Assembly (NCBI GenBank): GCA_028716965.1
Contig: JAQUOV010000005.1
Location: forward strand, 7,009 to 71,008
Length of the DNA stretch: 64,000 nt
Direction: 5' to 3'
Source of the DNA: Candidatus Omnitrophota bacterium
Lineage (GTDB): Bacteria; Omnitrophota; Gorgyraeia; Gygaellales; Profunditerraquicolaceae
Below the pieces are notes generated by a model that worked only from the letters and a program-made list of their open reading frames with translations, made no database searches and was not told the DNA's origin. This document shows, one piece after another, positions 1 through 64,000 of the stretch. Both the position numbers and the translations under genes were made by a program. Within the stretch, counting starts at the first letter, position 1. The number at the start of each line of letters is the position of its first letter.

Positions 1-1115
1 AAGCAAAATCCACCGCTACTACCCTGGATGTGGTGGAAGGCATGCAGTTTGACCAGGGGTATTTATCCCCCTATTTTGTAACTGATGCCGAGAGGATGGA
101 GGTACTTTTAGAGGATCCTTACATTCTTATCTATGAGAAGAAAATATCTTCAATCAAAGATATCCTTCCTCTGTTAGAGAAGATTGCCCGCGTAGGCAAG
201 CCTCTTTTGATTATTGCCGAGGAGGTTGACGGAGAAGCTCTGGCAACCCTGGTAGTCAATAAGATCCGCGGGACATTTGTTGCCTGCGCTGTAAAAGCTC
301 CGGGCTATGGCGACAGACGCAAAGCCATGCTTGAAGACATTGCTATCCTTACCGGAGGCAAGGCTTTAACCGAAGACCTGGGGATCAAATTAGAGAATGT
401 TGATATTGAAGACCTGGGACGGGCAAAGAAAGTAAAAATTGACAAAGAAAATTCCACTATTGTCGAAGGCGCGGGAAAAAACCAGGCAATTAACGCCAGG
501 ATCTCCCAGCTTAAGAAACAGATTGAAGACACTGATTCGGATTATGATAAAGAGAAACTGCAGGAACGCCTGGCTAAATTAGCCGGCGGTGTTGCCGTAA
601 TTAACGTAGGCGCAGCTACAGAATCCGAAATGAAGGAAAAGAAAGCGCGCGTTGAAGATGCATTGCATGCCACCCGCGCAGCTACCCAGGAAGGTATTGT
701 CCCGGGAGGCGGAGTTGCATTAATCCGCACCATTGCTGCTTTAGATAAACTAAAGCTGGATGGCGACGAAAAAATTGGAGCTAATATCGTAAAACGCGCG
801 ATCGAGGAACCTTTAAGGCAGATAGTCCAGAATGCGGGGCTTGAAGGCTCGGTAGTCGTGCAAAAGATCAAACTGGAAAAAACCAATATCGGTTATGACG
901 TAAGCCAGGATTCTTATGTGGATATGCTTGAAGCCGGGGTAATTGATCCTACGAAAGTGACCCGCTCTGCATTGCAAAATGCTGCCAGTATTGCCGCGCT
1001 GTTACTTACAACTGAAACCCTGATCGCGGATAAACCCGAAAAAGACGAGAAGATGCCGCCAATGCCCGGTGGTGGAATGGGTGGTATGGGCGGCATGGGT
1101 GGAGGAATGTATTAA
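1..1115 (+). CDS. groL: Chaperonin GroEL (60 kDa), C-terminal ~360 aa; 5' end lies upstream of window
   Basis: Conserved GroEL equatorial/apical sequence ([32 protein letters not shown]). C-terminal GGM repeats ([12 protein letters not shown]). Reading frame is open to position 1. Confidence 0.9.
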
Positions 1116-1140
1116 ACCTCTAGATAGGTTATAACAGTAA

Positions 1141-1177
1141 AAAACGGCTGATCTTGTAAAAGGTCAGCCGTTTTTTA
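1141..1177 (+). terminator. Rho-independent terminator after groEL
   Basis: Stem AAAACGGCTGA / TCAGCCGTTTT with ~12-nt loop, followed by T-run. Confidence 0.6.
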
Positions 1178-1308
1178 TTAGAAGATTATCCCCGCAGTTA
1201 AACACTTCGCAAATTCATTTTGAATTTACCCGCAACTGCAGGGATTAATTCGGCCAACAACTTACGTTCACCATCGTTCCGTAAGTTATGGCCTCATTAA
1301 AATAAATA

Positions 1309-1337
1309 TTGACAAACCATCTGACCAGGTGTAAAAT
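1309..1337 (+). promoter_or_regulatory. Sigma-70-type promoter TTGACA-17-TAAAAT upstream of guaB3-like gene
   Basis: Exact TTGACA at 1309-1314 and TAAAAT at 1332-1337 with 17-nt spacer. Confidence 0.5.
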
Positions 1338-1427
1338 TTTATATCCTTTTCAGATTTATTCCCTAAAGAAGGCCAAACTATCGTAACCTATTATAAAACA
1401 ATAAGTTAATTCAAGGAGATTTGTAAA

Positions 1428-2588
1428 ATGGCGGAATGGATAGGTATAGGAAGGCGCGCAAGAAGGTGTTATGGTTTTGACGAGATCGCCTTAGTCCCGG
1501 GCGCGCAGACTGTAAACCCAAATGAAGTAGACACCAGTTTTGAATTTATGGGCAAAAAGTTTAAGATACCTATCTTTGCAGCGGCAATGGATGGAGTAGT
1601 CGATGTCAAATTTGCCATAGAGATGTCGCGTTTAGGAGGATTAGCGGTCTTAAACCTGGATGGGATTCAAACCCGTTATGAAAATCCTGATGAAGTACTG
1701 GAAGATATCTCAAGGGCCACACCTCAAAAAGCTACCGAACTTATTCAAACAGTTTATACTACTCCCATAAAAGAGAAGCTGGTCACCAAAAGAGTTGCCG
1801 AAATCAAGAAAGCCAAGGCAATGGCAATAGTAAGCTGTATCCCGGCTAACGCGGAAAGGTTCTCAAAATTAGCTATTGCCGCCGGAGCAGATATTTTTGT
1901 AATCCAATCCACGGTTACCACCATTAAACACCTTTCTACGGAATACAAAACTCTTGACCTGGTAAAGTTCTGCAAAAACTTAAAGATCCCGGTTATCCTC
2001 GGTAACTGTGTGACTTATGAAACAACCCTAGAGCTTATGGATACGGGAACAAAAGGGTTGCTTATCGGGGTAGGTCCGGGGGCGGCATGCACTACACGCG
2101 GGGTATTAGGTATCGGCGTGCCTCAAGTCACTTCAACTGTTGATGCCGCAAGCGCGCGGGATTTCTATTTTAAGCGTACCGGAAAATATGTTTCCATTAT
2201 CACCGATGGCGGGATGAACCGAGGCGGAGACATCTGTAAAGCCTTTGCCTGCGGAGCGGATGCGGTGATGATCGGTTCAAGCTTTGCCCGGGCAAAAGAA
2301 GCCCCCGGCAGGGGATTTCATTGGGGAATGGCTACTTCCCATGTCAACCTGCCGCGTGGTACACGCATACAAGTAGGCACCACAGGCACCCTCAAAGATA
2401 TTTTGCTGGGGCCGGCAAAGGTAGATGACGGCTCACAAAATCTTTTAGGGGCCTTGAAAACCTCTATGGGTTCCTTGGGCGCATCTTCCCTAAGAGAGAT
2501 GCAGGATGTAGAAATCATTATCGCTCCTTCAATCCAGACGGAAGGAAAAATCTTTCAGGTAGGCCAAAAAGTAGGCATGGGCAAATAA
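1428..2588 (+). CDS. IMP dehydrogenase-family protein lacking the CBS/Bateman subdomain (GuaB3-like)
   Basis: 386 aa. IMPDH/GMP-reductase TIM-barrel motifs with catalytic Cys loop (GVGPGAACTTRGVLGIGVPQ). N-terminus resembles the GuaB3-type paralogs (GIGRRARRCYGFDEIALVP). Immediately upstream of guaA. Confidence 0.7.
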   Translation: MAEWIGIGRRARRCYGFDEIALVPGAQTVNPNEVDTSFEFMGKKFKIPIFAAAMDGVVDVKFAIEMSRLGGLAVLNLDGIQTRYENPDEVLEDISRATPQKATELIQTVYTTPIKEKLVTKRVAEIKKAKAMAIVSCIPANAERFSKLAIAAGADIFVIQSTVTTIKHLSTEYKTLDLVKFCKNLKIPVILGNCVTYETTLELMDTGTKGLLIGVGPGAACTTRGVLGIGVPQVTSTVDAASARDFYFKRTGKYVSIITDGGMNRGGDICKAFACGADAVMIGSSFARAKEAPGRGFHWGMATSHVNLPRGTRIQVGTTGTLKDILLGPAKVDDGSQNLLGALKTSMGSLGASSLREMQDVEIIIAPSIQTEGKIFQVGQKVGMGK

Positions 2589-2674
2589 ACAGTATGCCTG
2601 CCTGACGTTAACAAGATAGCATAAAAAATGCAGAACTTAGGGCAAAATAGAGGAAAACTTAAGGAGTACTGTAA

Positions 2675-4216
2675 ATGACAAGACAGACGATATTAATCCT
2701 GGATTTTGGTTCGCAATATACACAGTTAATCGCCCGCCGGGTAAGGGAGAACAAGGTTTTCTCAAAAATAATCCCTTATAATACCCCGGCTAAGGAGATC
2801 GCCGCCCTGAACCCCAAAGGCCTGATTTTGTCCGGAGGGCCTGCCTCTGTAGTGGATAAGAAATCCCCCTATCCTGATAGGAAAATTTTCAAATTAGGCA
2901 TACCTGTTCTTGGTGTCTGTTATGGGATGCAGGTTATCTGCGAGATGCTCGGGGGCAAGGTGAAACATACCCGCGAGCGTGAATACGGAAAGACTGAATT
3001 ATTTATTGACGACAACCGTGACCTTTTCAGCCATATGCCTGGAAACTTCACCTGTTGGGCAAGCCATGGAGATTACGTAACCAAGGTGCCCGCCGGTTTC
3101 CATACGATCGCGCATACCGCCAACACTCCGATTGCCGCCATATCCAACCAGAAAAAGAAGATATATGCCGTACAGTTCCATCCGGAAGTAACCCATACCG
3201 AAAAAGGCAACCAGATCTTAAGTAATTTCTTATTCAAGGTATGCGGCGCTTTAAGTAGATGGACCATGCAATCATTCATCAAGGAGTCTATTGAAAACAT
3301 CAAGAAGGTTATCGGAAAAGACAAGGTAGTATTAGGCCTAAGCGGCGGGGTGGATTCCTCCGTGGCCGCCTTATTAATCCATAAATCCATCAGCAAAAAC
3401 TTACGCTGTATTTTCATTGATAACGGTTTACTGAGAAAAGGAGAGCCGGAACAGGTAAAAAGCGTTTTCAAGGATATGTACCACTTGAATTTAAGTTATG
3501 TTGACAGGAGCAAAAGGTTTCTTGAACGCCTAAAAGGGGTAATCGACCCGGAGGAAAAAAGAAAAATAATCGGCGATGAATTCGTGAAAGTATTTGAAGA
3601 AGAGGCAAAGAAAATGAAAGGGGCCAAATTCCTGGGGCAGGGCACGCTTTATCCCGATGTGATCGAATCGGTTTCACCTTCAGGCGGACCAAGCAGGAAG
3701 ATAAAAAGCCATCATAATGTCGGCGGGCTGCCGGCGCAAATGCACCTTAAGTTGATTGAACCGTTAAGGGAATTATTTAAGGATGAGGCGCGCGAAATCG
3801 GAAGGCAGATGGGGCTGCCCGAAAATATCATACATCGCCAGCCATTTCCCGGCCCGGGGCTGGCAGTTAGAATTATAGGAGAAATCACCCCGGAGCGCCT
3901 GGAGCTATTGCGCGAAGCGGATAAGCGCGTAATCGAAGAGATATCCAGGGCGGGGCTATATGAACAAATCTGGCAATCGTTTGCCATCTTGCTACCTATA
4001 AAAAGCGTAGGTATCATGGGAGATGAACGCACATACGAAAACGTCGCGGCCATCCGCTGCGTCTCTAGCTTTGACGGTATGACCGCTGACTGGGTAAAAC
4101 TGCCTTACGAAGTAATGGAAAAGATATCCAACCGTATCATTAATGAAGTCAGGGGCATCAACCGGGTAGTTTACGATATCAGCTCCAAGCCTCCAGCGAC
4201 AATAGAGTGGGAATAG
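2675..4216 (+). CDS. guaA: GMP synthase (glutamine-hydrolysing)
   Basis: N-terminal class-I glutamine amidotransferase domain (ILILDFGSQYTQLIARRVRE, GVCYGMQ). ATP-PPase P-loop SGGVDSSV. C-terminal dimerisation domain ending IEWE. Confidence 0.95.
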   Translation: MTRQTILILDFGSQYTQLIARRVRENKVFSKIIPYNTPAKEIAALNPKGLILSGGPASVVDKKSPYPDRKIFKLGIPVLGVCYGMQVICEMLGGKVKHTREREYGKTELFIDDNRDLFSHMPGNFTCWASHGDYVTKVPAGFHTIAHTANTPIAAISNQKKKIYAVQFHPEVTHTEKGNQILSNFLFKVCGALSRWTMQSFIKESIENIKKVIGKDKVVLGLSGGVDSSVAALLIHKSISKNLRCIFIDNGLLRKGEPEQVKSVFKDMYHLNLSYVDRSKRFLERLKGVIDPEEKRKIIGDEFVKVFEEEAKKMKGAKFLGQGTLYPDVIESVSPSGGPSRKIKSHHNVGGLPAQMHLKLIEPLRELFKDEAREIGRQMGLPENIIHRQPFPGPGLAVRIIGEITPERLELLREADKRVIEEISRAGLYEQIWQSFAILLPIKSVGIMGDERTYENVAAIRCVSSFDGMTADWVKLPYEVMEKISNRIINEVRGINRVVYDISSKPPATIEWE

Positions 4217-4356
4217 CTTATTTAAAAACACTAAACTCTAAACAAGCCCAAAAACTGCAGAAATGTTAAATTTGAAACAAGCCGGCCTTGGCTATTAGGA
4301 CTTCTGGCCTTGGATGCTTTTTGGTTTAAATTTTAGGATTTAGAGTTTAAACTATT

Positions 4357-7300
4357 ATGCCTCATTCCGAGTTCGTCCATCTCCACCTGCATACTCAATA
4401 CAGCCTTCTTGACGGCGCCTGCCGTATCTCTGAAATACTGGCCATCGCTAAAAATTACAAAATGGATTCCCTGGCCATAACCGACCATGGCAATATGTTC
4501 GGGGCGATCGATTTTTACCTGGAGGCTCAAAAAGCCGGCATCAAACCTATTATCGGATGCGAAGTTTATGTCGCTCCGAAAAGCAGGCTGGATAAGAGCG
4601 GAGGCGGCATTGAAGATGCAGCTAACCATTTAATCCTGCTTGCGCGCGACGAATCCGGATATCAAAACCTGATTAAGCTGGTCTCCATCGGTTATTTGGA
4701 AGGGTTCTATTACCGGCCACGCATTGATAAAGAGGTCCTTTCCCAGCATGCCCAGGGATTAATCGGCTTATCCGCCTGCTTAAAAGGAGAGGTTGCCTGC
4801 CTTATTCAACAGAAACGTTTTAATGACGCTCTAAAAGCTGCGGACTCCTACCAGAATATATTCGGAAACGGGAACTTTTACCTGGAGCTGCAGGCGAATT
4901 CTATCCCCGAACAAAAGGTTGTAAACGACGCCTTGATTAAAATCTCCAAAGAATTATCCATCCCGCTGGTTGCTACCAACGACGTGCATTATCCTACTAA
5001 AGACAAGGCCCAGGCCCATGAGGCTTTATTATGCATCCAGACTCAGAGTACCCTTGATGACCCCAAACATATGCGTTTTCAGACGGAAGAATTCTATTTT
5101 CGTTCTCCTGAAGAAATGAAAGAATCATTCAGTCATTGCCCGGAGGCGATAAAGAATACGATAGAGATTGCTAAGCGCTGTAACCTGGAGCTGGACTTCA
5201 CGCAGATGCACCTGCCTAAATATACCCCGCCGGAGGGCAAAAACAAGGAAACCTTCCTGCTTGATTTATGCGAAAAGGGAGTGGAAGAGAAAGGACTTAA
5301 AGACGACCCCGAAGTACAGAAATCGCTCCAGCATGAACTAACAATTATCAAACATATGGGCTTTATCAGCTACTTCCTGATTGTCTGGGATTTCATCGCC
5401 TACGCTAAAAGCCAGGGGATACCGGTAGGTCCGGGAAGAGGCTCAGCCGCCGGAAGCCTGGTAAGTTATCTTCTGGGTATTACCGACCTTAACCCTTTAA
5501 AATACGGCTTACTCTTTGAAAGGTTCCTGAATCCCGAACGCATGGGCCTGCCGGATATAGATATTGATTTTTGCTACGAACGCAGGCAGGAAGTTATAGA
5601 TTATGTGACCAAAAAATACGGCAGAGAGAATGTCGCTCAAATCATCACCTTTGGTACGATGCAGGCGCGCGCGGTAATCAGGGATGTCGGCCGGGTTATG
5701 GGGATTGCTTACGCGGATGTTGACCGGATTGCCAAAATGATCCCGGCCGAACTTGATATGACCCTTAAAAAAGCACTGGAAAGCGAACCAGAGCTTAACA
5801 ACCTTTATAGGAATGACCCGCAAATAACTAAATTGATCAATACCGCTTTATCGCTGGAAGGGCTGAACCGGCACGCCTCTGTGCACGCCGCAGGCGTAAT
5901 CATCGCGGATAAACCGTTAAACAACTACATGCCGATATTCAAAACTGCCGATGACCAGGTTACTACCGGCTACAGCATGGGGACATTGGAAAAAATCGGC
6001 CTGCTTAAAGTAGATTTTCTCGGCCTAAAAACGCTTACGGTAATTGACGAAACACTGAAACTGGTAAAGAAAACCCGCAACATAGAGATTAACATCGAGA
6101 AGGTGCCGCTTGATGATAAGAATACATATAAACTGCTTGCTTCCAGCCACACTATCGGGGTGTTCCAGGTAGAAAGTTCGGGGATGCGTGACCTGTTAAA
6201 AAAACTTATCCCTGAACGTTTTGAAGACCTGATCGCCCTTTTGGCGCTCTACCGGCCGGGACCGATTGGTTCAGGAATGCTGGATGATTTTATGAAACGC
6301 AAACACGGATTAATCCCTATTAAATATGAACACCCGAAATTAGAGCCCATACTTAAAGAAACTTACGGGATCATGGTCTATCAGGAACAGATCATGCAGA
6401 TTGCGTCTACCCTGGCGGGGTTCACGCTTGCCCAGGCGGATATACTGCGCAAGGCCATGGGCAAAAAGATACCCGAAGTAATGGAGAAACAACGGAGCAA
6501 TTTTATCCGCGGATGCATTAAAAACGGGATAAAAGAAATGACCGCAACCAAGATCTTTGATTTAATAGAGTATTTTTCCGGATACGGCTTTAATAAGTCA
6601 CATTCAACCGCTTATGCCTTGATTTCTTACCGCACCGCCTATTTAAAAGCCAATTACCCCGTAGAATTCATGACGGCGCTTCTTACTTCAGAACGGGATA
6701 ACACCGACAAAATCGTAACCTACGTGAATGAAACCCAGCATATGGGGTTAAAAGTAAAACCTCCGGATATAAATGAAAGCGATGTACTTTTTAAGGTTGA
6801 AGATGAATCAACCATCCGTTTCGGGTTATTGGCGATAAAAAATGTCGGCAGGGGCGCTGCTGAATCCATTGTAAAAGCCAGGGAGGCGGGGAAGTTTAAA
6901 TCTTTGGAGGACCTCTGCGCCCGGATAGATTTAAGGTTGGCAAACCGCAAAGTCCTGGAAAGCCTGATTAAATGCGGCGCACTGGATTATTTTGGCGCCT
7001 CAAGGGCCAAAATGTTCGCCAGCCTTGATACAATACTGGAAAGGGCGCAGAGGATACAGAAAGAAAAATCCAGCGGGCAACTTTCTTTTTTTGACCAATC
7101 CCTAAACAACGGTTGTTTCGGAAAATCCCCGTTACTGGTCACCGATTGCAAGGAATGGCCTGAACCACAGCTGCTTTCTTTTGAAAAAGACATGCTGGGA
7201 TTCTATGTAAGCGGACATCCTTTAGCGCGATATGCCAAGCAGCTCAAACGCTTTGCCTCCTGCTCCACGGCCAGCCTGCATGAACATAAGGACCAGGATA

Positions 7301-7812
7301 CCATAAAAATCGTCGGCTTGATCGCAAAAATCAAACAAACCCTCACGCGTGCCAAACAGGAAAAAATGGCGATATTAAAACTGGAGGACTTAGACGGTGC
7401 GATAGAGGTGCTGGTCTTTCCCCGTGCCTTTGCTAAAGTGGGCCGGTACATTATGCCTAATACAATAGCGCATATACGCGGTACGTTAAATTTAACGGAA
7501 GATACCCCCAAAATAATCGCGGAAGACCTTTTTCCTTTTGAAGAGATCTACAAACTGATCACCGCTATGAGCATAAACCTTTCAGGGATCAAGGAGAATA
7601 TATTTGAATCTTTAAAAACCTTGCTTTCGGAACATAAAGGAAACGTGCCTATTTATTTACGCCTGGATACCTGCTTGTCGGACAGGCAGGTTCCAGCAAA
7701 ATCACGCGTACAAATGGTGGTAGGCGAGAACCTTTATGTTTTACCTTCAGAAAAATTAATCCAGGACCTTGATGAGCTGTTAGGGGAAGACCGGTTTTCC
7801 CTGGTTTTATAA
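4357..7812 (+). CDS. dnaE: DNA polymerase III alpha subunit
   Basis: 1151 aa. N-terminal PHP domain (FVHLHLHTQYSLLDGA). Polymerase core motifs (GPGRGSAAGSLVSY, PDIDIDF). OB-fold region. Typical length. Confidence 0.95.
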   Translation: MPHSEFVHLHLHTQYSLLDGACRISEILAIAKNYKMDSLAITDHGNMFGAIDFYLEAQKAGIKPIIGCEVYVAPKSRLDKSGGGIEDAANHLILLARDESGYQNLIKLVSIGYLEGFYYRPRIDKEVLSQHAQGLIGLSACLKGEVACLIQQKRFNDALKAADSYQNIFGNGNFYLELQANSIPEQKVVNDALIKISKELSIPLVATNDVHYPTKDKAQAHEALLCIQTQSTLDDPKHMRFQTEEFYFRSPEEMKESFSHCPEAIKNTIEIAKRCNLELDFTQMHLPKYTPPEGKNKETFLLDLCEKGVEEKGLKDDPEVQKSLQHELTIIKHMGFISYFLIVWDFIAYAKSQGIPVGPGRGSAAGSLVSYLLGITDLNPLKYGLLFERFLNPERMGLPDIDIDFCYERRQEVIDYVTKKYGRENVAQIITFGTMQARAVIRDVGRVMGIAYADVDRIAKMIPAELDMTLKKALESEPELNNLYRNDPQITKLINTALSLEGLNRHASVHAAGVIIADKPLNNYMPIFKTADDQVTTGYSMGTLEKIGLLKVDFLGLKTLTVIDETLKLVKKTRNIEINIEKVPLDDKNTYKLLASSHTIGVFQVESSGMRDLLKKLIPERFEDLIALLALYRPGPIGSGMLDDFMKRKHGLIPIKYEHPKLEPILKETYGIMVYQEQIMQIASTLAGFTLAQADILRKAMGKKIPEVMEKQRSNFIRGCIKNGIKEMTATKIFDLIEYFSGYGFNKSHSTAYALISYRTAYLKANYPVEFMTALLTSERDNTDKIVTYVNETQHMGLKVKPPDINESDVLFKVEDESTIRFGLLAIKNVGRGAAESIVKAREAGKFKSLEDLCARIDLRLANRKVLESLIKCGALDYFGASRAKMFASLDTILERAQRIQKEKSSGQLSFFDQSLNNGCFGKSPLLVTDCKEWPEPQLLSFEKDMLGFYVSGHPLARYAKQLKRFASCSTASLHEHKDQDTIKIVGLIAKIKQTLTRAKQEKMAILKLEDLDGAIEVLVFPRAFAKVGRYIMPNTIAHIRGTLNLTEDTPKIIAEDLFPFEEIYKLITAMSINLSGIKENIFESLKTLLSEHKGNVPIYLRLDTCLSDRQVPAKSRVQMVVGENLYVLPSEKLIQDLDELLGEDRFSLVL

Positions 7813-7843
7813 TTAAATTGCCTAAGCCAGGCGCTATTAATAC

Positions 7844-7872
7844 TTGACACTGTAACTTTTTGCTGTTATTAT
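7844..7872 (+). promoter_or_regulatory. Sigma-70-type promoter TTGACA-17-TATTAT upstream of HU gene
   Basis: TTGACA at 7844-7849, 17-nt spacer, TATTAT at 7867-7872. About 110-nt leader before the ATG. Confidence 0.5.
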
Positions 7873-7984
7873 GTTTAGCAATACACTCCGCGCCTACAAA
7901 GGATTGCGCGGGTGGATCTTTTTGGGCTAATACCCGGCCTTAAAGGAACGGCCGTGCACCCTTTGCGGGTAAGGAGGATAAAAG

Positions 7985-8257
7985 ATGACCAAGAAAGATA
8001 TAGTTTTAAAGGTATCAGACGAAACAAACTTAAAACAAATAGATGTTAAAAAAGTAGTGCAAAGGACATTTGATTGCATTGTCGAGGCATTGATTAGAGG
8101 CGAAAGGATTGAATTACGCAATTTTGGCGTCTTTAAGATAAAACAGAGAAAAAGTCGTACAGGCAGAAATCCGCGCACCAATCAGGTTATCCCTGTCCCG
8201 CCCAGAAAGGTAGTGATCTTTAAAGCTGGCTTGGAAATGAAACAGAAAATAAAATAA
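7985..8257 (+). CDS. hup: HU/IHF-family nucleoid-associated DNA-binding protein
   Basis: 90 aa. Conserved arm motif (ELRNFGVFKIKQRKSRTGRNPRTNQVIPVPPRKVVIFKAG). Good RBS AAGGAGGA. Confidence 0.8.
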   Translation: MTKKDIVLKVSDETNLKQIDVKKVVQRTFDCIVEALIRGERIELRNFGVFKIKQRKSRTGRNPRTNQVIPVPPRKVVIFKAGLEMKQKIK

Positions 8258-8293
8258 ACCCGTAAAACCTTTTTAAAAACCTAAAAATAACTC

Positions 8294-9532
8294 ATGTTCA
8301 AAAGGATCCCCGGCACCAAAGATATCCTGCCTGATGAAGCAGGACGTTGGCAAACAATTGAAGCGACGGCTCGCCAGATATTGGCGCTTTATAATTACCG
8401 CGAGATGCGCACCCCCCTGATTGAAGAAGCATCGCTTTTTAACCGCACACTCGGAACTGCCACTGAAATAGTACAAAAACAGATGTTCCTTATCCATAAC
8501 CAGCAGGACCTCTATTCATTGCGGCCGGAGGGTACCGCATCAATTGCGCGCAGCTACCTGGAAAATAACCTGGATAAAACATGCGGATTCATAAAATTAT
8601 ATTATATCGGCCCGATGTTCCGGCTTGAACGCCCCCAAAAAGGCAGGCTGCGCCAATTCCACCATATTGGCTGCGAGGCAATCGGCTCTCAGGAAGCAAC
8701 CCTTGATATAGAAACAATCGGTTTGGCCGTACATCTGCTCAAGAGTTTTTCTATCGCAGACTACAAAATTAAGATCAATAGCCTGGGGTGCCCTAAAGAT
8801 AAGCAAACGTTAAGCCTAAACCTAAAACACGGGCTTCAGAAAGAAAAACAAAAACTCTGCGCCGACTGCCAGGTAAGGATGGAAAATAACGTATTAAGGA
8901 TACTGGACTGTAAAAACGATTCCTGCAAGGAAATAATTAAGGCCCTTGCTCTTAAAGATACACACCTTTGCCCGGATTGCCTAAGCCACTTTAAGGAAGT
9001 AAAAAACGGCTTAAACAGCCTCGCTATTTCTTTTGAAGTAGAACCACAGCTGGTACGCGGGCTGGACTATTATAACCGCACGGTATTTGAATTTACGCAT
9101 TCTAATTTAGGCAGCCAGGACGCTATCGGGGCCGGGGGCCGCTACAATAACCTGATCAAGGAACTGGGTGGGCCGGATACAGGAGGAATAGGGTTTGCTT
9201 TCGGCATAGAAAGGCTGCTTTTGGCTTCTAAATCACCGGCTGAAAAACAGATAAACAACCTGGTATATCTCATTACTCTCGGCGATGAAGCAAGGAAGGC
9301 CGGTATAAAAATATTGCACCAGCTGCGCTCCTCAAATATACCCGGCGACACGGACTATCTTGGCAGTTCATTAAAATCGGCAATGCGCGCTGCCAATGAC
9401 GCAGGCGCCAGATACGTTTTAATTTTAGGGGAAGATGAATTAAAAAAAGGCACTATCTCGCTTAAAGATATGTCAAACAGCAGCCAAAAAGAGATAAAGA
9501 TCCAAGATTTAACCGGGGAATTAAAATGTTAA
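8294..9532 (+). CDS. hisS: Histidine--tRNA ligase
   Basis: 412 aa class-II aaRS. HisRS motifs (KDILPDEAGRWQ, LRPEGTA, GGRYNNL) and C-terminal anticodon-binding domain. Confidence 0.9.
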   Translation: MFKRIPGTKDILPDEAGRWQTIEATARQILALYNYREMRTPLIEEASLFNRTLGTATEIVQKQMFLIHNQQDLYSLRPEGTASIARSYLENNLDKTCGFIKLYYIGPMFRLERPQKGRLRQFHHIGCEAIGSQEATLDIETIGLAVHLLKSFSIADYKIKINSLGCPKDKQTLSLNLKHGLQKEKQKLCADCQVRMENNVLRILDCKNDSCKEIIKALALKDTHLCPDCLSHFKEVKNGLNSLAISFEVEPQLVRGLDYYNRTVFEFTHSNLGSQDAIGAGGRYNNLIKELGGPDTGGIGFAFGIERLLLASKSPAEKQINNLVYLITLGDEARKAGIKILHQLRSSNIPGDTDYLGSSLKSAMRAANDAGARYVLILGEDELKKGTISLKDMSNSSQKEIKIQDLTGELKC

Positions 9533-10935
9533 GGACAAATACATGCGGAGAGCTCAATAGCGCAAATAATACCAAAGAGGTCATCCTCTGCGGATGGGTC
9601 GCCCGCAGGAGGGACCACGGTAAATTAATCTTTATTGATATCCGAGACCGCGCTGGCTTTACGCAGATAGTTTTTATACCCAAAGAGTCCGGGGATGCTT
9701 ATAAACTGGCGCAGGAGCTGCGAAATGAATTTGTAATTAAAATAAAAGGGGTGGTAAATAAGCGTCCTGCGGGCACAATCAATGAAAAGCTGGCAACCGG
9801 CGAAATAGAAGTCTTGGCGAAAGAACTTGAGATATTAAACCCAAGCGTAAATCCTCCATTTGAAATTGAAGAAGAGACTGAAATAACCGAAGAGATCCGC
9901 CTTAAATACCGTTATCTTGATTTGAGGCGCAAGAGAGTTTTTAATAACCTGCTCTTAAGAAGCAACCTCTATAAGGTCATCCGCGCTTATCTGGAAAGTA
10001 ACAATTTTACCGAATGCGAAACTCCGATACTTACGAAATCAACTCCTGAAGGCGCCAGGGACTACCTGGTGCCTTCCCGGTTAAATAGCGGACAGTTTTT
10101 TGCCCTGCCCCAATCCCCACAGCTATTCAAACAGATACTTATGGTTGCCGGGATAGAAAAGTATTACCAGATAGCAAAATGTTTCCGCGATGAAGACCTG
10201 CGCGCCGACCGCCAGCCGGAATTTACCCAGCTGGATATCGAGATGTCCTTTATTGACGAAGAAGATATCTTCACCCTTACCGAAGGACTGATGAAATCAA
10301 TCCTGAAGGAGTTAAAGAATATTGATGTCAAGACGCCGTTTACGCGCATAGGTTATAAGGAAGCGGTGGAAAAATACGGATCGGATAAGCCGGATTTAAG
10401 GCAGGAGCTAAAAAATGATTTTGCCTTTTGCTGGGTAGTGGATTTTCCTCTTTTTAAATACAACGAAGAAGAAAAGCGCTGGGAGAGCGAACATCATCCA
10501 TTCACAGCTCCGGCCGAAGAAGACCTGGAGAACCTGGGAAAATACCCGGAGAAGGTTAAATCCCGGTCATACGATTTAGTTTTAAACGGGATGGAGCTGG
10601 GCAGCGGGTCAATAAGGATCCATCGTAAAGAGCTCCAGCAGCAGATTTTCAATATTATCGGCATAAGGGAAGAAGAGGCTTCTAAGCGTTTTGGCTTTCT
10701 TCTTGAGGCTTTCCAGTTCGGCGCCCCTCCGCATGGAGGAGTCGCCTTTGGGTTGGACAGGCTTCTGGCTATTCTTTCCGGAGAGAACAGCATCCGCGAA
10801 GTAATCACCTTTCCGAAAACTTCGGCCGCTTTTTGCCCATTGACCAGCGCACCTTCAGATGTGGAAGATAAACAGCTAAAAGAATTGGGTATAACTATTA
10901 AAAAGAAACCTTCTGCCATACAGGAAAAGGATTAA
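9526..10935 (+). CDS. aspS: Aspartate--tRNA ligase, short form (no GAD insertion domain)
   Basis: 469 aa. N-terminal OB anticodon-binding domain. Class-II motifs (FRDEDLRADRQPEFTQLDIEMSF, GSGSIRIH, GGVAFGLDRL). Confidence 0.9.
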   Translation: MLRTNTCGELNSANNTKEVILCGWVARRRDHGKLIFIDIRDRAGFTQIVFIPKESGDAYKLAQELRNEFVIKIKGVVNKRPAGTINEKLATGEIEVLAKELEILNPSVNPPFEIEEETEITEEIRLKYRYLDLRRKRVFNNLLLRSNLYKVIRAYLESNNFTECETPILTKSTPEGARDYLVPSRLNSGQFFALPQSPQLFKQILMVAGIEKYYQIAKCFRDEDLRADRQPEFTQLDIEMSFIDEEDIFTLTEGLMKSILKELKNIDVKTPFTRIGYKEAVEKYGSDKPDLRQELKNDFAFCWVVDFPLFKYNEEEKRWESEHHPFTAPAEEDLENLGKYPEKVKSRSYDLVLNGMELGSGSIRIHRKELQQQIFNIIGIREEEASKRFGFLLEAFQFGAPPHGGVAFGLDRLLAILSGENSIREVITFPKTSAAFCPLTSAPSDVEDKQLKELGITIKKKPSAIQEKD

Positions 10936-10979
10936 TTTATCAACCCGTTTATTAGGGTAAATTAAGGGAGGAAAAGGAA

Positions 10980-11549
10980 ATGGAGAGGATGAAATTAGCC
11001 GGTATTTGCATATTAACCTCATCTTTGGCTTTATCAGGTTGTGTGGCAAGGACCTATAATTTAACCCGTGACAGGCTCGATCAGGATATTTCCGCTGCTT
11101 CAGGAAACCGCGGTTATATCATGGGTGCTGCTCCTGCTGAGACAAGCAAAAGGAAAACCACCCGTACCACCAGAGTTTTTGAAATAGAGCTTGGGCGTAC
11201 CAAACCACTGCAGCAAAGGGTCCCGCCGGTTATGCCGTCTTCAAACATTATGCCGGGGGCTTCCGTAATGGATATGGAAGAAACCATTATCCTCCAGGAA
11301 GAGCCGATTGCAGAAACCATGGATCAAAGTTTTGAGAGTTACACCGTAGGTAAAAATGATACATTACAAAAGATCTCTAAAAAATTCTACGGTACTACCA
11401 GGAAATGGCCGAAAATATATGAAGCGAATAAAGATATTTTACGCTCTCCGGATAAGCTTTATGCCGGACAAACCCTGAAAATACCATCCGGCCCGGGAAT
11501 GAAGGCCAAATCTGCAACTATGATGGAACCGAAAGAAAATCTAAAATAG
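10980..11549 (+). CDS. LysM-domain lipoprotein
   Basis: Lipobox LALSGC near N-terminus. C-terminal LysM motif (YTVGKNDTLQKISKKFYG...YAGQTLKIP). Confidence 0.6.
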   Translation: MERMKLAGICILTSSLALSGCVARTYNLTRDRLDQDISAASGNRGYIMGAAPAETSKRKTTRTTRVFEIELGRTKPLQQRVPPVMPSSNIMPGASVMDMEETIILQEEPIAETMDQSFESYTVGKNDTLQKISKKFYGTTRKWPKIYEANKDILRSPDKLYAGQTLKIPSGPGMKAKSATMMEPKENLK

Positions 11550-11574
11550 GCGGGATCAAAACCCGGCTTTTATA

Positions 11575-12528
11575 GTGGATAAAATAATCAAATTTGAATC
11601 TCAAGAAGAAGCGCAGTGGCTCTTTGGCGCCCATGACTCCAACACCAAGAGGATCGAAAAAGAGCTTAAGGTAAAGCTTACGCTGCGCGGAGGCCACTTG
11701 AAAATAAGCGGTACTGCCGGCAATATCAAGAAAGCTACCCAGCTGGTAGAATACCTGCTTAATGGCCTGCGATCAGGAAACGATGAGATCGGCAAAAGCG
11801 GGCTTTCCTATTTAATATCTAACCTTAAAAAGATTGACCAAAAACAACAGCAGGGTGCGGCCCTGCATACCGAGATCACGCGTACTTCCGGCGGCAGGCA
11901 TATCGGACCCAAGACCAGCGGCCAGAACGAGTATGTTGAGGCAATCAAAAAATACGATATTGTTTTTGGCGTCGGCCCCGCAGGTACGGGAAAAACTTAT
12001 TTAGCTATGGCCTGCGCGGTGGAAGCATTAAAAAAACAGGAGGTCCGGCGCATTATATTGACCCGGCCGGCTATAGAAGCAGGCGAATCCCTGGGGTTTC
12101 TCCCCGGAGATATGCAGGCTAAAATATCTCCTTACCTTAGACCGCTTTACGATGCCTTATACGACATGATGGAGGCTGAACGCATTGAGAAATATATAGA
12201 AACCGGCATAATCGAAGTAGCTCCGCTTGCTTACATGAGAGGAAGGACCCTTAATGACGCCTTTATTATCCTTGATGAAGCGCAGAACTGCACCGCCGAA
12301 CAAATGAAGATGTTCCTGACCCGTCTGGGTTTTGACTCCAAGGCGGTAATTACCGGAGATATGACCCAAAGCGATCTTCCGAATGCCCGGCCTATCGGCT
12401 TGCTTCAGGCTAAAGATATATTGAAAGAAATCAACGGCATAAAATTCATCTATTTTAGCGGCTCTGACGTAGTCCGGCACGCCCTGGTCCAGAGAATAAT
12501 CGAGGCTTATGAGAAAACTGTCCGTTAA
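11575..12528 (+). CDS. phoH: PhoH-family ATPase
   Basis: Walker A GPAGTGKTYLAMA. Conserved PhoH core (ILTRPAIEAGESLGFLPGD, ITGDMTQSDLP). Confidence 0.85.
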   Translation: MDKIIKFESQEEAQWLFGAHDSNTKRIEKELKVKLTLRGGHLKISGTAGNIKKATQLVEYLLNGLRSGNDEIGKSGLSYLISNLKKIDQKQQQGAALHTEITRTSGGRHIGPKTSGQNEYVEAIKKYDIVFGVGPAGTGKTYLAMACAVEALKKQEVRRIILTRPAIEAGESLGFLPGDMQAKISPYLRPLYDALYDMMEAERIEKYIETGIIEVAPLAYMRGRTLNDAFIILDEAQNCTAEQMKMFLTRLGFDSKAVITGDMTQSDLPNARPIGLLQAKDILKEINGIKFIYFSGSDVVRHALVQRIIEAYEKTVR

Positions 12529-13816
12529 AAACAATCTTTTTATTACAGGGCTTTGTGTTTTTATCTTCTTTTATAGCTATATTATCCATATGAGCCTGGC
12601 TATCCCCTTGTTTCTAATTATTGCCTATCTTTGTTTTTATAAAAATTTTTCTAAAATAAAAAACGCTAATTTAACTAATTTAACTTTTCTTTTCCTGGTT
12701 TCTTTCTCTATCGGGCATGCCATGCTTAAACATGGCCTCTCTTTTTACTATATCCCCATTGTAATCATCCCCATGCTCAGTGTATTATTATTTAATAACC
12801 CCGGGGTAGCTTATTTCTTATCCCTGGTTACCTCTCTATCGCTGGCATCTTTGACCGCCGAGCCATTTAAGGCCTGGCTGGTTTTTACGGCATCCTGCTT
12901 AACCTCGGTATTACTCTTAAAAAAGGCACATACGCGTACGGCGGTGATCAGGGCAGGCATCATAGCCGGCCTGATACAATTAATAAGTCTTATCCTTCTT
13001 GAACACCTTTGGATCAACCAGCCTGAAAGATATTTAATAATCCTGGTTAACAGCCTGGTCTCCGGAGTTATTGTCCTGGGGGTCCTTCCTATATTCGAGT
13101 ATTTGCTGCGCACAGTAACCAATATCAGCCTGTTGGAGCTGGCGGATTTTCACCACCCGATCTTGCAACGCATGATCCTTGAGGCCCCGGGGACATACCA
13201 CCATAGCCTTATCGTCGGTAATTTATCGGACACCGCCTGTACAGCCATCGGCGCTAACGGTCTATTAGCCAGGATCGGGGCATACTATCATGATATCGGT
13301 AAACTGCAGAAGCCGGAGTATTTCATTGAAAACCAGCAGATAAAAATGAACCTGCACGATACGCTCTCCCCCACAATGAGCAAACTGATTATTATGAACC
13401 ATATAAAAGAAGGCCTGGAGCTGGCTAAAAAATATTCTTTAAGCCCTGTGCTTTGGGACTTTATCCAACAGCATCACGGCAGCAGCCTGGTCTATTATTT
13501 CTACCGCCGGGCACTGGAAGGAAAAGAGGAGGACCAGGAGGTAACGGAAGAAGGGTTCCGTTACCCGGGGCCAAAACCAAATACAAAAGAGACGGCAATC
13601 GTCCTTTTGGCGGACTCTGTTGAGGCGGCCACGCGCACCTTAAAAGAACCAGCCCCTGCAAAGATTGAAGAGGTAGTGCGCAAGGTAATAAATAATAAGT
13701 TCATTGACGGCCAGCTTGACGAATGCGAGCTGACTTTAAAAGATATAGAGAAGATCTCCAGCGTCTTTACCAAGATATTAAGCGGCATATACCACAGCCG
13801 GGTAAGCTACTCCTAG
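12509..13816 (+). CDS. 7TM receptor with intracellular HD hydrolase (HDIG) domain
   Basis: Multiple N-terminal TM helices. HD motif (HHSLIVGNL...GAYYHDIGK). Classic position between phoH and ybeY. Confidence 0.75.
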   Translation: MRKLSVKNNLFITGLCVFIFFYSYIIHMSLAIPLFLIIAYLCFYKNFSKIKNANLTNLTFLFLVSFSIGHAMLKHGLSFYYIPIVIIPMLSVLLFNNPGVAYFLSLVTSLSLASLTAEPFKAWLVFTASCLTSVLLLKKAHTRTAVIRAGIIAGLIQLISLILLEHLWINQPERYLIILVNSLVSGVIVLGVLPIFEYLLRTVTNISLLELADFHHPILQRMILEAPGTYHHSLIVGNLSDTACTAIGANGLLARIGAYYHDIGKLQKPEYFIENQQIKMNLHDTLSPTMSKLIIMNHIKEGLELAKKYSLSPVLWDFIQQHHGSSLVYYFYRRALEGKEEDQEVTEEGFRYPGPKPNTKETAIVLLADSVEAATRTLKEPAPAKIEEVVRKVINNKFIDGQLDECELTLKDIEKISSVFTKILSGIYHSRVSYS

Positions 13817-13856
13817 GAAGAAAATAACGCTCCTTTCATCAGTCTGTTTTTCAAAA

Positions 13857-14279
13857 ATGATAAATATAACTATAAGCAACCTGCAAAAAAGATTGCCTAT
13901 ACACAGGGTACGCATAAAAAACCTTGTCCTTAAGGTCATTAAAGGAGAGGGCTTTAAGAAACCCGGGGATATTAATATCTGTTTTACGGATAATATCCTG
14001 ATTAAAAAACTCAATGCCGAATTCTTAAAAGCCGACAGGGTAACCGACGTGCTGGCTTTTAAGCTAAGCGATGAAAAGATCGGGGGCAGGCTGATTGCCG
14101 ATATTGTAATTTCTACCGACGCCGCCGCAAGGAACGCCCGGCTCTTCCGTACCAGCAGCGGAGAAGAATTACTGCTTTATGTTACCCACGGCATGCTGCA
14201 TATATTAGGATATGATGACCGATCCAAGGCCCAAACGCAACTGATGCGTAAAAAGGAAAGAGAATATGTCAATAGATAA
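13857..14279 (+). CDS. ybeY: rRNA maturation endoribonuclease YbeY
   Basis: 140 aa. Zinc-binding motif THGMLHILGYDD. Confidence 0.85.
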   Translation: MINITISNLQKRLPIHRVRIKNLVLKVIKGEGFKKPGDINICFTDNILIKKLNAEFLKADRVTDVLAFKLSDEKIGGRLIADIVISTDAAARNARLFRTSSGEELLLYVTHGMLHILGYDDRSKAQTQLMRKKEREYVNR

Positions 14280-15021
14280 AGCGCAAGCCTTTGTTTTAAA
14301 CAAGCGGGATATCCGTGAAACATCGATAATCGCGGAGTTCTACAGCAGGGAGTTTGGAAAGTTCAGCGGGCTGCTTAAAGGCATCCGCAGCGACCCGGAG
14401 AAATTCGCCTCTAACCTGGAACCATTTTCTCTAAACGAGGTTATCTTTTACAGGAAGACCCATTCCAGCCTGCACCTGGTAAGCCAGGCGGATAAACTTG
14501 ATAATTTTACCGGGATTCGCTCTAACATCGAAAAGGCGGTACAGGCCGGGTTCATGATGGAGCTGATTAACTCCATCATGCAGCCTGAAGATAAGAATGA
14601 AGAGATCTTTACCCTGGCCCTGGCAAGCCTTAAAGAGCTGGAAACCAATTATAACCCGGCTAAAATAGCTACCATATTCAAAATTAAGATACTTAACCTT
14701 TCAGGCTTTAAGCCCCACTTTGATTCTTGCGTTTCCTGCGCGGAGATAATCAACGGCCAGGCCAAATTCAGCCTTTCTTTAGGAGGCCTGCTTTGCCCGC
14801 GCTGTATGCAGAAAGACCCCGCAAGCCGCTCAATATTCCGCGGGACTATCGCTACGGTGCTTCATATTGAAAGAAACAGTTTTAATGCCAGCCTTAGCCT
14901 TGGGATGAACCCCCAGATAAAAAAAGAGCTGGATATAATCCTGAACGCATTTTTAAGTTTTCACCTGGGTAAAGAATTAAAAAGCCAGAGGCTGCTTAAT
15001 AAACTGGAGGTGACTGTATGA
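14266..15021 (+). CDS. recO: DNA repair protein RecO
   Basis: 251 aa. N-terminal OB fold. C4 zinc motif (CVSCAEII...CPRC). Confidence 0.8.
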   Translation: MSIDKAQAFVLNKRDIRETSIIAEFYSREFGKFSGLLKGIRSDPEKFASNLEPFSLNEVIFYRKTHSSLHLVSQADKLDNFTGIRSNIEKAVQAGFMMELINSIMQPEDKNEEIFTLALASLKELETNYNPAKIATIFKIKILNLSGFKPHFDSCVSCAEIINGQAKFSLSLGGLLCPRCMQKDPASRSIFRGTIATVLHIERNSFNASLSLGMNPQIKKELDIILNAFLSFHLGKELKSQRLLNKLEVTV

Positions 15022-15971
15022 AAATAGCCATTGTCGGCCCGGGAGCGATGGGGTGCCTTTTTGCCGCTTTTTTATCAAAATCAAAAGAAGAACTCTGGCT
15101 ATTGGATAAAGACAAGGAAAATGCCTCCCGGATAAATGAAATCGGGATATCCGTGGAAGGAGTATCCGGCGCTTGGCATGCAAAAATAAAAGCCACAGCC
15201 AATGCGCAGGATATCGGCAAAGCTGACCTTATACTTATATTCGTAAAATCATTCCATACCAAACAGGCGGTTGAACAGATCAAACCGCTCTTGCAGGAGA
15301 ATACCAAGATAATGACCCTGCAAAACGGTATCGGCAATACCGAAATTATCGCTGAATTAGCTGGGGAAAACAGGGTAATCGGCGGCATCACCAGTGAAGG
15401 GGCTACCCTGATAGAAACAGGGAAAATACGCCATGCCGGCCGGGGGGAAACCATTATCGGCACTCTGGACGGCAAAGCGCCGGTTGAAATACGCAGCATA
15501 CGCGAAACATTCAACAAGGTCGGTTTAGAGACCAGGATGTCCCGCGATATAAAGGGGCTGGCCTGGTCAAAATTGATCATCAATGCCGGGATAAATGCGC
15601 TAACCGCTATTACCAGGCTTCCTAACGGCAAACTGACTGAATTTGAAGGGACAAAAAGGATTTTAAGGGACGCGGTTACGGAGGCAACCCGCATTGCCAA
15701 AAGAAAACGCATAAAATTAATCTATGATGACCCCCTGGCAAAAGTGGAAGCGGTCTGCGAAGGCACATCCGCAAATATTTCGTCAATGTTACAGGATGTA
15801 TTAAAAAGAAAACGCACGGAGATCGATTTTATTAACGGAGTAATCGTACGCCTTGGGCAGGAATTAGGGATCGCCGTACCGACGAATAAGCTCCTGGTCG
15901 ACCTGGTAAAAACAATCGAATCAAGTTACAAATGGAGCCTGCCGGCCAAAAGCTCAATACCTAAAGTTTAA
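15018..15971 (+). CDS. panE: 2-dehydropantoate 2-reductase
   Basis: Rossmann GxGxxG start (MKIAIVGPGAMGCLFAAFL). ApbA/KPR C-terminal domain. Confidence 0.75.
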   Translation: MKIAIVGPGAMGCLFAAFLSKSKEELWLLDKDKENASRINEIGISVEGVSGAWHAKIKATANAQDIGKADLILIFVKSFHTKQAVEQIKPLLQENTKIMTLQNGIGNTEIIAELAGENRVIGGITSEGATLIETGKIRHAGRGETIIGTLDGKAPVEIRSIRETFNKVGLETRMSRDIKGLAWSKLIINAGINALTAITRLPNGKLTEFEGTKRILRDAVTEATRIAKRKRIKLIYDDPLAKVEAVCEGTSANISSMLQDVLKRKRTEIDFINGVIVRLGQELGIAVPTNKLLVDLVKTIESSYKWSLPAKSSIPKV

Positions 15972-15975
15972 TCCT

Positions 15976-16941
15976 ATGGCTTTTAGTCTAAGGATACGCA
16001 GATACCTGGTTATCTTCTTAATTACCGGTTGGGCGATAAGCTTGGCTTATTTTCTCCTGCATTCCAAAAAACCAAGACAGCCGCCTGAAGCCCCTGTTCG
16101 GCTTTACCGGGATAACCGCCTTCTAATGGGAACATTCTGGGAGGTTGTTTCTCCGCGTAAAGAGAGCGGCCCCATCGTTTTTACGGAGGTAAAACGTATT
16201 GAAAACCTGCTTAGCAAATACCTGCCGGACAGCGAAGTATCCTTGCTTAACCGCGCCGGAAAATTAAAAGCAACTCCGGATACGTTCTATGTTCTCAAGA
16301 GAGCAAAGGAATTTTGGCAGGAAAGTTCAGGGGCTTTTGACATTACCATCGCTCCATTAGTAGAGCTTTGGGGCTTTACCGGCCAAAAATATAATCTACC
16401 CAGTGAAGATTCGATTAAGGCCGCCTTGAAACTTGTAGGATGCGATAAAATTATTTTGCATGAAAAAGATAATGTGGTAGAATTTAAATTTCCCGGGATG
16501 AAGATTGACCTGGGGGCAATAGGCAAAGGTTTTGCCGTTGATTGTGCGGTCAAGATTTTGAAGGAAAATGGTATCGATAGCTGCCTGATTAACGCCGGCG
16601 GGCAAATTTACGCTCTAGGGGATAAATCCGGGTCTTGCTGGAAAGTAGCTATTCAGGACCCGCGCAGGCAGGAGATTTCAGGGACACTGGAATTAAAGGA
16701 CCAGTCGGTATCAACAAGCGGCGACTATGAGCAGTTCTTTTTTAAAGACGGCAAGCGTTACTGCCATATCATAAACCCTAAAAGCGGATATCCGGTTAAT
16801 AGCGGAATCACTTCCGTAACGATAGTGGCGGATTCGGCATTAGAGGCCGATGCCCTCTCTACAGCAGTATTCGTTCTCGGTAAAGAAAAGGGGGAGGAGT
16901 TGCTTAAAAAATTCCCCCGGGTAACAGCAAGGATACTCTAA
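15976..16941 (+). CDS. apbE: FAD:protein FMN transferase (ApbE family)
   Basis: N-terminal TM/signal. ApbE motifs (FDITIAPLVELWGF, DLGAIGKG, VSTSGDYEQ). Confidence 0.7.
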   Translation: MAFSLRIRRYLVIFLITGWAISLAYFLLHSKKPRQPPEAPVRLYRDNRLLMGTFWEVVSPRKESGPIVFTEVKRIENLLSKYLPDSEVSLLNRAGKLKATPDTFYVLKRAKEFWQESSGAFDITIAPLVELWGFTGQKYNLPSEDSIKAALKLVGCDKIILHEKDNVVEFKFPGMKIDLGAIGKGFAVDCAVKILKENGIDSCLINAGGQIYALGDKSGSCWKVAIQDPRRQEISGTLELKDQSVSTSGDYEQFFFKDGKRYCHIINPKSGYPVNSGITSVTIVADSALEADALSTAVFVLGKEKGEELLKKFPRVTARIL

Positions 16942-18288
16942 ATGAACATATTCAACCAAACGTTTCAGAAAAATATCTCCCCCGCAAAGATGTTTGTTTT
17001 CTTTTCCCGCTTGATGGACAAACCTGTCTTTGATAAAGACGGCGCAGAGGTCGGAGAGATCTACGATATCGTGGTAAAACCTTCCCAGGTATACCCGCTT
17101 TCAGACGGATTGATTATCCGCAAGGGTTTTTCCGGAAGAAAATATGCCCTGGTAGGGTGGCAGGATATCGAAAGGCTGGATAAACATGAGGCCAGGCTAA
17201 GGATAGATAAATCACGTCTAAATTTCGGCAAGATCCCCGAAGAAAAGAGAGAGATGACCTTAAGGCGCGATATACTGGATCAACAGGTGGTAGATACCCA
17301 TGAACATAAGGTCATCCGGGTAAACGATATCCAGCTTTTGGCTGTTGACCAGGCGTTAATGATCGCCCACGTGGACATCGGCACCCGCGGGATTTTTAGG
17401 CGGCTTGGTTTTGAAAAAAGTATTGATTTAATCGTAAAGTTCCTTAAACCCAAGGCGCACTATCTTACGAATGAATGCCTGATCTCCTGGAAATACATCC
17501 AGCCGCTTACCATTAATCCGGTAAGCATGACCATAAAGATAGATGTGCCGCAAAAGAATTTGGCTAATATTCCCGCGGCAGACTTAGGGGATATCTTCCT
17601 GGATTTAAATATCAACCACCAAATCGCTCTTTTTAAATCCCTCAATCTGGCAAATAAAACCAAGATATTCACCAATATTGATTTCAAGACCCAGCACTCC
17701 ATACTGGATGAACTCAGTGACCTTGAAATATCAGAATTGCTTAATAATATTCCGCCCGATGAAGCTACGGATTTCCTGGAAAAATTGCCGAGAGAAAAAA
17801 CCAAGCACGTCCTAAGCCTGATTGAAAATAAATACTCCAAGCGGCTTTCGCAACTTTTAGGATATTCCGGAGATTCCGCCGGAGGGCTGATGACTACAGA
17901 ATATATCGCTTTTACTAAGGATACGAGCATTCAAACAGTCCTGGACCGGATACGGGAATTCAAATTTAAATCCGAACCGGCACAGTTTATCTACATCATT
18001 GATGAAACCCACCATCTCATCAGCGCCACTAATTTCCGCAGGCTTATCCTGGCCAACCCCCAGGAACCTATACTCAACTATGCGTTTCCAAAGACGTATT
18101 TTGTGCATCTGGATTCCAGCATCAAAGAAGTCGCATATTTGATGGAAAAATACAAATATTTCGCTATACCGGTAGTAGATGAAGAAAATGTTTTGCAGGG
18201 GATCGTAACCGTTGATGATATCCTGAGCCAGTTAATTGCTTTTGCCTGGCGCAGGCTGAAAAAAATAAAGATATTTCAGAATACATGA
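16942..18288 (+). CDS. Soluble MgtE-N domain / tandem-CBS protein with N-terminal PRC-barrel-like repeats (no transmembrane pore)
   Basis: 448 aa. MgtE N-terminal helical domain (LNNIPPDEATDFLEKLPREKTKHVLSLIE). CBS pair (TTEYIAF...AIPVVDEENVLQGIVTVDDIL). No hydrophobic C-terminal segment. Stop overlaps the next gene start (ATGA). Confidence 0.7.
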   Translation: MNIFNQTFQKNISPAKMFVFFSRLMDKPVFDKDGAEVGEIYDIVVKPSQVYPLSDGLIIRKGFSGRKYALVGWQDIERLDKHEARLRIDKSRLNFGKIPEEKREMTLRRDILDQQVVDTHEHKVIRVNDIQLLAVDQALMIAHVDIGTRGIFRRLGFEKSIDLIVKFLKPKAHYLTNECLISWKYIQPLTINPVSMTIKIDVPQKNLANIPAADLGDIFLDLNINHQIALFKSLNLANKTKIFTNIDFKTQHSILDELSDLEISELLNNIPPDEATDFLEKLPREKTKHVLSLIENKYSKRLSQLLGYSGDSAGGLMTTEYIAFTKDTSIQTVLDRIREFKFKSEPAQFIYIIDETHHLISATNFRRLILANPQEPILNYAFPKTYFVHLDSSIKEVAYLMEKYKYFAIPVVDEENVLQGIVTVDDILSQLIAFAWRRLKKIKIFQNT

Positions 18289-19529
18289 AGAAACTAAAGA
18301 GTTTTTGGGCAAAAACATTGATCTTCCTGTCGGTAATGGGGCCGGGAATTATTACCGCCAATGTCGATAATGACGCCGGGGGCATAACTACATATTCAGT
18401 TGCCGGCGCGCACTTCGGCTATGCGCTGATCTGGTCATTTATTCCGATTATTATCGCCCTGGTAATCATCCAGGAGATGTCCAGCCGCATGGCGGTAGTT
18501 ACCGGAAAAGGCCTGGCAGATTTAATCCGCGAGGAGTTTGGGGTACGCGTAACCTTTTACGCTATGACGGTGCTGATCTTCTCTAATATCTTCAACACTA
18601 TTTCGGAGTTCGCCGGCATTGCCGCCAGCGCGGAGCTGTTCGGGATCAGCAAATACCTGTTAGTGCCTGTCTGCGCGTTATTTGTCTGGTGGCTGATCGT
18701 AAAGGGGACTTATAAATCGGTTGAAAAAGTATTCCTGGTAGCCTGCTTATTCTATCTTTGCTACATAGTCTCCGGCTTTCTCTCAAAGCCGGACTGGAAG
18801 ATGGTGGCCGCAAGCTCAATTTCACCAAGCCTGCAGTTTGACAAGGCTTATATTTTTATGCTGATCGGGGTAATCGGGACCACGATTGCTCCCTGGATGC
18901 AATTTTACCAGCAATCTTCAGTAGTAGAGAAAGGGATACGGCTTGAGAATTACAAATACAGCCGCCTGGATGTCATCATCGGGTCCTTCGTAGTTAATAT
19001 TATTGCCATCTTTATTGTCATCGTATGCGCCAATACTCTTTTTACGCACGGCATAAGGATTGAGACGGCAAAAGACGCTGCCCTTGCCCTAAAGCCCCTG
19101 GCCGGGCAATACTGTTTTTATCTGTTTGCCTTCGGGCTGTTGAACGCCTCGGTCTTCTCCGCCTGTATTTTACCTCTCTCAACGGCATATTCGGTATGCG
19201 AAGGGATGGGCTGGGAGATAGGAGTAAACCGCACATTCAGGGAGGCGCCGCAGTTTTACAGCTTATATACCGCTATTATTGCAATCGGGGCGGCGATCAT
19301 ATTAATTCCCGGGGTAAAACTTGTGCCGGTAATGCTCGTTTCCCAGGCCAGCAACGGAATACTGCTTCCTTTTGTATTGATATTCATGCTTCTCCTGGTA
19401 AACAATAAAAGATTGATGGGCAAACATACCAACACCGGCTTGTATAATTTTTGCTCCATATTGATCATCGGAGCAATGATCATCCTTTCTTTGATACTGT
19501 TCTTTACTACGTTCTTTAACGGGAAATAA
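18285..19529 (+). CDS. Nramp-family divalent cation transporter with non-canonical TM1 motif (possible Nramp-related Mg transporter)
   Basis: 414 aa, about 11 TM helices. Nramp-like N-terminus (GPGIITANVDNDAGG) where DAGG replaces the canonical DPGN metal-binding motif. Confidence 0.7.
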   Translation: MKKLKSFWAKTLIFLSVMGPGIITANVDNDAGGITTYSVAGAHFGYALIWSFIPIIIALVIIQEMSSRMAVVTGKGLADLIREEFGVRVTFYAMTVLIFSNIFNTISEFAGIAASAELFGISKYLLVPVCALFVWWLIVKGTYKSVEKVFLVACLFYLCYIVSGFLSKPDWKMVAASSISPSLQFDKAYIFMLIGVIGTTIAPWMQFYQQSSVVEKGIRLENYKYSRLDVIIGSFVVNIIAIFIVIVCANTLFTHGIRIETAKDAALALKPLAGQYCFYLFAFGLLNASVFSACILPLSTAYSVCEGMGWEIGVNRTFREAPQFYSLYTAIIAIGAAIILIPGVKLVPVMLVSQASNGILLPFVLIFMLLLVNNKRLMGKHTNTGLYNFCSILIIGAMIILSLILFFTTFFNGK

Positions 19530-19530
19530 A

Positions 19531-20376
19531 ATGACTGTAAACGAAATAAAAAATCTGAAGGGCAGGCGCAAGATCACCATGTTAACCGCTTATGATTACC
19601 CTATGGCAGAATTAGTTGACCGGGCCGGTATAGATATGATCCTGGTAGGCGATTCCCTGGCTAATGTGGTCCTGGGGCTTGATTCAACCACCAAGGTCGG
19701 CATGGCGGAGATGCTGCACCATACAAAAGCCGTCAGAAGAGGCGTAAAGAACTCGTTGCTTATTGCAGATATGCCATATAATTCCTACCAGCTTGACCCC
19801 GGTGAATCCGTCAAAAACGCGCAACGCTTCCTCAACGAAGCAGGGGCGCAGGCAGTAAAAGTAGAGTGGTTTGAGCAATGTTTAGAGGTAACCGGCAAGA
19901 TTATCAAAGCAGGCATACCCGTAATGGGGCATATCGGCCTGACTCCGCAGACCGCGGATAAGATCGGAGGTTTTAAGGTCCAGGGCAGAGAGGCAAAAGC
20001 TGCCCGCATCCTGATTGAACAGGCAATAGAGCTGGAAAAACAAGGATGCTTTGCCATAGTCCTGGAATGCGTGCCGGATAAGATTGCCGCTCTGATTACC
20101 GGTAAGATAAAAATACCCACAATCGGTATCGGCGCCGGGGCATATTGCGACGGACAAGTCCTGGTTATTAACGACATGCTCGGGTTATTTGCGCGCCATA
20201 CCCCTAAGTTCGTCAAGAAGTACGCCGACCTTTCACCGCTGATCTTAAAAGCAGTGGAAGATTTTAAAAATGAGGTCACCCAGGTTAAATTCCCTGACAG
20301 CCAATACTCCTTCAGCATCAAGGAAGAAGAGCTTAAGAAAATTGAAGCGCTGGAGATAAAACAAGATGGCAACTAA
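19531..20376 (+). CDS. panB: 3-methyl-2-oxobutanoate hydroxymethyltransferase
   Basis: KPHMT motifs (MLTAYDYPMA, VGDSLANVVLG, GHIGLTPQ). Confidence 0.9.
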   Translation: MTVNEIKNLKGRRKITMLTAYDYPMAELVDRAGIDMILVGDSLANVVLGLDSTTKVGMAEMLHHTKAVRRGVKNSLLIADMPYNSYQLDPGESVKNAQRFLNEAGAQAVKVEWFEQCLEVTGKIIKAGIPVMGHIGLTPQTADKIGGFKVQGREAKAARILIEQAIELEKQGCFAIVLECVPDKIAALITGKIKIPTIGIGAGAYCDGQVLVINDMLGLFARHTPKFVKKYADLSPLILKAVEDFKNEVTQVKFPDSQYSFSIKEEELKKIEALEIKQDGN

Positions 20377-21082
20377 AAAAACCCTTAAGCTGGTAAGTAA
20401 AGTTATCGTATTAGGTTTTTGCCTGGTTTTTATTATCAAGTTCGCAGGGCAAAATATCTTAAGGCAATATATCATCTACGGCATTGGCGACTGCAAGAAT
20501 ATCCCTGTGCTCTGCAAGCAACCGGATGAAAAAACTTTAACTCCCGAAATCAACGAAGAATACATTAACAGCTTAATCCCGCAGGTATTCCCTAAAATGT
20601 CAATCTCCATACCCAAGGGCTTTAACATAGTGCAGGAACTGATCAAAAGGAGATACTACAAGAAAAAACAGCCGGAGAATAACGCTATGATTTACCTCTT
20701 GCGCCAGGAACCGGGCGCCTTTATCAAGCTTTATCCGGATGTAAAAAAACAGGGTATATCCAATAATTATGAGTTTATCCGCAGGCTCATGTACGCCAAC
20801 CTTAACAAAATAAATAATATTACCGATGCCTTTTTTATTATCATGAAAAGCGTCTTTACTCCGGATATCGGACCGCAAAGCATCTGCCGGATGGTCGAAT
20901 TCAAGCTGGGGGAAAAAAGGGGCTTTGTCAACTACACTATGGCCAGGCCGAATAATTATTTTGACTGCAATGTACTTGATGCCAAAGGGAATTTTTTTAA
21001 GGTGTACATCCGGGATGCCGGCGCCAGGCTGGATTTGAACAAGGTGTTCGCGATAATTTCAACGCTGAAACCAATAGACTAA
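20366..21082 (+). CDS. Hypothetical membrane-anchored protein
   Basis: 238 aa. N-terminal hydrophobic helix. No recognisable motif. 11-nt overlap with the panB stop. Confidence 0.4.
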   Translation: MATKKTLKLVSKVIVLGFCLVFIIKFAGQNILRQYIIYGIGDCKNIPVLCKQPDEKTLTPEINEEYINSLIPQVFPKMSISIPKGFNIVQELIKRRYYKKKQPENNAMIYLLRQEPGAFIKLYPDVKKQGISNNYEFIRRLMYANLNKINNITDAFFIIMKSVFTPDIGPQSICRMVEFKLGEKRGFVNYTMARPNNYFDCNVLDAKGNFFKVYIRDAGARLDLNKVFAIISTLKPID

Positions 21083-21255
21083 ACACTAACCCTGCCTCGT
21101 AAACTCGGCAGGATTTCGCTAAATAGTTATGGGTGCTCAAAATCTTCTTGCTCTTTAAGTTTTATTGTGTTAAAAATGAATAACTTGGGTTTGCTTAATG
21201 AAATACTTGAGCGGCTACGCTAGTTTAATCTTTAGAGGCGAAAGTATAAAAGACT

Positions 21256-22560
21256 ATGGCAGAAAATTTGATGGATAAAGTTGTTTCCTTATGTAAGCGC
21301 AGAGGGTTTATTTTTCAAAGCAGCGAAATCTACGGGGGATTGTCCAATACCTGGGATTACGGCCCTTACGGAGTAGAGCTTAAAAATAACCTTAAACGCG
21401 CCTGGTGGAAAGCCAATGTCTACGAACGCAATGATATCCTGGGCATGGACTCGGCTATACTGATGCATCCTTTAACATGGGAAGCAAGCGGGCATGTACA
21501 GAACTTTTTTGACCTGAAGAGCGATTGTAAAAACTGCAAAAAACGTTTTAAGAGCGCAGACTTAAAAGATAAATCCCATTGCCCGGAATGCTCCGGTGAG
21601 CTTACCGAATCCCGGCCGTTTAACTTAATGTTTAAGACTCATCAGGGACCGGTTGAAGATGATTCAAATATAATATATATCCGTCCGGAAACAGCCCAGG
21701 GGATGTTCGTCAATTTCCTGAATATCCTCGATGCGCGGCACCCCAAACTTCCTTTCGGCCTGGCGCAAATCGGAAAATCATTCCGCAATGAAATAACCCC
21801 GGGTAATTTTACCTTCCGGACCCGCGAGTTTGAACAGATGGAGATTGAATATTTTGTAAAACCATCCGATGCAGAGAGGGCGCTTGAGGAATGGATAGAA
21901 TACCGTTTTAACTGGTATTTGACGCTCGGCATAAAGAACGAAAACTTAAGAAAACGCCAGCATGGCAAAGATGAGCTGGCGCATTATGCCCACGCCTGCC
22001 TGGACGTGGAATATAACTTCCCTTTCGGCTGGTCGGAGTTAGAGGGGATCGCCAACCGTTCGGATTTTGATTTAAAACAGCACGCTCAATACAGCGGGAA
22101 AGACCTGCGCTATTTTGATGATGCGTCAAAAGAAAAATTCTACCCATATATCATAGAGCCTTCGGGTGGAGTTGACCGGGCGCTTTTGGCATTCTTAATT
22201 GACGCCTATCATGAAGAAAAAGTCAAGGATGACAAACGCGTAGTTTTGAAAATCCACAAAGACCTTGCCCCCACAAAAGTGGCGGTGCTGCCGCTTTTAC
22301 GCAACAGGCCGGAGATCACGGATTTAGCCAATAAGATATGCCTGGACCTGAAGAAATCCATGGCCGCCGTTTATGATGATACCGGCTCTATCGGCAAGCT
22401 TTACCGCAGGCAGGATGAGGTAGGCACGCTATATTGCATAACCGTAGATGTACAAACATTAGAAGATAAGCAGGTAACTGTGCGCAGCAGGGATACCATG
22501 TTACAGGAAAGGATTCCGGCAGACAGACTAAAAGAATATTTAACCAAACAACTTTGTTAA
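21256..22560 (+). CDS. glyQS: Glycine--tRNA ligase (alpha2 dimeric type)
   Basis: 434 aa. Motifs (FIFQSSEIYGGLSNTWDYGPYG, GLAQIGKSFRNEITP, class II motif 3 region). Confidence 0.9.
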   Translation: MAENLMDKVVSLCKRRGFIFQSSEIYGGLSNTWDYGPYGVELKNNLKRAWWKANVYERNDILGMDSAILMHPLTWEASGHVQNFFDLKSDCKNCKKRFKSADLKDKSHCPECSGELTESRPFNLMFKTHQGPVEDDSNIIYIRPETAQGMFVNFLNILDARHPKLPFGLAQIGKSFRNEITPGNFTFRTREFEQMEIEYFVKPSDAERALEEWIEYRFNWYLTLGIKNENLRKRQHGKDELAHYAHACLDVEYNFPFGWSELEGIANRSDFDLKQHAQYSGKDLRYFDDASKEKFYPYIIEPSGGVDRALLAFLIDAYHEEKVKDDKRVVLKIHKDLAPTKVAVLPLLRNRPEITDLANKICLDLKKSMAAVYDDTGSIGKLYRRQDEVGTLYCITVDVQTLEDKQVTVRSRDTMLQERIPADRLKEYLTKQLC

Positions 22561-22605
22561 ATAATCATTATTAACAAAGCATCAGAAAGGAAGGGTTTAA
22601 AAGTA

Positions 22606-25344
22606 ATGGCAAAGAAATACGTTTACAGTTTTGGCGGCGGTAAAGCAGATGGCAACGAAAGCATGAAGAACCTCCTGGGCGGAAAAGGCGCTAACCTTGC
22701 CGAGATGGCCGGGAACAAAGACCTGATGCTGCCGGTGCCTCCGGGATTCACCTGTACCACAGAGGTCTGCACATATTATTACCAGCATAAAAAGAAGTAC
22801 CCTAAAGAGTTAAAATCCCAGGTAGAAAAAGCCCTGGAAAAAGTGGAAAGATTAATGGGTAGGAAATTCGGTGATGCCAACAACCCGTTATTATTTTCCG
22901 TGCGTTCCGGAGCCAGAAAATCCATGCCCGGAATGATGGAGACTGTTTTAAATGTCGGTTTGACTGAAAAAACTATCCCCGGGTTAATTAAACAGAGCGG
23001 CGCCAACAGCCGTTTTGTTTACGACGCTTATCGCCGCCTGATTATGATGTATTCCGATGTAGTTATGGAAAAGGCTGCCGGCATTGAGCCAAAAGGCGAA
23101 GAGGGGATCCGCAAGCAGCTGGAAAAAGTAATGGCTGATTTAAAAAAATCAAAAAACTACAGCAGTGATACGGATTTAAATGTTGAGGACTTAAAAAAGC
23201 TCTGCTCTCAATTCAAAGTTAAAATCAGGGAAGTTTTAAACAAAGAGTTCCCGGATGAACCTATGGAACAGTTGTGGGGCGGCATCGGCGCGGTATTTTC
23301 CTCCTGGAACGGAAAGCGCGCAATAAGCTACCGCAGGATTGAAAATATCCCGGATGCCTGGGGCACGGCGGTAAACGTACAAACCATGGTCTTTGGAAAT
23401 ATGGGCAATGATTCGGCAACCGGCGTAGCCTTTACGCGCAATCCGGGAAACGGCGAAAATAATTTCTACGGCGAATACCTGATTAATGCCCAGGGCGAGG
23501 ACGTAGTTGCGGGTATCCGCACACCGGCACCGATTAATGAATACTCCACCAGCTCCCATAACAAGGATCTGCTGACCCTGGAAAAAGCAATGCCGAAGAT
23601 TTATAAAGAACTTTATTCCATTCAGAACCGCCTGGAAAAACATTACCATGATATGCAGGATATTGAGTTTACCATTGAAAAAGGGAAACTTTTTATGCTG
23701 CAGTGCCGCATAGGCAAACGCAATGGTCCGGCAGCGGTACGCATGGCGGTAGAGATGGTTAAAGAGAAAATGATCAAGAAAGAACAGGCGGTAATGCGGG
23801 TCACTCCCTCACAGCTTGATGAGCTGCTTCATCCGATTATCGACCCGAAAACAGAATTAGGCGTAAAACCTTTTGCCAAAGGCCTGCCGGCCGGACCCGG
23901 AGGCGCCTGCGGTCAGATTGTTTTCTCTTCAAACGAGGCGGTAGAATGGGCAAAAACAGGCAAACAGGTAATCCTGGTAAGGGAGGAAACCAACCCGGAA
24001 GACGTTGAAGGTATGCGCGCAGCCCAGGCAATCCTTACCGCCCGCGGCGGGATGACTTCACATGCGGCATTAGTGGCCCGCGGTTGGGGTAAATGTTGTA
24101 TTGTAGGATGCAGCGCCATGCATGTAGATATAGAGAAGAAATTTGTACAGGTGGGTGATAAAACGCTCAAGGAAGGCGACTGGATCACCTTAAACGGCAC
24201 CAAAGGCAATGTCTATGAAGGTAAACTGCCGATGATGGATGCCTCCGAAGAAAACACAGTCCTCTCGGAATTCTTAAAAATGTGCGATGCTGTAAGAAGA
24301 TTAGGCATCCGCACCAACGCAGATACCCCGGAAGACGCCCTGAAAGCGCGCCAGTTCGGGGCAGAAGGTATCGGGCTTTTCCGCACTGAACATATGTTCT
24401 ACGGCAAAGGCGCTGACCAACCGCTCTTCTTGCTGCGCAAAATGATTGTTTCAAATACCATTGAAGAAAGGCAGAGGGCGCTTGACGAATTATTCCCCTT
24501 TGTAAAAAAAGATATTAAAGGCACCATTGAAGCCATGGATGGGTTCCCGGTTGTCATACGCCTGCTTGACCCGCCGTTACACGAATTTGTTCCACGCGAA
24601 CAGGCAAAGCTTGAACAACTCGCAAGCGACTTAAAGATCAGTATGCAGGAACTGTCCAAAAGGGCGGAGGCCTTGCATGAATCAAACCCCATGATGGGCC
24701 ATCGCGGCGTGCGCCTAGGGGTTACTTATCCTGAAGTAAGCTCCATGCAGATCCGCGCTATCCTTGAATCGGCTGCCGAACTGCTCAAAGAAGGAAAGCA
24801 CCCTTACCCGGAGATCATGATCCCGGTTGTCTGTGATGTGAAAGAACTTGAAGACCAGCTCGTTATTGCCGAGAAGATCTATAAAGAGGTACTTGCAAAA
24901 TACGGGTTAAAGAAGATCAAGCATCTTTTTGGGACAATGATCGAAATCCCGCGCGCGGCTTTTGTAGCGGATAAACTGGCGACTGTAGCCAAATTCTTCT
25001 CTTTCGGGACTAATGATATGACCCAGATGGGTTTTGGTTTTTCAAGAGATGATATAGGCGGGTTCCTGCCGGATTACCTCAAAAAAGGCATTTTGCCGGA
25101 AGACCCGTTCCAGAGCATTGACCAGGAAGGGATCGGCCAGCTGATTAAAATGGGCATTACCCGCGGCCGCTCAACCAACAAAAACCTTGAGGTCGGCATC
25201 TGCGGGGAGCACGGAGGTGAACCTAAATCCGTAGAATTCTGCCATAAAGCAGGGATGGACTATGTCAGTTGTTCGCCATTCAGGGTACCGATTGCGAAAT
25301 TAGCGGCGGCTCAGGCTGCGCTAAAAAACAAAGAAAAGAAATAA
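22606..25344 (+). CDS. ppdK: Pyruvate, phosphate dikinase
   Basis: 912 aa. ATP-grasp N-terminus. Phosphohistidine domain (GGMTSHAALVARGWGK). PEP-utilising TIM barrel (GLFRTEHMF, FSFGTNDMTQ). Confidence 0.95.
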   Translation: MAKKYVYSFGGGKADGNESMKNLLGGKGANLAEMAGNKDLMLPVPPGFTCTTEVCTYYYQHKKKYPKELKSQVEKALEKVERLMGRKFGDANNPLLFSVRSGARKSMPGMMETVLNVGLTEKTIPGLIKQSGANSRFVYDAYRRLIMMYSDVVMEKAAGIEPKGEEGIRKQLEKVMADLKKSKNYSSDTDLNVEDLKKLCSQFKVKIREVLNKEFPDEPMEQLWGGIGAVFSSWNGKRAISYRRIENIPDAWGTAVNVQTMVFGNMGNDSATGVAFTRNPGNGENNFYGEYLINAQGEDVVAGIRTPAPINEYSTSSHNKDLLTLEKAMPKIYKELYSIQNRLEKHYHDMQDIEFTIEKGKLFMLQCRIGKRNGPAAVRMAVEMVKEKMIKKEQAVMRVTPSQLDELLHPIIDPKTELGVKPFAKGLPAGPGGACGQIVFSSNEAVEWAKTGKQVILVREETNPEDVEGMRAAQAILTARGGMTSHAALVARGWGKCCIVGCSAMHVDIEKKFVQVGDKTLKEGDWITLNGTKGNVYEGKLPMMDASEENTVLSEFLKMCDAVRRLGIRTNADTPEDALKARQFGAEGIGLFRTEHMFYGKGADQPLFLLRKMIVSNTIEERQRALDELFPFVKKDIKGTIEAMDGFPVVIRLLDPPLHEFVPREQAKLEQLASDLKISMQELSKRAEALHESNPMMGHRGVRLGVTYPEVSSMQIRAILESAAELLKEGKHPYPEIMIPVVCDVKELEDQLVIAEKIYKEVLAKYGLKKIKHLFGTMIEIPRAAFVADKLATVAKFFSFGTNDMTQMGFGFSRDDIGGFLPDYLKKGILPEDPFQSIDQEGIGQLIKMGITRGRSTNKNLEVGICGEHGGEPKSVEFCHKAGMDYVSCSPFRVPIAKLAAAQAALKNKEKK

Positions 25345-25363
25345 AACTCCCGGGGCCAAGAAA

Positions 25364-26179
25364 ATGGAAGCACTAAAAACATACCTTAAAGAAGTCCGGC
25401 AAATCCCGCTTTTAACCCCAAAGCAGGAGATTGAGTTAAATAAAAAAGTCCGCCGCGGGGATGAGATAGCGCGCAAAGATATGATCCGCGCCAACCTGCG
25501 CCTGGTGATCAATATCGCCAAAAGATACATGCGCCTGGGAACACCTTTTCTGGACCTGATCGAAGAGGGCAACCTTGGGCTAATGAAGGCGGTAGAAAAA
25601 TTTGACCACCGCAAAGGTTTTCGTTTTTCAACCTACGCCGCCTGGTGGATCAAGCAGGGGATTACGCGCTCAATCAGCGAACAGGGCAAGATGATCCGCG
25701 TGCCGGTATATATGAATGACCTGATCAGTAAATGGAAAAAGTGCAGGGAGCAATTAAGCCAGAAGTTAAAACGTATTCCCTCTGATCAGGAGATCGCCAA
25801 AAAATTAAAACTTTCTCCCGAAAAGATAGAAAAAATTAATTTCTGGATGTCCAGTACCACCTCTTCGCTCGAAGCGCCTATCGGAGAAGACAATGATAAC
25901 CAGATGTCGGAATTAGTGGGAGACAAAACTACCGCCCCGCCGGATGCCGAGATCGAACATCTGCTTGACCGCGAAAGGGTAGATAACCTCTTAGAGGTCA
26001 TGTCTGAAAGGGAAAGACAGATCCTGGACCTGCGTTTTGGCCTAAGCAATGCCAAGCCGCAGACACTGGCAGAGGTTGCGAAGAGAATGGGTGTCTCGCG
26101 TGAAAGGATCCGCCAGATTGAAGAAGCAGCCTTAAGAAAATTAAAGAAATTCGTCATCGGACAGGAGAAGGAACTATGA
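25364..26179 (+). CDS. RNA polymerase sigma factor, sigma-70 family (compact RpoD/RpoS-like)
   Basis: 271 aa. Region 2 (DLIEEGNLGLMKAVEKFD...FSTYAAWWIKQGI), region 3 and region 4 HTH (LAEVAKRMGVSRERIRQIE). Lacks region 1.1. Confidence 0.85.
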   Translation: MEALKTYLKEVRQIPLLTPKQEIELNKKVRRGDEIARKDMIRANLRLVINIAKRYMRLGTPFLDLIEEGNLGLMKAVEKFDHRKGFRFSTYAAWWIKQGITRSISEQGKMIRVPVYMNDLISKWKKCREQLSQKLKRIPSDQEIAKKLKLSPEKIEKINFWMSSTTSSLEAPIGEDNDNQMSELVGDKTTAPPDAEIEHLLDRERVDNLLEVMSERERQILDLRFGLSNAKPQTLAEVAKRMGVSRERIRQIEEAALRKLKKFVIGQEKEL

Positions 26180-26709
26180 AAAATATCTGTTTTTTGGAAC
26201 AGTCCATAAGAAACATACCTGATTTCCCCAAGCCCGGGATACTGTTCCGCGATGTTACTACTTTAATCCAGAACAAGTCGGCATTTAAAAAATCCATTGA
26301 CTTACTGGCCAAGAAATATAAAGGTAAGAAGATTGACAAAATAGTCGGGGTGGAGGCGCGCGGCTTTATCTTTGGCGCGGCATTAGCGCATAAAATAGGG
26401 GCGGGGTTCGTGCCGGTGCGCAAGAAAGGAAAACTGCCCTATAAAACCATCTCCACAACCTACGAGCTGGAATACGGCACTGATACCCTTGAAATCCACA
26501 AAGACGCCATCTGCGCGGGAGAAAAAATCCTGATCATAGATGATCTTTTAGCTACCGGCGGAACAGTCCAGGCAGTAGTTGAACTGGTAAAACAGCTGCG
26601 GGGCAAGATAGTAGGGATAGGATTCATTATTGAGCTGGTCGACCTGCACGGCAGGAACAAATTGAAAGGATACCCCTTATTTTCTTTGGTCAAGTTTTGC
26701 GGTGAATGA
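26176..26709 (+). CDS. apt: Adenine phosphoribosyltransferase
   Basis: 177 aa. PRTase motif VGVEARGFIFG and PRPP loop ILIIDDLLATGGT. Confidence 0.9.
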   Translation: MKNICFLEQSIRNIPDFPKPGILFRDVTTLIQNKSAFKKSIDLLAKKYKGKKIDKIVGVEARGFIFGAALAHKIGAGFVPVRKKGKLPYKTISTTYELEYGTDTLEIHKDAICAGEKILIIDDLLATGGTVQAVVELVKQLRGKIVGIGFIIELVDLHGRNKLKGYPLFSLVKFCGE

Positions 26710-26716
26710 TCAATCT

Positions 26717-26790
26717 GCCCCTGTAGCTCATAAGGATAGAGCAGCAGTTTCCTAAACTGCGTGCGGCAGGTTCGATTCCTGCCAGGGGCA
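26717..26790 (+). tRNA. tRNA-Arg (anticodon CCT)
   Basis: 74-nt cloverleaf read by eye. Acceptor GCCCCTG/CAGGGGC. D arm GCTC..GAGC. Anticodon stem GCAGT/ACTGC with loop TTCCTAA. T arm GCAGG TTCGATT CCTGC. Discriminator A. CCA not encoded. Confidence 0.85.
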
Positions 26791-26819
26791 TTAAAACTAT
26801 TGGCAGGAAATATACGGTT

Positions 26820-26870
26820 CGCACTTGCTCGTTCTACTCGCAAGTGTCCTTGCTTAAAACGCAAGGATTT
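26820..26870 (+). terminator. Two consecutive hairpins after tRNA-Arg (putative terminator of apt-tRNA transcript)
   Basis: Hairpin A: CACTTGC/GCAAGTG with 11-nt loop. Hairpin B: TCCTTGC/GCAAGGA with 7-nt loop, followed by TTT. Confidence 0.4.
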
Positions 26871-26921
26871 CACTAGACGAAGTCTTAAGGTGTTCAATTT
26901 CGATAGAAAAAGATTACAGGT

Positions 26922-27635
26922 GTGTTCAAAATGTACGATTATAATTTACACGCGCATACATTTTTAAGTGACGGAGACCTCCTGCCTTCCGAAGTAGCCG
27001 TGCGCTATCAGGATAAGGGCTACAAAGCAATTGCCATAACCGACCACGCAGATTACAGCAATATCAAACAAGCGGCCAAGGCAATTGTTGAATTCTGCAG
27101 GCGCTGGCCGAAGAATTCACAAATCAGGGTGCTGCCGGGAATTGAATTAACCCATTTGCCTCCGGAACAATTTAAACCCCTGGCCAGATTAGCCAGGAAA
27201 GAAGGGATCAAAATTATTATTGCCCACGGGGAAACTCCGCTTGAGCCGGTAGCAAAAGATACTAACCATCTGGCTTTAATGGCTGATATTGATATCCTGG
27301 CGCACCCCGGGTTAATTTCCGATGAAGACGCGAAACTTGCTAAACAGCGCGGGGTATTCCTTGAGGTTACCAGCCGCCGCGGCCACAATCAGGCTAATGC
27401 CCACGTAATCAAACAAGCCAGAAAATACGGGGCAAAGCTGATTTTAAATAATGACAGCCACACTCCGGAAGATATTATTTCGCCGGAGGCACTGGTCAAG
27501 GCGGGGATGGATTCAGGCCTCTCCCAGGATGAAATTGACGAAATTTATGAGAATGTTAAAAAATTATTAACTAAAAAAGCCTGCCGGCCGGCAGGCAGGA
27601 CTGCCGAAGGCAGTCAGGGAGGGAAGATAAGATGA
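26922..27635 (+). CDS. PHP-domain metal-dependent phosphoesterase
   Basis: PHP signature YNLHAHTFLSDGDL and ITDHADYS. Confidence 0.7.
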   Translation: MFKMYDYNLHAHTFLSDGDLLPSEVAVRYQDKGYKAIAITDHADYSNIKQAAKAIVEFCRRWPKNSQIRVLPGIELTHLPPEQFKPLARLARKEGIKIIIAHGETPLEPVAKDTNHLALMADIDILAHPGLISDEDAKLAKQRGVFLEVTSRRGHNQANAHVIKQARKYGAKLILNNDSHTPEDIISPEALVKAGMDSGLSQDEIDEIYENVKKLLTKKACRPAGRTAEGSQGGKIR

Positions 27636-28102
27636 AGGCTGGAAAACTCTTTTTCCTATCTGCTACATTTTGCGTTCTGGCTGTTTTACTTGCTGGTTGC
27701 TCAACTTTATCGGACAATAGCAGTGCCAAAACCGCCAATCCCGGGATACTTGAACCACAGGCAATCCTGAAGTTTAGCGATGTACCGGTACCTGTAGGAT
27801 TAAAAAGCCTGCCTAACCAGTCATACTCCTTTGAAAGCTCGGGAGTACGCGTAGGGGTATTAAAATACCAGGGGAAAAATAACCCTGACCAGGTAGTTAA
27901 TTTTTACAAGGAGCAAATGGCCATGTACAATTGGAACCTGGTAAACATAGTTGAATACGGCCAAAGGCTACTGAACTTTGAGCGGGATAATGAAACCTGT
28001 ATTATCACCATGGAGCCAAAAGGGAGCACCGTCATTTTAATCATTTCATTAGGCCCTAAATCACAGATTGCGGCTAAAAAAGCCAAGTCTCCTGTAAAGT
28101 AA
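27632..28102 (+). CDS. Hypothetical lipoprotein
   Basis: Signal peptide with lipobox LLAGCST. No recognisable family. Confidence 0.4.
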   Translation: MKAGKLFFLSATFCVLAVLLAGCSTLSDNSSAKTANPGILEPQAILKFSDVPVPVGLKSLPNQSYSFESSGVRVGVLKYQGKNNPDQVVNFYKEQMAMYNWNLVNIVEYGQRLLNFERDNETCIITMEPKGSTVILIISLGPKSQIAAKKAKSPVK

Positions 28103-28255
28103 ATAGGGTTTATTGATCGGAATAAAAAACTCTTGACAATTAAAGAGTTATAGGTAAAATATCTGTAAGTAACTTGAGAAAATTATCCTAGGCAATATCG
28201 TTATTGGCCTAGTTAACTATATAAAAACAGTTAACAAAAAAGGAGGAGTAAAAAC

Positions 28256-29614
28256 ATGGGTAAACGCTTGATTTTGGTATTAGCGCTTGCTTTGGTAGTC
28301 GGGCTGACATTCAGCGCCGCCTACGCCGAAGTACAGAATGTAAAGGTATCCGGAGATATCATTGCCAGTGGAGTTGTAAGAAGCCATTTTCCTCTGACTG
28401 CAGCTACTCCCGGAGACAAGAGTGTATTAAAACAAAGCTTCATTATGACCCAAACAAGGGTTCGCGTTGACGCAGATCTTACTGACAATGTCATGGCTAC
28501 CGTAAGATTAATCAACGAAAGAATCTGGAACGGCCAGAATGACACAGGTGTAAGCAACAACAATAACACAAATATTGATTTGGATTTAGCGTATGTTACC
28601 TTAAAAGAGTTTCTGTATTCTCCTTTGACCTTAACCGTAGGCCGCCAGGAAATCAAGTTCGGCAATGGTTTGGTTATTGGAAAATCAGCTGCTTCAACCG
28701 GCACTACCAGTATACCTACTGATCTATCCGAAAGACGCGCATTTGACGCAATCCGCGCGACCTTGGATTATGATCCGCTCGTAGTTGACCTGATATATGC
28801 CAAAGTAAGGCAGACCACCACCACTGATAGGAACGACATCGTATTATCAGGTGTTAATGCCACATACGCTTTAAATAATAAGAACAATATTGCCGCTTAT
28901 TATTATTTAAAGAATGATGATTATAAGGCTAACACTAGCTCTACACCTAAAGCTGACCAGGTAAATACAGTTGGGGTTTTGCTTACCAGCAACCCGATTG
29001 AGAACCTGACCGCATCATTGGAAACCGCTTATCAATTCGGTAAAAATGGTGTTGGAACAACTGCACCACAAATGGATCAGAAAAGCCACTCTGCCTGGGC
29101 TTTACAGGCAATGGCAGATTACACCTTTGTTAAAGTCAAGACAACACCTAAGGTTGGCGTTTCTTATACCTATCTTTCCGGAAGAGACAACAGCAATGGT
29201 ACCGTAAACGAAGGTTGGGATCCTATGTTCTACGATCAGGCGCTTAACAATATCGCCTATGCGCTTCTGCCTTTTACAAATATGAGCGTTGTCAACTTAA
29301 AGGCAAGCTGCAAACCGGTTGAGGATGTTACATTAGCTGCCAACTATGGCTACTATGATGTTGCGCAGAAAAATGGCGGGACACTTACCAGCCCGACCAC
29401 CTATGATGGGGCATCTACTTATTTAAATGGAGTTAACTATACCGGTAAATCACATCTTGGCGATGCTATTGATGTGACCGCTATCTATGATTATACCGAA
29501 GATGTGCAATTCGGCTTAACTGCCGGTTTATTTAGGTCAGGAAACGCATTAACAATATCTTCTGACAAACAGGTTGCACAGCAGGTAATCGGTTCCATGA
29601 AGGTCACATTCTAA
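28256..29614 (+). CDS. Putative outer-membrane beta-barrel protein (porin-like)
   Basis: Signal peptide (ALALVVGLTFSAAYA). Alternating amphipathic beta-strand pattern rich in Y/T/G. C-terminal aromatic residue (…KVTF) typical of OMPs. Confidence 0.55.
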   Translation: MGKRLILVLALALVVGLTFSAAYAEVQNVKVSGDIIASGVVRSHFPLTAATPGDKSVLKQSFIMTQTRVRVDADLTDNVMATVRLINERIWNGQNDTGVSNNNNTNIDLDLAYVTLKEFLYSPLTLTVGRQEIKFGNGLVIGKSAASTGTTSIPTDLSERRAFDAIRATLDYDPLVVDLIYAKVRQTTTTDRNDIVLSGVNATYALNNKNNIAAYYYLKNDDYKANTSSTPKADQVNTVGVLLTSNPIENLTASLETAYQFGKNGVGTTAPQMDQKSHSAWALQAMADYTFVKVKTTPKVGVSYTYLSGRDNSNGTVNEGWDPMFYDQALNNIAYALLPFTNMSVVNLKASCKPVEDVTLAANYGYYDVAQKNGGTLTSPTTYDGASTYLNGVNYTGKSHLGDAIDVTAIYDYTEDVQFGLTAGLFRSGNALTISSDKQVAQQVIGSMKVTF

Positions 29615-29638
29615 TACAACTTATGTAGAAACACTAAA

Positions 29639-29670
29639 CCCTCGGGAGAGCTTTTCTCCCGGGGGTTTTT
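29639..29670 (+). terminator. Rho-independent terminator after OMP gene
   Basis: 11-bp stem CCCTCGGGAGA/TCTCCCGGGGG with 5-nt loop, followed by TTTTT. Confidence 0.65.
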
Positions 29671-29683
29671 ATTTAATTTAAAT

Positions 29684-31219
29684 ATGCTCAATCTGGCTTT
29701 CATCTTCCATATGCACCAACCGTATTACAAGAACCTCCTGACACAGGAGAGCGATCTGCCCTGGGTCAGGCTGCACGGGGTCAAGGATTACCTTGATATG
29801 GTGCAGATATTGGGAAAATTCCCCAAGATCAAACAAACCTTTAATGTCGTGCCGTCTTTATTTGAACAGGTAGAAGACTACAATAACGGCCTGGTAAAAG
29901 ACAAGTTCAGCGAACTGACCAAGAAACCTGCCAGCCAGCTATCTAAACAGGATAAAGACTTTATCCTGCAGAATTTCTTTTCCATAAATAGAGAGAGGGT
30001 CATCGCAACCTTCCCGCGTTATTATGAGCTTTACTTCAAGAAACAACGCCACCAGGAGTTCTCTAACCAGGATTACCTTGACCTGCAGCTTTACTTTAAC
30101 TTAGCCTGGATCGACCCTTCATTCCGGGAAGGTATCAGCGAACTAAAAAAAATTAGCGCCAAGGAAAGGTTCTTTAGCGAAGAAGACAAACATATTGTTT
30201 TAGAGCAGCAACTGCGCATATTAAAAGAGATCATCCCCGCATACCGGCTTTTTAAAGAAAACAACCAGATTGAAATAAGCGTTACCCCGTATTATCACCC
30301 GATACTGCCTTTATTATTCAATACCAACATCGCCAAAGAAGCGAACAAAAAAACGGTTTTGCCAAAAAAGGAGTTCAGCTACCCGCTTGACGCAAAAGAG
30401 CATATTGACAGCGCAATTGAATTTTATAAACAAAGGTTTAGCACAGCACCGGAAGGGATGTGGCCCTCGGAAGAAGCGGTAAGCGAACATATCCTGCCGT
30501 TTATCATTGCATCCGGGATAAAATGGATCGTTACCGACGAAGCGATACTATTTAAATCTTTGAAGATTAAAAAGCGCAATACTAAGCTGCTTTATCAACC
30601 GCACCTTTTAAAGAGGAAGGAAGGAGAGCTTAAAGTAGTCTTTCGCGACCGTAACCTTTCGGACCTAATCGGTTTTAATTACCACGGCATGAAGGAGCTT
30701 GACGCGGTAAACAACTTTATGGGGCATCTGGAAAATATCCATAAAGTATTCAAGGAGAGGGATATCCTGGTTACTATTGCCATGGACGGAGAAAACGCCT
30801 GGGAATTTTTCCGTAACGACGGACATGATTTCCTGGAATTATTTTATCAGCGTATCTCGGAAAGCGATTTTGTGAAAACAACAACCATCGGAGAATATCT
30901 GAAGCTTTACCCTCCAAAAAATGAAATCCAGCGTTTAAGCGCCGGCTCATGGATTTACGGAGAATTCGGTAAATGGATAGGTAATCCCAGCAAGGTAAAA
31001 TACTGGGAATGGCTGGCGGATGCCAGGAGAACATTGGGAAAATCCAAAGAACCGGTAAACCAGCTCGCCTGGAAACAAATGCATATTTTAGAGGGAAGCG
31101 ACTGGTTCTGGTGGGCCGGAGAAGACCCTGACGGCTCATTTGACCGCCTGTTCCGGCTGCACTTAGCGAATTTCTATAAATTGATCGGACAGAACGCGCC
31201 GGCATATCTAAACCCTTGA
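29684..31219 (+). CDS. Glycoside hydrolase family 57 protein (size and motifs consistent with GH57 alpha-glucan branching/processing enzyme)
   Basis: 511 aa. GH57 N-terminal signature LAFIFHMHQPYY and conserved VTPYYHPILPLL. Family assignment by motif only. Confidence 0.8.
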   Translation: MLNLAFIFHMHQPYYKNLLTQESDLPWVRLHGVKDYLDMVQILGKFPKIKQTFNVVPSLFEQVEDYNNGLVKDKFSELTKKPASQLSKQDKDFILQNFFSINRERVIATFPRYYELYFKKQRHQEFSNQDYLDLQLYFNLAWIDPSFREGISELKKISAKERFFSEEDKHIVLEQQLRILKEIIPAYRLFKENNQIEISVTPYYHPILPLLFNTNIAKEANKKTVLPKKEFSYPLDAKEHIDSAIEFYKQRFSTAPEGMWPSEEAVSEHILPFIIASGIKWIVTDEAILFKSLKIKKRNTKLLYQPHLLKRKEGELKVVFRDRNLSDLIGFNYHGMKELDAVNNFMGHLENIHKVFKERDILVTIAMDGENAWEFFRNDGHDFLELFYQRISESDFVKTTTIGEYLKLYPPKNEIQRLSAGSWIYGEFGKWIGNPSKVKYWEWLADARRTLGKSKEPVNQLAWKQMHILEGSDWFWWAGEDPDGSFDRLFRLHLANFYKLIGQNAPAYLNP

Positions 31220-31244
31220 CACAGCTTGGCTTTTGTGTTATAAA
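31216..31244 (+). promoter_or_regulatory. Candidate sigma-70 promoter TTGACA-17-TATAAA
   Basis: TTGACA overlaps the GH57 stop. TATAAAAT lies 17 nt downstream. Precedes the 31255 ORF. Confidence 0.4.
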
Positions 31245-31254
31245 ATAGATTCAA

Positions 31255-31827
31255 ATGGACAAGAAAGAAATCTACGAGCATCTGGCAAATATTTACCTGG
31301 ATGCCTCTTCTAAGTCTTCAAAGAAAAAACGCAAATCAAAGGCGTATCCGAAACCAATCCGCAATTTAATTCTCGTCGGTTTGCTGCTGGTTTTAGGCTT
31401 AGGCAGCGGTATTGCTTATTCCAACCTCAATTACCGCAATCATAACTCCCAGATCACTTTACTTTTATTCCAGGATAGCGCAAAATTAAATTTCAATTTT
31501 GACCCTGCTAAAAAAGAAACTTTCTCCCTGGACCTTAAACAGTTAACTCTCTCCAAATACAAGAGTTTAGCTTTTTCCTTAAGAAAAGATAACCCCAAAG
31601 CCAATTTTGCATTGAGGGTAGAATTCATTAACCGTTTCAACGAAAAGTCTGAGGTTTATATAAAAGATATTTCGGCTAAATGGAGAAATCACCAGATAGA
31701 TTTAAGCCGCTTTGCGAAAATCAATGACTGGGACCAGATGAAGACATTGTCCTTCAGTATTGAAGAATGGAACTCAAAAGAAAAATCCGGCATTCTTTAT
31801 ATAGATAACATCAAAGTAGTCAAGTAG
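31255..31827 (+). CDS. Hypothetical bitopic membrane protein: basic N-terminal tail, one TM, C-terminal beta-sandwich-like domain
   Basis: SSKSSKKKRKSKAYPKP basic segment. TM LILVGLLLVLGLGSGIAY. C-terminus ends ILYIDNIKVVK, reminiscent of carbohydrate-binding jelly-roll modules. Confidence 0.4.
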   Translation: MDKKEIYEHLANIYLDASSKSSKKKRKSKAYPKPIRNLILVGLLLVLGLGSGIAYSNLNYRNHNSQITLLLFQDSAKLNFNFDPAKKETFSLDLKQLTLSKYKSLAFSLRKDNPKANFALRVEFINRFNEKSEVYIKDISAKWRNHQIDLSRFAKINDWDQMKTLSFSIEEWNSKEKSGILYIDNIKVVK

Positions 31828-31894
31828 CGATAATAATTCTTATTTAACGCGATTCTTGCCGATAAGCAAGGATAAATTCCTAAGGAGGGAGCTC

Positions 31895-32986
31895 ATGCGT
31901 ATCATATCGATCGCTAATCAAAAAGGCGGTTGCGGTAAAACAACCACGTCCATAAATTTAGCGGCTGCTTTGGCAGCTAATAACCGCAGGGTCCTGCTAA
32001 TCGACCTTGACCCGCAGGCGCATGCTACAAGCGGCTTGAATATCAAAACAGAAGTAAGTATTTATAACGTGCTTTCCAAGATTACGCACAAGAAATGCCG
32101 GCTGGAAGAGATCATCCAGAACCTGGGCGAGAACCTTGATATCGCCCCGTCCAGCCTGGTCTTAAGCACCCTGGAGCAGGAACTAAGCGGCGAGATCGGC
32201 CGGGAAAGCCGCCTCTCAGAGATTATTAATGATTTCAGGAATAATTATGATTATATCCTGATCGATTGCCCGCCGAACCTTGGGATTTTGACAATTAATG
32301 CCATACGCTCATCCAGCGAGATTGTTATACCGGTTGAAGCCAGCAGATTTTCCCTGGAAGGGCTAAGCCAGTTAATCAGCATCGTAAACCTGGTCAAAGA
32401 AAGATTGGGCCACAACGTAGAGTTCCGCGTCCTGGTCACTAACTTTGATTCGCGCTTACAGCATTCTTTTAAAATGCTTGAGAAAATTAAAGCTGATTAC
32501 CGGAAGATGATGTTCTCCACCATCATCCATGTAAACGTAAAATTAAAAGAGGCGCAGAACGAGGGACTGAACGTATTTACTTATGACAAATACTGCCGGG
32601 GGGCAAAAGATTATTTCAGCCTTTCGCGCGAAATCATCACCCAGGAAAATCCGCCTTCCGGGCAGACCACGGAAAAAACACTGGAAAAACGCATGAATGA
32701 GATTTTAAAAGACACCCTGCCGAAATTAAATGAAATCACGCTTAAGGTTAACGCCCCGCAGGCAAAGGAAGTTTACGTGGCAGGTGAATTCAATAACTGG
32801 AAGCTGGATGAAAACAGCCGTATGGAACAAAATAACGGTTCCTGGAGTAAAAACATAAACCTTAAGAAGGGTAAATACCGCTATCGTTTTGTTATTGACG
32901 GTAACTGGTCCGAAGACCCGGACAACCCGCTGAAACAAGTGAATCCTTACGGCACCATGGATTCTCTGCTGGAAGTTAAAAAATGA
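31895..32986 (+). CDS. ParA/MinD-family ATPase fused to C-terminal CBM48 / AMPK-beta glycogen-binding domain
   Basis: Deviant Walker A (IANQKGGCGKTTTSINLAAAL). Walker B ILIDCPP. C-terminal ~85 aa (VYVAGEFNNWKLDE...GKYRYRFVIDGNWSEDPDNP) matches the AMPK1_CBM/CBM48 pattern. ATG at 31895 is preceded by TAAGGAGGG. The ORF-track TTG start at 31856 is less likely. Confidence 0.8.
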   Translation: MRIISIANQKGGCGKTTTSINLAAALAANNRRVLLIDLDPQAHATSGLNIKTEVSIYNVLSKITHKKCRLEEIIQNLGENLDIAPSSLVLSTLEQELSGEIGRESRLSEIINDFRNNYDYILIDCPPNLGILTINAIRSSSEIVIPVEASRFSLEGLSQLISIVNLVKERLGHNVEFRVLVTNFDSRLQHSFKMLEKIKADYRKMMFSTIIHVNVKLKEAQNEGLNVFTYDKYCRGAKDYFSLSREIITQENPPSGQTTEKTLEKRMNEILKDTLPKLNEITLKVNAPQAKEVYVAGEFNNWKLDENSRMEQNNGSWSKNINLKKGKYRYRFVIDGNWSEDPDNPLKQVNPYGTMDSLLEVKK

Positions 32987-33024
32987 AATTCTTGCACTGA
33001 AGTTAACGCAAGGTAAACAAACTT

Positions 33025-33351
33025 ATGACAAAACTAGAAGACGAGAATATAATCCGGGAAGGAAAGTTTTTCGCCATAATTTCATATGTTTCCTTTCTTT
33101 GTATAATCACCCTGATCCTTAAAAAAGACAACAGGTTCGCTCTTTACCATGCCAAACAGGGCCTGGTGCTTTTTGTGATGGAGGTTGCGGCTTTTATACT
33201 GTCAATTATACCTTTGCTGGGCTGGCTAATCGGGGTCTTCGGCTATGCCTTGTTCTTTCTGGTATCCATCTGGGGTATTATGCAGTCTGCTTTAGGGATA
33301 TACTGCCGCATACCGGCAGTAACCGAGATATCTGAAAAGGTAATCCTTTAA
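33025..33351 (+). CDS. Small integral membrane protein (DUF4870-like)
   Basis: 108 aa, about 3 TM helices. Motif ISYVSF...YHAKQGLVLF. Confidence 0.5.
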   Translation: MTKLEDENIIREGKFFAIISYVSFLCIITLILKKDNRFALYHAKQGLVLFVMEVAAFILSIIPLLGWLIGVFGYALFFLVSIWGIMQSALGIYCRIPAVTEISEKVIL

Positions 33352-33375
33352 GTCTTAACAAAAGGAGGTGTCGCT

Positions 33376-33864
33376 ATGGCTTTAAAAAAGAAGTTGAGCA
33401 CACGTAAGAATATAGCGAAATCCTTGCGCAAAGCGCAAGGGAAGAAAGTCAAAAAAGCGGCTAAGAAAATAGTAAAAAAGAGGGTAAAAAAGGCGTTAAA
33501 AAGGCGGCCGGCCAAGAGAAAGACACCTTCAAAAAAGCCGGTTTTAAAGAAAAGAAAGGCCTTAAAGAATAAAAAGCCACTATCAAAGAAACTCCCTAAG
33601 AAACTCCCTAAGAAACAGGAAGGTACTATTGTAGGTTTAATCACACACTATTTTCCGCACGTACAAGCTGCTGTAATCAAATTAAAAGCCCCTTTGACAA
33701 TGGGGGATACCGTCAAGATTAAAGGCCATACCACCGATTTTACACAAGTCATAACCTCAATGCAGTTAAACCATGCAGAGATCTCAAGCGCTAAAAAAGG
33801 TGATGAAATCGGCCTTCAGGTTAGCTCCAGGGTCAGACATAACGATAAAGTTTATAAAGTATAA
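33376..33864 (+). CDS. Histone-H1-like Lys/Ala-rich basic protein with C-terminal EF-Tu-domain-2-like beta-barrel
   Basis: N-terminal ~75 aa is K/A/P-rich (KKVKKAAKKIVKKRVKKALKRRPAKRK...). C-terminal ~80 aa (GHTTDFTQVITSMQLNHAEISSAKKGDEIGLQV) fits a translation-factor domain-II barrel pattern. RBS AAGGAGG. Confidence 0.55.
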   Translation: MALKKKLSTRKNIAKSLRKAQGKKVKKAAKKIVKKRVKKALKRRPAKRKTPSKKPVLKKRKALKNKKPLSKKLPKKLPKKQEGTIVGLITHYFPHVQAAVIKLKAPLTMGDTVKIKGHTTDFTQVITSMQLNHAEISSAKKGDEIGLQVSSRVRHNDKVYKV

Positions 33865-33867
33865 TTT

Positions 33868-33897
33868 TAGGGCCTGTTGAACACGCAACAGGCCCTA
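33868..33897. repeat. Perfect 12-bp inverted repeat hairpin with T-tract upstream and A-tract downstream (non-canonical orientation for a terminator)
   Basis: TAGGGCCTGTTG-AACACG-CAACAGGCCCTA. TTTT precedes and AAAAAA follows on the + strand. Confidence 0.5.
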
Positions 33898-33998
33898 AAA
33901 AATAGGCATTTATAAGTAAGTACTCGTAATAAATACCAATTGATTATAGGTAAGTACCCATAACAAACCTGGCGTTAAACGCAGGTAAAACTAGGTAA

Positions 33999-34340
33999 AT
34001 GCGGCCTCGAGGAAGACCAAGAAAATACAGAATAGTCAAAATAGACCCTAAAATCAGCCAATTCAGCCCAAGGGGCAGGCCAGGCAGGCCTGATGAGGTA
34101 GAACTCAAGATTGACGAATTTGAGGCCTTAAGACTGGCTGACTACCAGGGGCTGGCGCAGAAAGAAGCAGCCAAATCTATGCGTATATCCCAACAAACAT
34201 TTAGCCGGATCCTTAGAAGGGCGCATAAGCTAATCGCCCAGGGGATAACTACAGGATCACTAATTAGGATACAAGGCGGCCAATATATAATAAGCACTCG
34301 CCAGCAGGAGCCCGGAACCGGGGAGACCCCAAAAACCTAA
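33999..34340 (+). CDS. DUF134/UPF0251-family predicted DNA-binding protein (sigma-70 region-4-like HTH)
   Basis: N-terminal RGRPRKYR and PRGRPGRP repeats. HTH-like segment (LAQKEAAKSMRISQQTFSRILRRAHKLIAQGI). Confidence 0.6.
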   Translation: MRPRGRPRKYRIVKIDPKISQFSPRGRPGRPDEVELKIDEFEALRLADYQGLAQKEAAKSMRISQQTFSRILRRAHKLIAQGITTGSLIRIQGGQYIISTRQQEPGTGETPKT

Positions 34341-34635
34341 TCTAATCTTGAATTAAAACATTAAAATCAGGCAGTTTTGTTGGCATTCTTTGGTCTGATT
34401 TGCTCTATTCTGCTGCTGGTGGTACTTCCTATAATATATCTTATGTTAACTTATCAATCTTGCGTAAGTGTGTATAAGCCTATGGGGGACAACAGTTTGT
34501 TTAGAGGTGTTTTTAACTTGTGGAAAAGGCATTTCTTCTTTACTTAAACTTACCGCTATTCTTTAAGCTTAGCAGTTTGACGAAAATAATCATATAAAGG
34601 CCACTGGATTTTTTGCGTTTAATTGATTATTTATT

Positions 34636-35748
34636 TTAGCGAGTAAAAGCGGTAATTGCGGGGTAAATTACCCCCTCTCCAAAGCGATTATTTATGCGGT
34701 CCAGGGCCTTTATAAGACCCTCCCTGCGGATTTCTTCCTTAAGTAAAGGCTGGTGGTAGATATCCCTGGAAAGGTTGCCACAAGCAACCCCAATTGCCCT
34801 GATTTTGGGGCTTTTCGGCCCTAACTTAGCCATTATTTTGAGGGCTCTTTGGCAAATCTCATAACCATCATTAGTTTGTGCCTGGCAGGTTTTTTGGGCC
34901 CCAAAACTGCCGATTTCCGGACCATCCAGCCAAAGATGCACAGTTTGACTGACTAAATCCTGCTGCCTGAGCCTTACAGCAACCATTTCAGACAATAGCC
35001 TGATCCAGGCTCGGACAACCTGGGGGTTTAACTCAACCTTAGGCAGGGTATACGAATGGCTCATTGACTTGGGCATTTCATTAGACTTACCGCTATTTTC
35101 ATCAAACTTACCGGCATTATTATCAAAAAATCCCGGTAAGTTCAGGTATAAATCCCAGCATGTTCTTAACCCTTTAGCCATTAGGCTTTGTCCGTCTTTG
35201 CCACCCATACCACAGAGTTTATCCAGGCTGACCTTGCGCAAAGTTTGTTCAAAGTTTGAATCGTCAATTACAGTCAGCCCATCCGGCTTATTTATCTTGG
35301 AAGCCAGTTTGCTCAACAGCCAATTCCTGGCTATACCTACTGATGCGGTAATGTTAAAGTTTGCATATATCTGCGCCTTAATTTCTTTACCCAAACTTAC
35401 CGCCTTTTGATCCGGGTAAGCAGAAATATCCAGCTGAAATTCATCAATTGAGGCATAATTTAATGGCAAGTTATACCCCTTAAGCAGCTCAAAGATCTGC
35501 TCCGAAGTCCATATATATTTAGACTGATCAGCCGGTACAAACTCCAACTTATAGTAAATACTATAAGCTCTTTTGGTGGGCATTCCGGAATGGATACCTA
35601 AGGCCTTAGCCGCATAATTTGCCGCGCAGACTACTGTGTGCATCCTGTTTCCGCGTGAGCCGACAATCAGAGGCTTGCCTTTAAGCCTGGGGTTGATTGC
35701 CTCTTCAATTGAGGCGAAAAAAGCATCCATATCAATATGCAGAACCAT
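34636..35748 (-). CDS. dinB: DNA polymerase IV (Y-family translesion polymerase)
   Basis: Start chosen at MVLHIDMDAFFASIEE (ATG at 35748). Y-family motifs throughout. Last gene of the lexA operon. Confidence 0.85.
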   Translation of the reverse strand: MVLHIDMDAFFASIEEAINPRLKGKPLIVGSRGNRMHTVVCAANYAAKALGIHSGMPTKRAYSIYYKLEFVPADQSKYIWTSEQIFELLKGYNLPLNYASIDEFQLDISAYPDQKAVSLGKEIKAQIYANFNITASVGIARNWLLSKLASKINKPDGLTVIDDSNFEQTLRKVSLDKLCGMGGKDGQSLMAKGLRTCWDLYLNLPGFFDNNAGKFDENSGKSNEMPKSMSHSYTLPKVELNPQVVRAWIRLLSEMVAVRLRQQDLVSQTVHLWLDGPEIGSFGAQKTCQAQTNDGYEICQRALKIMAKLGPKSPKIRAIGVACGNLSRDIYHQPLLKEEIRREGLIKALDRINNRFGEGVIYPAITAFTR

Positions 35749-35819
35749 GCTTGATTTCTTTCTACTCCCGCTTACGCGGGATCTCACCCTGAATCAAACC
35801 TTAAGAGGTGCTCGAATTT

Positions 35820-36128
35820 TTATTGTATGAGTTTGTCAATCTGCCAGCGGAAGGTGGAATTATTAAAAGATATCTGATACATTTGGCCGGCACTTAGTAC
35901 GGAAAAATAATTAATTAATGCCTGGCCGATATACTCCTGCCAATTATAGGTAATGGTTTCAACCTGATATTCCTTATTATGCCAGCTAAAGCTTTTAGGG
36001 AATATCCTGGCGTGCTTAAAAAGCGCCAAAACTTCAATGCGCTCATTTAGGCAGTCCGGGTTAAAGCCGGCTTTGTCCGGCTCAAACCTGTCCCAGCGCG
36101 CCTTGGGGCTAAAACTGTTCTGATTCAT
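35820..36128 (-). CDS. Hypothetical protein encoded between lexA and dinB
   Basis: 102 aa. No recognisable motif. Sits inside the putative SOS operon. Confidence 0.4.
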   Translation of the reverse strand: MNQNSFSPKARWDRFEPDKAGFNPDCLNERIEVLALFKHARIFPKSFSWHNKEYQVETITYNWQEYIGQALINYFSVLSAGQMYQISFNNSTFRWQIDKLIQ

Positions 36129-36147
36129 AATACTTACCTACTGCTGT

Positions 36148-36750
36148 TTAATATTTTCTGATTACTGTAATAAGCTTGCCGATAACCTTAAACTCTTCGA
36201 AAATCGGCGGGTAATTGTTATTGGCAGCTTCCAGGTGGAACTTACCGGATTTACTACGCAGTCTTTTTAAAGTAACTTCATTATTATCTAATAGCGCGGC
36301 AACTATATCATTATTATCGGCATTGGGGCGTTTCTTGATCACAGCAATATCACCCTCAAGGATGCCGGCATCAATCATACTGTCGCCTTTAACCCTTAGG
36401 GCAAAAACATCATCAAAGCCCAAACGGCCAAGGAACAGATCATCGGCATCAACATAACCCTGAATCTCCTCATAAGCCAAACCCGGTTTACCAGCCATAA
36501 TGGTACCAATTATAGGTATTTTAAAGCTGGCGCGTTCAGTTAACTCGATTGCCCTGGATTTATTATTCATTCTCCTCACCAAGCCTTTCTGCATTAAAGC
36601 CTTTAAATAGTCCCTTACTGTTCCGGTAGATTTAAACCCCAGCTCCTCTCCTATCTCACGGATTGTAGGAGGGAGCCTCTCCCCTACCCGTCTCCGGATA
36701 AAATCAAGCACCTTCTCCTGCTTTGGTGTCAAATACGGTTTCTTTTCCAT
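36148..36750 (-). CDS. lexA: LexA repressor (S24 peptidase)
   Basis: Start chosen at MEKKPYLTPKQ (ATG at 36750). N-terminal winged HTH. Cleavage-site region AGKPG. Catalytic S/K region VKGDSMIDAGILEGDIAVI. Confidence 0.85.
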   Translation of the reverse strand: MEKKPYLTPKQEKVLDFIRRRVGERLPPTIREIGEELGFKSTGTVRDYLKALMQKGLVRRMNNKSRAIELTERASFKIPIIGTIMAGKPGLAYEEIQGYVDADDLFLGRLGFDDVFALRVKGDSMIDAGILEGDIAVIKKRPNADNNDIVAALLDNNEVTLKRLRSKSGKFHLEAANNNYPPIFEEFKVIGKLITVIRKY

Positions 36751-36757
36751 GCCTTTA

Positions 36758-36787
36758 CGTATACCACACATTTGTGTGGTTTGTCAA
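36758..36787 (-). promoter_or_regulatory. lexA promoter with embedded 18-bp perfect palindrome ACCACACATTTGTGTGGT (36763-36780) - candidate LexA operator
   Basis: On the minus strand: TTGACA, an 18-nt spacer that is the palindrome, then an extended -10 (TGgTATACG), then the ATG. Operator location is typical for autoregulated lexA. Confidence 0.5.
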
Positions 36788-36818
36788 GAAAAAAAATAAA
36801 TAGAATCAATTTAAGAAA

Positions 36819-37016
36819 TTACCCTTTCCTGGTCTTTATAAAATACCCTACTGACCGGTTATAGGCCCGCTCGGCTTTCGTGTCAAAGTAACATGCCGGC
36901 AATTCATTGTTTGAACGATGATAAGCAAGGCATGCGCAACATATACCATGCCTGGGGCAACCGGCATAGCTGCAGTTACAGATCAAATCATTTTTCTTTT
37001 TATTCAAACAATCCAC
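36819..37016 (-). CDS. Small cysteine-rich protein (Cys-rich small-domain-like)
   Basis: 65 aa with CNCSYAGCPRHGICCACLAYH cluster. Confidence 0.4.
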   Translation of the reverse strand: MDCLNKKKNDLICNCSYAGCPRHGICCACLAYHRSNNELPACYFDTKAERAYNRSVGYFIKTRKG

Positions 37017-37081
37017 TTTGGGATCCTTTAAAGCATGTCTTTGCAGCAGACTAACGTCTTAGGATTTACCGATAGAATCTT

Positions 37082-37507
37082 CTATTCCCCAATTATCTGC
37101 AGGATAATTTCACGTTCCCTGGGACGGTTATCAAAATCTGCCAAAACTACCTGCTGCCATGTACCAAGCAACAGCCTCCCATTATCAAAAGGAACGCTCA
37201 ATGAAGGCCCCTGCAAAGCTGCCCTTAGGTGGCTAAAACCATTGGCATCGTTCCAGGTATCATCGTGCTTATAATGTTTGCTCTTAGGGATAAGTTTTTC
37301 ATATAATTCCTGCATATCCTCTATTACGCCTGGCTCATATTCAAAGGTAGTAATCGCTGCGGTGGAACCAACCACAAAAACAGTAAGATTACCTCTTTTA
37401 AGCCCGGTTGATTTAAGGACGCTCTTGATCTTTTCCGTGATATTCACTAAATCAGGGTTACCTTGGGTCTTCAGGGTAATTTTTTCATTTATGATCTTCA
37501 TAATCAT
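37082..37507 (-). CDS. YjbQ/UPF0047-family protein (secondary thiamine-phosphate synthase-like)
   Basis: 141 aa. Family-typical NITEKIKSV...TAAITTFEYEPG...SVPFDNGRLLLGTWQQVVLADFD. Confidence 0.75.
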   Translation of the reverse strand: MIMKIINEKITLKTQGNPDLVNITEKIKSVLKSTGLKRGNLTVFVVGSTAAITTFEYEPGVIEDMQELYEKLIPKSKHYKHDDTWNDANGFSHLRAALQGPSLSVPFDNGRLLLGTWQQVVLADFDNRPREREIILQIIGE

Positions 37508-37622
37508 TAAATTAGTTAGAGGTACCGCTGAAAATAATAAAAAGGATGCTTGTCGCTATGACCAAAACAATTACCAGAAAGTGAAAGAAATATTTATGCT
37601 TTATAATCCTTTCGATCATTAT

Positions 37623-38342
37623 TTATTCTCCTTCCGGGCAAACATTTTTCCGGATATCCCCTAATTTCCCGAAACAAACAAGGCTGTCGCCTGAGATAAT
37701 CTTAGTCTCCAGGGAAGGATTAGGAGTTATAGCTCCTCCCCTTTCTACCGCCAGGACCAGGATATTGAACCTGGACAAATCCGCCTCCCTTAAGCTCTTA
37801 TTTAAAATCGGGCTTTCTTTACAAACCTCGATCCTGGAAACACCGTAGCCGCCGGTTGCTACAACAAGTTCCTCAAAAGAAACTGATTTAATAATCTCAT
37901 TTTTAATTATATGCGCCCTTATAAGATCGGTTAATTTTACGGCAAACTTCGAATTGACTAGAACCCTGTATATTACATATATGCCCAGGATGATGATTAC
38001 CAGGTTTGCCCAGGGCAGCAGATAACTGGGAACGATTGAGTTGATAAAAGGGATCCTGTATATGTTGACAAAATCTGTGCGCAAGGAATTGGCAAAGGTG
38101 GCAATTAAGGTTACAAAACCGGCGTGGCCCAAAATAATAAGGATAGAAGCTATCTTTCTCCTCTGGGGATTACTGGTTACCAGTTCGGACTCACGGGTAG
38201 TGAACCCTGTTCCCGTGAAGCAAGACAATGCCTGGAATGTTGCCAGGGGCCAAGGAAGCCCGGTTAATTGGAATGCAATAGCCCCGATCCTGACCGTAAT
38301 AAAAGATACGCCAATGACAATAAGGAACAACAATAAATTCAT
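37623..38342 (-). CDS. Membrane protein with C-terminal TrkA-C (RCK_C) domain; possible ion-channel-like N-terminus
   Basis: N-terminal TM helices with FTGTGFTT pore-like segment. C-terminal RCK_C pattern (GKSLREADL...ILVLAVERGG...ISGDSLVCFG). Confidence 0.45.
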   Translation of the reverse strand: MNLLLFLIVIGVSFITVRIGAIAFQLTGLPWPLATFQALSCFTGTGFTTRESELVTSNPQRRKIASILIILGHAGFVTLIATFANSLRTDFVNIYRIPFINSIVPSYLLPWANLVIIILGIYVIYRVLVNSKFAVKLTDLIRAHIIKNEIIKSVSFEELVVATGGYGVSRIEVCKESPILNKSLREADLSRFNILVLAVERGGAITPNPSLETKIISGDSLVCFGKLGDIRKNVCPEGE

Positions 38343-38357
38343 CGCTAACCGCCTTTA

Positions 38358-38717
38358 CTATTTTCCAAAAAACATGCGTAGAGAAATAAAGAATAAAAAT
38401 AAAGCAAATATCTTTCTTAATAATGGTCCCGGCAGGTCCTGCACCAGGTTTGCCCCTATCAGCCCGCCGATGAAAAAGCCCAAACAAATAAAAACAGCTA
38501 TCCCCAATTTTACATTTCCGGACCGGTAATAACGCAGTGCGGCAAGAAGCCCTATAGGAGGAATCATCAATGCAAGCGTCGTACCCTGGGCCTGAAGCTG
38601 GGTAAGGCCGAACATCAAAACCAGCGCCGGGATTAAAATTATTCCTCCACCGATGCCAAGCACCCCGCTTAAAATTCCGGCGGTAAATCCTAAGATAACA
38701 TATAAAACCTGATTCAT
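38358..38717 (-). CDS. TauE/SafE (DUF81) family membrane protein, single 4-TM repeat (half-size)
   Basis: 119 aa. GILSGVLGIGGGIILIPALV motif. Typical family members carry two such repeats. Confidence 0.6.
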   Translation of the reverse strand: MNQVLYVILGFTAGILSGVLGIGGGIILIPALVLMFGLTQLQAQGTTLALMIPPIGLLAALRYYRSGNVKLGIAVFICLGFFIGGLIGANLVQDLPGPLLRKIFALFLFFISLRMFFGK

Positions 38718-38755
38718 AATTACCCCTCCATCCCTTGCTTCCCTGATTTACTTAT

Positions 38756-39115
38756 CTATTTTATGGCGTTATCTAAACTTTGCATAGCGTATTCCGGCTG
38801 CATGATCGGTTTAGAATATGAAGGAATTAAGAAAGTTGCCGTATCATATATACCGGATAAAGCCCTGAAAACAGTTGTGAATATCCCCTCTGCCGTACCT
38901 ATAACAAAACCGAATATTTGGCCTTTTTCATCGGCTACGCTAAGCATGCTAGCTGGTATTTCAACCGGAGAAGTAACAATATTTATCAGCCCTCTTTCCA
39001 ATTTATGTATAGGGGTGCCTTCCCATTGTACATCCTCGTCAAGATCTGCCCTTGAATATACCTCAAAGCTAAACAGGATAACCGCAGCCAAAAACAACAC
39101 AAATATGAGCTTCAT
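38756..39115 (-). CDS. Small secreted protein (resembles exosortase-system-associated TIGR04073-type proteins)
   Basis: Signal peptide. KLERGLINIVTSPVEIP segment recalled from that family. Low certainty. Confidence 0.35.
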   Translation of the reverse strand: MKLIFVLFLAAVILFSFEVYSRADLDEDVQWEGTPIHKLERGLINIVTSPVEIPASMLSVADEKGQIFGFVIGTAEGIFTTVFRALSGIYDTATFLIPSYSKPIMQPEYAMQSLDNAIK

Positions 39116-39145
39116 GCTCCTCCCTTCTTAAACTATCAAAACCGA

Positions 39146-39799
39146 TTACAAAATATTATTTCCGCCTCTTTCTAATTGCTTACTCCAAGCGTCAACAAAA
39201 TTCTTCACTGCCCGGGCAATCGATGCGAAATCTCTTTTAATCAGCCAATCTTTTCTAAAAACGCTGGAGCCAAAAGATACGGCACTGGCGCCGTTGGCAA
39301 AATAATCCTTTAGATTATCTGCGCTAACCCCGCCGCAGGCTAAAAGTTCTATATTATTAAAAGGCCCTTTGAGTTGCCGGAAATACTCCGGGCCGATGAA
39401 CTTTGCCGGAAAAACCTTAACCATAGTAGCTCCTGCCTCATGCGCCTCATATACCTCTTGAGGGGTAAACGCTCCGGGGAATACGGGGATATTATTGCTT
39501 ACGCAATATTTTACGACCTCATTAACCAATACCGGCATAACGATAAAGCTGGCTCCGCTTTGGATGGCTATTTTTAAATCCTGCATCGTAAGTACTGTCC
39601 CTGCCCCCAGCATCAGACGTTGCCCGGAGGCTTTTTTGGCTTTACGGATTAAATCCGCAGCGCCATCGGTATTCATGGTTATCTCTAAGGTCTCCAGGCC
39701 GGCGGAAATTACCGACTCAACCAGCGGCTCAATAATATCAGCTTTTACGCCACGCAGAATACCAAGAATCGGTTTTTTCCTAAAAACCCCTTCATCCAT
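39146..39799 (-). CDS. eda: KDPG / KHG aldolase
   Basis: Eda-family TIM barrel (ILGILRG, GAGTVLT, FPGAFTPQEV, VKVFPA). Confidence 0.8.
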   Translation of the reverse strand: MDEGVFRKKPILGILRGVKADIIEPLVESVISAGLETLEITMNTDGAADLIRKAKKASGQRLMLGAGTVLTMQDLKIAIQSGASFIVMPVLVNEVVKYCVSNNIPVFPGAFTPQEVYEAHEAGATMVKVFPAKFIGPEYFRQLKGPFNNIELLACGGVSADNLKDYFANGASAVSFGSSVFRKDWLIKRDFASIARAVKNFVDAWSKQLERGGNNIL

Positions 39800-39803
39800 C
39801 TGT

Positions 39804-40754
39804 TTATTCTTCTACCTCACTGGTAAAACTCTCATAATACTCGCGGTAATTTTCTTTCTTGTCACTCTCCCGCAAAGCAATCGCTGTGCGCGGATGCTCA
39901 TCAAGGATACCGGTTATCGCATAGGGGATAAAATAACCCCATTCAATTTTTTTCTGCAGGGGAATAAACTCTTTTGAGATAACATCCAGGATCGGGCGGA
40001 TATCATATTTTGGATTCTTCAGGAACCCCAATATCAGTTCCGTAGGACAATTACCTGCTGCCCTGCCCAAGCCAAAAATAGAACCATCCACATAATTAGC
40101 CTCATGGATGATTGCCTCAATAGTATTGCCAAAGGCAAGCTGCTGGTTGTTATGCGCATGCATGCCGATCTCCTTGGTTTTTAGGATACTCCTTGCCTTC
40201 TTAATCAAGAACTCTGCTGTTTCCTGGTATAAAGAACCAAAACTGTCCACGATATATATGATCTGCGCCTTAGACTCTTTTTCCAATTGTTGCAAACACT
40301 CTGTAAGCTCATTATCCAGGGCGCGCGATATCGCCATGATATTTACCGTAGTTTCGTATCCTTTTTCGGCAAAGTGGTTTACCAGGTATATCGCCTTATC
40401 CACATCCTTAACATAAGCAGCAACCCTGATCATATCTACGGGGCTGTCTTTTTTAGGCAAAACGTCTTCTATATCTACCCTATCCACATCGACCATAACC
40501 GAGATCTTCGTCTTGGATTGTATGCCCTCAATCACCCTCCTTATATCCTCATCATCGCAAAACTTCCATTTTCCAAACTCTTTAGTGCTGAAAAGTTTCC
40601 GGGAGTTTTTATAACCGATCTCCATATAATCTACGCCTGCTTCTGAGATCGCCTTATAAACCTCGCGTACAAACCGCAGGTCAAAGTCATGTTTATTCAT
40701 TAACCCGCCGTCCCTGATCGTGCAATCCAAAACCTTAATCTTTTCCCTGAACAT
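39804..40754 (-). CDS. HMGL-like (DRE-TIM metallolyase) aldolase-family protein
   Basis: VLDCTIRDGG N-terminal signature. MHAHNNQQLAFGN / GLGRAAGN metal-binding motifs. Confidence 0.65.
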   Translation of the reverse strand: MFREKIKVLDCTIRDGGLMNKHDFDLRFVREVYKAISEAGVDYMEIGYKNSRKLFSTKEFGKWKFCDDEDIRRVIEGIQSKTKISVMVDVDRVDIEDVLPKKDSPVDMIRVAAYVKDVDKAIYLVNHFAEKGYETTVNIMAISRALDNELTECLQQLEKESKAQIIYIVDSFGSLYQETAEFLIKKARSILKTKEIGMHAHNNQQLAFGNTIEAIIHEANYVDGSIFGLGRAAGNCPTELILGFLKNPKYDIRPILDVISKEFIPLQKKIEWGYFIPYAITGILDEHPRTAIALRESDKKENYREYYESFTSEVEE

Positions 40755-40784
40755 TAACCCTCCCCTTTTAAACGCAAGTATCCC

Positions 40785-41198
40785 CTATTGTTTATTATCA
40801 GCAGGAAGCTTATTGTCCTTTACGAAATTCCTTATCGCTTCCTTGTCTTCTTCTGAAATCTTATCAAAACGTATACCTATTCTCCGGTCTTCGCCCGACA
40901 AAATATGATTGGAAACTACCTCTCCGATAATTTTCATAGACCTATGATGCTGATCGCCCTTTAAATGCATATTTATAAGATCGAACTGAATATAAAGTTG
41001 CGCACCCGATGGAATATCATAGTTTGTCATAATCGCCATGCCCAAATCACTTAAGTTTATCATTACTGTTTCTACGCTGTCAACTAAACCCAGGCTAACA
41101 CTCAAGGTATGAGATTTCTCCAGGTTATAAGTAAGAATAAACGCAGCATCAATGCGCTCGGATTTTCTGCGATTCTGCCCTTCAGGATTATCTTTCAT
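40785..41198 (-). CDS. PilZ-domain protein (c-di-GMP receptor)
   Basis: RRKSERI plus NLSDLGMAI motifs (RxxxR / D-x-S-x-x-G). Confidence 0.7.
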   Translation of the reverse strand: MKDNPEGQNRRKSERIDAAFILTYNLEKSHTLSVSLGLVDSVETVMINLSDLGMAIMTNYDIPSGAQLYIQFDLINMHLKGDQHHRSMKIIGEVVSNHILSGEDRRIGIRFDKISEEDKEAIRNFVKDNKLPADNKQ

Positions 41199-41247
41199 AC
41201 TCTCCCATTTTAAACTTTGTTCTTTTTCTATTATACCACTTAAGCTG

Positions 41248-42315
41248 TTACAATTCTATCAACTCGTAATCAAGACTGCCCAACCCTATCTCCTGGGCAT
41301 ACTTGAGTTGCCTGATCCCGTCTTCTTCGGGATGTACTGCCTTAAAAATGTCCTTGCCACAAGCCTTATTTACCAGGTCAAAGCTCGCTTTATCAATGCT
41401 TACAGGGTCACTAGATGCCAATATCCCGACATCAGGGGCAATACGCGGATTCTCCATGCTCCAGCAATCGCATTCCTTGTTGATCCTAACAGCAAAGTTT
41501 ATAAACCCTGTTTGATTTTTCCTGCCTTTAAGTACGGCCAAAGCATATTCTGCCATCTTATACTGCACTTTTTCCCCGGCATTAAAATCAATAAACATGG
41601 CCATAGTAGGACAAACAGCCAGACAACTGGCGCAACCGATACATTTCAAGGCATCCACCGCCGATTTCTTGTTTTTAAGCACGATCGCGCCTGCCGGACA
41701 AATTGATCCACATGCACCGCAGCCGATACACCTGTCAGAGTGGACCACGGGAGCAACATCGCAATGCTGCGCAAGCTTACCCTCTCTTGTAGCGCAACCC
41801 ATGCCAATATTCTTTAACGCACCTCCAAAGCCGGTCAGGATATGCCCTTTAAAATGGCTTACCACAACCAAAGCCTCCGTATCCACAAAGAGCCGGGCAA
41901 CCTTAGCGTTCTTGATCCACTTCTGGTTAATCTCTACGGCAGTTGTATCATCCTTTTTTGTATCATCAGGGATAATTACATCTACCCCGGTTACTGATTT
42001 TGTAAAACCATGCTCATGGGCCAGTTCCAGGTGGTCCTGGCTGTTCAGGCGTCTTCCGCGATAAAGGGTATTTGCGTCTGATAAGAATGCGCTTGCGCCT
42101 CTCTTGGCAACCAGATCACAGATTACGCGCAGATGTTCGGCCCTTACAAAACCAGTATTTCCTTCTTCCCCAAAATGCACCTTTACCGCTACCTTGCTTT
42201 TCTTGGAGAGAAAATCCAGGACCTTGCTTTTGTCTAACAAAATCCTAAGTTTTTTATTAACGCCATCAAGGTCATTGCAATCATTTACGGAGACAAAATA
42301 TACCTTGCTTTTCAT
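41248..42315 (-). CDS. DUF362-domain protein with C-terminal 2x[4Fe-4S] ferredoxin domain
   Basis: DUF362 N-terminal pattern. CIGCGACGSICP and CIGCASCLAVCP cluster motifs. Confidence 0.75.
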   Translation of the reverse strand: MKSKVYFVSVNDCNDLDGVNKKLRILLDKSKVLDFLSKKSKVAVKVHFGEEGNTGFVRAEHLRVICDLVAKRGASAFLSDANTLYRGRRLNSQDHLELAHEHGFTKSVTGVDVIIPDDTKKDDTTAVEINQKWIKNAKVARLFVDTEALVVVSHFKGHILTGFGGALKNIGMGCATREGKLAQHCDVAPVVHSDRCIGCGACGSICPAGAIVLKNKKSAVDALKCIGCASCLAVCPTMAMFIDFNAGEKVQYKMAEYALAVLKGRKNQTGFINFAVRINKECDCWSMENPRIAPDVGILASSDPVSIDKASFDLVNKACGKDIFKAVHPEEDGIRQLKYAQEIGLGSLDYELIEL

Positions 42316-42378
42316 CTATGCTCCTTGCCCACAAAGACAGATCAGCCGATCATTTAGCCCGAACGTTACTTGCAAATA

Positions 42379-42406
42379 CGGGGCTGGATAGTTTAATCCA
42401 GCCCCG
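42379..42406. terminator. 11-bp perfect hairpin downstream of micropeptide ORF (putative terminator for minus-strand transcript)
   Basis: CGGGGCTGGAT-AGTTTA-ATCCAGCCCCG. Confidence 0.4.
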
Positions 42407-42426
42407 TAAATTTTACCACATGAAAC

Positions 42427-42486
42427 CTACTTCTTTTTCTTTTTAGCCTTTTTCTTCGGTTTCTTGCATCCGCATCCACAAGACAT
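42427..42486 (-). CDS. Candidate 19-aa micropeptide MSCGCGCKKPKKKAKKKKK
   Basis: Not in ORF track (too short). ATG with GGAGG RBS 7 nt upstream. Lies 15 nt after the EF-hand gene stop on the same strand. TAG stop followed by a hairpin. Confidence 0.3.
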   Translation of the reverse strand: MSCGCGCKKPKKKAKKKKK

Positions 42487-42501
42487 ATTTACCTCCTTCT
42501 T

Positions 42502-42906
42502 TTAAAACCTGTGTATCAACTTCCAGTAATCCGTATATTCGGCTTCGGAAATCTGCCCGTTATTATCTTTATCTATCTGCTGAAAATATTCCTTAAACTG
42601 CGAATCGGATTCCTGCATAGTAACCTTATTGTCCATGTCTTTATCGGCAGGTTGATACATCTTGGTTTTATCAGCTGTTAACTCCTCGCTGTCAAGGTAC
42701 CCGTTTTTATCTTGGTCCAGCTCGATAAATTTCTGTTCCTGGTATCTCTGCATCTCTTCAGGGGTAACTAAGCCATTTAAATCTTTATCCATCTTTTGAA
42801 ACTCTATTCCGGCTTCCTGCGTTTGATCCTGCTGGGCAAAACCATTGATACCTGCAAAGAAAACAATACAAGAAATTATTATACAAACTTTAATGAAATT
42901 TACCAT
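42502..42906 (-). CDS. Secreted EF-hand calcium-binding protein (4 EF-hand loops)
   Basis: Signal peptide. Four Dx[DN]x[DN]G loops (DKDLNGLVTPEE, DQDKNGYLDSEE, DKDMDNKVTMQE, DKDNNGQISEAE). Confidence 0.7.
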   Translation of the reverse strand: MVNFIKVCIIISCIVFFAGINGFAQQDQTQEAGIEFQKMDKDLNGLVTPEEMQRYQEQKFIELDQDKNGYLDSEELTADKTKMYQPADKDMDNKVTMQESDSQFKEYFQQIDKDNNGQISEAEYTDYWKLIHRF

Positions 42907-42972
42907 TCTACCTTCCTTTCGGTTTGCTGATTATTATAACACAACTGATTCAATATAAAATATAAATCTGGT

Positions 42973-43467
42973 TTACCTGTAGTTGCAAAAACTCAAAGGC
43001 AGCGAAAAATCTAAACCCCTTAAGTGCGCAATAACCGCCTGCAGATCATCCTTCTTGGCTGAACTAACTTTAATCTTTTCCCCTTCTATCTGGACCTGTA
43101 CTTTTAAACCCAATCCCTTTACAATAGCAGCAAGCTCTTTGCCCCTTTCTTTATCAATACCCATACAAATATCCACTATCTGACGCAAATAGCCTTCAAA
43201 TGCTTTCTCCGGCTCCTTAAATTTAAATGCCTTAATGGAAACTCCTCTTTTTGCTAAGCGCGTTGCCAGAATATCCGTTAGCGCGCGCAATTTAAACTCA
43301 TCATCCGCAATCAAAGTAACTTTCTTCTCTTTACGGTCAAAAGCAACGGATGACTTGCTGTTTTTAAAATCATAACGCTGGCTCAATTCTTTAGCCGCCT
43401 GATTTACCGCGTTATCCACTTCTTGTAAATCCACCTCTGAAACAACATCAAAAGAAAAATTTGCCAT
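42973..43467 (-). CDS. yajQ: YajQ-family nucleotide (c-di-GMP)-binding protein
   Basis: UPF0234 pattern from MANFSFDVVSEVDLQEV. ATG at 43467 with GGAGA RBS. Confidence 0.8.
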   Translation of the reverse strand: MANFSFDVVSEVDLQEVDNAVNQAAKELSQRYDFKNSKSSVAFDRKEKKVTLIADDEFKLRALTDILATRLAKRGVSIKAFKFKEPEKAFEGYLRQIVDICMGIDKERGKELAAIVKGLGLKVQVQIEGEKIKVSSAKKDDLQAVIAHLRGLDFSLPLSFCNYR

Positions 43468-43469
43468 AT

Positions 43470-43715
43470 TCAATCTCCATTAAACAACTTCAGTTTCTTC
43501 GCACGCGGGAAACGTTTAATCTCCGCCTCTCTTATTAATGCCTGTGGCCTGCTTTCTACCTCTTCGCTATGTACCAGTTTAACCGGCGCCCTGTACCTGG
43601 TAAACCTGCAGCCATAACCGCTGTTATGCTCTTTGACCCTGCGCTGCAAGTCCTTGGTAACACCGGTATAAAGCAAGGAATCACTGCATTCGATAACATA
43701 AACATACCAGGACAT
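43470..43715 (-). CDS. GIY-YIG nuclease-domain protein (small standalone)
   Basis: WYVYVIECSDSLLYTGVTKDLQRRVKEHN, the GIY-YIG signature. Confidence 0.7.
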   Translation of the reverse strand: MSWYVYVIECSDSLLYTGVTKDLQRRVKEHNSGYGCRFTRYRAPVKLVHSEEVESRPQALIREAEIKRFPRAKKLKLFNGD

Positions 43716-43722
43716 AGGATAT

Positions 43723-44247
43723 TTATCTCTTTTGATACAGACCGACTAATTCCGCTTTGTCCAGTAAATGGGCTGAAATTTCCTCTTCCAGTTCATATTT
43801 ACTCAAACCTTTATCGCGGTCTAGAATTTTATCCAAGGCGTAAATTTTAAAAAAATAACGGTGTGTTCCTGACGGAGGGCAGGGGCTGACATAACCTGAT
43901 TTGCCCAAGGAATTAAGCCCTTCTTTCCCGGGGGAGGTATTTTCATCTATACGGCTGGTAACCGGAATGTCATAAAGGACCCAATGCACAAAATCACCGC
44001 TTGGTGCATCAGGATCATCCATAATCAAAACCAGGCTTTTAGCGTTATCAGGGATGTCTTCAATAACTAACTCTGGATTTATGCCTTTGCCTTGACAAGT
44101 AAATTTCTGCGGGATGAACGCCATGTTTTTAAATTCCGGGCTGGATAACTTCATATTCTTCCCTCCTTCCGCATTAATCCCGGAGAATGATAATACGACA
44201 CCACCCAGGATAATAAAAATACGGGCTCTTTGGAATATCTTATCCAT
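43723..44247 (-). CDS. YbhB/YbcL-family PEBP (Raf-kinase-inhibitor-like) protein
   Basis: Signal peptide. PEBP motifs (DDPDAP, HWVLYDIP, GTHRYFFKIYALD). Confidence 0.8.
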   Translation of the reverse strand: MDKIFQRARIFIILGGVVLSFSGINAEGGKNMKLSSPEFKNMAFIPQKFTCQGKGINPELVIEDIPDNAKSLVLIMDDPDAPSGDFVHWVLYDIPVTSRIDENTSPGKEGLNSLGKSGYVSPCPPSGTHRYFFKIYALDKILDRDKGLSKYELEEEISAHLLDKAELVGLYQKR

Positions 44248-44269
44248 TTCTTTATTATACTGCTATTGC

Positions 44270-44310
44270 CACCGGAAATCTATGCAACTAAAAGACCTCC
44301 TGCAATTAAA
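44270..44310 (-). terminator. Rho-independent terminator downstream of repeat-protein gene (minus strand)
   Basis: Minus-strand RNA: CCUUCUGCAG-AGAGUUUAAU-UGCAGGAGG stem followed by UCUUUU. Confidence 0.5.
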
Positions 44311-44344
44311 CTCTCTGCAGAAGGCCTTTTAATATTCAGCCTTT

Positions 44345-45130
44345 TTAACTACCTTTCTTACCTTTAGCGCCTCCTTGAGATTTTCCTGAACCAACGCCTG
44401 GTCCGCCTTTAGGTCCCGGAGGATTAACCATCTTACCCGCAGGGCCTGCGCCTGGTCCGCCTTTAGGTCCCGGAGGATTAACCATCTTACCCGCAGGGCC
44501 TGCGCCTGGTCCGCCTTTAGGTCCCGGAGGATTTTCCCAATTAGTACCTGGCCCGCCCTTTGGCCCGGGGGGATTGTTGTCACGGTCAAATCTTGGCTTT
44601 CCATCAAGACCTGCGCCTGGTCCGCCTTTAGGTCCCGGAGGATTTTCCCAATTAGTACCTGGCCCGCCCTTTGGCCCGGGGGGATTGTTGTCACGGTCTT
44701 TATTAAAAAACAAATCACTGCCCTCTTGTGTTTCTTTAGCCTTATTCCTTAGGTCCTGCTTAGACTCCTGAATATTCTTCATATCCCGCATCTTTTCCTG
44801 CAAATTTTCCTGATGTGTAAGCCTTAATTTCTCTCTAATCTGCTGGGCTGTTTTCATATCTCCTGAATCCAGCGCGGCTTTTATCTGTTGCTTTAATTGC
44901 GCTTCTTCTGCCTTAGCTGCCTGGGCATGTTGCGATATTGCCTGTTTTTGCGCTTGAAGCTGCTGCCCGGCAAGACCCGGATCCTGATCCATCTCATCCT
45001 CTTCAATATTAAAATCGGATTCATCCTCTTGGATTCCAACCCCTCCTTTTTCCTGGGCGGAGACCGTATAAGCCCCCGTTAAAAGAAAACAAAAAACAAT
45101 TGCTATAAACACCAAGAACGTTTTTCTCAT
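44345..45130 (-). CDS. Secreted Pro/Gly-rich repeat protein (NPPGPKGGPG repeats) with Q-rich coiled N-terminal half
   Basis: Signal peptide. 6+ copies of NPPGPKGGPGAG in 19-20-aa repeat units. K/G-rich C-terminus. Confidence 0.5.
   Translation of the reverse strand: MRKTFLVFIAIVFCFLLTGAYTVSAQEKGGVGIQEDESDFNIEEDEMDQDPGLAGQQLQAQKQAISQHAQAAKAEEAQLKQQIKAALDSGDMKTAQQIREKLRLTHQENLQEKMRDMKNIQESKQDLRNKAKETQEGSDLFFNKDRDNNPPGPKGGPGTNWENPPGPKGGPGAGLDGKPRFDRDNNPPGPKGGPGTNWENPPGPKGGPGAGPAGKMVNPPGPKGGPGAGPAGKMVNPPGPKGGPGVGSGKSQGGAKGKKGS
44397..44700. repeat. Intragenic tandem DNA repeats (57-bp unit x2, ~82-bp unit x2)
   Basis: Exact duplication of CCTGGTCCGCCTTTAGGTCCCGGAGGATTAACCATCTTACCCGCAGGGCCTGCG. 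Duplication of CCTGGTCCGCCTTTAGGTCCCGGAGGATTTTCCCAATTAGTACCTGGCCCGCCCTTTGGCCCGGGGGGATTGTTGTCACGGTC. Confidence 0.85.
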
Positions 45131-45172
45131 TTACGCTCCTTCCTTAGTGGTAACTTGTATATATCCATATAA

Positions 45173-45751
45173 TCAATAATTTTCGGCGAGGAGCTCAAAG
45201 TATGCCTGCGGATGCTTGCAGGCAGGGCACTCCTTAGGCGCTTCATTGCCTTCAAAAACATAGCCGCAATTAGCACAATGCCATTTTATGCTTTCCTTCT
45301 TCTTAAATACCTGGCCGTACGCAAGATTATTAATTAATTTGCGGTAACGGGATTCGTGAAATCTCTCAACCTTGGCCACCTGTTCAAATGAACGCGCTAT
45401 CTCCGGGAACCCTTCATCCTGTGCGACCTTGGCAAAATCAGCATAAAGCGTAGTCCACTCCATATTCTCTCCGGAAGCGGCTTCTTCTAAATTAGCCTTC
45501 GTGTCTCTTATTGCCCCGGCAGGATAAGTAGCGGTAATCTCCACATCTCCTCCCTCAAGATGCTTAAAGAATACCTTGGCATGTTCCTTTTCGTTTTCCG
45601 CGGTTTCAAGAAAAATGTTGGATATCTGCACCATCCCTTCTTTTCTGGCAACCGAAGCAAAATACGTATAGCGGTTACGCGCCTGTGACTCTCCGGAAAA
45701 AGCCTTAAGTAAATTTTGTTCTGTTTTTGTGCCTTTAACTGATTTGTTCAT
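45173..45751 (-). CDS. rbr: Rubrerythrin
   Basis: Ferritin-like diiron domain ([25 protein letters not shown]). C-terminal rubredoxin-like CANCG...CPAC. Confidence 0.9.
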
Positions 45752-45768
45752 TACGCATCTCCTTTTAT

Positions 45769-45894
45769 CTATCCTTCAATCTTTTCCATCGGCTTACCGC
45801 AACAAACTAATTCGCCTCCGCCGACCTTGCTTACTACAACCTCATTGCCGCAAAGATTGCACCTGTATTTCTCACCTGTCTTCCTAACCGGCAT
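45769..45894 (-). CDS. Desulforedoxin-like small Fe(Cys)4 protein (41 aa)
   Basis: Not in ORF track. [41 protein letters not shown], with CxxCG...CCG desulforedoxin motif. GGAGG RBS upstream. Confidence 0.7.
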
Positions 45895-45925
45895 ACACGC
45901 TCCTTCCGGCTGAATAAAAAACAGC

Positions 45926-46672
45926 CTATTTTGCCTTTCCCTGGTTTGCTACCGCATCCATCGCTTTCTTTACCGCTTCCGGGTCGCCCAGGTAGTAACT
46001 TTCAACCGGCTTCAAATCATCTCCCAGTTCATAGACCAGCGGCATGCCTGTGGGGATATTCAAATTGACTATCTTATCTTCGGAGATATTATCCAGGTAT
46101 TTGACCAAAGCACGCAGAGAATTGCCGTGTGCTGCAATAATCACCCGCTTGCCGCTTTTTACGACGGGGGCAATTGTTTTATGCCAATAAGGCAAGAAAC
46201 GTTCTACCGTATCTTTTAAACATTCCGTAAGAGGAAGTTCTTTAGGGGTTAAGTCCTTGTAACGCCTGTCATTGCCGGGATAGCGCGGGTCATTTTTATC
46301 TAAAGGCATAGGGGGAACATCATAGCTTCTCCTCCATATCAAAACCTGCTCCTCGCCATACTTAGCAGCGGTCTCGGATTTATTTAACCCCTGTAATGCT
46401 CCGTAATGCCTTTCGTTAAGCCGCCAGGAGTTGTAAACGGGTATCCACATTAAATCCAACTCATCAAGCGTAAGCCAAAGTGTGCGGATGGCCCTTTTTA
46501 ACACAGAAGTAAAAGCTATATCAAACACAAAACCTTCTTTCTTGAGCAGTTCACCCGCTTTTTTTGCTTCTTGTATACCCTGGCCGGATAAATCCACATC
46601 AGTCCAGCCGGTAAAACGGTTCTCTCTGTTCCATGTGCTTTCTCCGTGGCGCAGCAAGACTATTTTTTTCAT
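45926..46672 (-). CDS. gpmA: 2,3-bisphosphoglycerate-dependent phosphoglycerate mutase
   Basis: [30 protein letters not shown] motifs. ATG at 46672 with GGAGG RBS. Confidence 0.9.
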
Positions 46673-46789
46673 TAGTGCCTCCTTAATCTTAATTTGTTTT
46701 ATTCTAACTCTTAATTTTATTTTTAGCAAGCTTAAAAAATATTGCATTAGATAGGCCTTTTGATACAATACCTGTAGAAAGGAGGCAAT

Positions 46790-47104
46790 ATGAAAAAGAT
46801 CGGTTTCTTGATTTTAGTTCTATTTGTTGCAGTCGCCCTTAACGGTTGCGCTACCCCATACCCAATGGGAATGATCTATACGGAGGTCAAAGCCCCTGTA
46901 GCAGCCGGAGACGGCGGAATGTCTTATAGTAAAACTGGCGTAGCTAAAGCTACGTCGGTATTAGGTTTGGTTGCTACCGGTGATTGCAGTATTAAGGCAG
47001 CTGCGGCAAACGGCAATATCAGGACAATCAAATATGTTGATTACGATGCCAAAAACGTCCTTGGTATTTACGGAGAATACACCACTACTGTTTACGGAGA
47101 TTAA
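46790..47104 (+). CDS. Small lipoprotein (TRL-like pattern)
   Basis: Lipobox ALNGC. Gly/Ala/Val-rich beta pattern [19 protein letters not shown]. Confidence 0.45.
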
Positions 47105-47132
47105 TACACCCTAAGAAATCTTGCAAAGATTA

Positions 47133-47167
47133 AGGCCGGTATCTCTTGGATACCGGCCTTTTCTTTT
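47133..47167 (+). terminator. Rho-independent terminator
   Basis: AGGCCGGTATC-TCTTG-GATACCGGCCT stem followed by TTTCTTTT. Confidence 0.6.
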
Positions 47168-47178
47168 CGTGCTTATGA

Positions 47179-47658
47179 TTATTGGGCAAAATTACCTTTA
47201 TGAAAAACCCTCCTGATTACAAAGAGCACTGCCAAATAACAGACCAGCCCCAAAAATAACCCCATCACCAAATACCCGATAATAACCGGCAAGGCTACAT
47301 CTAAAAAAGAAAGCTTAAAGAAGCCTCCCCAGTGGAAATTATGGATTAAGCCTTGCGCCTTCCGGGATACCTCCTGCCAGTGCCTGTTAAGCAGGAGAGA
47401 ACCGATCTTTACTGCTAAAATAAAAGTTAATAGGCTTAACCATGTATTAGTAAGTATGCTTCCGAATAAAGCAGCTGCCCGGTTAGCCCGGAAAACAAAA
47501 GCCAGGAATAACGCTGCAGCCGGGCCCGTCCCGGGGATAAGCCCGGAGAATACGCCTAAACCCACGCCCAAAGCAATCTTTTGCGCGGAGTCATTAATCT
47601 TAAACAGCTTGGCAAAAATGAAACTGATAATCTTCTTAAATAATGATTCTTTGGGCAT
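47179..47658 (-). CDS. DUF2062-family membrane protein
   Basis: 159 aa. Pattern ALGVGLGVFSGLIPGTGPAAALFLAFVF. Confidence 0.6.
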   Translation of the reverse strand: MPKESLFKKIISFIFAKLFKINDSAQKIALGVGLGVFSGLIPGTGPAAALFLAFVFRANRAAALFGSILTNTWLSLLTFILAVKIGSLLLNRHWQEVSRKAQGLIHNFHWGGFFKLSFLDVALPVIIGYLVMGLFLGLVCYLAVLFVIRRVFHKGNFAQ

Positions 47659-47660
47659 AT

Positions 47661-48620
47661 TTAAGCAGGTTTAATATTTACTCCGGCGAAACGCTCTGAG
47701 CCGTATGACTCCTGGATCCAGCCGTTGAGTAGATTGTATTTTTCCAATATCCCCTTAGCTTCTTCATACTCGCTGTTTTTCAGGCGACGGCTTATTTCAG
47801 GGTAGGCGGAAGCTTTATAATAAGGCAGGTACTGGCTCATTAAGCTGACGCAGGTGTCCTCGGAGATATCCCTGGCAATGAACCGCATGATCTTATCCGT
47901 GCCTGAAGTCTGGTTTGGCAATACCAGGTGCCTTATGATCAAGCCCTTTTTGATCAACCCCTCTCTATCAAACTCTGCCAGGCCAACCTGCCGGTACATC
48001 TCTTTTACTGCCTCCTGATTGCATTGCGCATAATCAGGGGCTGATGAAAGGCGCCTGGCAATTTCGCTATCTGCATAACGCATATCCACAAGGTAAACAT
48101 CAACTATTCCAGTAAGCAGCCTTATTATTTCAACTGATTCATAGCCGCTGGTATTATAAACCAAGGGTATCTTTAACCCTCCCGCAATAGCTATCTCCAA
48201 AGCCTTAAGTATCTGCGGTAAAACATGAGTGGGCGTAACCAGGTTAATATTATGGCAGCCTGATCCCTGCAGGGACAACATTACCTGCGCCAATTCTTCT
48301 AATCTATATTCCCTGCCTTTGCCTAACTGGCTGAATTCATAGTTCTGGCAATATACGCAACTCATGTTGCAATGGCTGAAAAATACCGTACCACTGCCTT
48401 TTGTACCCGAAACAGGCGGCTCTTCTCCGTGGTGGCACATAAAACTATAAACTTTGGGCAGCACAGCGGTTTTGCAGAACCCTGTTTCCCCCTCCAGGCG
48501 GTTAACCTTGCAGCCTCGGGGGCAGATACTGCATGATTTAAGGCCGTTAAAAAGCCGGTCAGCGGCTATCTTCAGCTTGCCGCTTCTGCTTGATTTAATA
48601 TATGAAGGGTAATTTGGCAT
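47661..48620 (-). CDS. Radical SAM enzyme (PflA/AmmeMemoRadiSam-type)
   Basis: N-terminal CSICPRGCKVNRLEGETGFC. Radical SAM CX3CX2C (CNMSCVYCQN). Confidence 0.75.
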   Translation of the reverse strand: MPNYPSYIKSSRSGKLKIAADRLFNGLKSCSICPRGCKVNRLEGETGFCKTAVLPKVYSFMCHHGEEPPVSGTKGSGTVFFSHCNMSCVYCQNYEFSQLGKGREYRLEELAQVMLSLQGSGCHNINLVTPTHVLPQILKALEIAIAGGLKIPLVYNTSGYESVEIIRLLTGIVDVYLVDMRYADSEIARRLSSAPDYAQCNQEAVKEMYRQVGLAEFDREGLIKKGLIIRHLVLPNQTSGTDKIMRFIARDISEDTCVSLMSQYLPYYKASAYPEISRRLKNSEYEEAKGILEKYNLLNGWIQESYGSERFAGVNIKPA

Positions 48621-48624
48621 CTGC

Positions 48625-49389
48625 TTAATGGTTTAAGGCAGAAATCTCTTTCTTGGCCTGTTTAATACGCTCATCTATGGGAGGGTGCGAACTTAAAAAA
48701 ACCAGGCTTAAACTTGTATTCTTACCCTGCTCTTTAAGTTTTTGAAAGAAAGTTACCATGCCATAGGCATCAAATCCGGCCGCATTAGCATATTTTACTC
48801 CCAGCCTATCCGCAAGATACTCGTCTTTACGGCTATACCCCAGGGCCACCACATTAAAAACCACATCCACCGCCTGCAATACATTTTTCTGACCGCTAAG
48901 GCCTAAAGCAATGGAGCTAAGCAATTGATACCCCAATGCAGCCTGCAGGCGTTTTACGCTATGGCGCGCAGCGATGTGGCCTACCTCATGGCCGACTACA
49001 GCAGCTAACTCATCATCGCTTGAAGCCTCCATCAAGCCGCTATTTACATAAACATTGCCTCCGGGTATAGCAAAAGCATTGAACTCTTTTTCTTTAACGA
49101 TATTAAAATGGTAATCTATATCCTGCCGGTCGGAAACCGCGGCTATTCTTTTAGCGATTTTTTCCAGGCGTTCCCGCATCTTGGGGTCATCAACCATTTT
49201 CATCTGGCTGCTGATCTCCTTAGCCATATCCAAACCCAGGCTGACCTCGGTTTTTGTATCAATAAAGATAGTCTCTCTCTGGCCGGTGGCAGGATTATAA
49301 ATTGTAGTACAGCCGCTCAAAATGGACAAACCGCACAAAAGAATAATCCTGCCGATGCCCTTATATCCAAAAATATTTTTATGGGACAT
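48625..49389 (-). CDS. M48-family zinc metalloprotease lipoprotein
   Basis: Lipobox LSGC. HEXXH (HEVGHIAARH). Start chosen at MSHKNIF (ATG at 49389). Confidence 0.75.
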   Translation of the reverse strand: MSHKNIFGYKGIGRIILLCGLSILSGCTTIYNPATGQRETIFIDTKTEVSLGLDMAKEISSQMKMVDDPKMRERLEKIAKRIAAVSDRQDIDYHFNIVKEKEFNAFAIPGGNVYVNSGLMEASSDDELAAVVGHEVGHIAARHSVKRLQAALGYQLLSSIALGLSGQKNVLQAVDVVFNVVALGYSRKDEYLADRLGVKYANAAGFDAYGMVTFFQKLKEQGKNTSLSLVFLSSHPPIDERIKQAKKEISALNH

Positions 49390-49900
49390 AAAGCTTCCTG
49401 ATTTTATTAAAGATGTTGATATACTCCTGGCTGCGATAATCCGGATACGTCCAATCATTATGGGCAAAAGAAAGGTTCCGGTAACTTAGCGTTATCTCCG
49501 CGAAGATACCTTTACGTAAATATATCCTGTGCGCGTAATCTTTGGTAGAGGCAAGTACCAGCTTGGCTGAATCCAGATAGCCGGGGTCAATATTCACCTG
49601 GCGCAACCCGGAATTTGAACATCTTGCTTCAACTCTGTTAGTATAAAGCTTGATACGGTATAAATCCTGGATGGGGATTAGTTTCCTGAAGCTGATAAAC
49701 CTTCTTTTTAAACCGGCCCCCATCTCTTTTTCGTAATAAGCCGTACAGTCAAAATCAAGGGGGTCTGACTGAAAATCAATCCTGCCGAATTTCCTTTTTA
49801 GCTTATCCCTGGATCTAATAAAAATAGCCTCATCTCTATAGATGAAGCCTATAACAAGTTTGGCCTGCTGATTATGTTTTCTGACTTTTCCCAAAGCCAA
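49379..49900 (-). CDS. Hypothetical protein (DUF4416-like)
   Basis: 173 aa. Pattern VIGFIYRDE...FDCTAYYEKEMGAGLKRRFISF. Confidence 0.35.
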   Translation of the reverse strand: MALGKVRKHNQQAKLVIGFIYRDEAIFIRSRDKLKRKFGRIDFQSDPLDFDCTAYYEKEMGAGLKRRFISFRKLIPIQDLYRIKLYTNRVEARCSNSGLRQVNIDPGYLDSAKLVLASTKDYAHRIYLRKGIFAEITLSYRNLSFAHNDWTYPDYRSQEYINIFNKIRKLYVP

Positions 49901-49907
49901 ATGGCGT

Positions 49908-50255
49908 TTAATGCAAAAACTGGCTTATATACGCGGTAATCTTTTTACGCTGTTCATCGCGTATCTGATTAAAGAATATGGCGATGTTGAATCCGCCGCT
50001 GGTCTCATCTTCGCTTCTTACAACTACACCCTTGCATTCAACAATAGTATCCCTGTCTGCCTGGCCCTTATGCGGCAGGCTCATTTTTACGGAAATCTTG
50101 GTAAAAGGAGGTATATACTTATCCAGGTGGCAATAAGCCCCTACGCAGCTTATATTATGGGTGGTTGTAGAGAAATCATATCCGTTGACGGCGACATTAA
50201 ACGGAAGCTTATGCTCTAATCGTGGATGTATTCTGCGTTCTTTAACGGTCTTCAT
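49908..50255 (-). CDS. PilZ-domain protein
   Basis: RRIHPR plus NISCVGAYC motifs. Confidence 0.65.
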   Translation of the reverse strand: MKTVKERRIHPRLEHKLPFNVAVNGYDFSTTTHNISCVGAYCHLDKYIPPFTKISVKMSLPHKGQADRDTIVECKGVVVRSEDETSGGFNIAIFFNQIRDEQRKKITAYISQFLH

Positions 50256-50452
50256 TATTTCTTGCCTTCTGCGGATTCCGCCTTGGTCTTAGCGACAAAG
50301 ACGCGCCAGCATTTCTTGCTACAGTAAAATTTACCATTACGGTAATACCTCTTCAGCTTCTTAATCAATTTATTACAAGCCAGGCAGTTAGTTTGCCTCT
50401 CCACCTTTGGCTTTGTTTCCGCTTGTGATTCCTTAACTGCATCAGGCACCAT
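50255..50452 (-). CDS. Small basic protein with C4 zinc-ribbon
   Basis: 65 aa. CLACN...YCSKKC. Sandwiched between two PilZ genes. Confidence 0.4.
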   Translation of the reverse strand: MVPDAVKESQAETKPKVERQTNCLACNKLIKKLKRYYRNGKFYCSKKCWRVFVAKTKAESAEGKK

Positions 50453-50474
50453 TTATAATATTCCTTTCATTAAG

Positions 50475-50825
50475 TTAAATTTTCCCCAGCTGCATGTTCA
50501 CAAAATCCATGAGATAATTTCTTTCCGGTAAATCAAACTCCGTGAACTCTACCCCTGTCTGGTTACGGTCGGAATGCGCCAAAGTCGTTGACCAGGCTAT
50601 CCTGCCAATAGGCTTTAGCACCCGGTTTAAAACATTGATTTCAAGCATCACCGGGGTGGAAACAGGTATAAACTTTTCACTGGTGAACTTTAAACCCCCG
50701 TAGCTGATATCGCTGCTGAGGACATTTTCAAAATCCGGCTTGCCGCTAAGTTGACAATGTACTTGTGAATGAAAATCTACCCGTGGGAAACGACGATTTT
50801 CTTTTATTTTTTCTAAGATTGCCAT
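50475..50825 (-). CDS. PilZ-domain protein
   Basis: RRFPRVDF plus DISYGGLKF motifs. Confidence 0.65.
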   Translation of the reverse strand: MAILEKIKENRRFPRVDFHSQVHCQLSGKPDFENVLSSDISYGGLKFTSEKFIPVSTPVMLEINVLNRVLKPIGRIAWSTTLAHSDRNQTGVEFTEFDLPERNYLMDFVNMQLGKI

Positions 50826-50956
50826 TAGTGCCTTTTGTCTTTGAGGCAGCCGTGGCTTTTCTTCTTACCTCTGAATAAAAAATATAACATATATTCATAA
50901 ATATGTCAATACTTTACAAACCTTACATTCCTGATATAATAACCGGGAGGTGAGAA

Positions 50957-51799
50957 ATGTACTGCCAATTTTACGGGTTAAAGGAAAGACCTTTTAATGT
51001 TACCAGCGACCCGGCCTTTTTTTTCTCAAGCAAGAAACACAAAGAGGCCATCTCCCACCTGCTCTACGGAGTTTCCCAGAGAAAGGGGATTATCGTTCTG
51101 ACAGGCGAAATAGGCACTGGTAAGACAACTATCTGCCGCTTCTTCTTGAACCATATAGGCAAAAACGTAAAAACAGCCTTTATCTTAAACCCCGCTTTCT
51201 CCGAAACCCAGCTCCTGGAATCAATCATTAAAGATTTCGGGATTGCCCCCCAGAACAAGACTAAGTTAGATATGGTTTGGGAGTTAAATAATTTCCTGCT
51301 GCGGGAGTCGGATGCGGGGAACAACCTGGTGCTCATTATTGATGAAGCGCAGAGCCTAAAACCCAGCCTGCTTGAGCAGATCCGGCTGCTTTCAAATTTA
51401 GAAACAGAAAAAGATAAATTGCTGCAGGTAATTCTGGTGGGACAGCCGGAATTGAACAACCGGATTAATTTATATGATTTAAGGCAGTTGCGGCAAAGGA
51501 TCATGGTCCGCTACCATATTGGGCCGCTTGATGGCGATGAAATAAAACCCTATATAAACCACAGGCTGGAGGTAGCCGGGGATGGTCCATCTGGAGATAA
51601 AAAAAACCACAGGATTAAATTCAGCGATGAAGCCATAGATGAAATAGGCCGCTTCTCCGCAGGTACACCCAGATTGATCAATATGATCTGTGACCGCGCA
51701 CTACTGGCCGGCTTTGTCTCCGAGACCAACCATATAGATCTTAACATCATAAAGAGATGCCTCGAAGAGTTAGACAGTTATTCTGTTAGAGCAGGGTAA
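50957..51799 (+). CDS. ExeA/GspA-like AAA+ ATPase
   Basis: YGLKERPFNVTSDPAFFF N-terminus. Walker A GEIGTGKTT. Walker B LIIDEAQ. Confidence 0.8.
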   Translation: MYCQFYGLKERPFNVTSDPAFFFSSKKHKEAISHLLYGVSQRKGIIVLTGEIGTGKTTICRFFLNHIGKNVKTAFILNPAFSETQLLESIIKDFGIAPQNKTKLDMVWELNNFLLRESDAGNNLVLIIDEAQSLKPSLLEQIRLLSNLETEKDKLLQVILVGQPELNNRINLYDLRQLRQRIMVRYHIGPLDGDEIKPYINHRLEVAGDGPSGDKKNHRIKFSDEAIDEIGRFSAGTPRLINMICDRALLAGFVSETNHIDLNIIKRCLEELDSYSVRAG

Positions 51800-51802
51800 T
51801 TT

Positions 51803-52282
51803 ATGAGTATAATTAATGATGCGCTGAAGAAAACCGAAGAATCCATCCAAAGAAACTTGCTAAAAGAAATACCCGTGCCGGGGAAAAAACCAAAGCTTAA
51901 AACCTGCCTTATTTATATTGCAATATTTGTTGTCGGCATATTTCTAAGCAGCCTTCTATTCAAAATTATTAACCGCAAGATCTCCTCATTCCGATTATCC
52001 CCTCTTCACAAAACAGCTGCCGCCCCTGAGGTAAAATCAGAAACCGAACAGGCGCTTCCATCTGCTACGCCAATCATATTGCCTCAAGAACAAGAAAAAC
52101 CAAAAAAAAGCTTTGTCTTAAACGGGATATTCTTCTCAGATAACAGCGGGTATGCCTTGGTGAATAATCAGATTATAAAGGAAAATGATTTAATTGACGG
52201 GGCAAAAGTAGAGAAAATCACTGCCAATACCGTAGAGATAAACAACGAAGGAGAAATTATTACCCTTTCCACCAGCAGGTAG
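51803..52282 (+). CDS. GspB-like bitopic protein (partner of ExeA-like ATPase)
   Basis: One TM. C-terminal LNGIFFSD...ALVNNQIIKENDLIDGAKVEKITANTVEI resembles the GspB C-terminal domain. Confidence 0.5.
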   Translation: MSIINDALKKTEESIQRNLLKEIPVPGKKPKLKTCLIYIAIFVVGIFLSSLLFKIINRKISSFRLSPLHKTAAAPEVKSETEQALPSATPIILPQEQEKPKKSFVLNGIFFSDNSGYALVNNQIIKENDLIDGAKVEKITANTVEINNEGEIITLSTSR

Positions 52283-52284
52283 GC

Positions 52285-53370
52285 TTAAGATATCTTCTTA
52301 ACCGCCTCTTTTATAAGATCCAAGGCGATGTTACTTACAACTACGGGCCGGGCAATCCCACGGATCAAAACCAGCTTGTTCTGCCTGCCGGTAAATTTCT
52401 TATCATGATAATAAGCATCTATGATCCTGTTTACGGATACATTTTTAAGTTTTACAGGTAAGCCATAAAGCTTGATTAAACTCCCGATACGCAGGAATAA
52501 TCTGTCATTGATAAACCCCATCCTGCGGCTTAAATACGAAGCTGCGATTATCCCCAGGCTTACCGCCTCTCCATGATTGTAACCTTTATATCCGCAGGCA
52601 GACTCAACTGCATGGCCAACGGTATGGCCAAAGTTTAAGATCGTCCTTAAGCCTGAAGACTCTTTTTCATCGCGGCTGACTATTGCAGCCTTGATCCTGC
52701 TGCAGGATCTGATTATCTTCCCTAATGCTTCGGGGTTAGCATTAACTATATCCTTATGCCTCTTTTCCAAATAACAAAACAAACTATTATCACTGATGAT
52801 AGCGTACTTAATTATCTCCGCCATCCCTGAAGCGATTTGACGCTTATCCAGGGTTTTTAGAAAATCAATCTCGCTGAATACAAGCCTTGGCTGGTAAAAT
52901 GCCCCCACCAGATTCTTGCCTAAATCCAGGTCAAGCGCCGTCTTGCCTCCGATAGATGAATCTACTTGCGCCAATAAACTCGTAGGCACCTGCACATAAG
53001 CAACCCCCCGTTTATATACCGAAGCGACAAAACCTGCCAGGTCACCCACTACTCCGCCGCCAAAAGCAACAATAAAGATTTTTCTTTTCTTATCAAACCC
53101 GGCCAGGTCCTTAATTACACGCGCTGCAGTTGCCAATGACTTACTTTTTTCGCTGTCCGGGACAACCTTGAAACGGAAGCAGAAGCCCCCCTTAAGCAAA
53201 GCGCCGGACAAGACTGCACCGTACCTATCTTTTAATAACGAATTAGTAATGATATAAGCATGCGAGCCGATATTTAATTTGCGTAAATACGAAGGCATGC
53301 TTTTAAGGATGGATCTGCCGATGATTATATCGTAAGATCTGCTTCCTAGATTGACTTTAACTTTATGCAT
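52285..53370 (-). CDS. aroB: 3-dehydroquinate synthase
   Basis: GGGVVGDLAGFVA...VQVPTSLLAQVDSSIGGKTALD motifs. ATG at 53370. Confidence 0.85.
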   Translation of the reverse strand: MHKVKVNLGSRSYDIIIGRSILKSMPSYLRKLNIGSHAYIITNSLLKDRYGAVLSGALLKGGFCFRFKVVPDSEKSKSLATAARVIKDLAGFDKKRKIFIVAFGGGVVGDLAGFVASVYKRGVAYVQVPTSLLAQVDSSIGGKTALDLDLGKNLVGAFYQPRLVFSEIDFLKTLDKRQIASGMAEIIKYAIISDNSLFCYLEKRHKDIVNANPEALGKIIRSCSRIKAAIVSRDEKESSGLRTILNFGHTVGHAVESACGYKGYNHGEAVSLGIIAASYLSRRMGFINDRLFLRIGSLIKLYGLPVKLKNVSVNRIIDAYYHDKKFTGRQNKLVLIRGIARPVVVSNIALDLIKEAVKKIS

Positions 53371-53372
53371 TT

Positions 53373-54002
53373 TTAATACCCTGCTCCCATAAACCTGATT
53401 ACTAAGGCCACCAGCGGCCAAAGCAGGCGGTCAAATACCCCAAGCCAGATAAGCGCAAAAAGGATAATAAAGCCGTAACGCTCAAGTCCGGCATACAGCT
53501 GCAATAACCCCTCAGGCAGCAAGCCCATTAAGACCCGTGAACCGTCTAACGGCGGGATAGGGATTAAGTTGAATAGAGCCAAAACAACATTAATCAAAAG
53601 CAAATTTGAAAGCAAGTAAGCCGGGATCCCCGACAGGGGGATAAATCTTATAACCTGGGCGACAATAAAAGCCAGGATAAGGTTTGCCAGTGGTCCGCTT
53701 AGACCGATCCAGATTATATCCCTTTTAGGGTTTTTCAATGCCCTGTAATCTATAGGCACGGGCTTGGCAGCACCGAAAACAAAATGACCGGAGCTGGACA
53801 AAAAAAGCACAAGCGGCAACAGGATCGTCCAGAAAGGGTCGATGTGAGCAAGCGGATTCAAGGTCAGCCGTCCGGAAAACTTTGCCGTGGAATCACCTAA
53901 CTTATAAGCAGTCAGGCCATGCGCAAATTCATGCACAGTCATGGCAACCAATAAAATGGCAAAGGAAATGGCAAAGGAAATGGTTAATTGCGGAAGGCTC
54001 AA
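53373..54002 (-). CDS. Site-2 protease-family (M50) membrane metalloprotease
   Basis: HEFAHGLTAY (HExxH) inside a TM helix. Multi-TM. Confidence 0.75.
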   Translation of the reverse strand: MSLPQLTISFAISFAILLVAMTVHEFAHGLTAYKLGDSTAKFSGRLTLNPLAHIDPFWTILLPLVLFLSSSGHFVFGAAKPVPIDYRALKNPKRDIIWIGLSGPLANLILAFIVAQVIRFIPLSGIPAYLLSNLLLINVVLALFNLIPIPPLDGSRVLMGLLPEGLLQLYAGLERYGFIILFALIWLGVFDRLLWPLVALVIRFMGAGY

Positions 54003-54925
54003 TTCAATACCTCGATGACAGCTACCTCAATAATCGGATACCTCTTGTTTTCCGGATTGATTATTTTACCGGTAACTTTTACCTTATGGTAATTAAGGCT
54101 GTCTAGGGCCTTGCGATTACCTTTTAATAAATATACACCTTTCTCACCGGTAACTAACTTATGGGTTGCTTTACGCCATAGCACCACTCCGTACGGGCTG
54201 ATTGTTCCTTCGACAACCAGCTGCTGCCGAGCAGACGGCTGGGAACCCCCAGGATGGGTCCCGCTTTCCAAAACCTCTGGCTGCAGGGACATATCATCTT
54301 TTTCTCCAGTTTTAACAACAGATATATCTTTATTGACAAGTTTTTTATGTACCCATCCATAACTCTGATGAACTGGTTCAATCTTATACCAACTGCCTTC
54401 CTCTTGAATAATATTGACCACCGTTGAATTATCAGCCCCGCCAATAATAGGGGATGATTCACTCGGGCCAAGCCGGATATTTACCCTGTTTCCCGTGACC
54501 TTGCCATTAGAACATTTTGCCGCAGTATTACCGATACATTCAACCAGGTCTTGTTTTATATAGGAAGGCGCTGATTTGGGGAGGCGGATCTTATACCAGT
54601 CATAAAGCTCAGAGGCTACTTCCACCAACTGCCCTTTGGCAAGAGTACAAACAACTGCTGAACCTACAGTGGAATCAACGCGTACATTTATATTATCGGC
54701 GCTGATCTGGCCTGTAAATGCGCTAAACTCATCCGCAAATACAACTCCCGAAAGAAGAAAAACCGATAGGAAAATTGAACTTGCCATGGCTAAAACTGAC
54801 GGCATGCTTCTATTATCTGTCTTCGGGGCAAAACTCTTACTGCGCTCACCCGTATCCCAGATGATGCGATCTCGCAGCTTAAAAACAAATAGCCTTATTT
54901 TACGCCTAAGATGATTCAGTTGCAT
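53999..54925 (-). CDS. Secreted protein with tandem bacterial SH3 (SH3b) domains
   Basis: Signal/TM. NINVRVDSTVGSAVVCTLAKGQLVEV...WYKI and VNIRLGPS...GSWYKI repeats. Confidence 0.5.
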   Translation of the reverse strand: MQLNHLRRKIRLFVFKLRDRIIWDTGERSKSFAPKTDNRSMPSVLAMASSIFLSVFLLSGVVFADEFSAFTGQISADNINVRVDSTVGSAVVCTLAKGQLVEVASELYDWYKIRLPKSAPSYIKQDLVECIGNTAAKCSNGKVTGNRVNIRLGPSESSPIIGGADNSTVVNIIQEEGSWYKIEPVHQSYGWVHKKLVNKDISVVKTGEKDDMSLQPEVLESGTHPGGSQPSARQQLVVEGTISPYGVVLWRKATHKLVTGEKGVYLLKGNRKALDSLNYHKVKVTGKIINPENKRYPIIEVAVIEVLN

Positions 54926-54931
54926 TTAATT

Positions 54932-55210
54932 TTATTTTTTATCCTGTGCCTTAGGAGCAGCCTTGGCTGCATCCTTTGCCGGAACAGCAGCTGCCGGGGC
55001 TGCACCTTCAGCTGCGGTGGTTTCAGCCTTAGCTGTTTTTTCTTTCTTGATCCTGATCCTTAAGGTTTTAATCTTGGGTAATCCGTAAACCGGATCCCCT
55101 TCTTTCCATTTGCCCTTTTCCTGCATATGCCTGATGCGTTCTGTACGCTTCAACACCGAACGCGACATCTTGTCTTTTTCCGAAATAACTAATGACGGAT
55201 GTATTGACAT
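54932..55210 (-). CDS. Small basic hypothetical protein
   Basis: 92 aa, K/R/A-rich. Confidence 0.35.
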   Translation of the reverse strand: MSIHPSLVISEKDKMSRSVLKRTERIRHMQEKGKWKEGDPVYGLPKIKTLRIRIKKEKTAKAETTAAEGAAPAAAVPAKDAAKAAPKAQDKK

Positions 55211-55214
55211 GGTT

Positions 55215-55661
55215 TTATAACCTCCTTATGCGGCAACCAGCGTAGGTTCTCTGCAATTGGATCAGCAAAGGTTGCGCGCTATCTTGGTTAGAAAATTTGC
55301 CTACGCACAAAATAATATAATTACCTTTCGCAAAAACTAATGGTGCCAGCCCCTGGCTTGTCAACCACTGGGCCTGGCGCAAAGCAAGGTTCCTGTCTTT
55401 AAAAGCCGCTACCTGTATAGTGTAGCAGCTTGCCGGCCCGATACTCTTACTTGCGGCTAAAGCGGTTCTCTTCCCTTTTTCTACGCCCAAAGAAAAAGAA
55501 ATTATACTTAGTAAAACCAAACCCATGATTAAAAGCAGTATTTTCTCATAACCCCGGATACGCGTAAGAAACGGATTGGCTGGAATGCGCGGCTTATATT
55601 GGCCGCTGCCCAAAGATTGCGTAAAAAGTTCGCTTTGAGAATAATCCTGTTTTTCTGTCAT
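55215..55661 (-). CDS. SPOR-domain (septal peptidoglycan-binding) protein
   Basis: TM plus C-terminal YTIQVAAFKDRNLALRQAQWL...VGKFSNQDSA SPOR pattern. Confidence 0.65.
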   Translation of the reverse strand: MTEKQDYSQSELFTQSLGSGQYKPRIPANPFLTRIRGYEKILLLIMGLVLLSIISFSLGVEKGKRTALAASKSIGPASCYTIQVAAFKDRNLALRQAQWLTSQGLAPLVFAKGNYIILCVGKFSNQDSAQPLLIQLQRTYAGCRIRRL

Positions 55662-55676
55662 AGCACAAAGTTTAAA

Positions 55677-56744
55677 TTAAGGTTTTCCCTGTTTCAGGTA
55701 AATCCTTTTGTTGAATTTCTTAATTACCCTCAAGAAAGCCTCCACTATCTTAGGGTCAAATTGCGTACCGCTCTTTTTCTTTATTTCCCTGATAGCGGCA
55801 TCGATCTCCATCCTCTGGCGGTATGGCCGGCCGTAAACCATCGCCTCAAAAGCATCCGCCACAGACATGATCCTGGCGCACAATGGGATCTGCCCGCCTT
55901 TCAGATGCGATGGATAACCTGTACCGTTATATTTCTCATGGTGATGCATGATAATGGGAATAACCGGACGCAATACCTGCAAAGGCCTCAATATCTGCGC
56001 CCCTTTTACCGGATGCTTCTTTATAATATCGTATTCCTCGGAGGTAAGCTTAGTGGCTTTAGTTAAAATCTCCGCCGGGATATCAATTTTACCGGTATCA
56101 TGCAGAAGGCTGGCGTATTTAAGGCTTTCAATCTGTTTTTCGCCCAGGTGCAGTTCATAACCCAAAGCACAAACTAATTTACTAAAATGCGGCGAGTGCG
56201 TATATTCCTGCGGCACGCGTGTATTTAAGAGAGTAACTAATGACTTGATACTGCCAAATACTATTTTCTGCTGTTCTTCATAAAGCTGCAAATTCTTGAT
56301 CCCGATCACCGCCTGCTCCGCCATATTCATAAGCATTTCCTGATCAAATTTATCAAATGGCTGATGGACCTTTATGCGTTTTACAATTATAAAACCCAGC
56401 ACATCCTCGCATATAAGCGGCACGCCAAGCAAGGCGCCCTTTCTGACCGCAGATGAACTTTTGATAATCTTTCTTTCGATTCTTCCGCTAATCCTTACTT
56501 TTCTATCAACAATCAGCTTGGTATGGTCCTTGATTAAACATTTGGTACTGGAGTATTTCTTGCCGGGATCCAGCAAAACAACCAGGCAATACTGGGCATT
56601 AAAAAATTGGCAAAATAACCTGCCCATGCGGCTTACCAGTTCCTTAAGCTCATAGGTAGAGTTAAGTAAACGGTAAATACTATGCACCGCCGATACTAAA
56701 AACCTATACTTTTTCGTAGGGGTTGAATAGTTTTTTATATTCAT
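55677..56744 (-). CDS. GAF-domain / HD-GYP phosphodiesterase
   Basis: HD (LLHDTGKI) and HHHEKYNGTGYP motifs. Confidence 0.8.
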   Translation of the reverse strand: MNIKNYSTPTKKYRFLVSAVHSIYRLLNSTYELKELVSRMGRLFCQFFNAQYCLVVLLDPGKKYSSTKCLIKDHTKLIVDRKVRISGRIERKIIKSSSAVRKGALLGVPLICEDVLGFIIVKRIKVHQPFDKFDQEMLMNMAEQAVIGIKNLQLYEEQQKIVFGSIKSLVTLLNTRVPQEYTHSPHFSKLVCALGYELHLGEKQIESLKYASLLHDTGKIDIPAEILTKATKLTSEEYDIIKKHPVKGAQILRPLQVLRPVIPIIMHHHEKYNGTGYPSHLKGGQIPLCARIMSVADAFEAMVYGRPYRQRMEIDAAIREIKKKSGTQFDPKIVEAFLRVIKKFNKRIYLKQGKP

Positions 56745-57855
56745 CTAATGCATAGCGGTCAGTCATACCGGCTATATAATCACAAACTGCCCGCTTTACT
56801 CCCTCTCTCGGGATCCTAAGTTGGACTTCCGAGGGTAACTGTTCAGGGCGCCTGGCGTATTCACAGAACAACTCCCGAATAAAACGTTTGGCTTTAATAC
56901 TCATGCGCATAACGCGGTAATGATGATAAAGCTTCTGCATAAGAAACTCCCTGAGAGGGCTTCTTAGATCCTTGGTTTCTTTGCTAAAATCCACTATTTT
57001 ATAATTAATCTTCTGCAGTTGGCTGTAATTATTAATCTTAAGCCGGGAAATTACGCTTTGGGTGCGTTCAATCAAATCCGTAACCTGCAAATCAATTAAC
57101 CCCCGGATAACCAGGTACTTACGCCTGCAGAGATCAATTTTAGCATATTTCTGGTTAATTTTGCGATTTATTTTCTCCCAGATCTCAAGGCCATCCAAAT
57201 CCTTTTCCTTTATCAACCCCGAGGTCAAACCGTCATCCAGGTCATGATTATCATAAGCAATTTCATCCGCGGCATCAACTAACTGTGTCTCCAGGGAAGG
57301 CATTTTCTTGGGTAAAAACTCTTTGATTTTAACCGCAATATCAAAAACTGAGGAATGTTTGACTATCCCTTCCCTTACTTCCCAGCTTAAGTTTAAGCCC
57401 GGGAATTCTGGATAGCGTTCTTCCAAGTAATCAACCACTCTTAATCCCTGCAGGTTATGATTAAACCCTCCATATTTAGACATCAGTTCATTGAGCGCCT
57501 CTTCTCCGGAGTGGCCAAAAGGCGTATGCCCCAGGTCATGGGCTAAAGCAATTGCTTCGGTTAAATCCGAATTCAAGCGCAATGCCCTGGCCACCGTACG
57601 GGCGATCTGCGAAACCTCAATACTATGTGTCAAGCGAGTCCGGTAATAGTCGCCTTCATGATTGACAAAAACCTGGGTTTTATATTCCAGCCTTCTAAAA
57701 GCAGCGGAATGTATAATCCGGTCCCGGTCACGCTGATAGCATGAACGGTAAGGATGCTCCTCTTCTTTATGCACGCGGCCTAGCGAATTGCAGCTCTTGG
57801 CGGCGTAAGGGGCAAGAAATTTATCTTCAAACTCTTTGATATTGTTTATAGGCAT
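56704..57855 (-). CDS. dgt: dGTP triphosphohydrolase-like HD protein
   Basis: RDRDRIIHSAAFRRLEYKTQV, RLTHSIEVSQIAR, HDLGHTPFGH. Confidence 0.85.
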   Translation of the reverse strand: MPINNIKEFEDKFLAPYAAKSCNSLGRVHKEEEHPYRSCYQRDRDRIIHSAAFRRLEYKTQVFVNHEGDYYRTRLTHSIEVSQIARTVARALRLNSDLTEAIALAHDLGHTPFGHSGEEALNELMSKYGGFNHNLQGLRVVDYLEERYPEFPGLNLSWEVREGIVKHSSVFDIAVKIKEFLPKKMPSLETQLVDAADEIAYDNHDLDDGLTSGLIKEKDLDGLEIWEKINRKINQKYAKIDLCRRKYLVIRGLIDLQVTDLIERTQSVISRLKINNYSQLQKINYKIVDFSKETKDLRSPLREFLMQKLYHHYRVMRMSIKAKRFIRELFCEYARRPEQLPSEVQLRIPREGVKRAVCDYIAGMTDRYALDEYKKLFNPYEKV

Positions 57856-58357
57856 TTTTTAGAGATTTGGCTAACTCCGCCAGGGATTGTGAAATAATCT
57901 TGGTATTTGAAATAACGGGCATGAAATTAGTATCCCCTGTCCAGCGCGGGACAATATGTAAATGCAGATGCCCGGTAATGCCGGAGCCGGCCGGCCGGGA
58001 GAGGTTAAAACCTATATTATAACCCTGCGGGTGCAGGACTTTCTGCAACAGTTCCTTTGCCCTATCCAAACATTTGAACAAATCCAGCACTTCATCCTCC
58101 CGCAATTGGGATATATCGCGTATATGCCTTAAAGGAAAAAGCAGGAGATGCCCGTTATTGTAAGGGTAGATATTTAACATAACAACGGTAAACCTGCTCT
58201 TAAAAATAACGTAATCCCTGAAACCGCTCCTTTGGTTTTGGCTATAGGAACCCAAACCAACCTTCGCCAAGCGCTTGGCGCGGCAGAAAATACACCCCTT
58301 CTCCTTACTTTTTCCGCTTATGTAACTTACTCTCCAGGGGGCCCAAAGTCTATCCAT
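57827..58357 (-). CDS. HIT-family protein (GalT/Ap4A-phosphorylase-like branch)
   Basis: LWAPWR N-terminus. Histidine triad GHLHLHIVPR. Confidence 0.7.
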   Translation of the reverse strand: MDRLWAPWRVSYISGKSKEKGCIFCRAKRLAKVGLGSYSQNQRSGFRDYVIFKSRFTVVMLNIYPYNNGHLLLFPLRHIRDISQLREDEVLDLFKCLDRAKELLQKVLHPQGYNIGFNLSRPAGSGITGHLHLHIVPRWTGDTNFMPVISNTKIISQSLAELAKSLKNAYKQYQRV

Positions 58358-58358
58358 T

Positions 58359-58844
58359 TTAAATTTTGATTATCCTGGCATTGATCTCTTCATTAATTTC
58401 AATTAAACCGTAAGAGTTACATTCCGCCGTAAAATCATTTGCGCTGCCGGGGTTAAAAAATAATACCCCGTCTATAAATTCATTCATCGGTTTATGCGAA
58501 TGCCCGAACACAATAATATCCGGCTTATCTTCCTTAAAGGCATCTTTAAGCAAGGCGGTCAGGTTCGATGCAGGGCCGCATCCGTGCATAAGGCCTATCT
58601 TATAACCTGATATTTTTAAAACTTCCTTTTCCGGGTATCTTTTCTTTACCGCCTCCAGGTCCATATTCCCGGCGACAGCGACAATCTTTGGGCAGACGGA
58701 TTTTAATTCATCGATCACCCTCAAATCCACCATGTCCCCGGCATGGATAACCATATCCACATGTCTGAAGACATCAAGTATGATCCCGGGGATATGCTCG
58801 GACTTATTCGCAATATGAGTATCAGAAATTACCCCTATTTTCAC
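58359..58844 (-). CDS. YfcE/MJ0936-family metallophosphoesterase
   Basis: GVISDTH, HAGDMVD, GHSH motifs. Confidence 0.8.
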   Translation of the reverse strand: MKIGVISDTHIANKSEHIPGIILDVFRHVDMVIHAGDMVDLRVIDELKSVCPKIVAVAGNMDLEAVKKRYPEKEVLKISGYKIGLMHGCGPASNLTALLKDAFKEDKPDIIVFGHSHKPMNEFIDGVLFFNPGSANDFTAECNSYGLIEINEEINARIIKI

Positions 58845-58917
58845 CCCGCACCTTCTTTCTCATTCAATCCATTAAACCGTATACCTTTAATAGTTAAGCT
58901 TGGATAAAGTGCGAAGC

Positions 58918-60576
58918 TCATGCAACCACCCGCGGCTTCGAAAACAGATCCAGCATCTGGTTGAGGCTGTTTAAATCCCATGTCCAGACTTTCTCTTCCA
59001 GGGCCCTCAGCCTGGCGTTAGGATCGACTTCCTTTAAGGTGACCATGATCTTACGCTGTGATTTATGGTGGTACTTTTTACATTCTCTGGAAAACTCCGC
59101 TATATCCTGTTCGGTTATGGCCTCCGGTTTAATCGCCATAATCCACAGGGACTCGCTTGAACGGCCCAATAAACCTTCTTTTAGAAGACGGTGGTTGAAT
59201 GCCAGTTGCTTTACCTCACGGAAATGGTTAAGCCTGATCTTTTTACGCTCAAACTGCATAAGGTCATCTTCAAACAACTGCAATAACTCGAATATACGGC
59301 TGGAAAGGGGTTTTTGCGATTGCCTTAAGAATTCCTGGATAAGTTCTATTAATCCGTCACGGAATTTCTCCTTCTGGCTCTTGGCATCGTACGATAAAGA
59401 GTGTATTTTCTCCTGATAAACAAAACGCATCCAATAAGCAAATAAACGGTCGCTTACCTTAATAAAATCGCCGCTGCGCGTAATAGCGTCCAACTCCAGA
59501 AGATAGTTGATCCTGGAAGCAAGCTCTTTTTTCTGCTTATGCAAGATATGGGCAATATCCTTGATCCGATTCCGGCCGCTGGCAACCAAATACAATATTG
59601 AGATATAATCATTGCTGACAGGAGAATCCAGGAAACGCTTGATATAATTGGAAAACCTCTGGTTAAGGATCCCGGATGTATTAAATAACAACTCTTCAAG
59701 AATATCCGCAAGATTGGTATAAATATTCTCCCGGTTTTGGTCATCTGATGCCAAACCCGGCCTTGCCGGCAGGCAGACACGGCCTTCTATACTGTTAGAC
59801 AAAACATCTGATATAAGCTCCAGATAAAGAGGATAGCCCCCTGTAAAATTAATTATAAAATCCTTTAGCCCAGGATATAACTTGATTGCCGGGAGGCGAT
59901 GATCAAGATAACGCCCGCTGGTATGCATATCAAAAGGTTCCACATTGATTACCTCAAAATTTCCGAACAGCAAAGAAAGCTGCTTGGAGAGGATAACCCT
60001 GGTTTTAAACATCATTGAGCTGGTTATAACATAGAGGGTATTTTTTTGCAGGATAAGCAGTTTACTCCACTCCCGGTACAAATTATTAATCCCGATACTC
60101 TCCAGGTTATGAAACTCATCCAAGAAAAGAACAGTAAATTTCCCTGTCTCCTGATAGATTAATTCAGGAAGGCTGAAAAGCTCGTTAACAATATTTACCT
60201 TTTTCCTCCGGGATAACTCATTAAGTATCGCCTTTATCTTAAGCGCCGTGTTAGGAATATACCCGGCAGACTTGGCCAGCAGGAAATCAATCTCTTCTTT
60301 TAACTCCAGCCCGCTGTTTAAAAGGAAGTTGTACAGTAAGGCCCCGATGAACCTCTTCGCAAAATCCTGGAATGAACCAGGCCTTACCTCAAGAAACACC
60401 GTAATGATCCGCGGGTCATAAAAATTATCCAGAAACTTATAAACAATACTGGTTTTCCCGACATTCTCTTCACCGATAATAGCTATATTCTGGCGATAGC
60501 CATCTTTGAGACTGCCGACGCGCTTTTGCAATATCTCGATGTAATTTCTTCGATCAAAGAATTTATCTCTTATCAT
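58918..60576 (-). CDS. AAA-type ATPase (Arch_ATPase/DUF234-like)
   Basis: Walker A GEENVGKTS. Walker B VLFLDEFHNLE. About 550 aa with C-terminal helical region. Confidence 0.6.
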   Translation of the reverse strand: MIRDKFFDRRNYIEILQKRVGSLKDGYRQNIAIIGEENVGKTSIVYKFLDNFYDPRIITVFLEVRPGSFQDFAKRFIGALLYNFLLNSGLELKEEIDFLLAKSAGYIPNTALKIKAILNELSRRKKVNIVNELFSLPELIYQETGKFTVLFLDEFHNLESIGINNLYREWSKLLILQKNTLYVITSSMMFKTRVILSKQLSLLFGNFEVINVEPFDMHTSGRYLDHRLPAIKLYPGLKDFIINFTGGYPLYLELISDVLSNSIEGRVCLPARPGLASDDQNRENIYTNLADILEELLFNTSGILNQRFSNYIKRFLDSPVSNDYISILYLVASGRNRIKDIAHILHKQKKELASRINYLLELDAITRSGDFIKVSDRLFAYWMRFVYQEKIHSLSYDAKSQKEKFRDGLIELIQEFLRQSQKPLSSRIFELLQLFEDDLMQFERKKIRLNHFREVKQLAFNHRLLKEGLLGRSSESLWIMAIKPEAITEQDIAEFSRECKKYHHKSQRKIMVTLKEVDPNARLRALEEKVWTWDLNSLNQMLDLFSKPRVVA

Positions 60577-61235
60577 GGCAAATAAAACAAGGGGTTCTGG
60601 GGCATTACGCCCTTACGTATCTCAAAATGCAGATAACTATTCTTTCCTCCGGGCGCTTGGCCGATACGCCCGATCAATGCTCCTCTTTGTACGCTTTCTC
60701 CCGGTCGCACAAAGAACTCTGAAGCCCTGGAATAGATGCTGCGTAATCCGTTTCCATGGTCAATAATTAAAGTCCTGCCAAAATTACCGAAATTATCGGC
60801 ATAAAAAACAACCTTTCCTGCGCGCGATGCCAGGATATCGGCTTCTTCAGAAATCTGAATATTTATCCCCCTGTTGATTAAATTCTGGTAGTTTGAACCG
60901 AAAGCGGAAAGGATCTTGCCTTTTAACGGCCAGATAAAATCATCGTTACCGGAAAATACCGCTTCACTCTGAGGCTTGGAACGGTTTGGTATCAACAGCA
61001 TCTGCCCGATTTCAATAGTAGCGCCTTCGGAAATATTATTCACGCGCAGGATATCATCAATCTCTACATTATACATCCTGGATATCCTCCAAAGCGTTTG
61101 CTTTGGCTCTACGCGATGGGACACCCCTGGAATAGCCTGTGGCTGAATAGGCGCTCTTGGGCCTGTATAAATCGGGCTGCTTGCGCAACCGGCTACAACC
61201 AAAGCCATCAGAATTAAAAGTATTCTTTTCATCAT
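60573..61235 (-). CDS. LysM + M23-family peptidase lipoprotein
   Basis: Lipobox VAGC. LysM (QTLWRISRMYNVEIDDILRVNNI). M23 core (GINIQISEEADILASRAGKV...IIDHGNGLRSIYS). Confidence 0.8.
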   Translation of the reverse strand: MMKRILLILMALVVAGCASSPIYTGPRAPIQPQAIPGVSHRVEPKQTLWRISRMYNVEIDDILRVNNISEGATIEIGQMLLIPNRSKPQSEAVFSGNDDFIWPLKGKILSAFGSNYQNLINRGINIQISEEADILASRAGKVVFYADNFGNFGRTLIIDHGNGLRSIYSRASEFFVRPGESVQRGALIGRIGQAPGGKNSYLHFEIRKGVMPQNPLFYLP

Positions 61236-61274
61236 CCCTACATTCTATCTACTAACTACTACATACTGATTTTA

Positions 61275-61345
61275 TAGCGGGTGAGCGGAATCGAACCGCC
61301 ATATGCAGCTTGGGAAGCTGCCATTCTACCACTGAATTACACCCG
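61275..61345 (-). tRNA. tRNA-Gly (anticodon CCC)
   Basis: Reverse complement GCGGGTGTAATTCAGTGGTAGAATGGCAGCTTCCCAAGCTGCATATGGCGGTTCGATTCCGCTCACCCGCT. Anticodon loop TTCCCAA. T loop TTCGATT. Discriminator U. No encoded CCA. Confidence 0.85.
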
Positions 61346-61612
61346 CGCTACCTAGCGCGCACTAACGCAATTCCGCTAAGCGTTAGGTGCGCAAATTATC
61401 AATGCACCCGCGCAATTCCGGTCAGCGCGGGGTACTGCCATCTACCTAGCGCGCACCAGCGCAATTTGCCCACAAGGGTAACACCAACGCAATACCCATA
61501 AGCGTTGGGTGACCTTCCTATCGCTGGGTGCTGCAAGCTATTAAATGCGCACTCGCGTAACTCCGATAAACGCCAGGTGCTGCGATGCCTTATGATGCGC
61601 ACCGACGCAACC
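61346..61612. repeat. Array of about 5 degenerate ~35-nt hairpin repeats (GCGCAC-stem-AAYTCCGNTAA-stem-GGTGCGC) plus duplicated tRNA-Gly leader/5' fragment
   Basis: Units at ~61356-61391, 61404-61435, 61479-61508, 61546-61580 and 61595-61612, with compensatory stem changes (AACGC/GCGTT vs CGCGT/ACGCC vs CCGCGC/GCGCGG). CTACCTAGCGCGCAC occurs at 61347 and 61441. CTGCCATCTACC near 61436 mirrors the tRNA body CTGCCATTCTACC. Confidence 0.5.
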
Positions 61613-62896
61613 TTACTTCTCTTTACACTCCTCCATAAGTTTAATAGAGCAATATTTTCCGCACATCGTGCATACATCATAAAGCTTGGGCTTGCTTGAG
61701 GAACGGTATTCTTTAGCCTTAGCAGGATCAATGGACAGCTTGATTTGCTTTTTCCAGTCTCTGGCCTTTCGGGCAGCGGAAATATTCTTATCCCAGCTTA
61801 TGGATGATCTCCTGCGTTTAACCAAATCTCCGGCATGGGCAGCAATACGCGAAGCAATTACTCCCTCACGCACATCATCGGCAGTTGGATGCCGTAAATG
61901 CTCAGCCGGCGTTACATAACAAAGAAAATCCGCCCCAAAACCAGCGGCTAACGCACCTCCGATGGCAGAGGTAATATGATCATAACCCGGGGCAACATCG
62001 GTTACTAAAGGCCCCAACACATAAAATGGCGCTTTCCCGCAATACTTTTTTTCGAGCAAGACATTTTTTTTAATCTGGTTTAACGGGACATGCCCCGGGC
62101 CTTCAATCATAACCTGCACCCCTCTTGCCCTGGCGCGCTTTGCTAATGCACCAAGGATTTTTAATTCCGTAATCTGCGCTTTATCCGTCGCGTCCAAAAT
62201 CGAACCCGGTCTTAACCCGTCCCCCAGGCTCAAAGTCACGTCATATTTATTGGCGATATCCAGGATTTGTTCAAAATGCGTATAAAAAGGATTTTCCTTT
62301 TTATTCCGTTTTATCCAATTAGCGATGATCGCTCCGCCGCGCGAAACAACACCCATAAGCCTTTTCTGCTTTTCTAAAGCCTTCAGGCTCCTGCCTGTTA
62401 CCCCGCAGTGTATCGTAAAAAAATCCACCCCTTGCCTGGCCTGCTCATCTAATACATCCAGGATATCCGCCGCCTTAAATTTAATAAAATCATTATTTCT
62501 TTCCTGGGCCCTGACTGCCACCTCGTATACCGGTACAGTCCCCAGCGGTACGCTTGAGTATTTTAAAGCCTGCTGCCTCATCTTAAGCAGATCCCCGCCT
62601 ACACTTAAATCCATCAAGGTATCGGCCCCATACCCTATAGCAACCTTCAGCTTCCTTATTTCATCGGAAATCCTGGATTCATCCGTAGATGTTCCGATAT
62701 TAGCGTTGACCTTAGTAGAGAGCATACTGCCCACTGCGCAGGGTTTTTTAATCTTATGATTTTTATTTAAGGGGATAACTGCCTTACCCTGGCGGATAAG
62801 GAGCATTAATTGGGCCGGATTAATACCTTCCGTTCGCGCTACTTTACGCATAATCCCGGTGATAATATTTTTCTTTGCGTATTCCAGTTGGGTCAT
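61613..62896 (-). CDS. thiC: Phosphomethylpyrimidine synthase
   Basis: ThiC core motifs. C-terminal CTMCGKYCS Fe-S cysteine cluster. ATG at 62896, one nt after the thiE stop. Confidence 0.9.
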   Translation of the reverse strand: MTQLEYAKKNIITGIMRKVARTEGINPAQLMLLIRQGKAVIPLNKNHKIKKPCAVGSMLSTKVNANIGTSTDESRISDEIRKLKVAIGYGADTLMDLSVGGDLLKMRQQALKYSSVPLGTVPVYEVAVRAQERNNDFIKFKAADILDVLDEQARQGVDFFTIHCGVTGRSLKALEKQKRLMGVVSRGGAIIANWIKRNKKENPFYTHFEQILDIANKYDVTLSLGDGLRPGSILDATDKAQITELKILGALAKRARARGVQVMIEGPGHVPLNQIKKNVLLEKKYCGKAPFYVLGPLVTDVAPGYDHITSAIGGALAAGFGADFLCYVTPAEHLRHPTADDVREGVIASRIAAHAGDLVKRRRSSISWDKNISAARKARDWKKQIKLSIDPAKAKEYRSSSKPKLYDVCTMCGKYCSIKLMEECKEK

Positions 62897-62897
62897 T

Positions 62898-63521
62898 TTA
62901 TTCCAGGGTAGCTTTTCTGATCTTATCGAATAATCTTTTTGATGCGCCTGCGGGGTCACCGGATTTTAAAATCGCCCTGCAGATTGCAACGCGCCTTGCC
63001 CCCGCATCTATAATTTCTTTTATATTCACTTCATTGATACTGCCTATGGCAAAATATGGTATCTTTATCCTTCCTTTTAGCTGGCGAAGCATCTCCAGCC
63101 CGATTGCCCTATATTCGGGCTTAGTGGCAGTAGGATAGATAGGCCCAATGCCGATATAATCCGCCCCCTCCTGCTGTGCTTTCATGGCCTGCTCCAGGTT
63201 ATGGCAAGATATGCCGATGATCTTATCTTTACCTAACAATCTCCTGGCATATTTCAGCGGAAGATCATGCTGCCCCAGATGCACTCCGTCAGAACCGGAA
63301 AGAATGGCTATATCAATGTAATCATTAATAATAAAGAGCGTTTTAGTTTTTCTAAGCCTCTTTGCCAGCTTAAACGCCGAATTTAATACCTGCGATTTAT
63401 CGGAAACTTTATCGCGCAGTTGGATTACCCCCACCCCATCAAAAGGCAACCCCGGAAGATCCCCCTTATCTAAAATCAGATAGAGAAGAGATTTTTCTAA
63501 AAGAGTCTTTCTCGATCGCAT
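62898..63521 (-). CDS. thiE: Thiamine-phosphate synthase
   Basis: YLILD, IQLRDK, GADYIGIGPIYPTATKP, PYFAIGSI motifs. Confidence 0.85.
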   Translation of the reverse strand: MRSRKTLLEKSLLYLILDKGDLPGLPFDGVGVIQLRDKVSDKSQVLNSAFKLAKRLRKTKTLFIINDYIDIAILSGSDGVHLGQHDLPLKYARRLLGKDKIIGISCHNLEQAMKAQQEGADYIGIGPIYPTATKPEYRAIGLEMLRQLKGRIKIPYFAIGSINEVNIKEIIDAGARRVAICRAILKSGDPAGASKRLFDKIRKATLE

Positions 63522-63927
63522 AAACCTTATACCTGAGATGCTTAAAGCTCAAAGCGGACATTGCATCTATTAGTTTACTAAACTCTTCAAGTACGCGCAG
63601 TGATTCTTTAACCCTTTGTATGTTCGCTAAATAAATATCCTTATAATCGGAGCGCTTAAGCTCCCCCTGAAAATTCAACCTTCCGACATCGCCGTTACTG
63701 TTGCGTTCTTTTAGCAGCGCACAGGCGGGATAGACTTTCTTGATGATACCGTCAATCTCATGCCGGATTCCCTTCAAGCCTGCCGTGAACCTGCGGTTAT
63801 TCAGGATGAACCGGGTGATCTCCTCGCAAACACGTAGCCCCTCTTTAGCCCGGTTCAGATTGGCATCGATAATACGGTAAATGTTCTTATTTCGCAAAGT
63901 CCCTGATGATTTTTTCAATGATCGCAC
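63466..63927 (-). CDS. Hypothetical protein in thi operon
   Basis: 153 aa. No confident family. Overlaps the thiE start by 56 nt and the upstream partial gene. Confidence 0.35.
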   Translation of the reverse strand: MRSLKKSSGTLRNKNIYRIIDANLNRAKEGLRVCEEITRFILNNRRFTAGLKGIRHEIDGIIKKVYPACALLKERNSNGDVGRLNFQGELKRSDYKDIYLANIQRVKESLRVLEEFSKLIDAMSALSFKHLRYKVYAIEKDSFRKISSLSDFR

Positions 63928-64000
63928 TGGTTGAACGGCCTTTAACTAAGTTGATAAGAACTACCTTCCCGCCGTAACTTTCTACGAAATCAGCTCCTAC
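63887..64000 (-). CDS. Partial CDS (C-terminal ~37 aa, ...GADFVESYGGKVVLINLVKGRSTSAIIEKIIRDFAK) continuing beyond window; likely thiamine-pathway gene
   Basis: Open frame to the window edge. TAA stop at 63887-63889. Identity not resolvable from the fragment. Confidence 0.3.
   Translation of the reverse strand, partial: VGADFVESYGGKVVLINLVKGRSTSAIIEKIIRDFAK

Follow-up and report, generated by a model that had tools for sequence, protein, structure and literature searches.

Two genes that share four nucleotides in an Omnitrophota genome (GCA_028716965.1, contig JAQUOV010000005.1) encode an SLC11/Nramp transporter of the Nramp-related magnesium transporter (NRMT) clade and, directly upstream of it, a soluble protein with the cytoplasmic domains of an MgtE channel. 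We consider it rather probable that the transporter serves Mg2+ and Mn2+ uptake and that the co-produced cytoplasmic partner senses Mg2+ and regulates this uptake in trans. The gene pair is the Omnitrophota member of a published operon type in which an mgtE-like fragment accompanies nrmT, and both the pair and the idea of regulation are a rediscovery of Shin et al. 2014 (PLoS Genet, PMC4072509), not a novelty; in that study the majority of NrmT genes adjoin a gene for an MgtE cytoplasmic domain, and feedback regulation was proposed. The 'sensor-gated two-component transporter' suggested in the preliminary description of this DNA, which was made from the sequence alone, is thus a hypothesis earlier published as speculation by the same authors. 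Since 2014 the widely conserved MgtE-like partner has stood out as the candidate regulator of NRMTs, and the Omnitrophota locus brings no new principle. The features discussed below are listed in Table 1, with positions counted in the window, i.e. the whole stretch of 64,000 nucleotides that was analysed. Current annotation gives the two products as 'CBS domain-containing protein' and 'Nramp family divalent metal transporter', and both genes could carry more precise names in genome annotation.

Table 1. Features of the partner-NRMT gene pair, with window coordinates
Feature	Position	Strand	Description	Basis
Soluble partner gene	16942..18288	+	448 aa	ORF list, Pfam, TIGR00400, MgtE structure matches
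PRC barrel 1	16996..17211	+	residues 19-90	Pfam PF05239, model, PDB PRC folds
PRC barrel 2	17260..17541	+	residues ~107-200, helical insertion 148-176	hhalign, conservation, model
MgtE_N domain	17572..17868	+	residues 211-309	Pfam, E=4.5e-21
CBS pair	17878..18210	+	residues ~313-423	Pfam, MgtE CBS structure alignment, model secondary structure
C-terminal helix, MgtE plug-helix equivalent	18211..18285	+	residues 424-448	alignment with T. thermophilus MgtE
ATGA stop/start overlap of the two genes	18285..18288	+		read from sequence
NRMT-clade SLC11/Nramp transporter gene	18285..19529	+	414 aa, 11-TM	Pfam, EleNRMT match
alpha-1 metal-site motif D30-A-G-G33	18372..18383	+	NRMT 'DxxG'	sequence, EleNRMT alignment
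alpha-6 metal-site motif T199-T-I-A202	18879..18890	+	NRMT 'TxxA'	EleNRMT alignment

Motifs and pairwise similarity clearly place the transporter in the NRMT clade. The protein has 11 hydrophobic segments and matches the Pfam Nramp family (E=4e-103); its match to EleNRMT (PDB 7qia; E=1e-114, 387 bits) compares with E=4e-22 (82 bits) for the best canonical Nramp/MntH and ~1e-22 for DraNramp, and its identity is 46% to EleNRMT over 395 residues and 26% to DraNramp. The NRMT signature consists of DxxG, where canonical Nramps have DxxN, and of TxxA/T, where these have A/CxxM (PMC8806188). In the present protein TM1 reads N-V-D-N-D30-A-G-G33, which aligns with D55-A-G-G58 of EleNRMT and with D-P-G-N of DraNramp, and T199-T-I-A202 aligns with T224-T-I-A227 and A-T-V-M, respectively. 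The alpha-6 motif is followed by P203-W204, W204 being equivalent to EleNRMT W229 and standing at the position of a DraNramp proton-pathway His; at the second position of alpha-6b the transporter has Q209 and EleNRMT an Asn, and loss of the proton pathway was judged at alpha-6b. All EleNRMT residues that have been tested by mutation (D55, G58, E133, T224, A227, W229 and Q379) are identical in the transporter. The ~11-TM Nramp-family protein of the preliminary description, with NVDNDAGG in place of DPGN and an altered metal site held to be the hallmark of NRMTs, is therefore confirmed in each of these respects, the protein differing from canonical Nramps at both alpha-1 and alpha-6.

In the partner, two PRC barrels are followed by MgtE_N, a CBS pair and a C-terminal helix of basic character; the pore is absent. 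Its Pfam matches are to PRC (E=2.9e-6), MgtE_N (E=4.5e-21) and CBS (E=1.5e-14), and solved MgtE cytoplasmic domains match it at E=3e-32 to 2e-28. The TIGR00400 (mgtE) profile scores 167 bits against a cut-off of 232.75 and aligns only over profile positions 20-252 of 450, i.e. the cytoplasmic part. The five-helix MgtE pore domain (PF01769) was absent from the Pfam search of the protein, and scanning with 19-residue windows yielded no TM-like segment (maximum Kyte-Doolittle 1.47). Lacking PF01769 and a TM segment, and with TIGR00400 below its cut-off, the partner is not an MgtE channel and comprises the regulatory module only. Its sequence agrees at 100% identity with that of an NCBI protein derived from a Candidatus Omnitrophica MAG. 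The full-length AlphaFold model, which drew on a shallow Omnitrophota-only alignment (pLDDT 68, pTM 0.36), is of low confidence and hence uninformative on the mutual placement of the domains.

The N-terminal half of the partner is a tandem PRC barrel, an arrangement not found in the literature searched. PRC barrel 1 scores 27.6 bits with PF05239 (cut-off 21.2), is modelled at pLDDT ~86-96 and has PDB counterparts among PRC folds. A comparison of residues 15-100 with residues 101-205 showed the two stretches to be related (hhalign 94%, E=1e-7), identifying the second as another PRC copy. A separate model of residues 1-205 built from a more diverse alignment (pLDDT 79.8, pTM 0.76) had the tandem-PRC proteins CdpB1/CdpB2 as its best Foldseek match (E~1e-6), and single PRC structures matched too. 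The most conserved motif of this half lies in PRC barrel 2 (D113, Q115, D118, R126-V-N-D129, D145, G150, R153, R154 and W183), with D129 invariant and the other residues conserved in at least 90% of the 120 sequences of alignment A2. The pore-less MgtE-N and CBS open reading frame of 448 residues, its PRC-barrel-like segments and the ATGA overlap had all been correctly read in the preliminary description.

Alignment with T. thermophilus MgtE, for which Mg2+ site definitions were taken from PMC5882242, revealed that two of the sites are conserved in the partner. Within MgtE_N, D273 corresponds to D91 (site Mg4) and D277 to D95 (site Mg6), conserved in 104 and 116 of 120 family sequences, respectively. 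The second Mg4 residue, D247, has its counterpart in D426, which opens the C-terminal helix and is shared as Asp by 103 of the 120 family sequences. Of the inter-subunit sites, neither Mg5 (K405, S429 in the partner) nor Mg7 (K241) is kept, and other residues stand in for the acidic ones of the plug helix. Past D426 the C-terminal helix is hydrophobic, Trp-containing and basic (ILSQLIAFAWRRLKKIKIFQNT, net +5), whereas MgtE is acidic there. This difference extends to the family: the net charge of the plug region is -3 to -8 in all 18 pore-bearing relatives versus a median of +2 in pore-less members (p=1.6e-11), as computed on ungapped tails, gaps making fixed alignment columns unreliable. Conservation of Mg4/Mg6 together with an acidic-to-basic change of the plug helix was not found in the literature searched.

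Pore-less partners form a large and old family, with 382 clusters (at 50% identity) below an E-value limit of 1e-30. Among the best 150 homologues, almost every one aligns over residues 15-440; full-length pore-less homologues have 405-450 aa, with identity down to ~25%. The preliminary description had proposed checking co-occurrence of the two genes across genomes, and the pair is present in 15 of 15 Omnitrophota loci, the partners being 65-88% identical across those genomes, and in four of four distant loci from other phyla (30-33% identity), which were reached by a profile-based homologue search followed by four contig look-ups and in which the remaining neighbours differ. The pair is thus no chance arrangement. 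All partnered transporters carry NDAGG and GTTI(A/T)P. An ATGA junction also occurs in nine Omnitrophota loci and in locus L016, with GTGA in locus L019; no Shine-Dalgarno-like motif lies upstream of the junction in the window, and the overlap itself is compatible with translational coupling. The flanking genes belong to a housekeeping-gene run with the order panE-apbE-pair-panB. A functional tie to panE, apbE and panB was considered and rejected, as this synteny is confined to the Omnitrophota clade and absent from the four distant loci; we regard it as genome compaction.

These data also dispose of the suggestion that the partner is a decaying or truncated mgtE pseudogene lying next to an Nramp gene by accident, a possibility that the preliminary description had itself named. 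The restriction of the mgtE model match to the cytoplasmic half would agree with such a remnant, but the reading frame is intact and conserved in all 15 Omnitrophota genomes, hundreds of full-length pore-less clusters exist, and a tblastn search of the window with pore domains recovered no pore remnant (best E=0.48). Moreover, the C-terminal helix is systematically changed, not degraded. Family conservation and the linkage to NRMT across phyla refute this explanation, to which we attach practically no credence.

The likely substrates of the transporter can be considered by analogy with EleNRMT, which mediates uncoupled transport of Mg2+ and Mn2+ (Ramanadane et al. 2022, eLife, PMC8806188). From the identical site residues we infer H+-independent transport of Mg2+ and Mn2+ but not of Ca2+, with the enlarged metal site (D30, G33, T199, A202 and Q354) taking up largely hydrated Mg2+. 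According to the preliminary description, the partner independently points to Mg2+ as the substrate; a separate MgtE sensing module is indeed present, yet it is no proof of Mg2+ specificity, given that the A. capsulatum NrmT, which has the same type of partner and no M-box, fully rescued a Mn2+-transport mutant and only weakly a Mg2+-transport mutant (PMC4072509). High-affinity Mg2+ transport has been argued for only a subset of NrmTs, often riboswitch-linked, and an M-box lies upstream of only a subset of nrmT operon members (PMC4072509). In the window, no M-box or other riboswitch was matched in Rfam at the gathering threshold, none appeared at E<=1 in positions 14000-20500, and six related loci likewise lacked an M-box. 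The A. capsulatum precedent, the missing M-box and the Mn2+ transport by EleNRMT would all suit a pair devoted mainly to uptake of Mn2+, as a transition metal, with a partner that senses Mn2+ or some signal other than Mg2+. We regard this as unlikely, since the transporter retains T199, equivalent to EleNRMT T224, which is required for Mg2+ transport and whose Ala mutant abolishes it with a mild effect on Mn2+ (PMC8806188), and since the soft Met ligand with which canonical Nramps bind transition metals is Ala202 here. In addition, the conserved acidic Mg4/Mg6 positions of the partner offer hard ligands, like the MgtE sites at which millimolar Mg2+ binds.

For the favoured Mg2+-sensing pair, the following sequence of events is proposed. 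The partner would be produced together with the transporter from the overlapping frames and would sense cytoplasmic Mg2+ at the interface of its N domain and CBS pair, through D273 and D426 (Mg4) and D277 (Mg6). By analogy with the same module in the MgtE channel, it may close or clamp in a Mg2+-dependent manner, and its state would be relayed in trans to the transporter, to which it presumably binds, with the basic helix at its C-terminus, the PRC barrels or both as the probable route. Sufficient cytoplasmic Mg2+ would then lower uptake. Some control of flux seems necessary for an uncoupled Mg2+/Mn2+ transporter such as EleNRMT.

A partner that does not gate the transporter, acting instead as a metal chaperone or buffer, as a PRC scaffold that places the transporter, or as a CBS-type sensor of adenine nucleotides and energy state, appears to us improbable. 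Shin et al. 2014 raised the chaperone alternative themselves, and in their single co-expression test, with the A. capsulatum pair in B. subtilis, the partner had no detectable effect on transport, rescue of Mg2+ transport being unchanged; the C. acetobutylicum NrmTs were functional without a partner (PMC4072509). PRC barrels are typically interaction or assembly modules, consistent with CdpB1/CdpB2, a heterodimer, being the best structural match, and CBS pairs commonly bind adenosine ligands. The ATP-site residues of MgtE are in part kept in the partner (R366 and an aromatic residue at position 406), but key ATP contacts are changed (D188 to R367 and N203 to F382). That the two genes are tightly paired across phyla, and often overlap, suggests a stoichiometric partner, and the N domain with the CBS pair is an established Mg2+-dependent gate (PMC5882242). 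Furthermore, pore-bearing 'PRC-MgtE' relatives, which were not found in the literature searched and have no description in the 2025 MgtE classification preprint (10.1101/2025.05.26.656215), fuse the same PRC, MgtE_N and CBS module in cis to an MgtE pore, indicating that the module does serve as a channel regulatory domain.

More tentatively, we put forward a wider reading in which tandem PRC, MgtE_N and CBS together constitute a portable Mg2+-sensing gate that might act in cis on the MgtE pore by way of an acidic plug helix, and in trans on an unrelated protein, the LeuT-fold NRMT, through a basic, Trp-containing helix and the highly conserved PRC barrel 2. If this were true, the partner would give SLC11 transporters their first soluble regulatory subunit and would explain how an uncoupled Mg2+ uniporter avoids overloading the cell. 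New in this proposal are the reuse of one module in cis and trans, the part given to the PRC barrels and the reversed charge of the helix; the regulation idea is already published. The locus offers several experimental handles, namely a compact and conserved pair, residues D273, D277 and D426, and, as candidate surfaces of contact, the C-terminal WRR helix and the PRC barrel 2 motif; the PRC-MgtE cousins provide a natural control for the function of the module in cis.

Among known systems, the operons of Shin et al. 2014 (C. acetobutylicum Ca_c0685, where the partner is split into two genes, and A. capsulatum ACP2976/2977, with ACP2976 as the partner) are the closest, having the MgtE-module gene directly upstream of the NRMT gene in the same order and the same suggested role of the partner in feedback regulation of transport; the A. 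capsulatum pair likewise has no M-box riboswitch. The Omnitrophota locus differs in its uncultivated-genome origin, its housekeeping-gene setting and its 4 bp overlap, and half of its 448-aa partner is tandem PRC barrel, the partners of Shin et al. 2014 being compared by description only. EleNRMT of Eggerthella lenta (PDB 7qia, 7qic, 7qji, 7qjj) shares with the transporter the DxxG/TxxA site, the equivalents of Q379 and E133 and the His-to-Trp replacement in alpha-6b, and is of similar size and helix number; it was characterised as an isolated monomer, and a partner protein is not discussed in that study (PMC8806188).

T. thermophilus MgtE (PDB 2yvx, 2yvy, 2zy9) aligns with the partner over ~235 residues spanning the N domain, the CBS pair and the following helix (E~1e-28), and both have sites Mg4 (D91/D247) and Mg6 (D95). 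Compared with this channel, the partner has neither the pore nor Mg5 and Mg7, its plug helix is basic and hydrophobic (WRRLKK) instead of acidic, the ATP-site residues are only partly kept, and the two PRC barrels contribute ~200 additional N-terminal residues. The PRC-MgtE proteins (593-656 aa; P0280, P0281 and P0328) share the module itself, aligning at partner residues ~19-430 with ~30% identity, and, unlike the partner, run on into a PF01769 pore and have kept their plug region acidic (net -3 to -8).

Both ORFs lie where the preliminary description placed them, and the partner stop and transporter start overlap as reported there, because positions 18285-18288 read ATGA. No Shine-Dalgarno-like motif was found upstream of the transporter start, which together with the conserved overlap is compatible with translational coupling. 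The pair belongs to an unbroken same-strand run (11575-20376, +) of abutting or overlapping genes, comprising phoH, 7TM-HD, ybeY, recO, panE, apbE, partner, nrmT and panB, with spacers of 0, -4 and +1 bp around the pair. Streamlined genomes are typically packed this tightly, and co-transcription at this locus is therefore a poor guide to whether the genes share a function.

Features of the partner-nrmT pair and an associated gene at related loci (Tt, T. thermophilus MgtE; counts among 120 family sequences)
Feature	Position	Strand	Basis or note
Partner ORF	16942-18288	+	448 aa, ORF reading
Transporter ORF	18285-19529	+	414 aa, ORF reading
PRC barrel, partner	residues 19-90		Pfam E=2.9e-6, exceeds cut-off
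MgtE_N, partner	residues 211-309		Pfam E=4.5e-21
CBS, partner			Pfam E=1.5e-14
Second-barrel motif LDxQxVD...RVND...VDxGxRGxxRRLG...W	17278-17490, partner residues 113-183	+	Family conservation
Mg4 (Tt D91, D247)	partner D273, D426		Asp in 104/120 and 103/120
Mg6 (Tt D95)	partner D277		Asp in 116/120
Mg5 (Tt D226, D250)	partner K405, S429		Family variable
Mg7 (Tt E59)	partner K241		Glu/Asp in 87/120
Plug helix (Tt E255, E258, D259)	partner F434, R437, R438		Lys/Arg commonest in family at E258, D259 positions
Nramp domain, transporter	full-length		Pfam E=4e-103
Alpha-1 metal-site motif, transporter	D30-A-G-G33		Fits NRMT DxxG
Alpha-6 metal-site motif, transporter	T199-T-I-A202		Fits NRMT TxxA/T
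200-aa faint-PhoU gene	L017 3116-3718, L018 1047-1649, L020 3121-3723	-	

Elsewhere in the window, a GH57 glycoside hydrolase gene (29684-31219, +) lies just upstream of a ParA/MinD-type ATPase (AAA_31, CbiA; 31856-32986, +) that carries a glycogen-binding module (AMPK1_CBM/CBM48) fused at its C terminus and could serve to position glycogen granules. The 190-aa ORF between them (31255-31827, +) and a 238-aa ORF (20366-21082, +) had no Pfam match at E<=1e-5. Gene orientation changes from all + to all - at ~33000-34600, coinciding with the cumulative GC skew peak; the region may resemble a replication terminus, or the pattern may reflect no more than coding-strand bias.

The second protein was confirmed as an ~11-TM Nramp-family member (11 hydrophobic segments). 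Of all PDB sequences, EleNRMT of Eggerthella lenta (7qia) scores highest against it (E=1e-114, 46% identity across 395 aligned residues), versus ~1e-22 for canonical MntH/DraNramp structures. The NRMT clade is defined by alpha-1 DxxG and alpha-6 TxxA/T, replacing DxxN and A/CxxM (Ramanadane et al. 2022, PMC8806188), and the transporter carries both NRMT motifs rather than a canonical Mn/Fe site, as anticipated from its altered first motif. All EleNRMT residues mutated or highlighted in that study are identical in the alignment, including D55, G58, T224, Q379, E133 and the Trp in place of a proton-pathway His. Given these motifs and identities, NRMT-clade membership is well supported at the sequence level. 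EleNRMT transports Mg2+ and Mn2+ but not Ca2+, is not proton-coupled, and needs T224 for Mg2+ transport (PMC8806188). We regard Mg2+ as the probable physiological substrate; a mainly Mn2+ system is the rival reading, for which the A. capsulatum NrmT, acting mainly as a Mn2+ transporter, offers a precedent (PMC4072509). That member has no M-box, and likewise none was found with Rfam in the window or at six related loci.

The proposed co-occurrence of partner and Nramp genes was borne out across genomes. The panE-apbE-partner-nrmT-panB block is kept in 15/15 related loci, all from Candidatus Omnitrophota MAGs (some labelled Planctomycetales), with transporters 86-96% and partners 65-88% identical to the window proteins. 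Four distant relatives (30-33% identity), Limnocylindrales (Chloroflexota) and Nitrospirota among them, were picked up with a family profile. In each, an Nramp gene follows directly downstream, with a 4-bp overlap in two; wherever the region is covered, all these transporters carry NDAGG and GTTI(A/T)P(W/Y). The remaining neighbours are unrelated, and the pair is therefore the conserved unit, while the panE, apbE and panB context is lineage-specific. In the Limnocylindrales MAG (L016) one partner gene precedes two tandem NRMT paralogues (5296-6564 and 6633-7976), both with NDAGG and GTTITPW. Three Nitrospirota-like loci have, upstream of the pair and in divergent orientation, a gene of 200 aa that matches PhoU faintly. 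The NRMT match is broken into two tblastn segments in two Omnitrophota MAGs (L014 1954-3166, L009 7344-8488), which suggests a frameshift or indel, by assembly error or gene decay.

The partner matches the NCBIfam mgtE equivalog only at profile positions 20-252 of 450, below the cut-off, and therefore has only the MgtE cytoplasmic half; a hydrophobicity scan of the whole protein found no TM-like window, in agreement with the absence of a pore first described. Residues ~205-441 match solved MgtE cytoplasmic domains (E=3e-32 to 2e-28). The PRC-barrel-like segments noted ahead of MgtE-N and CBS proved to be two PRC barrels within the N-terminal 205 residues: residues 15-100 and 101-205 match in profile-profile comparison (94% probability, E=1e-7), and when residues 1-205 were modelled from a diverse alignment (pLDDT 79.8, pTM 0.76), the top PDB matches were tandem-PRC CdpB1/CdpB2 (E~1e-6), then single PRC barrels. 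The second barrel, with a helical insertion in the model, contains the motif that is conserved best in the N-terminal half; among 120 family sequences (24-59% identity) D129 is invariant, and conservation reaches at least 90% at D113, Q115, D118, R126, V127, N128, D145, G150, R153, R154 and W183. Holding several conserved acidic and basic residues, this motif could be a contact surface or further cation site.

When 1.84 billion cluster representatives were searched exhaustively, 382 clusters of partner homologues emerged (E<=1e-30); the best 150, nearly all aligning across partner residues ~15-440, comprise 123 full-length pore-less proteins (405-498 aa), 18 of 593-656 aa and nine fragments. 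In the long relatives the PRC + MgtE_N + CBS module is followed by a C-terminal membrane domain (4-6 TM-like segments in 17/18; Pfam MgtE pore domain PF01769 in 3/5 scanned), so the module is found with an MgtE pore attached as well as standing alone. These proteins (P0280, P0281, P0328 and 15 others) represent full-length MgtE channels extended at the N terminus by PRC-barrel sequence. Neither this architecture nor the pore-less forms are mentioned in a 2025 preprint classifying MgtE architectures (10.1101/2025.05.26.656215), and among the papers listed by full-text literature searches none has 'PRC-barrel' together with MgtE. A truncated-mgtE pseudogene is excluded by the hundreds of full-length pore-less clusters and by the lack of a pore remnant in the window (tblastn with the relatives' pore domains; best E=0.48).

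Mapping of TtMgtE Mg2+-site residues (PMC5882242) indicates that the partner keeps both conserved acidic sites, Mg4 and Mg6, and has lost the sites between subunits as well as the acidic character of the plug helix. Net charge over the 22 residues following the conserved CBS2 Asp is negative in 18/18 pore-bearing relatives (-3 to -8; TtMgtE -4), whereas the median for pore-less proteins is +2 (Mann-Whitney p=1.6e-11, although some 'pore-less' proteins may be pore-bearing genes called too short); the partner, with its WRRLKK motif, has +5. A module with its Mg2+-dependent N/CBS closure intact but with different contacts for its output helix would fit this pattern.

We consider the clade assignment and domain architecture of the pair virtually certain. 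On the best explanation, the pair would combine an NRMT-type uptake transporter for Mg2+/Mn2+ with a co-produced, MgtE-derived cytoplasmic sensor of divalent cations, through which the transporter is probably regulated in trans; for the predicted gating itself we put the chances at about even. A non-gating partner, acting as chaperone, scaffold or nucleotide sensor, is a second rival. C. acetobutylicum NrmTs function without a partner, and Mg2+-transport rescue was no better when the A. capsulatum pair was co-expressed (PMC4072509). MgtE ATP-site residues (positions from PMC5529423) are partly conserved in the partner. Full-text searches found no later work on the MgtE-like partner. Its function, its so far undescribed pair of PRC barrels and the PRC-MgtE relatives with a pore are worth testing. 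The regulatory idea itself dates from 2014, when Shin et al. named the NrmT family, reported a gene for the MgtE cytoplasmic domain beside most NrmT genes and speculated that the partner serves cytoplasmic feedback regulation or chaperone activity (PMC4072509), a hypothesis that the preliminary description correctly rediscovered.

Follow-up and report, generated by a model that had tools for sequence, protein, structure and literature searches.

A covarying two-hairpin module, repeated in tandem and by nesting, fills the spacer between thiC and tRNA-Gly in an Omnitrophota bacterium

What occupies the interval between thiC, which encodes phosphomethylpyrimidine synthase, and the tRNA-Gly(CCC) gene downstream of it in a Candidatus Omnitrophota genome? 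A preliminary description had seen there an array of hairpin repeats with differing stems and preserved pairing, joined by duplicated pieces of the tRNA, and had proposed structured RNAs or REP-like elements, stacked terminators or integration scars. Analysing the 64-kb window around the locus (the whole 64,000-nucleotide stretch of DNA under study), we confirmed that the spacer (61347-61612, 266 nt) is non-coding and found it to be wholly built of one module type, a 47-nt two-hairpin element present in six tandem and nested copies, namely five complete hairpins A, one of them nested in the loop of another, and one truncated copy. This is a new, undescribed element without Rfam match: at gathering score, Rfam 15 recognized only tRNA (and tmRNA in relative locus L093) in the window and 13 loci, and between 61200 and 61700 nothing else matched up to E=10 except snoR116 (61200-61243; E 9.9; 14.2 bits, far below its gathering score of 47), a chance hit outside the spacer. 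A literature search returned nothing relevant on such a two-hairpin leader element. The upstream gene product is 100% identical to the 427-aa protein P0001, 'ThiC, Candidatus Omnitrophica' (PF01964), and ARAGORN found a single tRNA at the spacer locus. These genes belong to a co-directional cluster (PFK; SIS-CTP transferase-thiD2-thiE-thiC; tRNA-Gly-M23) in which modules occur at two cistron junctions.

The module reads on the minus strand, that of thiC and tRNA-Gly(CCC); the repeats reported earlier stand, having been written out on the plus strand. Hairpin A (30-36 nt and 9-12 bp, in intergenic DNA) has the frame CACC-N4-GC, an 11-nt loop UNANNGGAAUU and GC-N4-GGUG, its middle base pairs being free to covary. 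Hairpin B lies directly 3' of A and combines a 6-bp stem of free sequence with an NNGU tetraloop, and the usual junction between units is GGTAGCTTGCAG joined to CACC. In the tRNA-proximal copy, the 3' strand of B consists of leader bases -3 to -1 and tRNA bases +1 to +3, while B shares its initial bases with the foot of hairpin A.

Table 1. Module parts, flanking genes and a tentative relative in the 64-kb window, in order along the minus-strand transcript for the spacer.
Feature	Position	Strand	Remarks
thiC (phosphomethylpyrimidine synthase)	61613..62959	-	open reading frame; stop codon TAA at 61613-61615; true start likely at 62893
Truncated module, loop end and hairpin A 3' arm only (UUGCGUCGGUGCGC)	61597..61610	-	adjoins thiC stop
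B-like junction AUCAUAAGGCAUCG	61583..61596	-	same junction type in L003, L015, L016
Module 4 hairpin A, CACC-UGGCGU / UUAUCGGAGUU / ACGCGA-GUG	61550..61579	-	one G.G mismatch; covariance-model match 61531-61582, 32.6 bits (filters off: 61519-61582, 33.2 bits)
Module 4 hairpin B, decayed (CGCAUU-UAAU-AGCUUG)	61534..61549	-	pairing mostly lost, as read from sequence
Composite module, complete inner module within outer hairpin A loop	61454..61530	-	
Composite outer hairpin A arms	61522-61530 (CACCCAGCG) and 61454-61465 (AUU-GCGCUGGUG)	-	
Composite inner hairpin A	61482-61511	-	covariance-model match 61463-61514, 57 bits
Composite inner hairpin B (UUACCC-UUGU-GGGCAA)	61466-61481	-	one A.C mismatch
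Composite module hairpin B (CGCGCU-AGGU-AGAUGG)	61438..61453	-	3' strand decayed
Module 2 hairpin A, UACC-CCGCGC / UGACCGGAAUU / GCGCGG-GUG	61405..61434	-	without B; covariance-model match 61397-61437, 33.1 bits
Conserved CAUUGAUAAUUU, separating modules 2 and 1	61393..61404	-	possibly an extended -10-like box
Module 1 (tRNA-proximal) hairpin A, GCG-CACC-UAACGC / UUAGCGGAAUU / GCGUUA-GUG-CGC	61357..61392	-	12 bp and a bulged C; covariance-model match 61341-61392, 73.5 bits, E 3e-17
Module 1 hairpin B, CGCGCU-AGGU-AGC / GCG (leader / tRNA)	61344..61359	-	
tRNA-Gly(CCC)	61276..61346	-	ARAGORN; Rfam RF00005, 68.2 bits; CCA not encoded
Tentative relative, A-like hairpin (CACUCCGCGC / CUACAAAGGAUU / GCGCGGGUG)	7884..7914	+	

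The repeats described earlier were recovered as four copies of a 34-nt unit (at 61357, 61402, 61479 and 61547) and as four covariance-model matches (73.5, 57, 33.2 and 33.1 bits, E 3e-17 to 1e-6, filters off), the only significant ones in the window; TRF reported no tandem array at the spacer. Preserved pairing was borne out for TAACGC/GCGTTA, CCCGCGC/GCGCGGG and CCAACGC/GCGTTGG, which are perfect, whereas the pair given as CGCGT:ACGCC is not a perfect complement and the distal TGGCGT/ACGCGA carries one mismatch. The duplication of the tRNA leader was also genuine: GTGCGCGCTAGGTAG (plus strand CTACCTAGCGCGCAC) is repeated exactly at 61348-61362 and 61442-61456, 94 nt apart, and the second copy lies in hairpin B of the composite module (61442-61466 against 61348-61372, 92% identity). 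The partial copy of the tRNA body supposedly joined to it (GGTAG-ATGGCAG, 12/13, gapped) did not survive: 113 of 2000 shuffles give a match as good, the closest relative (L003) lacks the fragment in its corresponding array, and the fragment is made of module parts, GGTAG being the repeated B linker and GCAG the junction of GGTAGCTTGCAG with CACC. Truncated first copies likewise follow the thiC stop in L003, L015 and L016, the nested architecture of the composite module recurs in L027, L094, L013, L012, L020 and L003, and the nesting point is a recurrent one, in the loop after GG. Within the 12-nt spacer between modules 2 and 1, TTGATAATTT is retained in the window and in L003, L008, L099, L097 and L022.

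Covariation carried the argument for structure, and both helices covaried strongly. Across 31 units, 96.8% of the cells were paired and 10 of 15 pairs showed double-sided changes, a degree of covariation matched by none of 500 shuffles, with slid controls only 14-50% paired; helix B of these units was 94% paired and all six of its pairs covaried. In ten tRNA-proximal copies chosen by ThiC homology alone, 98.7% of the cells were paired with compensatory changes at 8 of 15 pairs, and helix B at these orthologous loci was 100% paired, with two covarying pairs. Stem pairs across copies included 23 G.U against 9 A.C, and this excess, together with the double-sided changes, speaks for folding of a single strand and against a duplex site. 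Strong covariation and the copies found elsewhere in relatives thus uphold the earlier view of a structured hairpin family selected for pairing. The fold predicted for leader plus tRNA consists of hairpin A and the cloverleaf; B is cut to 3 bp in this mature fold, so that any masking by B would be transient. Taken as a whole, the spacer had an MFE z-score of -0.83 on the sense strand, an unremarkable value, and of -2.61 on the opposite one. Loop positions 19-21 read GGA, UGA, GGU or UGU across copies, and a loop-only pattern with three mismatches was uninformative (32 matches against 33 expected). A conserved bistable switch was considered and dropped: the extended form of A that would exclude B is conserved for just one additional base pair.

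The module is not peculiar to this locus. In other Omnitrophota DNA, reached through protein homologues, the covariance model identified 62 copies, 62/62 in the sense orientation relative to neighbouring genes, so that dispersed copies, absent from the rest of the window, are present in relatives at several kinds of site: before tRNA-Gly(CCC/GCC/UCC), before tRNA-Pro(GGG) and before two ORFs, some copies lying between two tRNAs (Tyr-Gly, Leu-Gly) inside polycistronic tRNA clusters. The genes served (Gly and Pro tRNAs, a SIS-domain gene, lysC and perhaps HU) are heterogeneous, and no single regulatory logic is therefore evident; moreover, the genome-wide scan pattern ended in GTGCGC, which biases the Gly/Pro association towards tRNAs beginning with GCG. 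The distance from the hairpin A foot to the ARAGORN-called 5' end was 10 nt for tRNA-Gly(CCC), Gly(GCC) and Gly(UCC) and 11 nt for tRNA-Pro(GGG). At the PFK-SIS junction, B becomes an anti-SD/SD helix (TCCTCC-ACGT-GGAGGA) 4-7 nt before the ATG, and the distance to the upstream stop codon varies; TCCTCC-NNGT-GGAGGA stands at this position in L001, L003, L010, L016, L017, L020 and L096. Such SD-type leaders have two near-isoenergetic folds, one with B formed and the other with an extended A that frees the SD. Hairpin B thus has the form of an SD-sequestering helix at the PFK-SIS copies only, and not in the copies of the window.

Comparison with related genomes, suggested in the preliminary description, showed both deep conservation and turnover. 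The 47 nt before the tRNA were identical in L003, L008 and L099 (47/47) and nearly so in L097 (46/47), in genomes whose thiC synonymous third positions were just 37-50% identical, near saturation. The proximal copy had the best score in most arrays (the window, where it reached 73.5 bits against 33-57 for the others, L003, L022 and L025), with the exception of L069 and L092, where other copies scored as high. At three loci, close relatives had empty sites, a presence/absence polymorphism, and one inner variant occurred at two sites of one genome (L012:863 and L012:4332). The module was absent from L011, L021 and L024 despite 80-87% ThiC identity, and from 308 kb around HU genes of other Omnitrophota; it is therefore dispensable. 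None of seven pattern matches in viral contigs was confirmed by the covariance model.

The arrangement of the neighbouring genes gave these leaders a possible context. In relatives, thiC abuts or overlaps tRNA-Gly, and in 26 of 76 its ORF runs 10 or 21 nt into the tRNA. With the thiC stop codon inside tRNA-Gly in many Omnitrophota, RNase P processing and thiC translation would compete for one transcript, and insertion of a module is one way to relieve this conflict. Consensus scans of 61347-61612 detected neither a sigma-70 promoter nor a terminator-like site; since, in addition, thiC abuts or overlaps the tRNA in relatives, co-transcription of the two is plausible, as judged from sequence. 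The stacked terminators suggested earlier were likewise not supported, the hairpins lacking the U-tract of intrinsic terminators and being followed by GCUAGGUAGC or CAUUGAUAAUUU. In other lineages, the same junction carries true 5'-half tRNA copies (L034, L067), and L090 has an element inserted in tRNA-Pro.

We tentatively favour, as a possibility that stops somewhat short of probable, a low-copy, insertion-prone, cis-acting RNA leader module specific to Omnitrophota, of which this spacer represents a local tandem and nested amplification. The module would be transcribed together with thiC and the tRNA, and the 3' strand of hairpin B would be the downstream functional site itself, either the last three leader bases with the first two or three tRNA bases, or the SD. 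B would form once the tRNA 5' end emerges and mask it until displaced by the acceptor stem. Hairpin A would then persist as a stable structure in the leader, 10 nt before the site of RNase P cleavage, and once that cut is made the hairpins would close off the 3' end of the thiC mRNA. Where the module is of the SD type, B would occlude the ribosome-binding site. New copies would arise by insertion or duplication into leaders, and within arrays only the copy adjoining the tRNA would keep an intact B, the distal ones decaying. That the loop and frame of A are so strictly conserved points to recognition of this hairpin by a putative factor. An extension of the model to a programmable masking device peculiar to Omnitrophota is a doubtful proposition: a dedicated factor would read the invariant A frame, and B would be matched to whatever is to be hidden, keeping RNase P from a tRNA 5' end or the ribosome from an SD, giving joint control of Gly/Pro tRNA maturation and of the translation of a few genes, with site-directed spread that can include the module's own loop.

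Several known systems resemble parts of this model. Like SD-sequestering leaders (riboswitch platforms, RNA thermometers), the PFK-SIS copies contain a perfect anti-SD/SD helix, whose anti-SD can alternatively pair with bases further upstream; unlike them, the module has no aptamer-sized domain, also precedes tRNAs, is dispensable, occurs in tandem and nested, and has no Rfam counterpart. RNase P would release a stable hairpin RNA from the tRNA precursor, as with the 3'ETS-leuZ tRNA spacer fragment of E. coli. We know of no conserved leader structure, in Rfam or elsewhere, that pairs with the initial bases of a bacterial tRNA. The module is a concrete, covariation-backed and testable RNA element in a phylum with almost no molecular biology, and its study exposed the unusual position of the thiC stop codon inside tRNA-Gly. 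Should there be a trans factor or an insertion enzyme, tRNA maturation and the control of translation would be connected in a new way, or a miniature mobile element of a new kind would have come to light; if there is neither, the module is another lineage-specific hairpin repeat, mainly useful as a marker.

An unlikely alternative is that the module is REP-, MITE- or PATE-like selfish DNA, its hairpins being recognition structures for a single-strand transposase (Y1/RAYT or IS200/IS605-type) that copies the 47-nt unit into preferred targets, its own loop included, with RNA effects as by-products. Clean empty sites at three loci, tandem and nested copies sharing one nesting point, the inner variant found at two L012 loci and a patchy spread across the phylum are all expected of such an element, for which lagging-strand targeting could also explain the sense-only orientation. 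The 10 nt from hairpin foot to host DNA presumably recall the IS608 right end, and we take IS200/IS605 subterminal hairpins and PATEs to share with the module an imperfect hairpin with an extrahelical base, a short fixed distance to the host boundary and a stem conserved in structure rather than sequence. The B stem, however, changes with the flanking host sequence and matches whatever follows (tRNA GCG or SD GGAGGA), which would not be expected of a fixed element end, and no second end was seen. Low copy number (one locus in 64 kb, none in 308 kb), 0/62 antisense matches, compensatory changes at orthologous sites, 46-47/47 identity at near-saturated synonymous divergence and the predominance of G.U over A.C pairs also argue against selfish DNA.

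The earlier label 'REP-like' was accordingly apt only in a loose sense. With REP/BIME elements and RAYT-associated REPINs of Proteobacteria, the module shares short imperfect palindromes, often clustered, in transcribed intergenic DNA, copy numbers varying between relatives and selection for hairpin formation, and hairpin A has the size of such elements (20-40 nt extragenic imperfect palindromes). REP/BIME elements affect mRNA stability and translation. The module differs from them in being low-copy and sense-only, in its copies nested in loops, in a conserved second hairpin, B, that reaches into the tRNA 5' end or SD downstream, and in the absence of a GTAG head 5' of the hairpin, where the flank is variable (GCG, CAG, CGG, AGG); its GGTAG lies 3' of hairpin A, within the B linker. 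ERIC and the Correia/NEMIS elements of Neisseria show the same intergenic insertion and presence/absence polymorphism; they are co-transcribed and alter RNA processing or translation of the adjacent gene. These elements measure 100-150 bp, with terminal inverted repeats, TA duplications and hundreds of copies in both orientations, whereas the module is 47 nt long and keeps a set distance to the tRNA 5' end or SD that follows it.

Slightly less likely still, the hairpins could passively punctuate a long operon transcript, blocking 3' exonucleases after cleavage by RNase P or another enzyme and separating tRNA or RBS folding from upstream ribosomes, without specific factor or masking. This would agree with modules at two cistron junctions of one co-directional cluster, with the stability of hairpin A and with a spacer devoid of terminators, and, given that thiC runs into the tRNA in 26 of 76 relatives, a spacer with its own stop codon and hairpins would remove the conflict with RNase P. 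A simple stabilizer, however, needs neither the conserved 11-nt loop and the CACC/GGUG and GC/GC frame nor a covarying B that includes the downstream site; the fixed distance is to the downstream and not to the upstream gene, and copies between two tRNAs have no mRNA to protect.

We consider it very improbable that the conserved feature is a DNA-level signal for the tRNA and downstream genes, be it an operator bound by a dimeric DNA-binding protein or a promoter whose discriminator is GC-rich. GCGCACC after an AT-rich box (TGATAATTT) resembles what we take to be stringent stable-RNA promoters, such as rrnB P1 (TATAAT-GCGCCACC), GGAAT-N18-GT presumably fits the spacing of some ECF-type promoters, and the linker NNTAGGTANN is palindromic. 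Against these likenesses, the sigma-70 scan of the spacer was negative, the start sites that such promoters imply would lie within the tRNA or beyond the SD, copies occur within polycistronic tRNA clusters, and double-sided changes extend over 15 bp with the G.U excess; sigma-70, sigma-54 and ECF promoters were thus rejected, the covariation favouring a folded strand. That the array consists of scars left by repeated site-specific integration at tRNA-Gly, or of tandem tRNA copies in decay, is close to refuted, for although tRNA genes are integration hot spots, true 5'-half copies stand upstream of intact tRNAs in L034 and L067, L090 has its element in tRNA-Pro and the leader 15-mer is duplicated, the tRNA-body match is not significant, A/B modules account for every part of the spacer, and modules lie 5' of tRNAs and also before ORFs without a nearby tRNA.

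Other candidates were examined and set aside. The array resembles CsrB/RsmZ in its GGA-containing loops; a CsrA sponge or site was rejected, GGA being not invariant and many copies having UGA or GGU. The A loop can pair with the T-loop of tRNA-Gly(CCC) and Gly(UCC) and not with that of Gly(GCC) or Pro, while T-box-like UGGN pairing with the tRNA 3' end misfits the Pro discriminator base. For a hammerhead or other three-way-junction ribozyme in the nested form, the junction strands mismatch and there is no Rfam match, and derivation of the module from the tRNA itself was dropped, the similarity being not significant. Unlike CRISPR, the copies are 68-76% identical, with differing stems and spacings (45, 77 and 68 nt) filled by module parts; unlike integron attC sites (RYYYAAC ... 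GTTRRRY), the invariant stem ends are CACC/GGUG, with no GTTRRRY core as read from the alignment.

A tentative relative of hairpin A lies elsewhere in the window (Table 1), with a weak covariance-model match (13.4 bits, E 0.13). It begins an insertion of ~85 nt in the 5'UTR of an HU/IHF gene (7985-8257), directly after a TTGACA-17-TATTAT promoter; in L109, L116 and L126, which lack this insertion, the promoter is kept.

The minus strand of the window carries thiE, thiC, a 266-nt spacer, tRNA-Gly(CCC) and a LysM/M23 peptidase gene, in this order; its ThiC matched an NCBI "Candidatus Omnitrophica" protein at 100% identity, with the closest relatives all in Omnitrophota. Six copies of a 47-nt module (hairpin A followed by hairpin B), in tandem and nested arrangement, fill the spacer, and on the transcribed strand each base could be assigned to one module type. 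The preliminary description had noticed repeats here and a duplicated tRNA leader, and both were recovered by a repeat search of the window (a 34-nt unit present four times, and 25 nt of the leader duplicated at a distance of 94 nt). An IUPAC pattern for the module matched only this spacer in the 64-kb window, and a covariance model with filters off gave four significant window matches, all on the minus strand within the spacer (73.5, 57, 33.2 and 33.1 bits). A consensus scan of the spacer found no sigma-70 promoter and no intrinsic terminator, the latter counting against the suggestion of stacked terminators.

Features at the thiC/tRNA-Gly(CCC) junction (window positions)
Feature	Position	Strand	Remark
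thiE	62898-63521	minus	
thiC	61613-62959	minus	
thiC-tRNA spacer	61347-61612	minus	266 nt
Truncated copy	61597-61610	minus	against thiC stop
Module 4	A 61550-61579	minus	hairpin A and decayed B
Composite, outer hairpin	arms 61522-61530 and 61454-61465	minus	loop holds whole inner module
Composite, inner module	A 61482-61511, B 61466-61481	minus	
Module 2	A 61405-61434	minus	
Conserved non-hairpin spacer CAUUGAUAAUUU	61393-61404	minus	between modules 2 and 1
Module 1	A 61357-61392, B 61344-61359	minus	abuts tRNA
tRNA-Gly(CCC)	61276-61346	minus	
LysM/M23 peptidase gene	60573-61235	minus	

The short non-hairpin spacer ahead of the proximal module (CATTGATAATTT) was kept in the related loci L003 (the closest relative), L008, L099, L097 and L022 despite near-saturated synonymous sites. 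It may represent a box of the extended -10 type, with GCGCACC after it as a GC-rich discriminator, in which case hairpin A would be the 5' end of the tRNA primary transcript.

Hairpin A consists of CACC-N4-GC, an 11-nt loop with the consensus UNANNGGAAUU, and GC-N4-GGUG, with one C bulged in every case; hairpin B follows without a gap and combines a free-sequence 6-bp stem with an NNGU tetraloop. The tRNA-proximal B reads CGCGCU-AGGU-AGC/GCG, so that its 3' strand is formed by leader positions -3 to -1 and tRNA nucleotides +1 to +3. Consistently with the earlier remark that pairing is kept while stems change, 31 distinct aligned units, picked by a regular expression that demanded pairing in A, had 96.8% of cells paired and two-sided changes in 10 of 15 pairs, values reached by 0 of 500 shuffles, with slid controls at only 21.5-50%. 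Helix B, which played no part in the picking, was 94% paired and covaried in six of six pairs. Since the expression required A pairing, the count was redone on ten tRNA-proximal copies from loci chosen by ThiC homology alone, giving 98.7% of cells paired, compensatory changes in 8 of 15 pairs and a fully (100%) paired B. Even the "invariant" frame of A covaries occasionally (CAUC/GAUG, UACC/GGUA, CGCC/GGCG), and the excess of G.U over A.C pairs in the stems (23 vs 9) modestly favours the sense strand. In the predicted fold of leader plus tRNA, hairpin A is extended, B is reduced to 3 bp and the cloverleaf is normal.

The order thiC then tRNA-Gly(CCC) was kept down to 63% ThiC identity (76 loci tabulated), and the content between them differs even among relatives with 80-87% identity: nothing, modules or unrelated inserts. 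One module is found in L001, L014, L017 and L028, and two to about five in the window, L003, L012, L015, L022, L025, L027, L045, L069 and L079. The spacer of L010 and L031 holds a long terminator-like hairpin with a U-run in place of hairpin A, with the B linker's 3' half (AGGTAGT) retained directly against the tRNA, which suggests that the module was overwritten in this lineage. Scanning 185,579 species genomes with a strict pattern yielded 15 matches, 13 of them true modules; ten matches lay in Omnitrophota-labelled MAGs, and L088, L097 and L101 were labelled otherwise. L088 and L097 are true modules, L089 is a chance match, and L101 has no linker or adjoining tRNA. Among the tRNA-adjacent matches, the distance from the foot of hairpin A to the tRNA 5' end downstream of it, as called by ARAGORN, is 10 nt for tRNA-Gly(CCC), Gly(GCC) and Gly(UCC) and 11 nt for tRNA-Pro(GGG); Gly(GCC) follows tRNA-Lys-Leu, Gly(UCC) follows tRNA-Thr-Tyr and Pro(GGG) follows gpsA. 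Part of the apparent Gly/Pro specificity comes from the search pattern, which ended in GTGCGC and thus limited recoverable copies to those with B pairing a GCG start; absence of the module from ten neighbouring or other tRNAs (Leu, Lys, Thr, Tyr, Arg) counts against pure search bias. For copies elsewhere, which the preliminary description had proposed to look for, the covariance model gave 62 matches within 260 kb of Omnitrophota loci, all sense to local genes, and zero matches in 308 kb of sequence surrounding HU genes in other Omnitrophota. No module copy was found in IMG/VR, no matching family in Rfam 15 and no description in the literature searched. The low per-genome copy number is extrapolated from loci that total ~0.9 Mb and are in part redundant and in part biased. 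An orphan module with intact B (L093:4959-5010) lies ~70 nt after tmRNA and is followed by GCGAGUG..., with no detectable tRNA or Rfam family, and by a lipoprotein-like ORF ~50 nt on.

Two site classes newly found by the covariance model precede ORFs: the junction of the PFK and SIS-domain genes (PFK-SIS), 3.4 kb upstream of thiC, and a site 5' of an aspartokinase gene (L094). In PFK-SIS copies, B is a helix between an anti-Shine-Dalgarno and the Shine-Dalgarno (SD) sequence (TCCTCC-NNGT-GGAGGA), with ATG 4-7 nt on; module-free relatives retain the SD within a 10-20-nt spacer (e.g. L014, TAAGGAGTGGAGGAAAAAAATG). The anti-SD has two possible partners, the SD and a purine-rich stretch on the 5' side of A, and predicted folds are split between these states. 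The 5'UTR (window 7881-7984, plus strand) of the HU/IHF gene at 7985-8257 contains an ~85-nt hairpin insertion directly following a TTGACA-17-TATTAT promoter; L109, L116 and L126 have the same promoter without the insertion, and only 11-32 nt from the shared ...TTAGCAATA box to ATG. The insertion opens with a weak A-like hairpin, tentatively a module copy (13.4 bits, E 0.13).

The proximal module of the window was identical at 47/47 positions to those of L003, L008 and L099 and at 46/47 to that of L097, whereas thiC synonymous third positions in the same comparison were only 37-50% identical. Proximal modules of other lineages show 7-17 differences over the 47 positions, largely compensatory, and the module's position is constant relative to the tRNA or start codon downstream but not to the stop upstream. 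Together, identity, compensatory change and anchoring point to purifying selection acting on a folded molecule of the sense strand that is coupled to its downstream site. In most arrays (window, L003, L022, L025) the top score belongs to the proximal copy and distal copies lose B; non-proximal copies score equally high in L069 and L092. Other facts pull in a different direction: the module is dispensable; clean empty sites exist at three loci; copies are tandem and nested, with nesting at a recurrent loop point; unit order differs between the window and L003; and in L012 an inner variant (CACCTGGCC...GGCCAG plus TTGCC/TTCGCC-TCGT-GGC) is common to the PFK-SIS and thiC-tRNA junctions. Dispensability, empty sites, nesting and the shared variant point to an insertion-prone element.

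The module is most likely a low-copy, lineage-specific structured leader element that enters transcribed leaders or duplicates within them, and thereafter persists through the cis effect of its RNA. Two covarying helices, sense-only orientation, overlap of B with the tRNA 5' end or SD, and conservation are established; from these we infer its action. B would form once the tRNA 5' end or SD is transcribed, masking that site. At tRNAs, the 3' acceptor strand, made later, would displace B, after which hairpin A would stand 10 nt ahead of the RNase P site; RNase P would release the leader, and the hairpins would afterwards cap the thiC mRNA 3' end. The invariant loop and frame suggest a putative factor recognising A.

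Passive stabiliser or insulator hairpins fit in part, suiting operon junctions and the overlap of thiC with the tRNA. The thiC ORF extends into tRNA-Gly(CCC) in 26 of 76 related loci (10 nt in 22, 21 nt in 4; L011, L021, L024, L035, L036, L039-L041, L047, L048, L056 and others), the stop TAA being tRNA nucleotides 8-10 (...gcG CGG GTG TAA), so that RNase P cleavage of a co-transcript would leave the thiC mRNA without a stop codon; tRNA production would destroy it. In the window, the array parts thiC from the tRNA and supplies thiC with its own stop. Passive hairpins leave the conserved loop, helix B and the copies between two tRNAs unexplained. A REP-, MITE- or PATE-like selfish DNA hairpin accounts for turnover, nesting and shared variants, but fits poorly with low copy number, strict sense orientation, compensatory evolution at orthologous sites and a B stem matching downstream host sequence. 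Of the REP-like nature proposed earlier, a loose likeness to a transcribed hairpin stands, whereas the module has no GTAG head, few copies and one orientation. A promoter or operator fails on both spacing and covariation. Integration scars at tRNA-Gly also fail, although half-tRNA copies exist at this junction in other lineages: 113 of 2000 shuffles gave a match as good as the 12/13 of the supposed tRNA body fragment, and the corresponding L003 array lacks this fragment, whose GGTAG is the B linker and whose GCAG is the usual inter-unit junction GGTAGCTTGCAG/CACC.

The module lacks tested defining features of intrinsic terminators, CRISPR arrays, attC sites and CsrA sponges. By analogy, it would work most like a REP-type transcribed hairpin combined with an occluding leader helix such as riboswitch expression platforms have; we rate it among structured intergenic repeats or leader hairpins, unusual in pairing with the first tRNA nucleotides.

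Spacers of L034 and L067 (also L053, L052 and L044) contain tRNA-Gly 5' halves, to the anticodon loop, upstream of the intact tRNA, plus other repeats (gaacgacaaaggtttttaacag), and resemble leftovers of integration or recombination events that other lineages underwent at this tRNA. In L090 (5900-6535, minus strand), a module-preceded tRNA-Pro(GGG), uncalled by ARAGORN and Rfam, is broken just after the anticodon loop; the AT-rich sequence that follows includes an ORF and resembles an element integrated into the tRNA. Elsewhere in the window, a secreted protein gene (44345-45130, minus strand) contains perfect tandem DNA repeats at 44395-44698 (54-nt and 111-nt periods, 100% identity) encoding collagen-like NPPGPKGGPG units.
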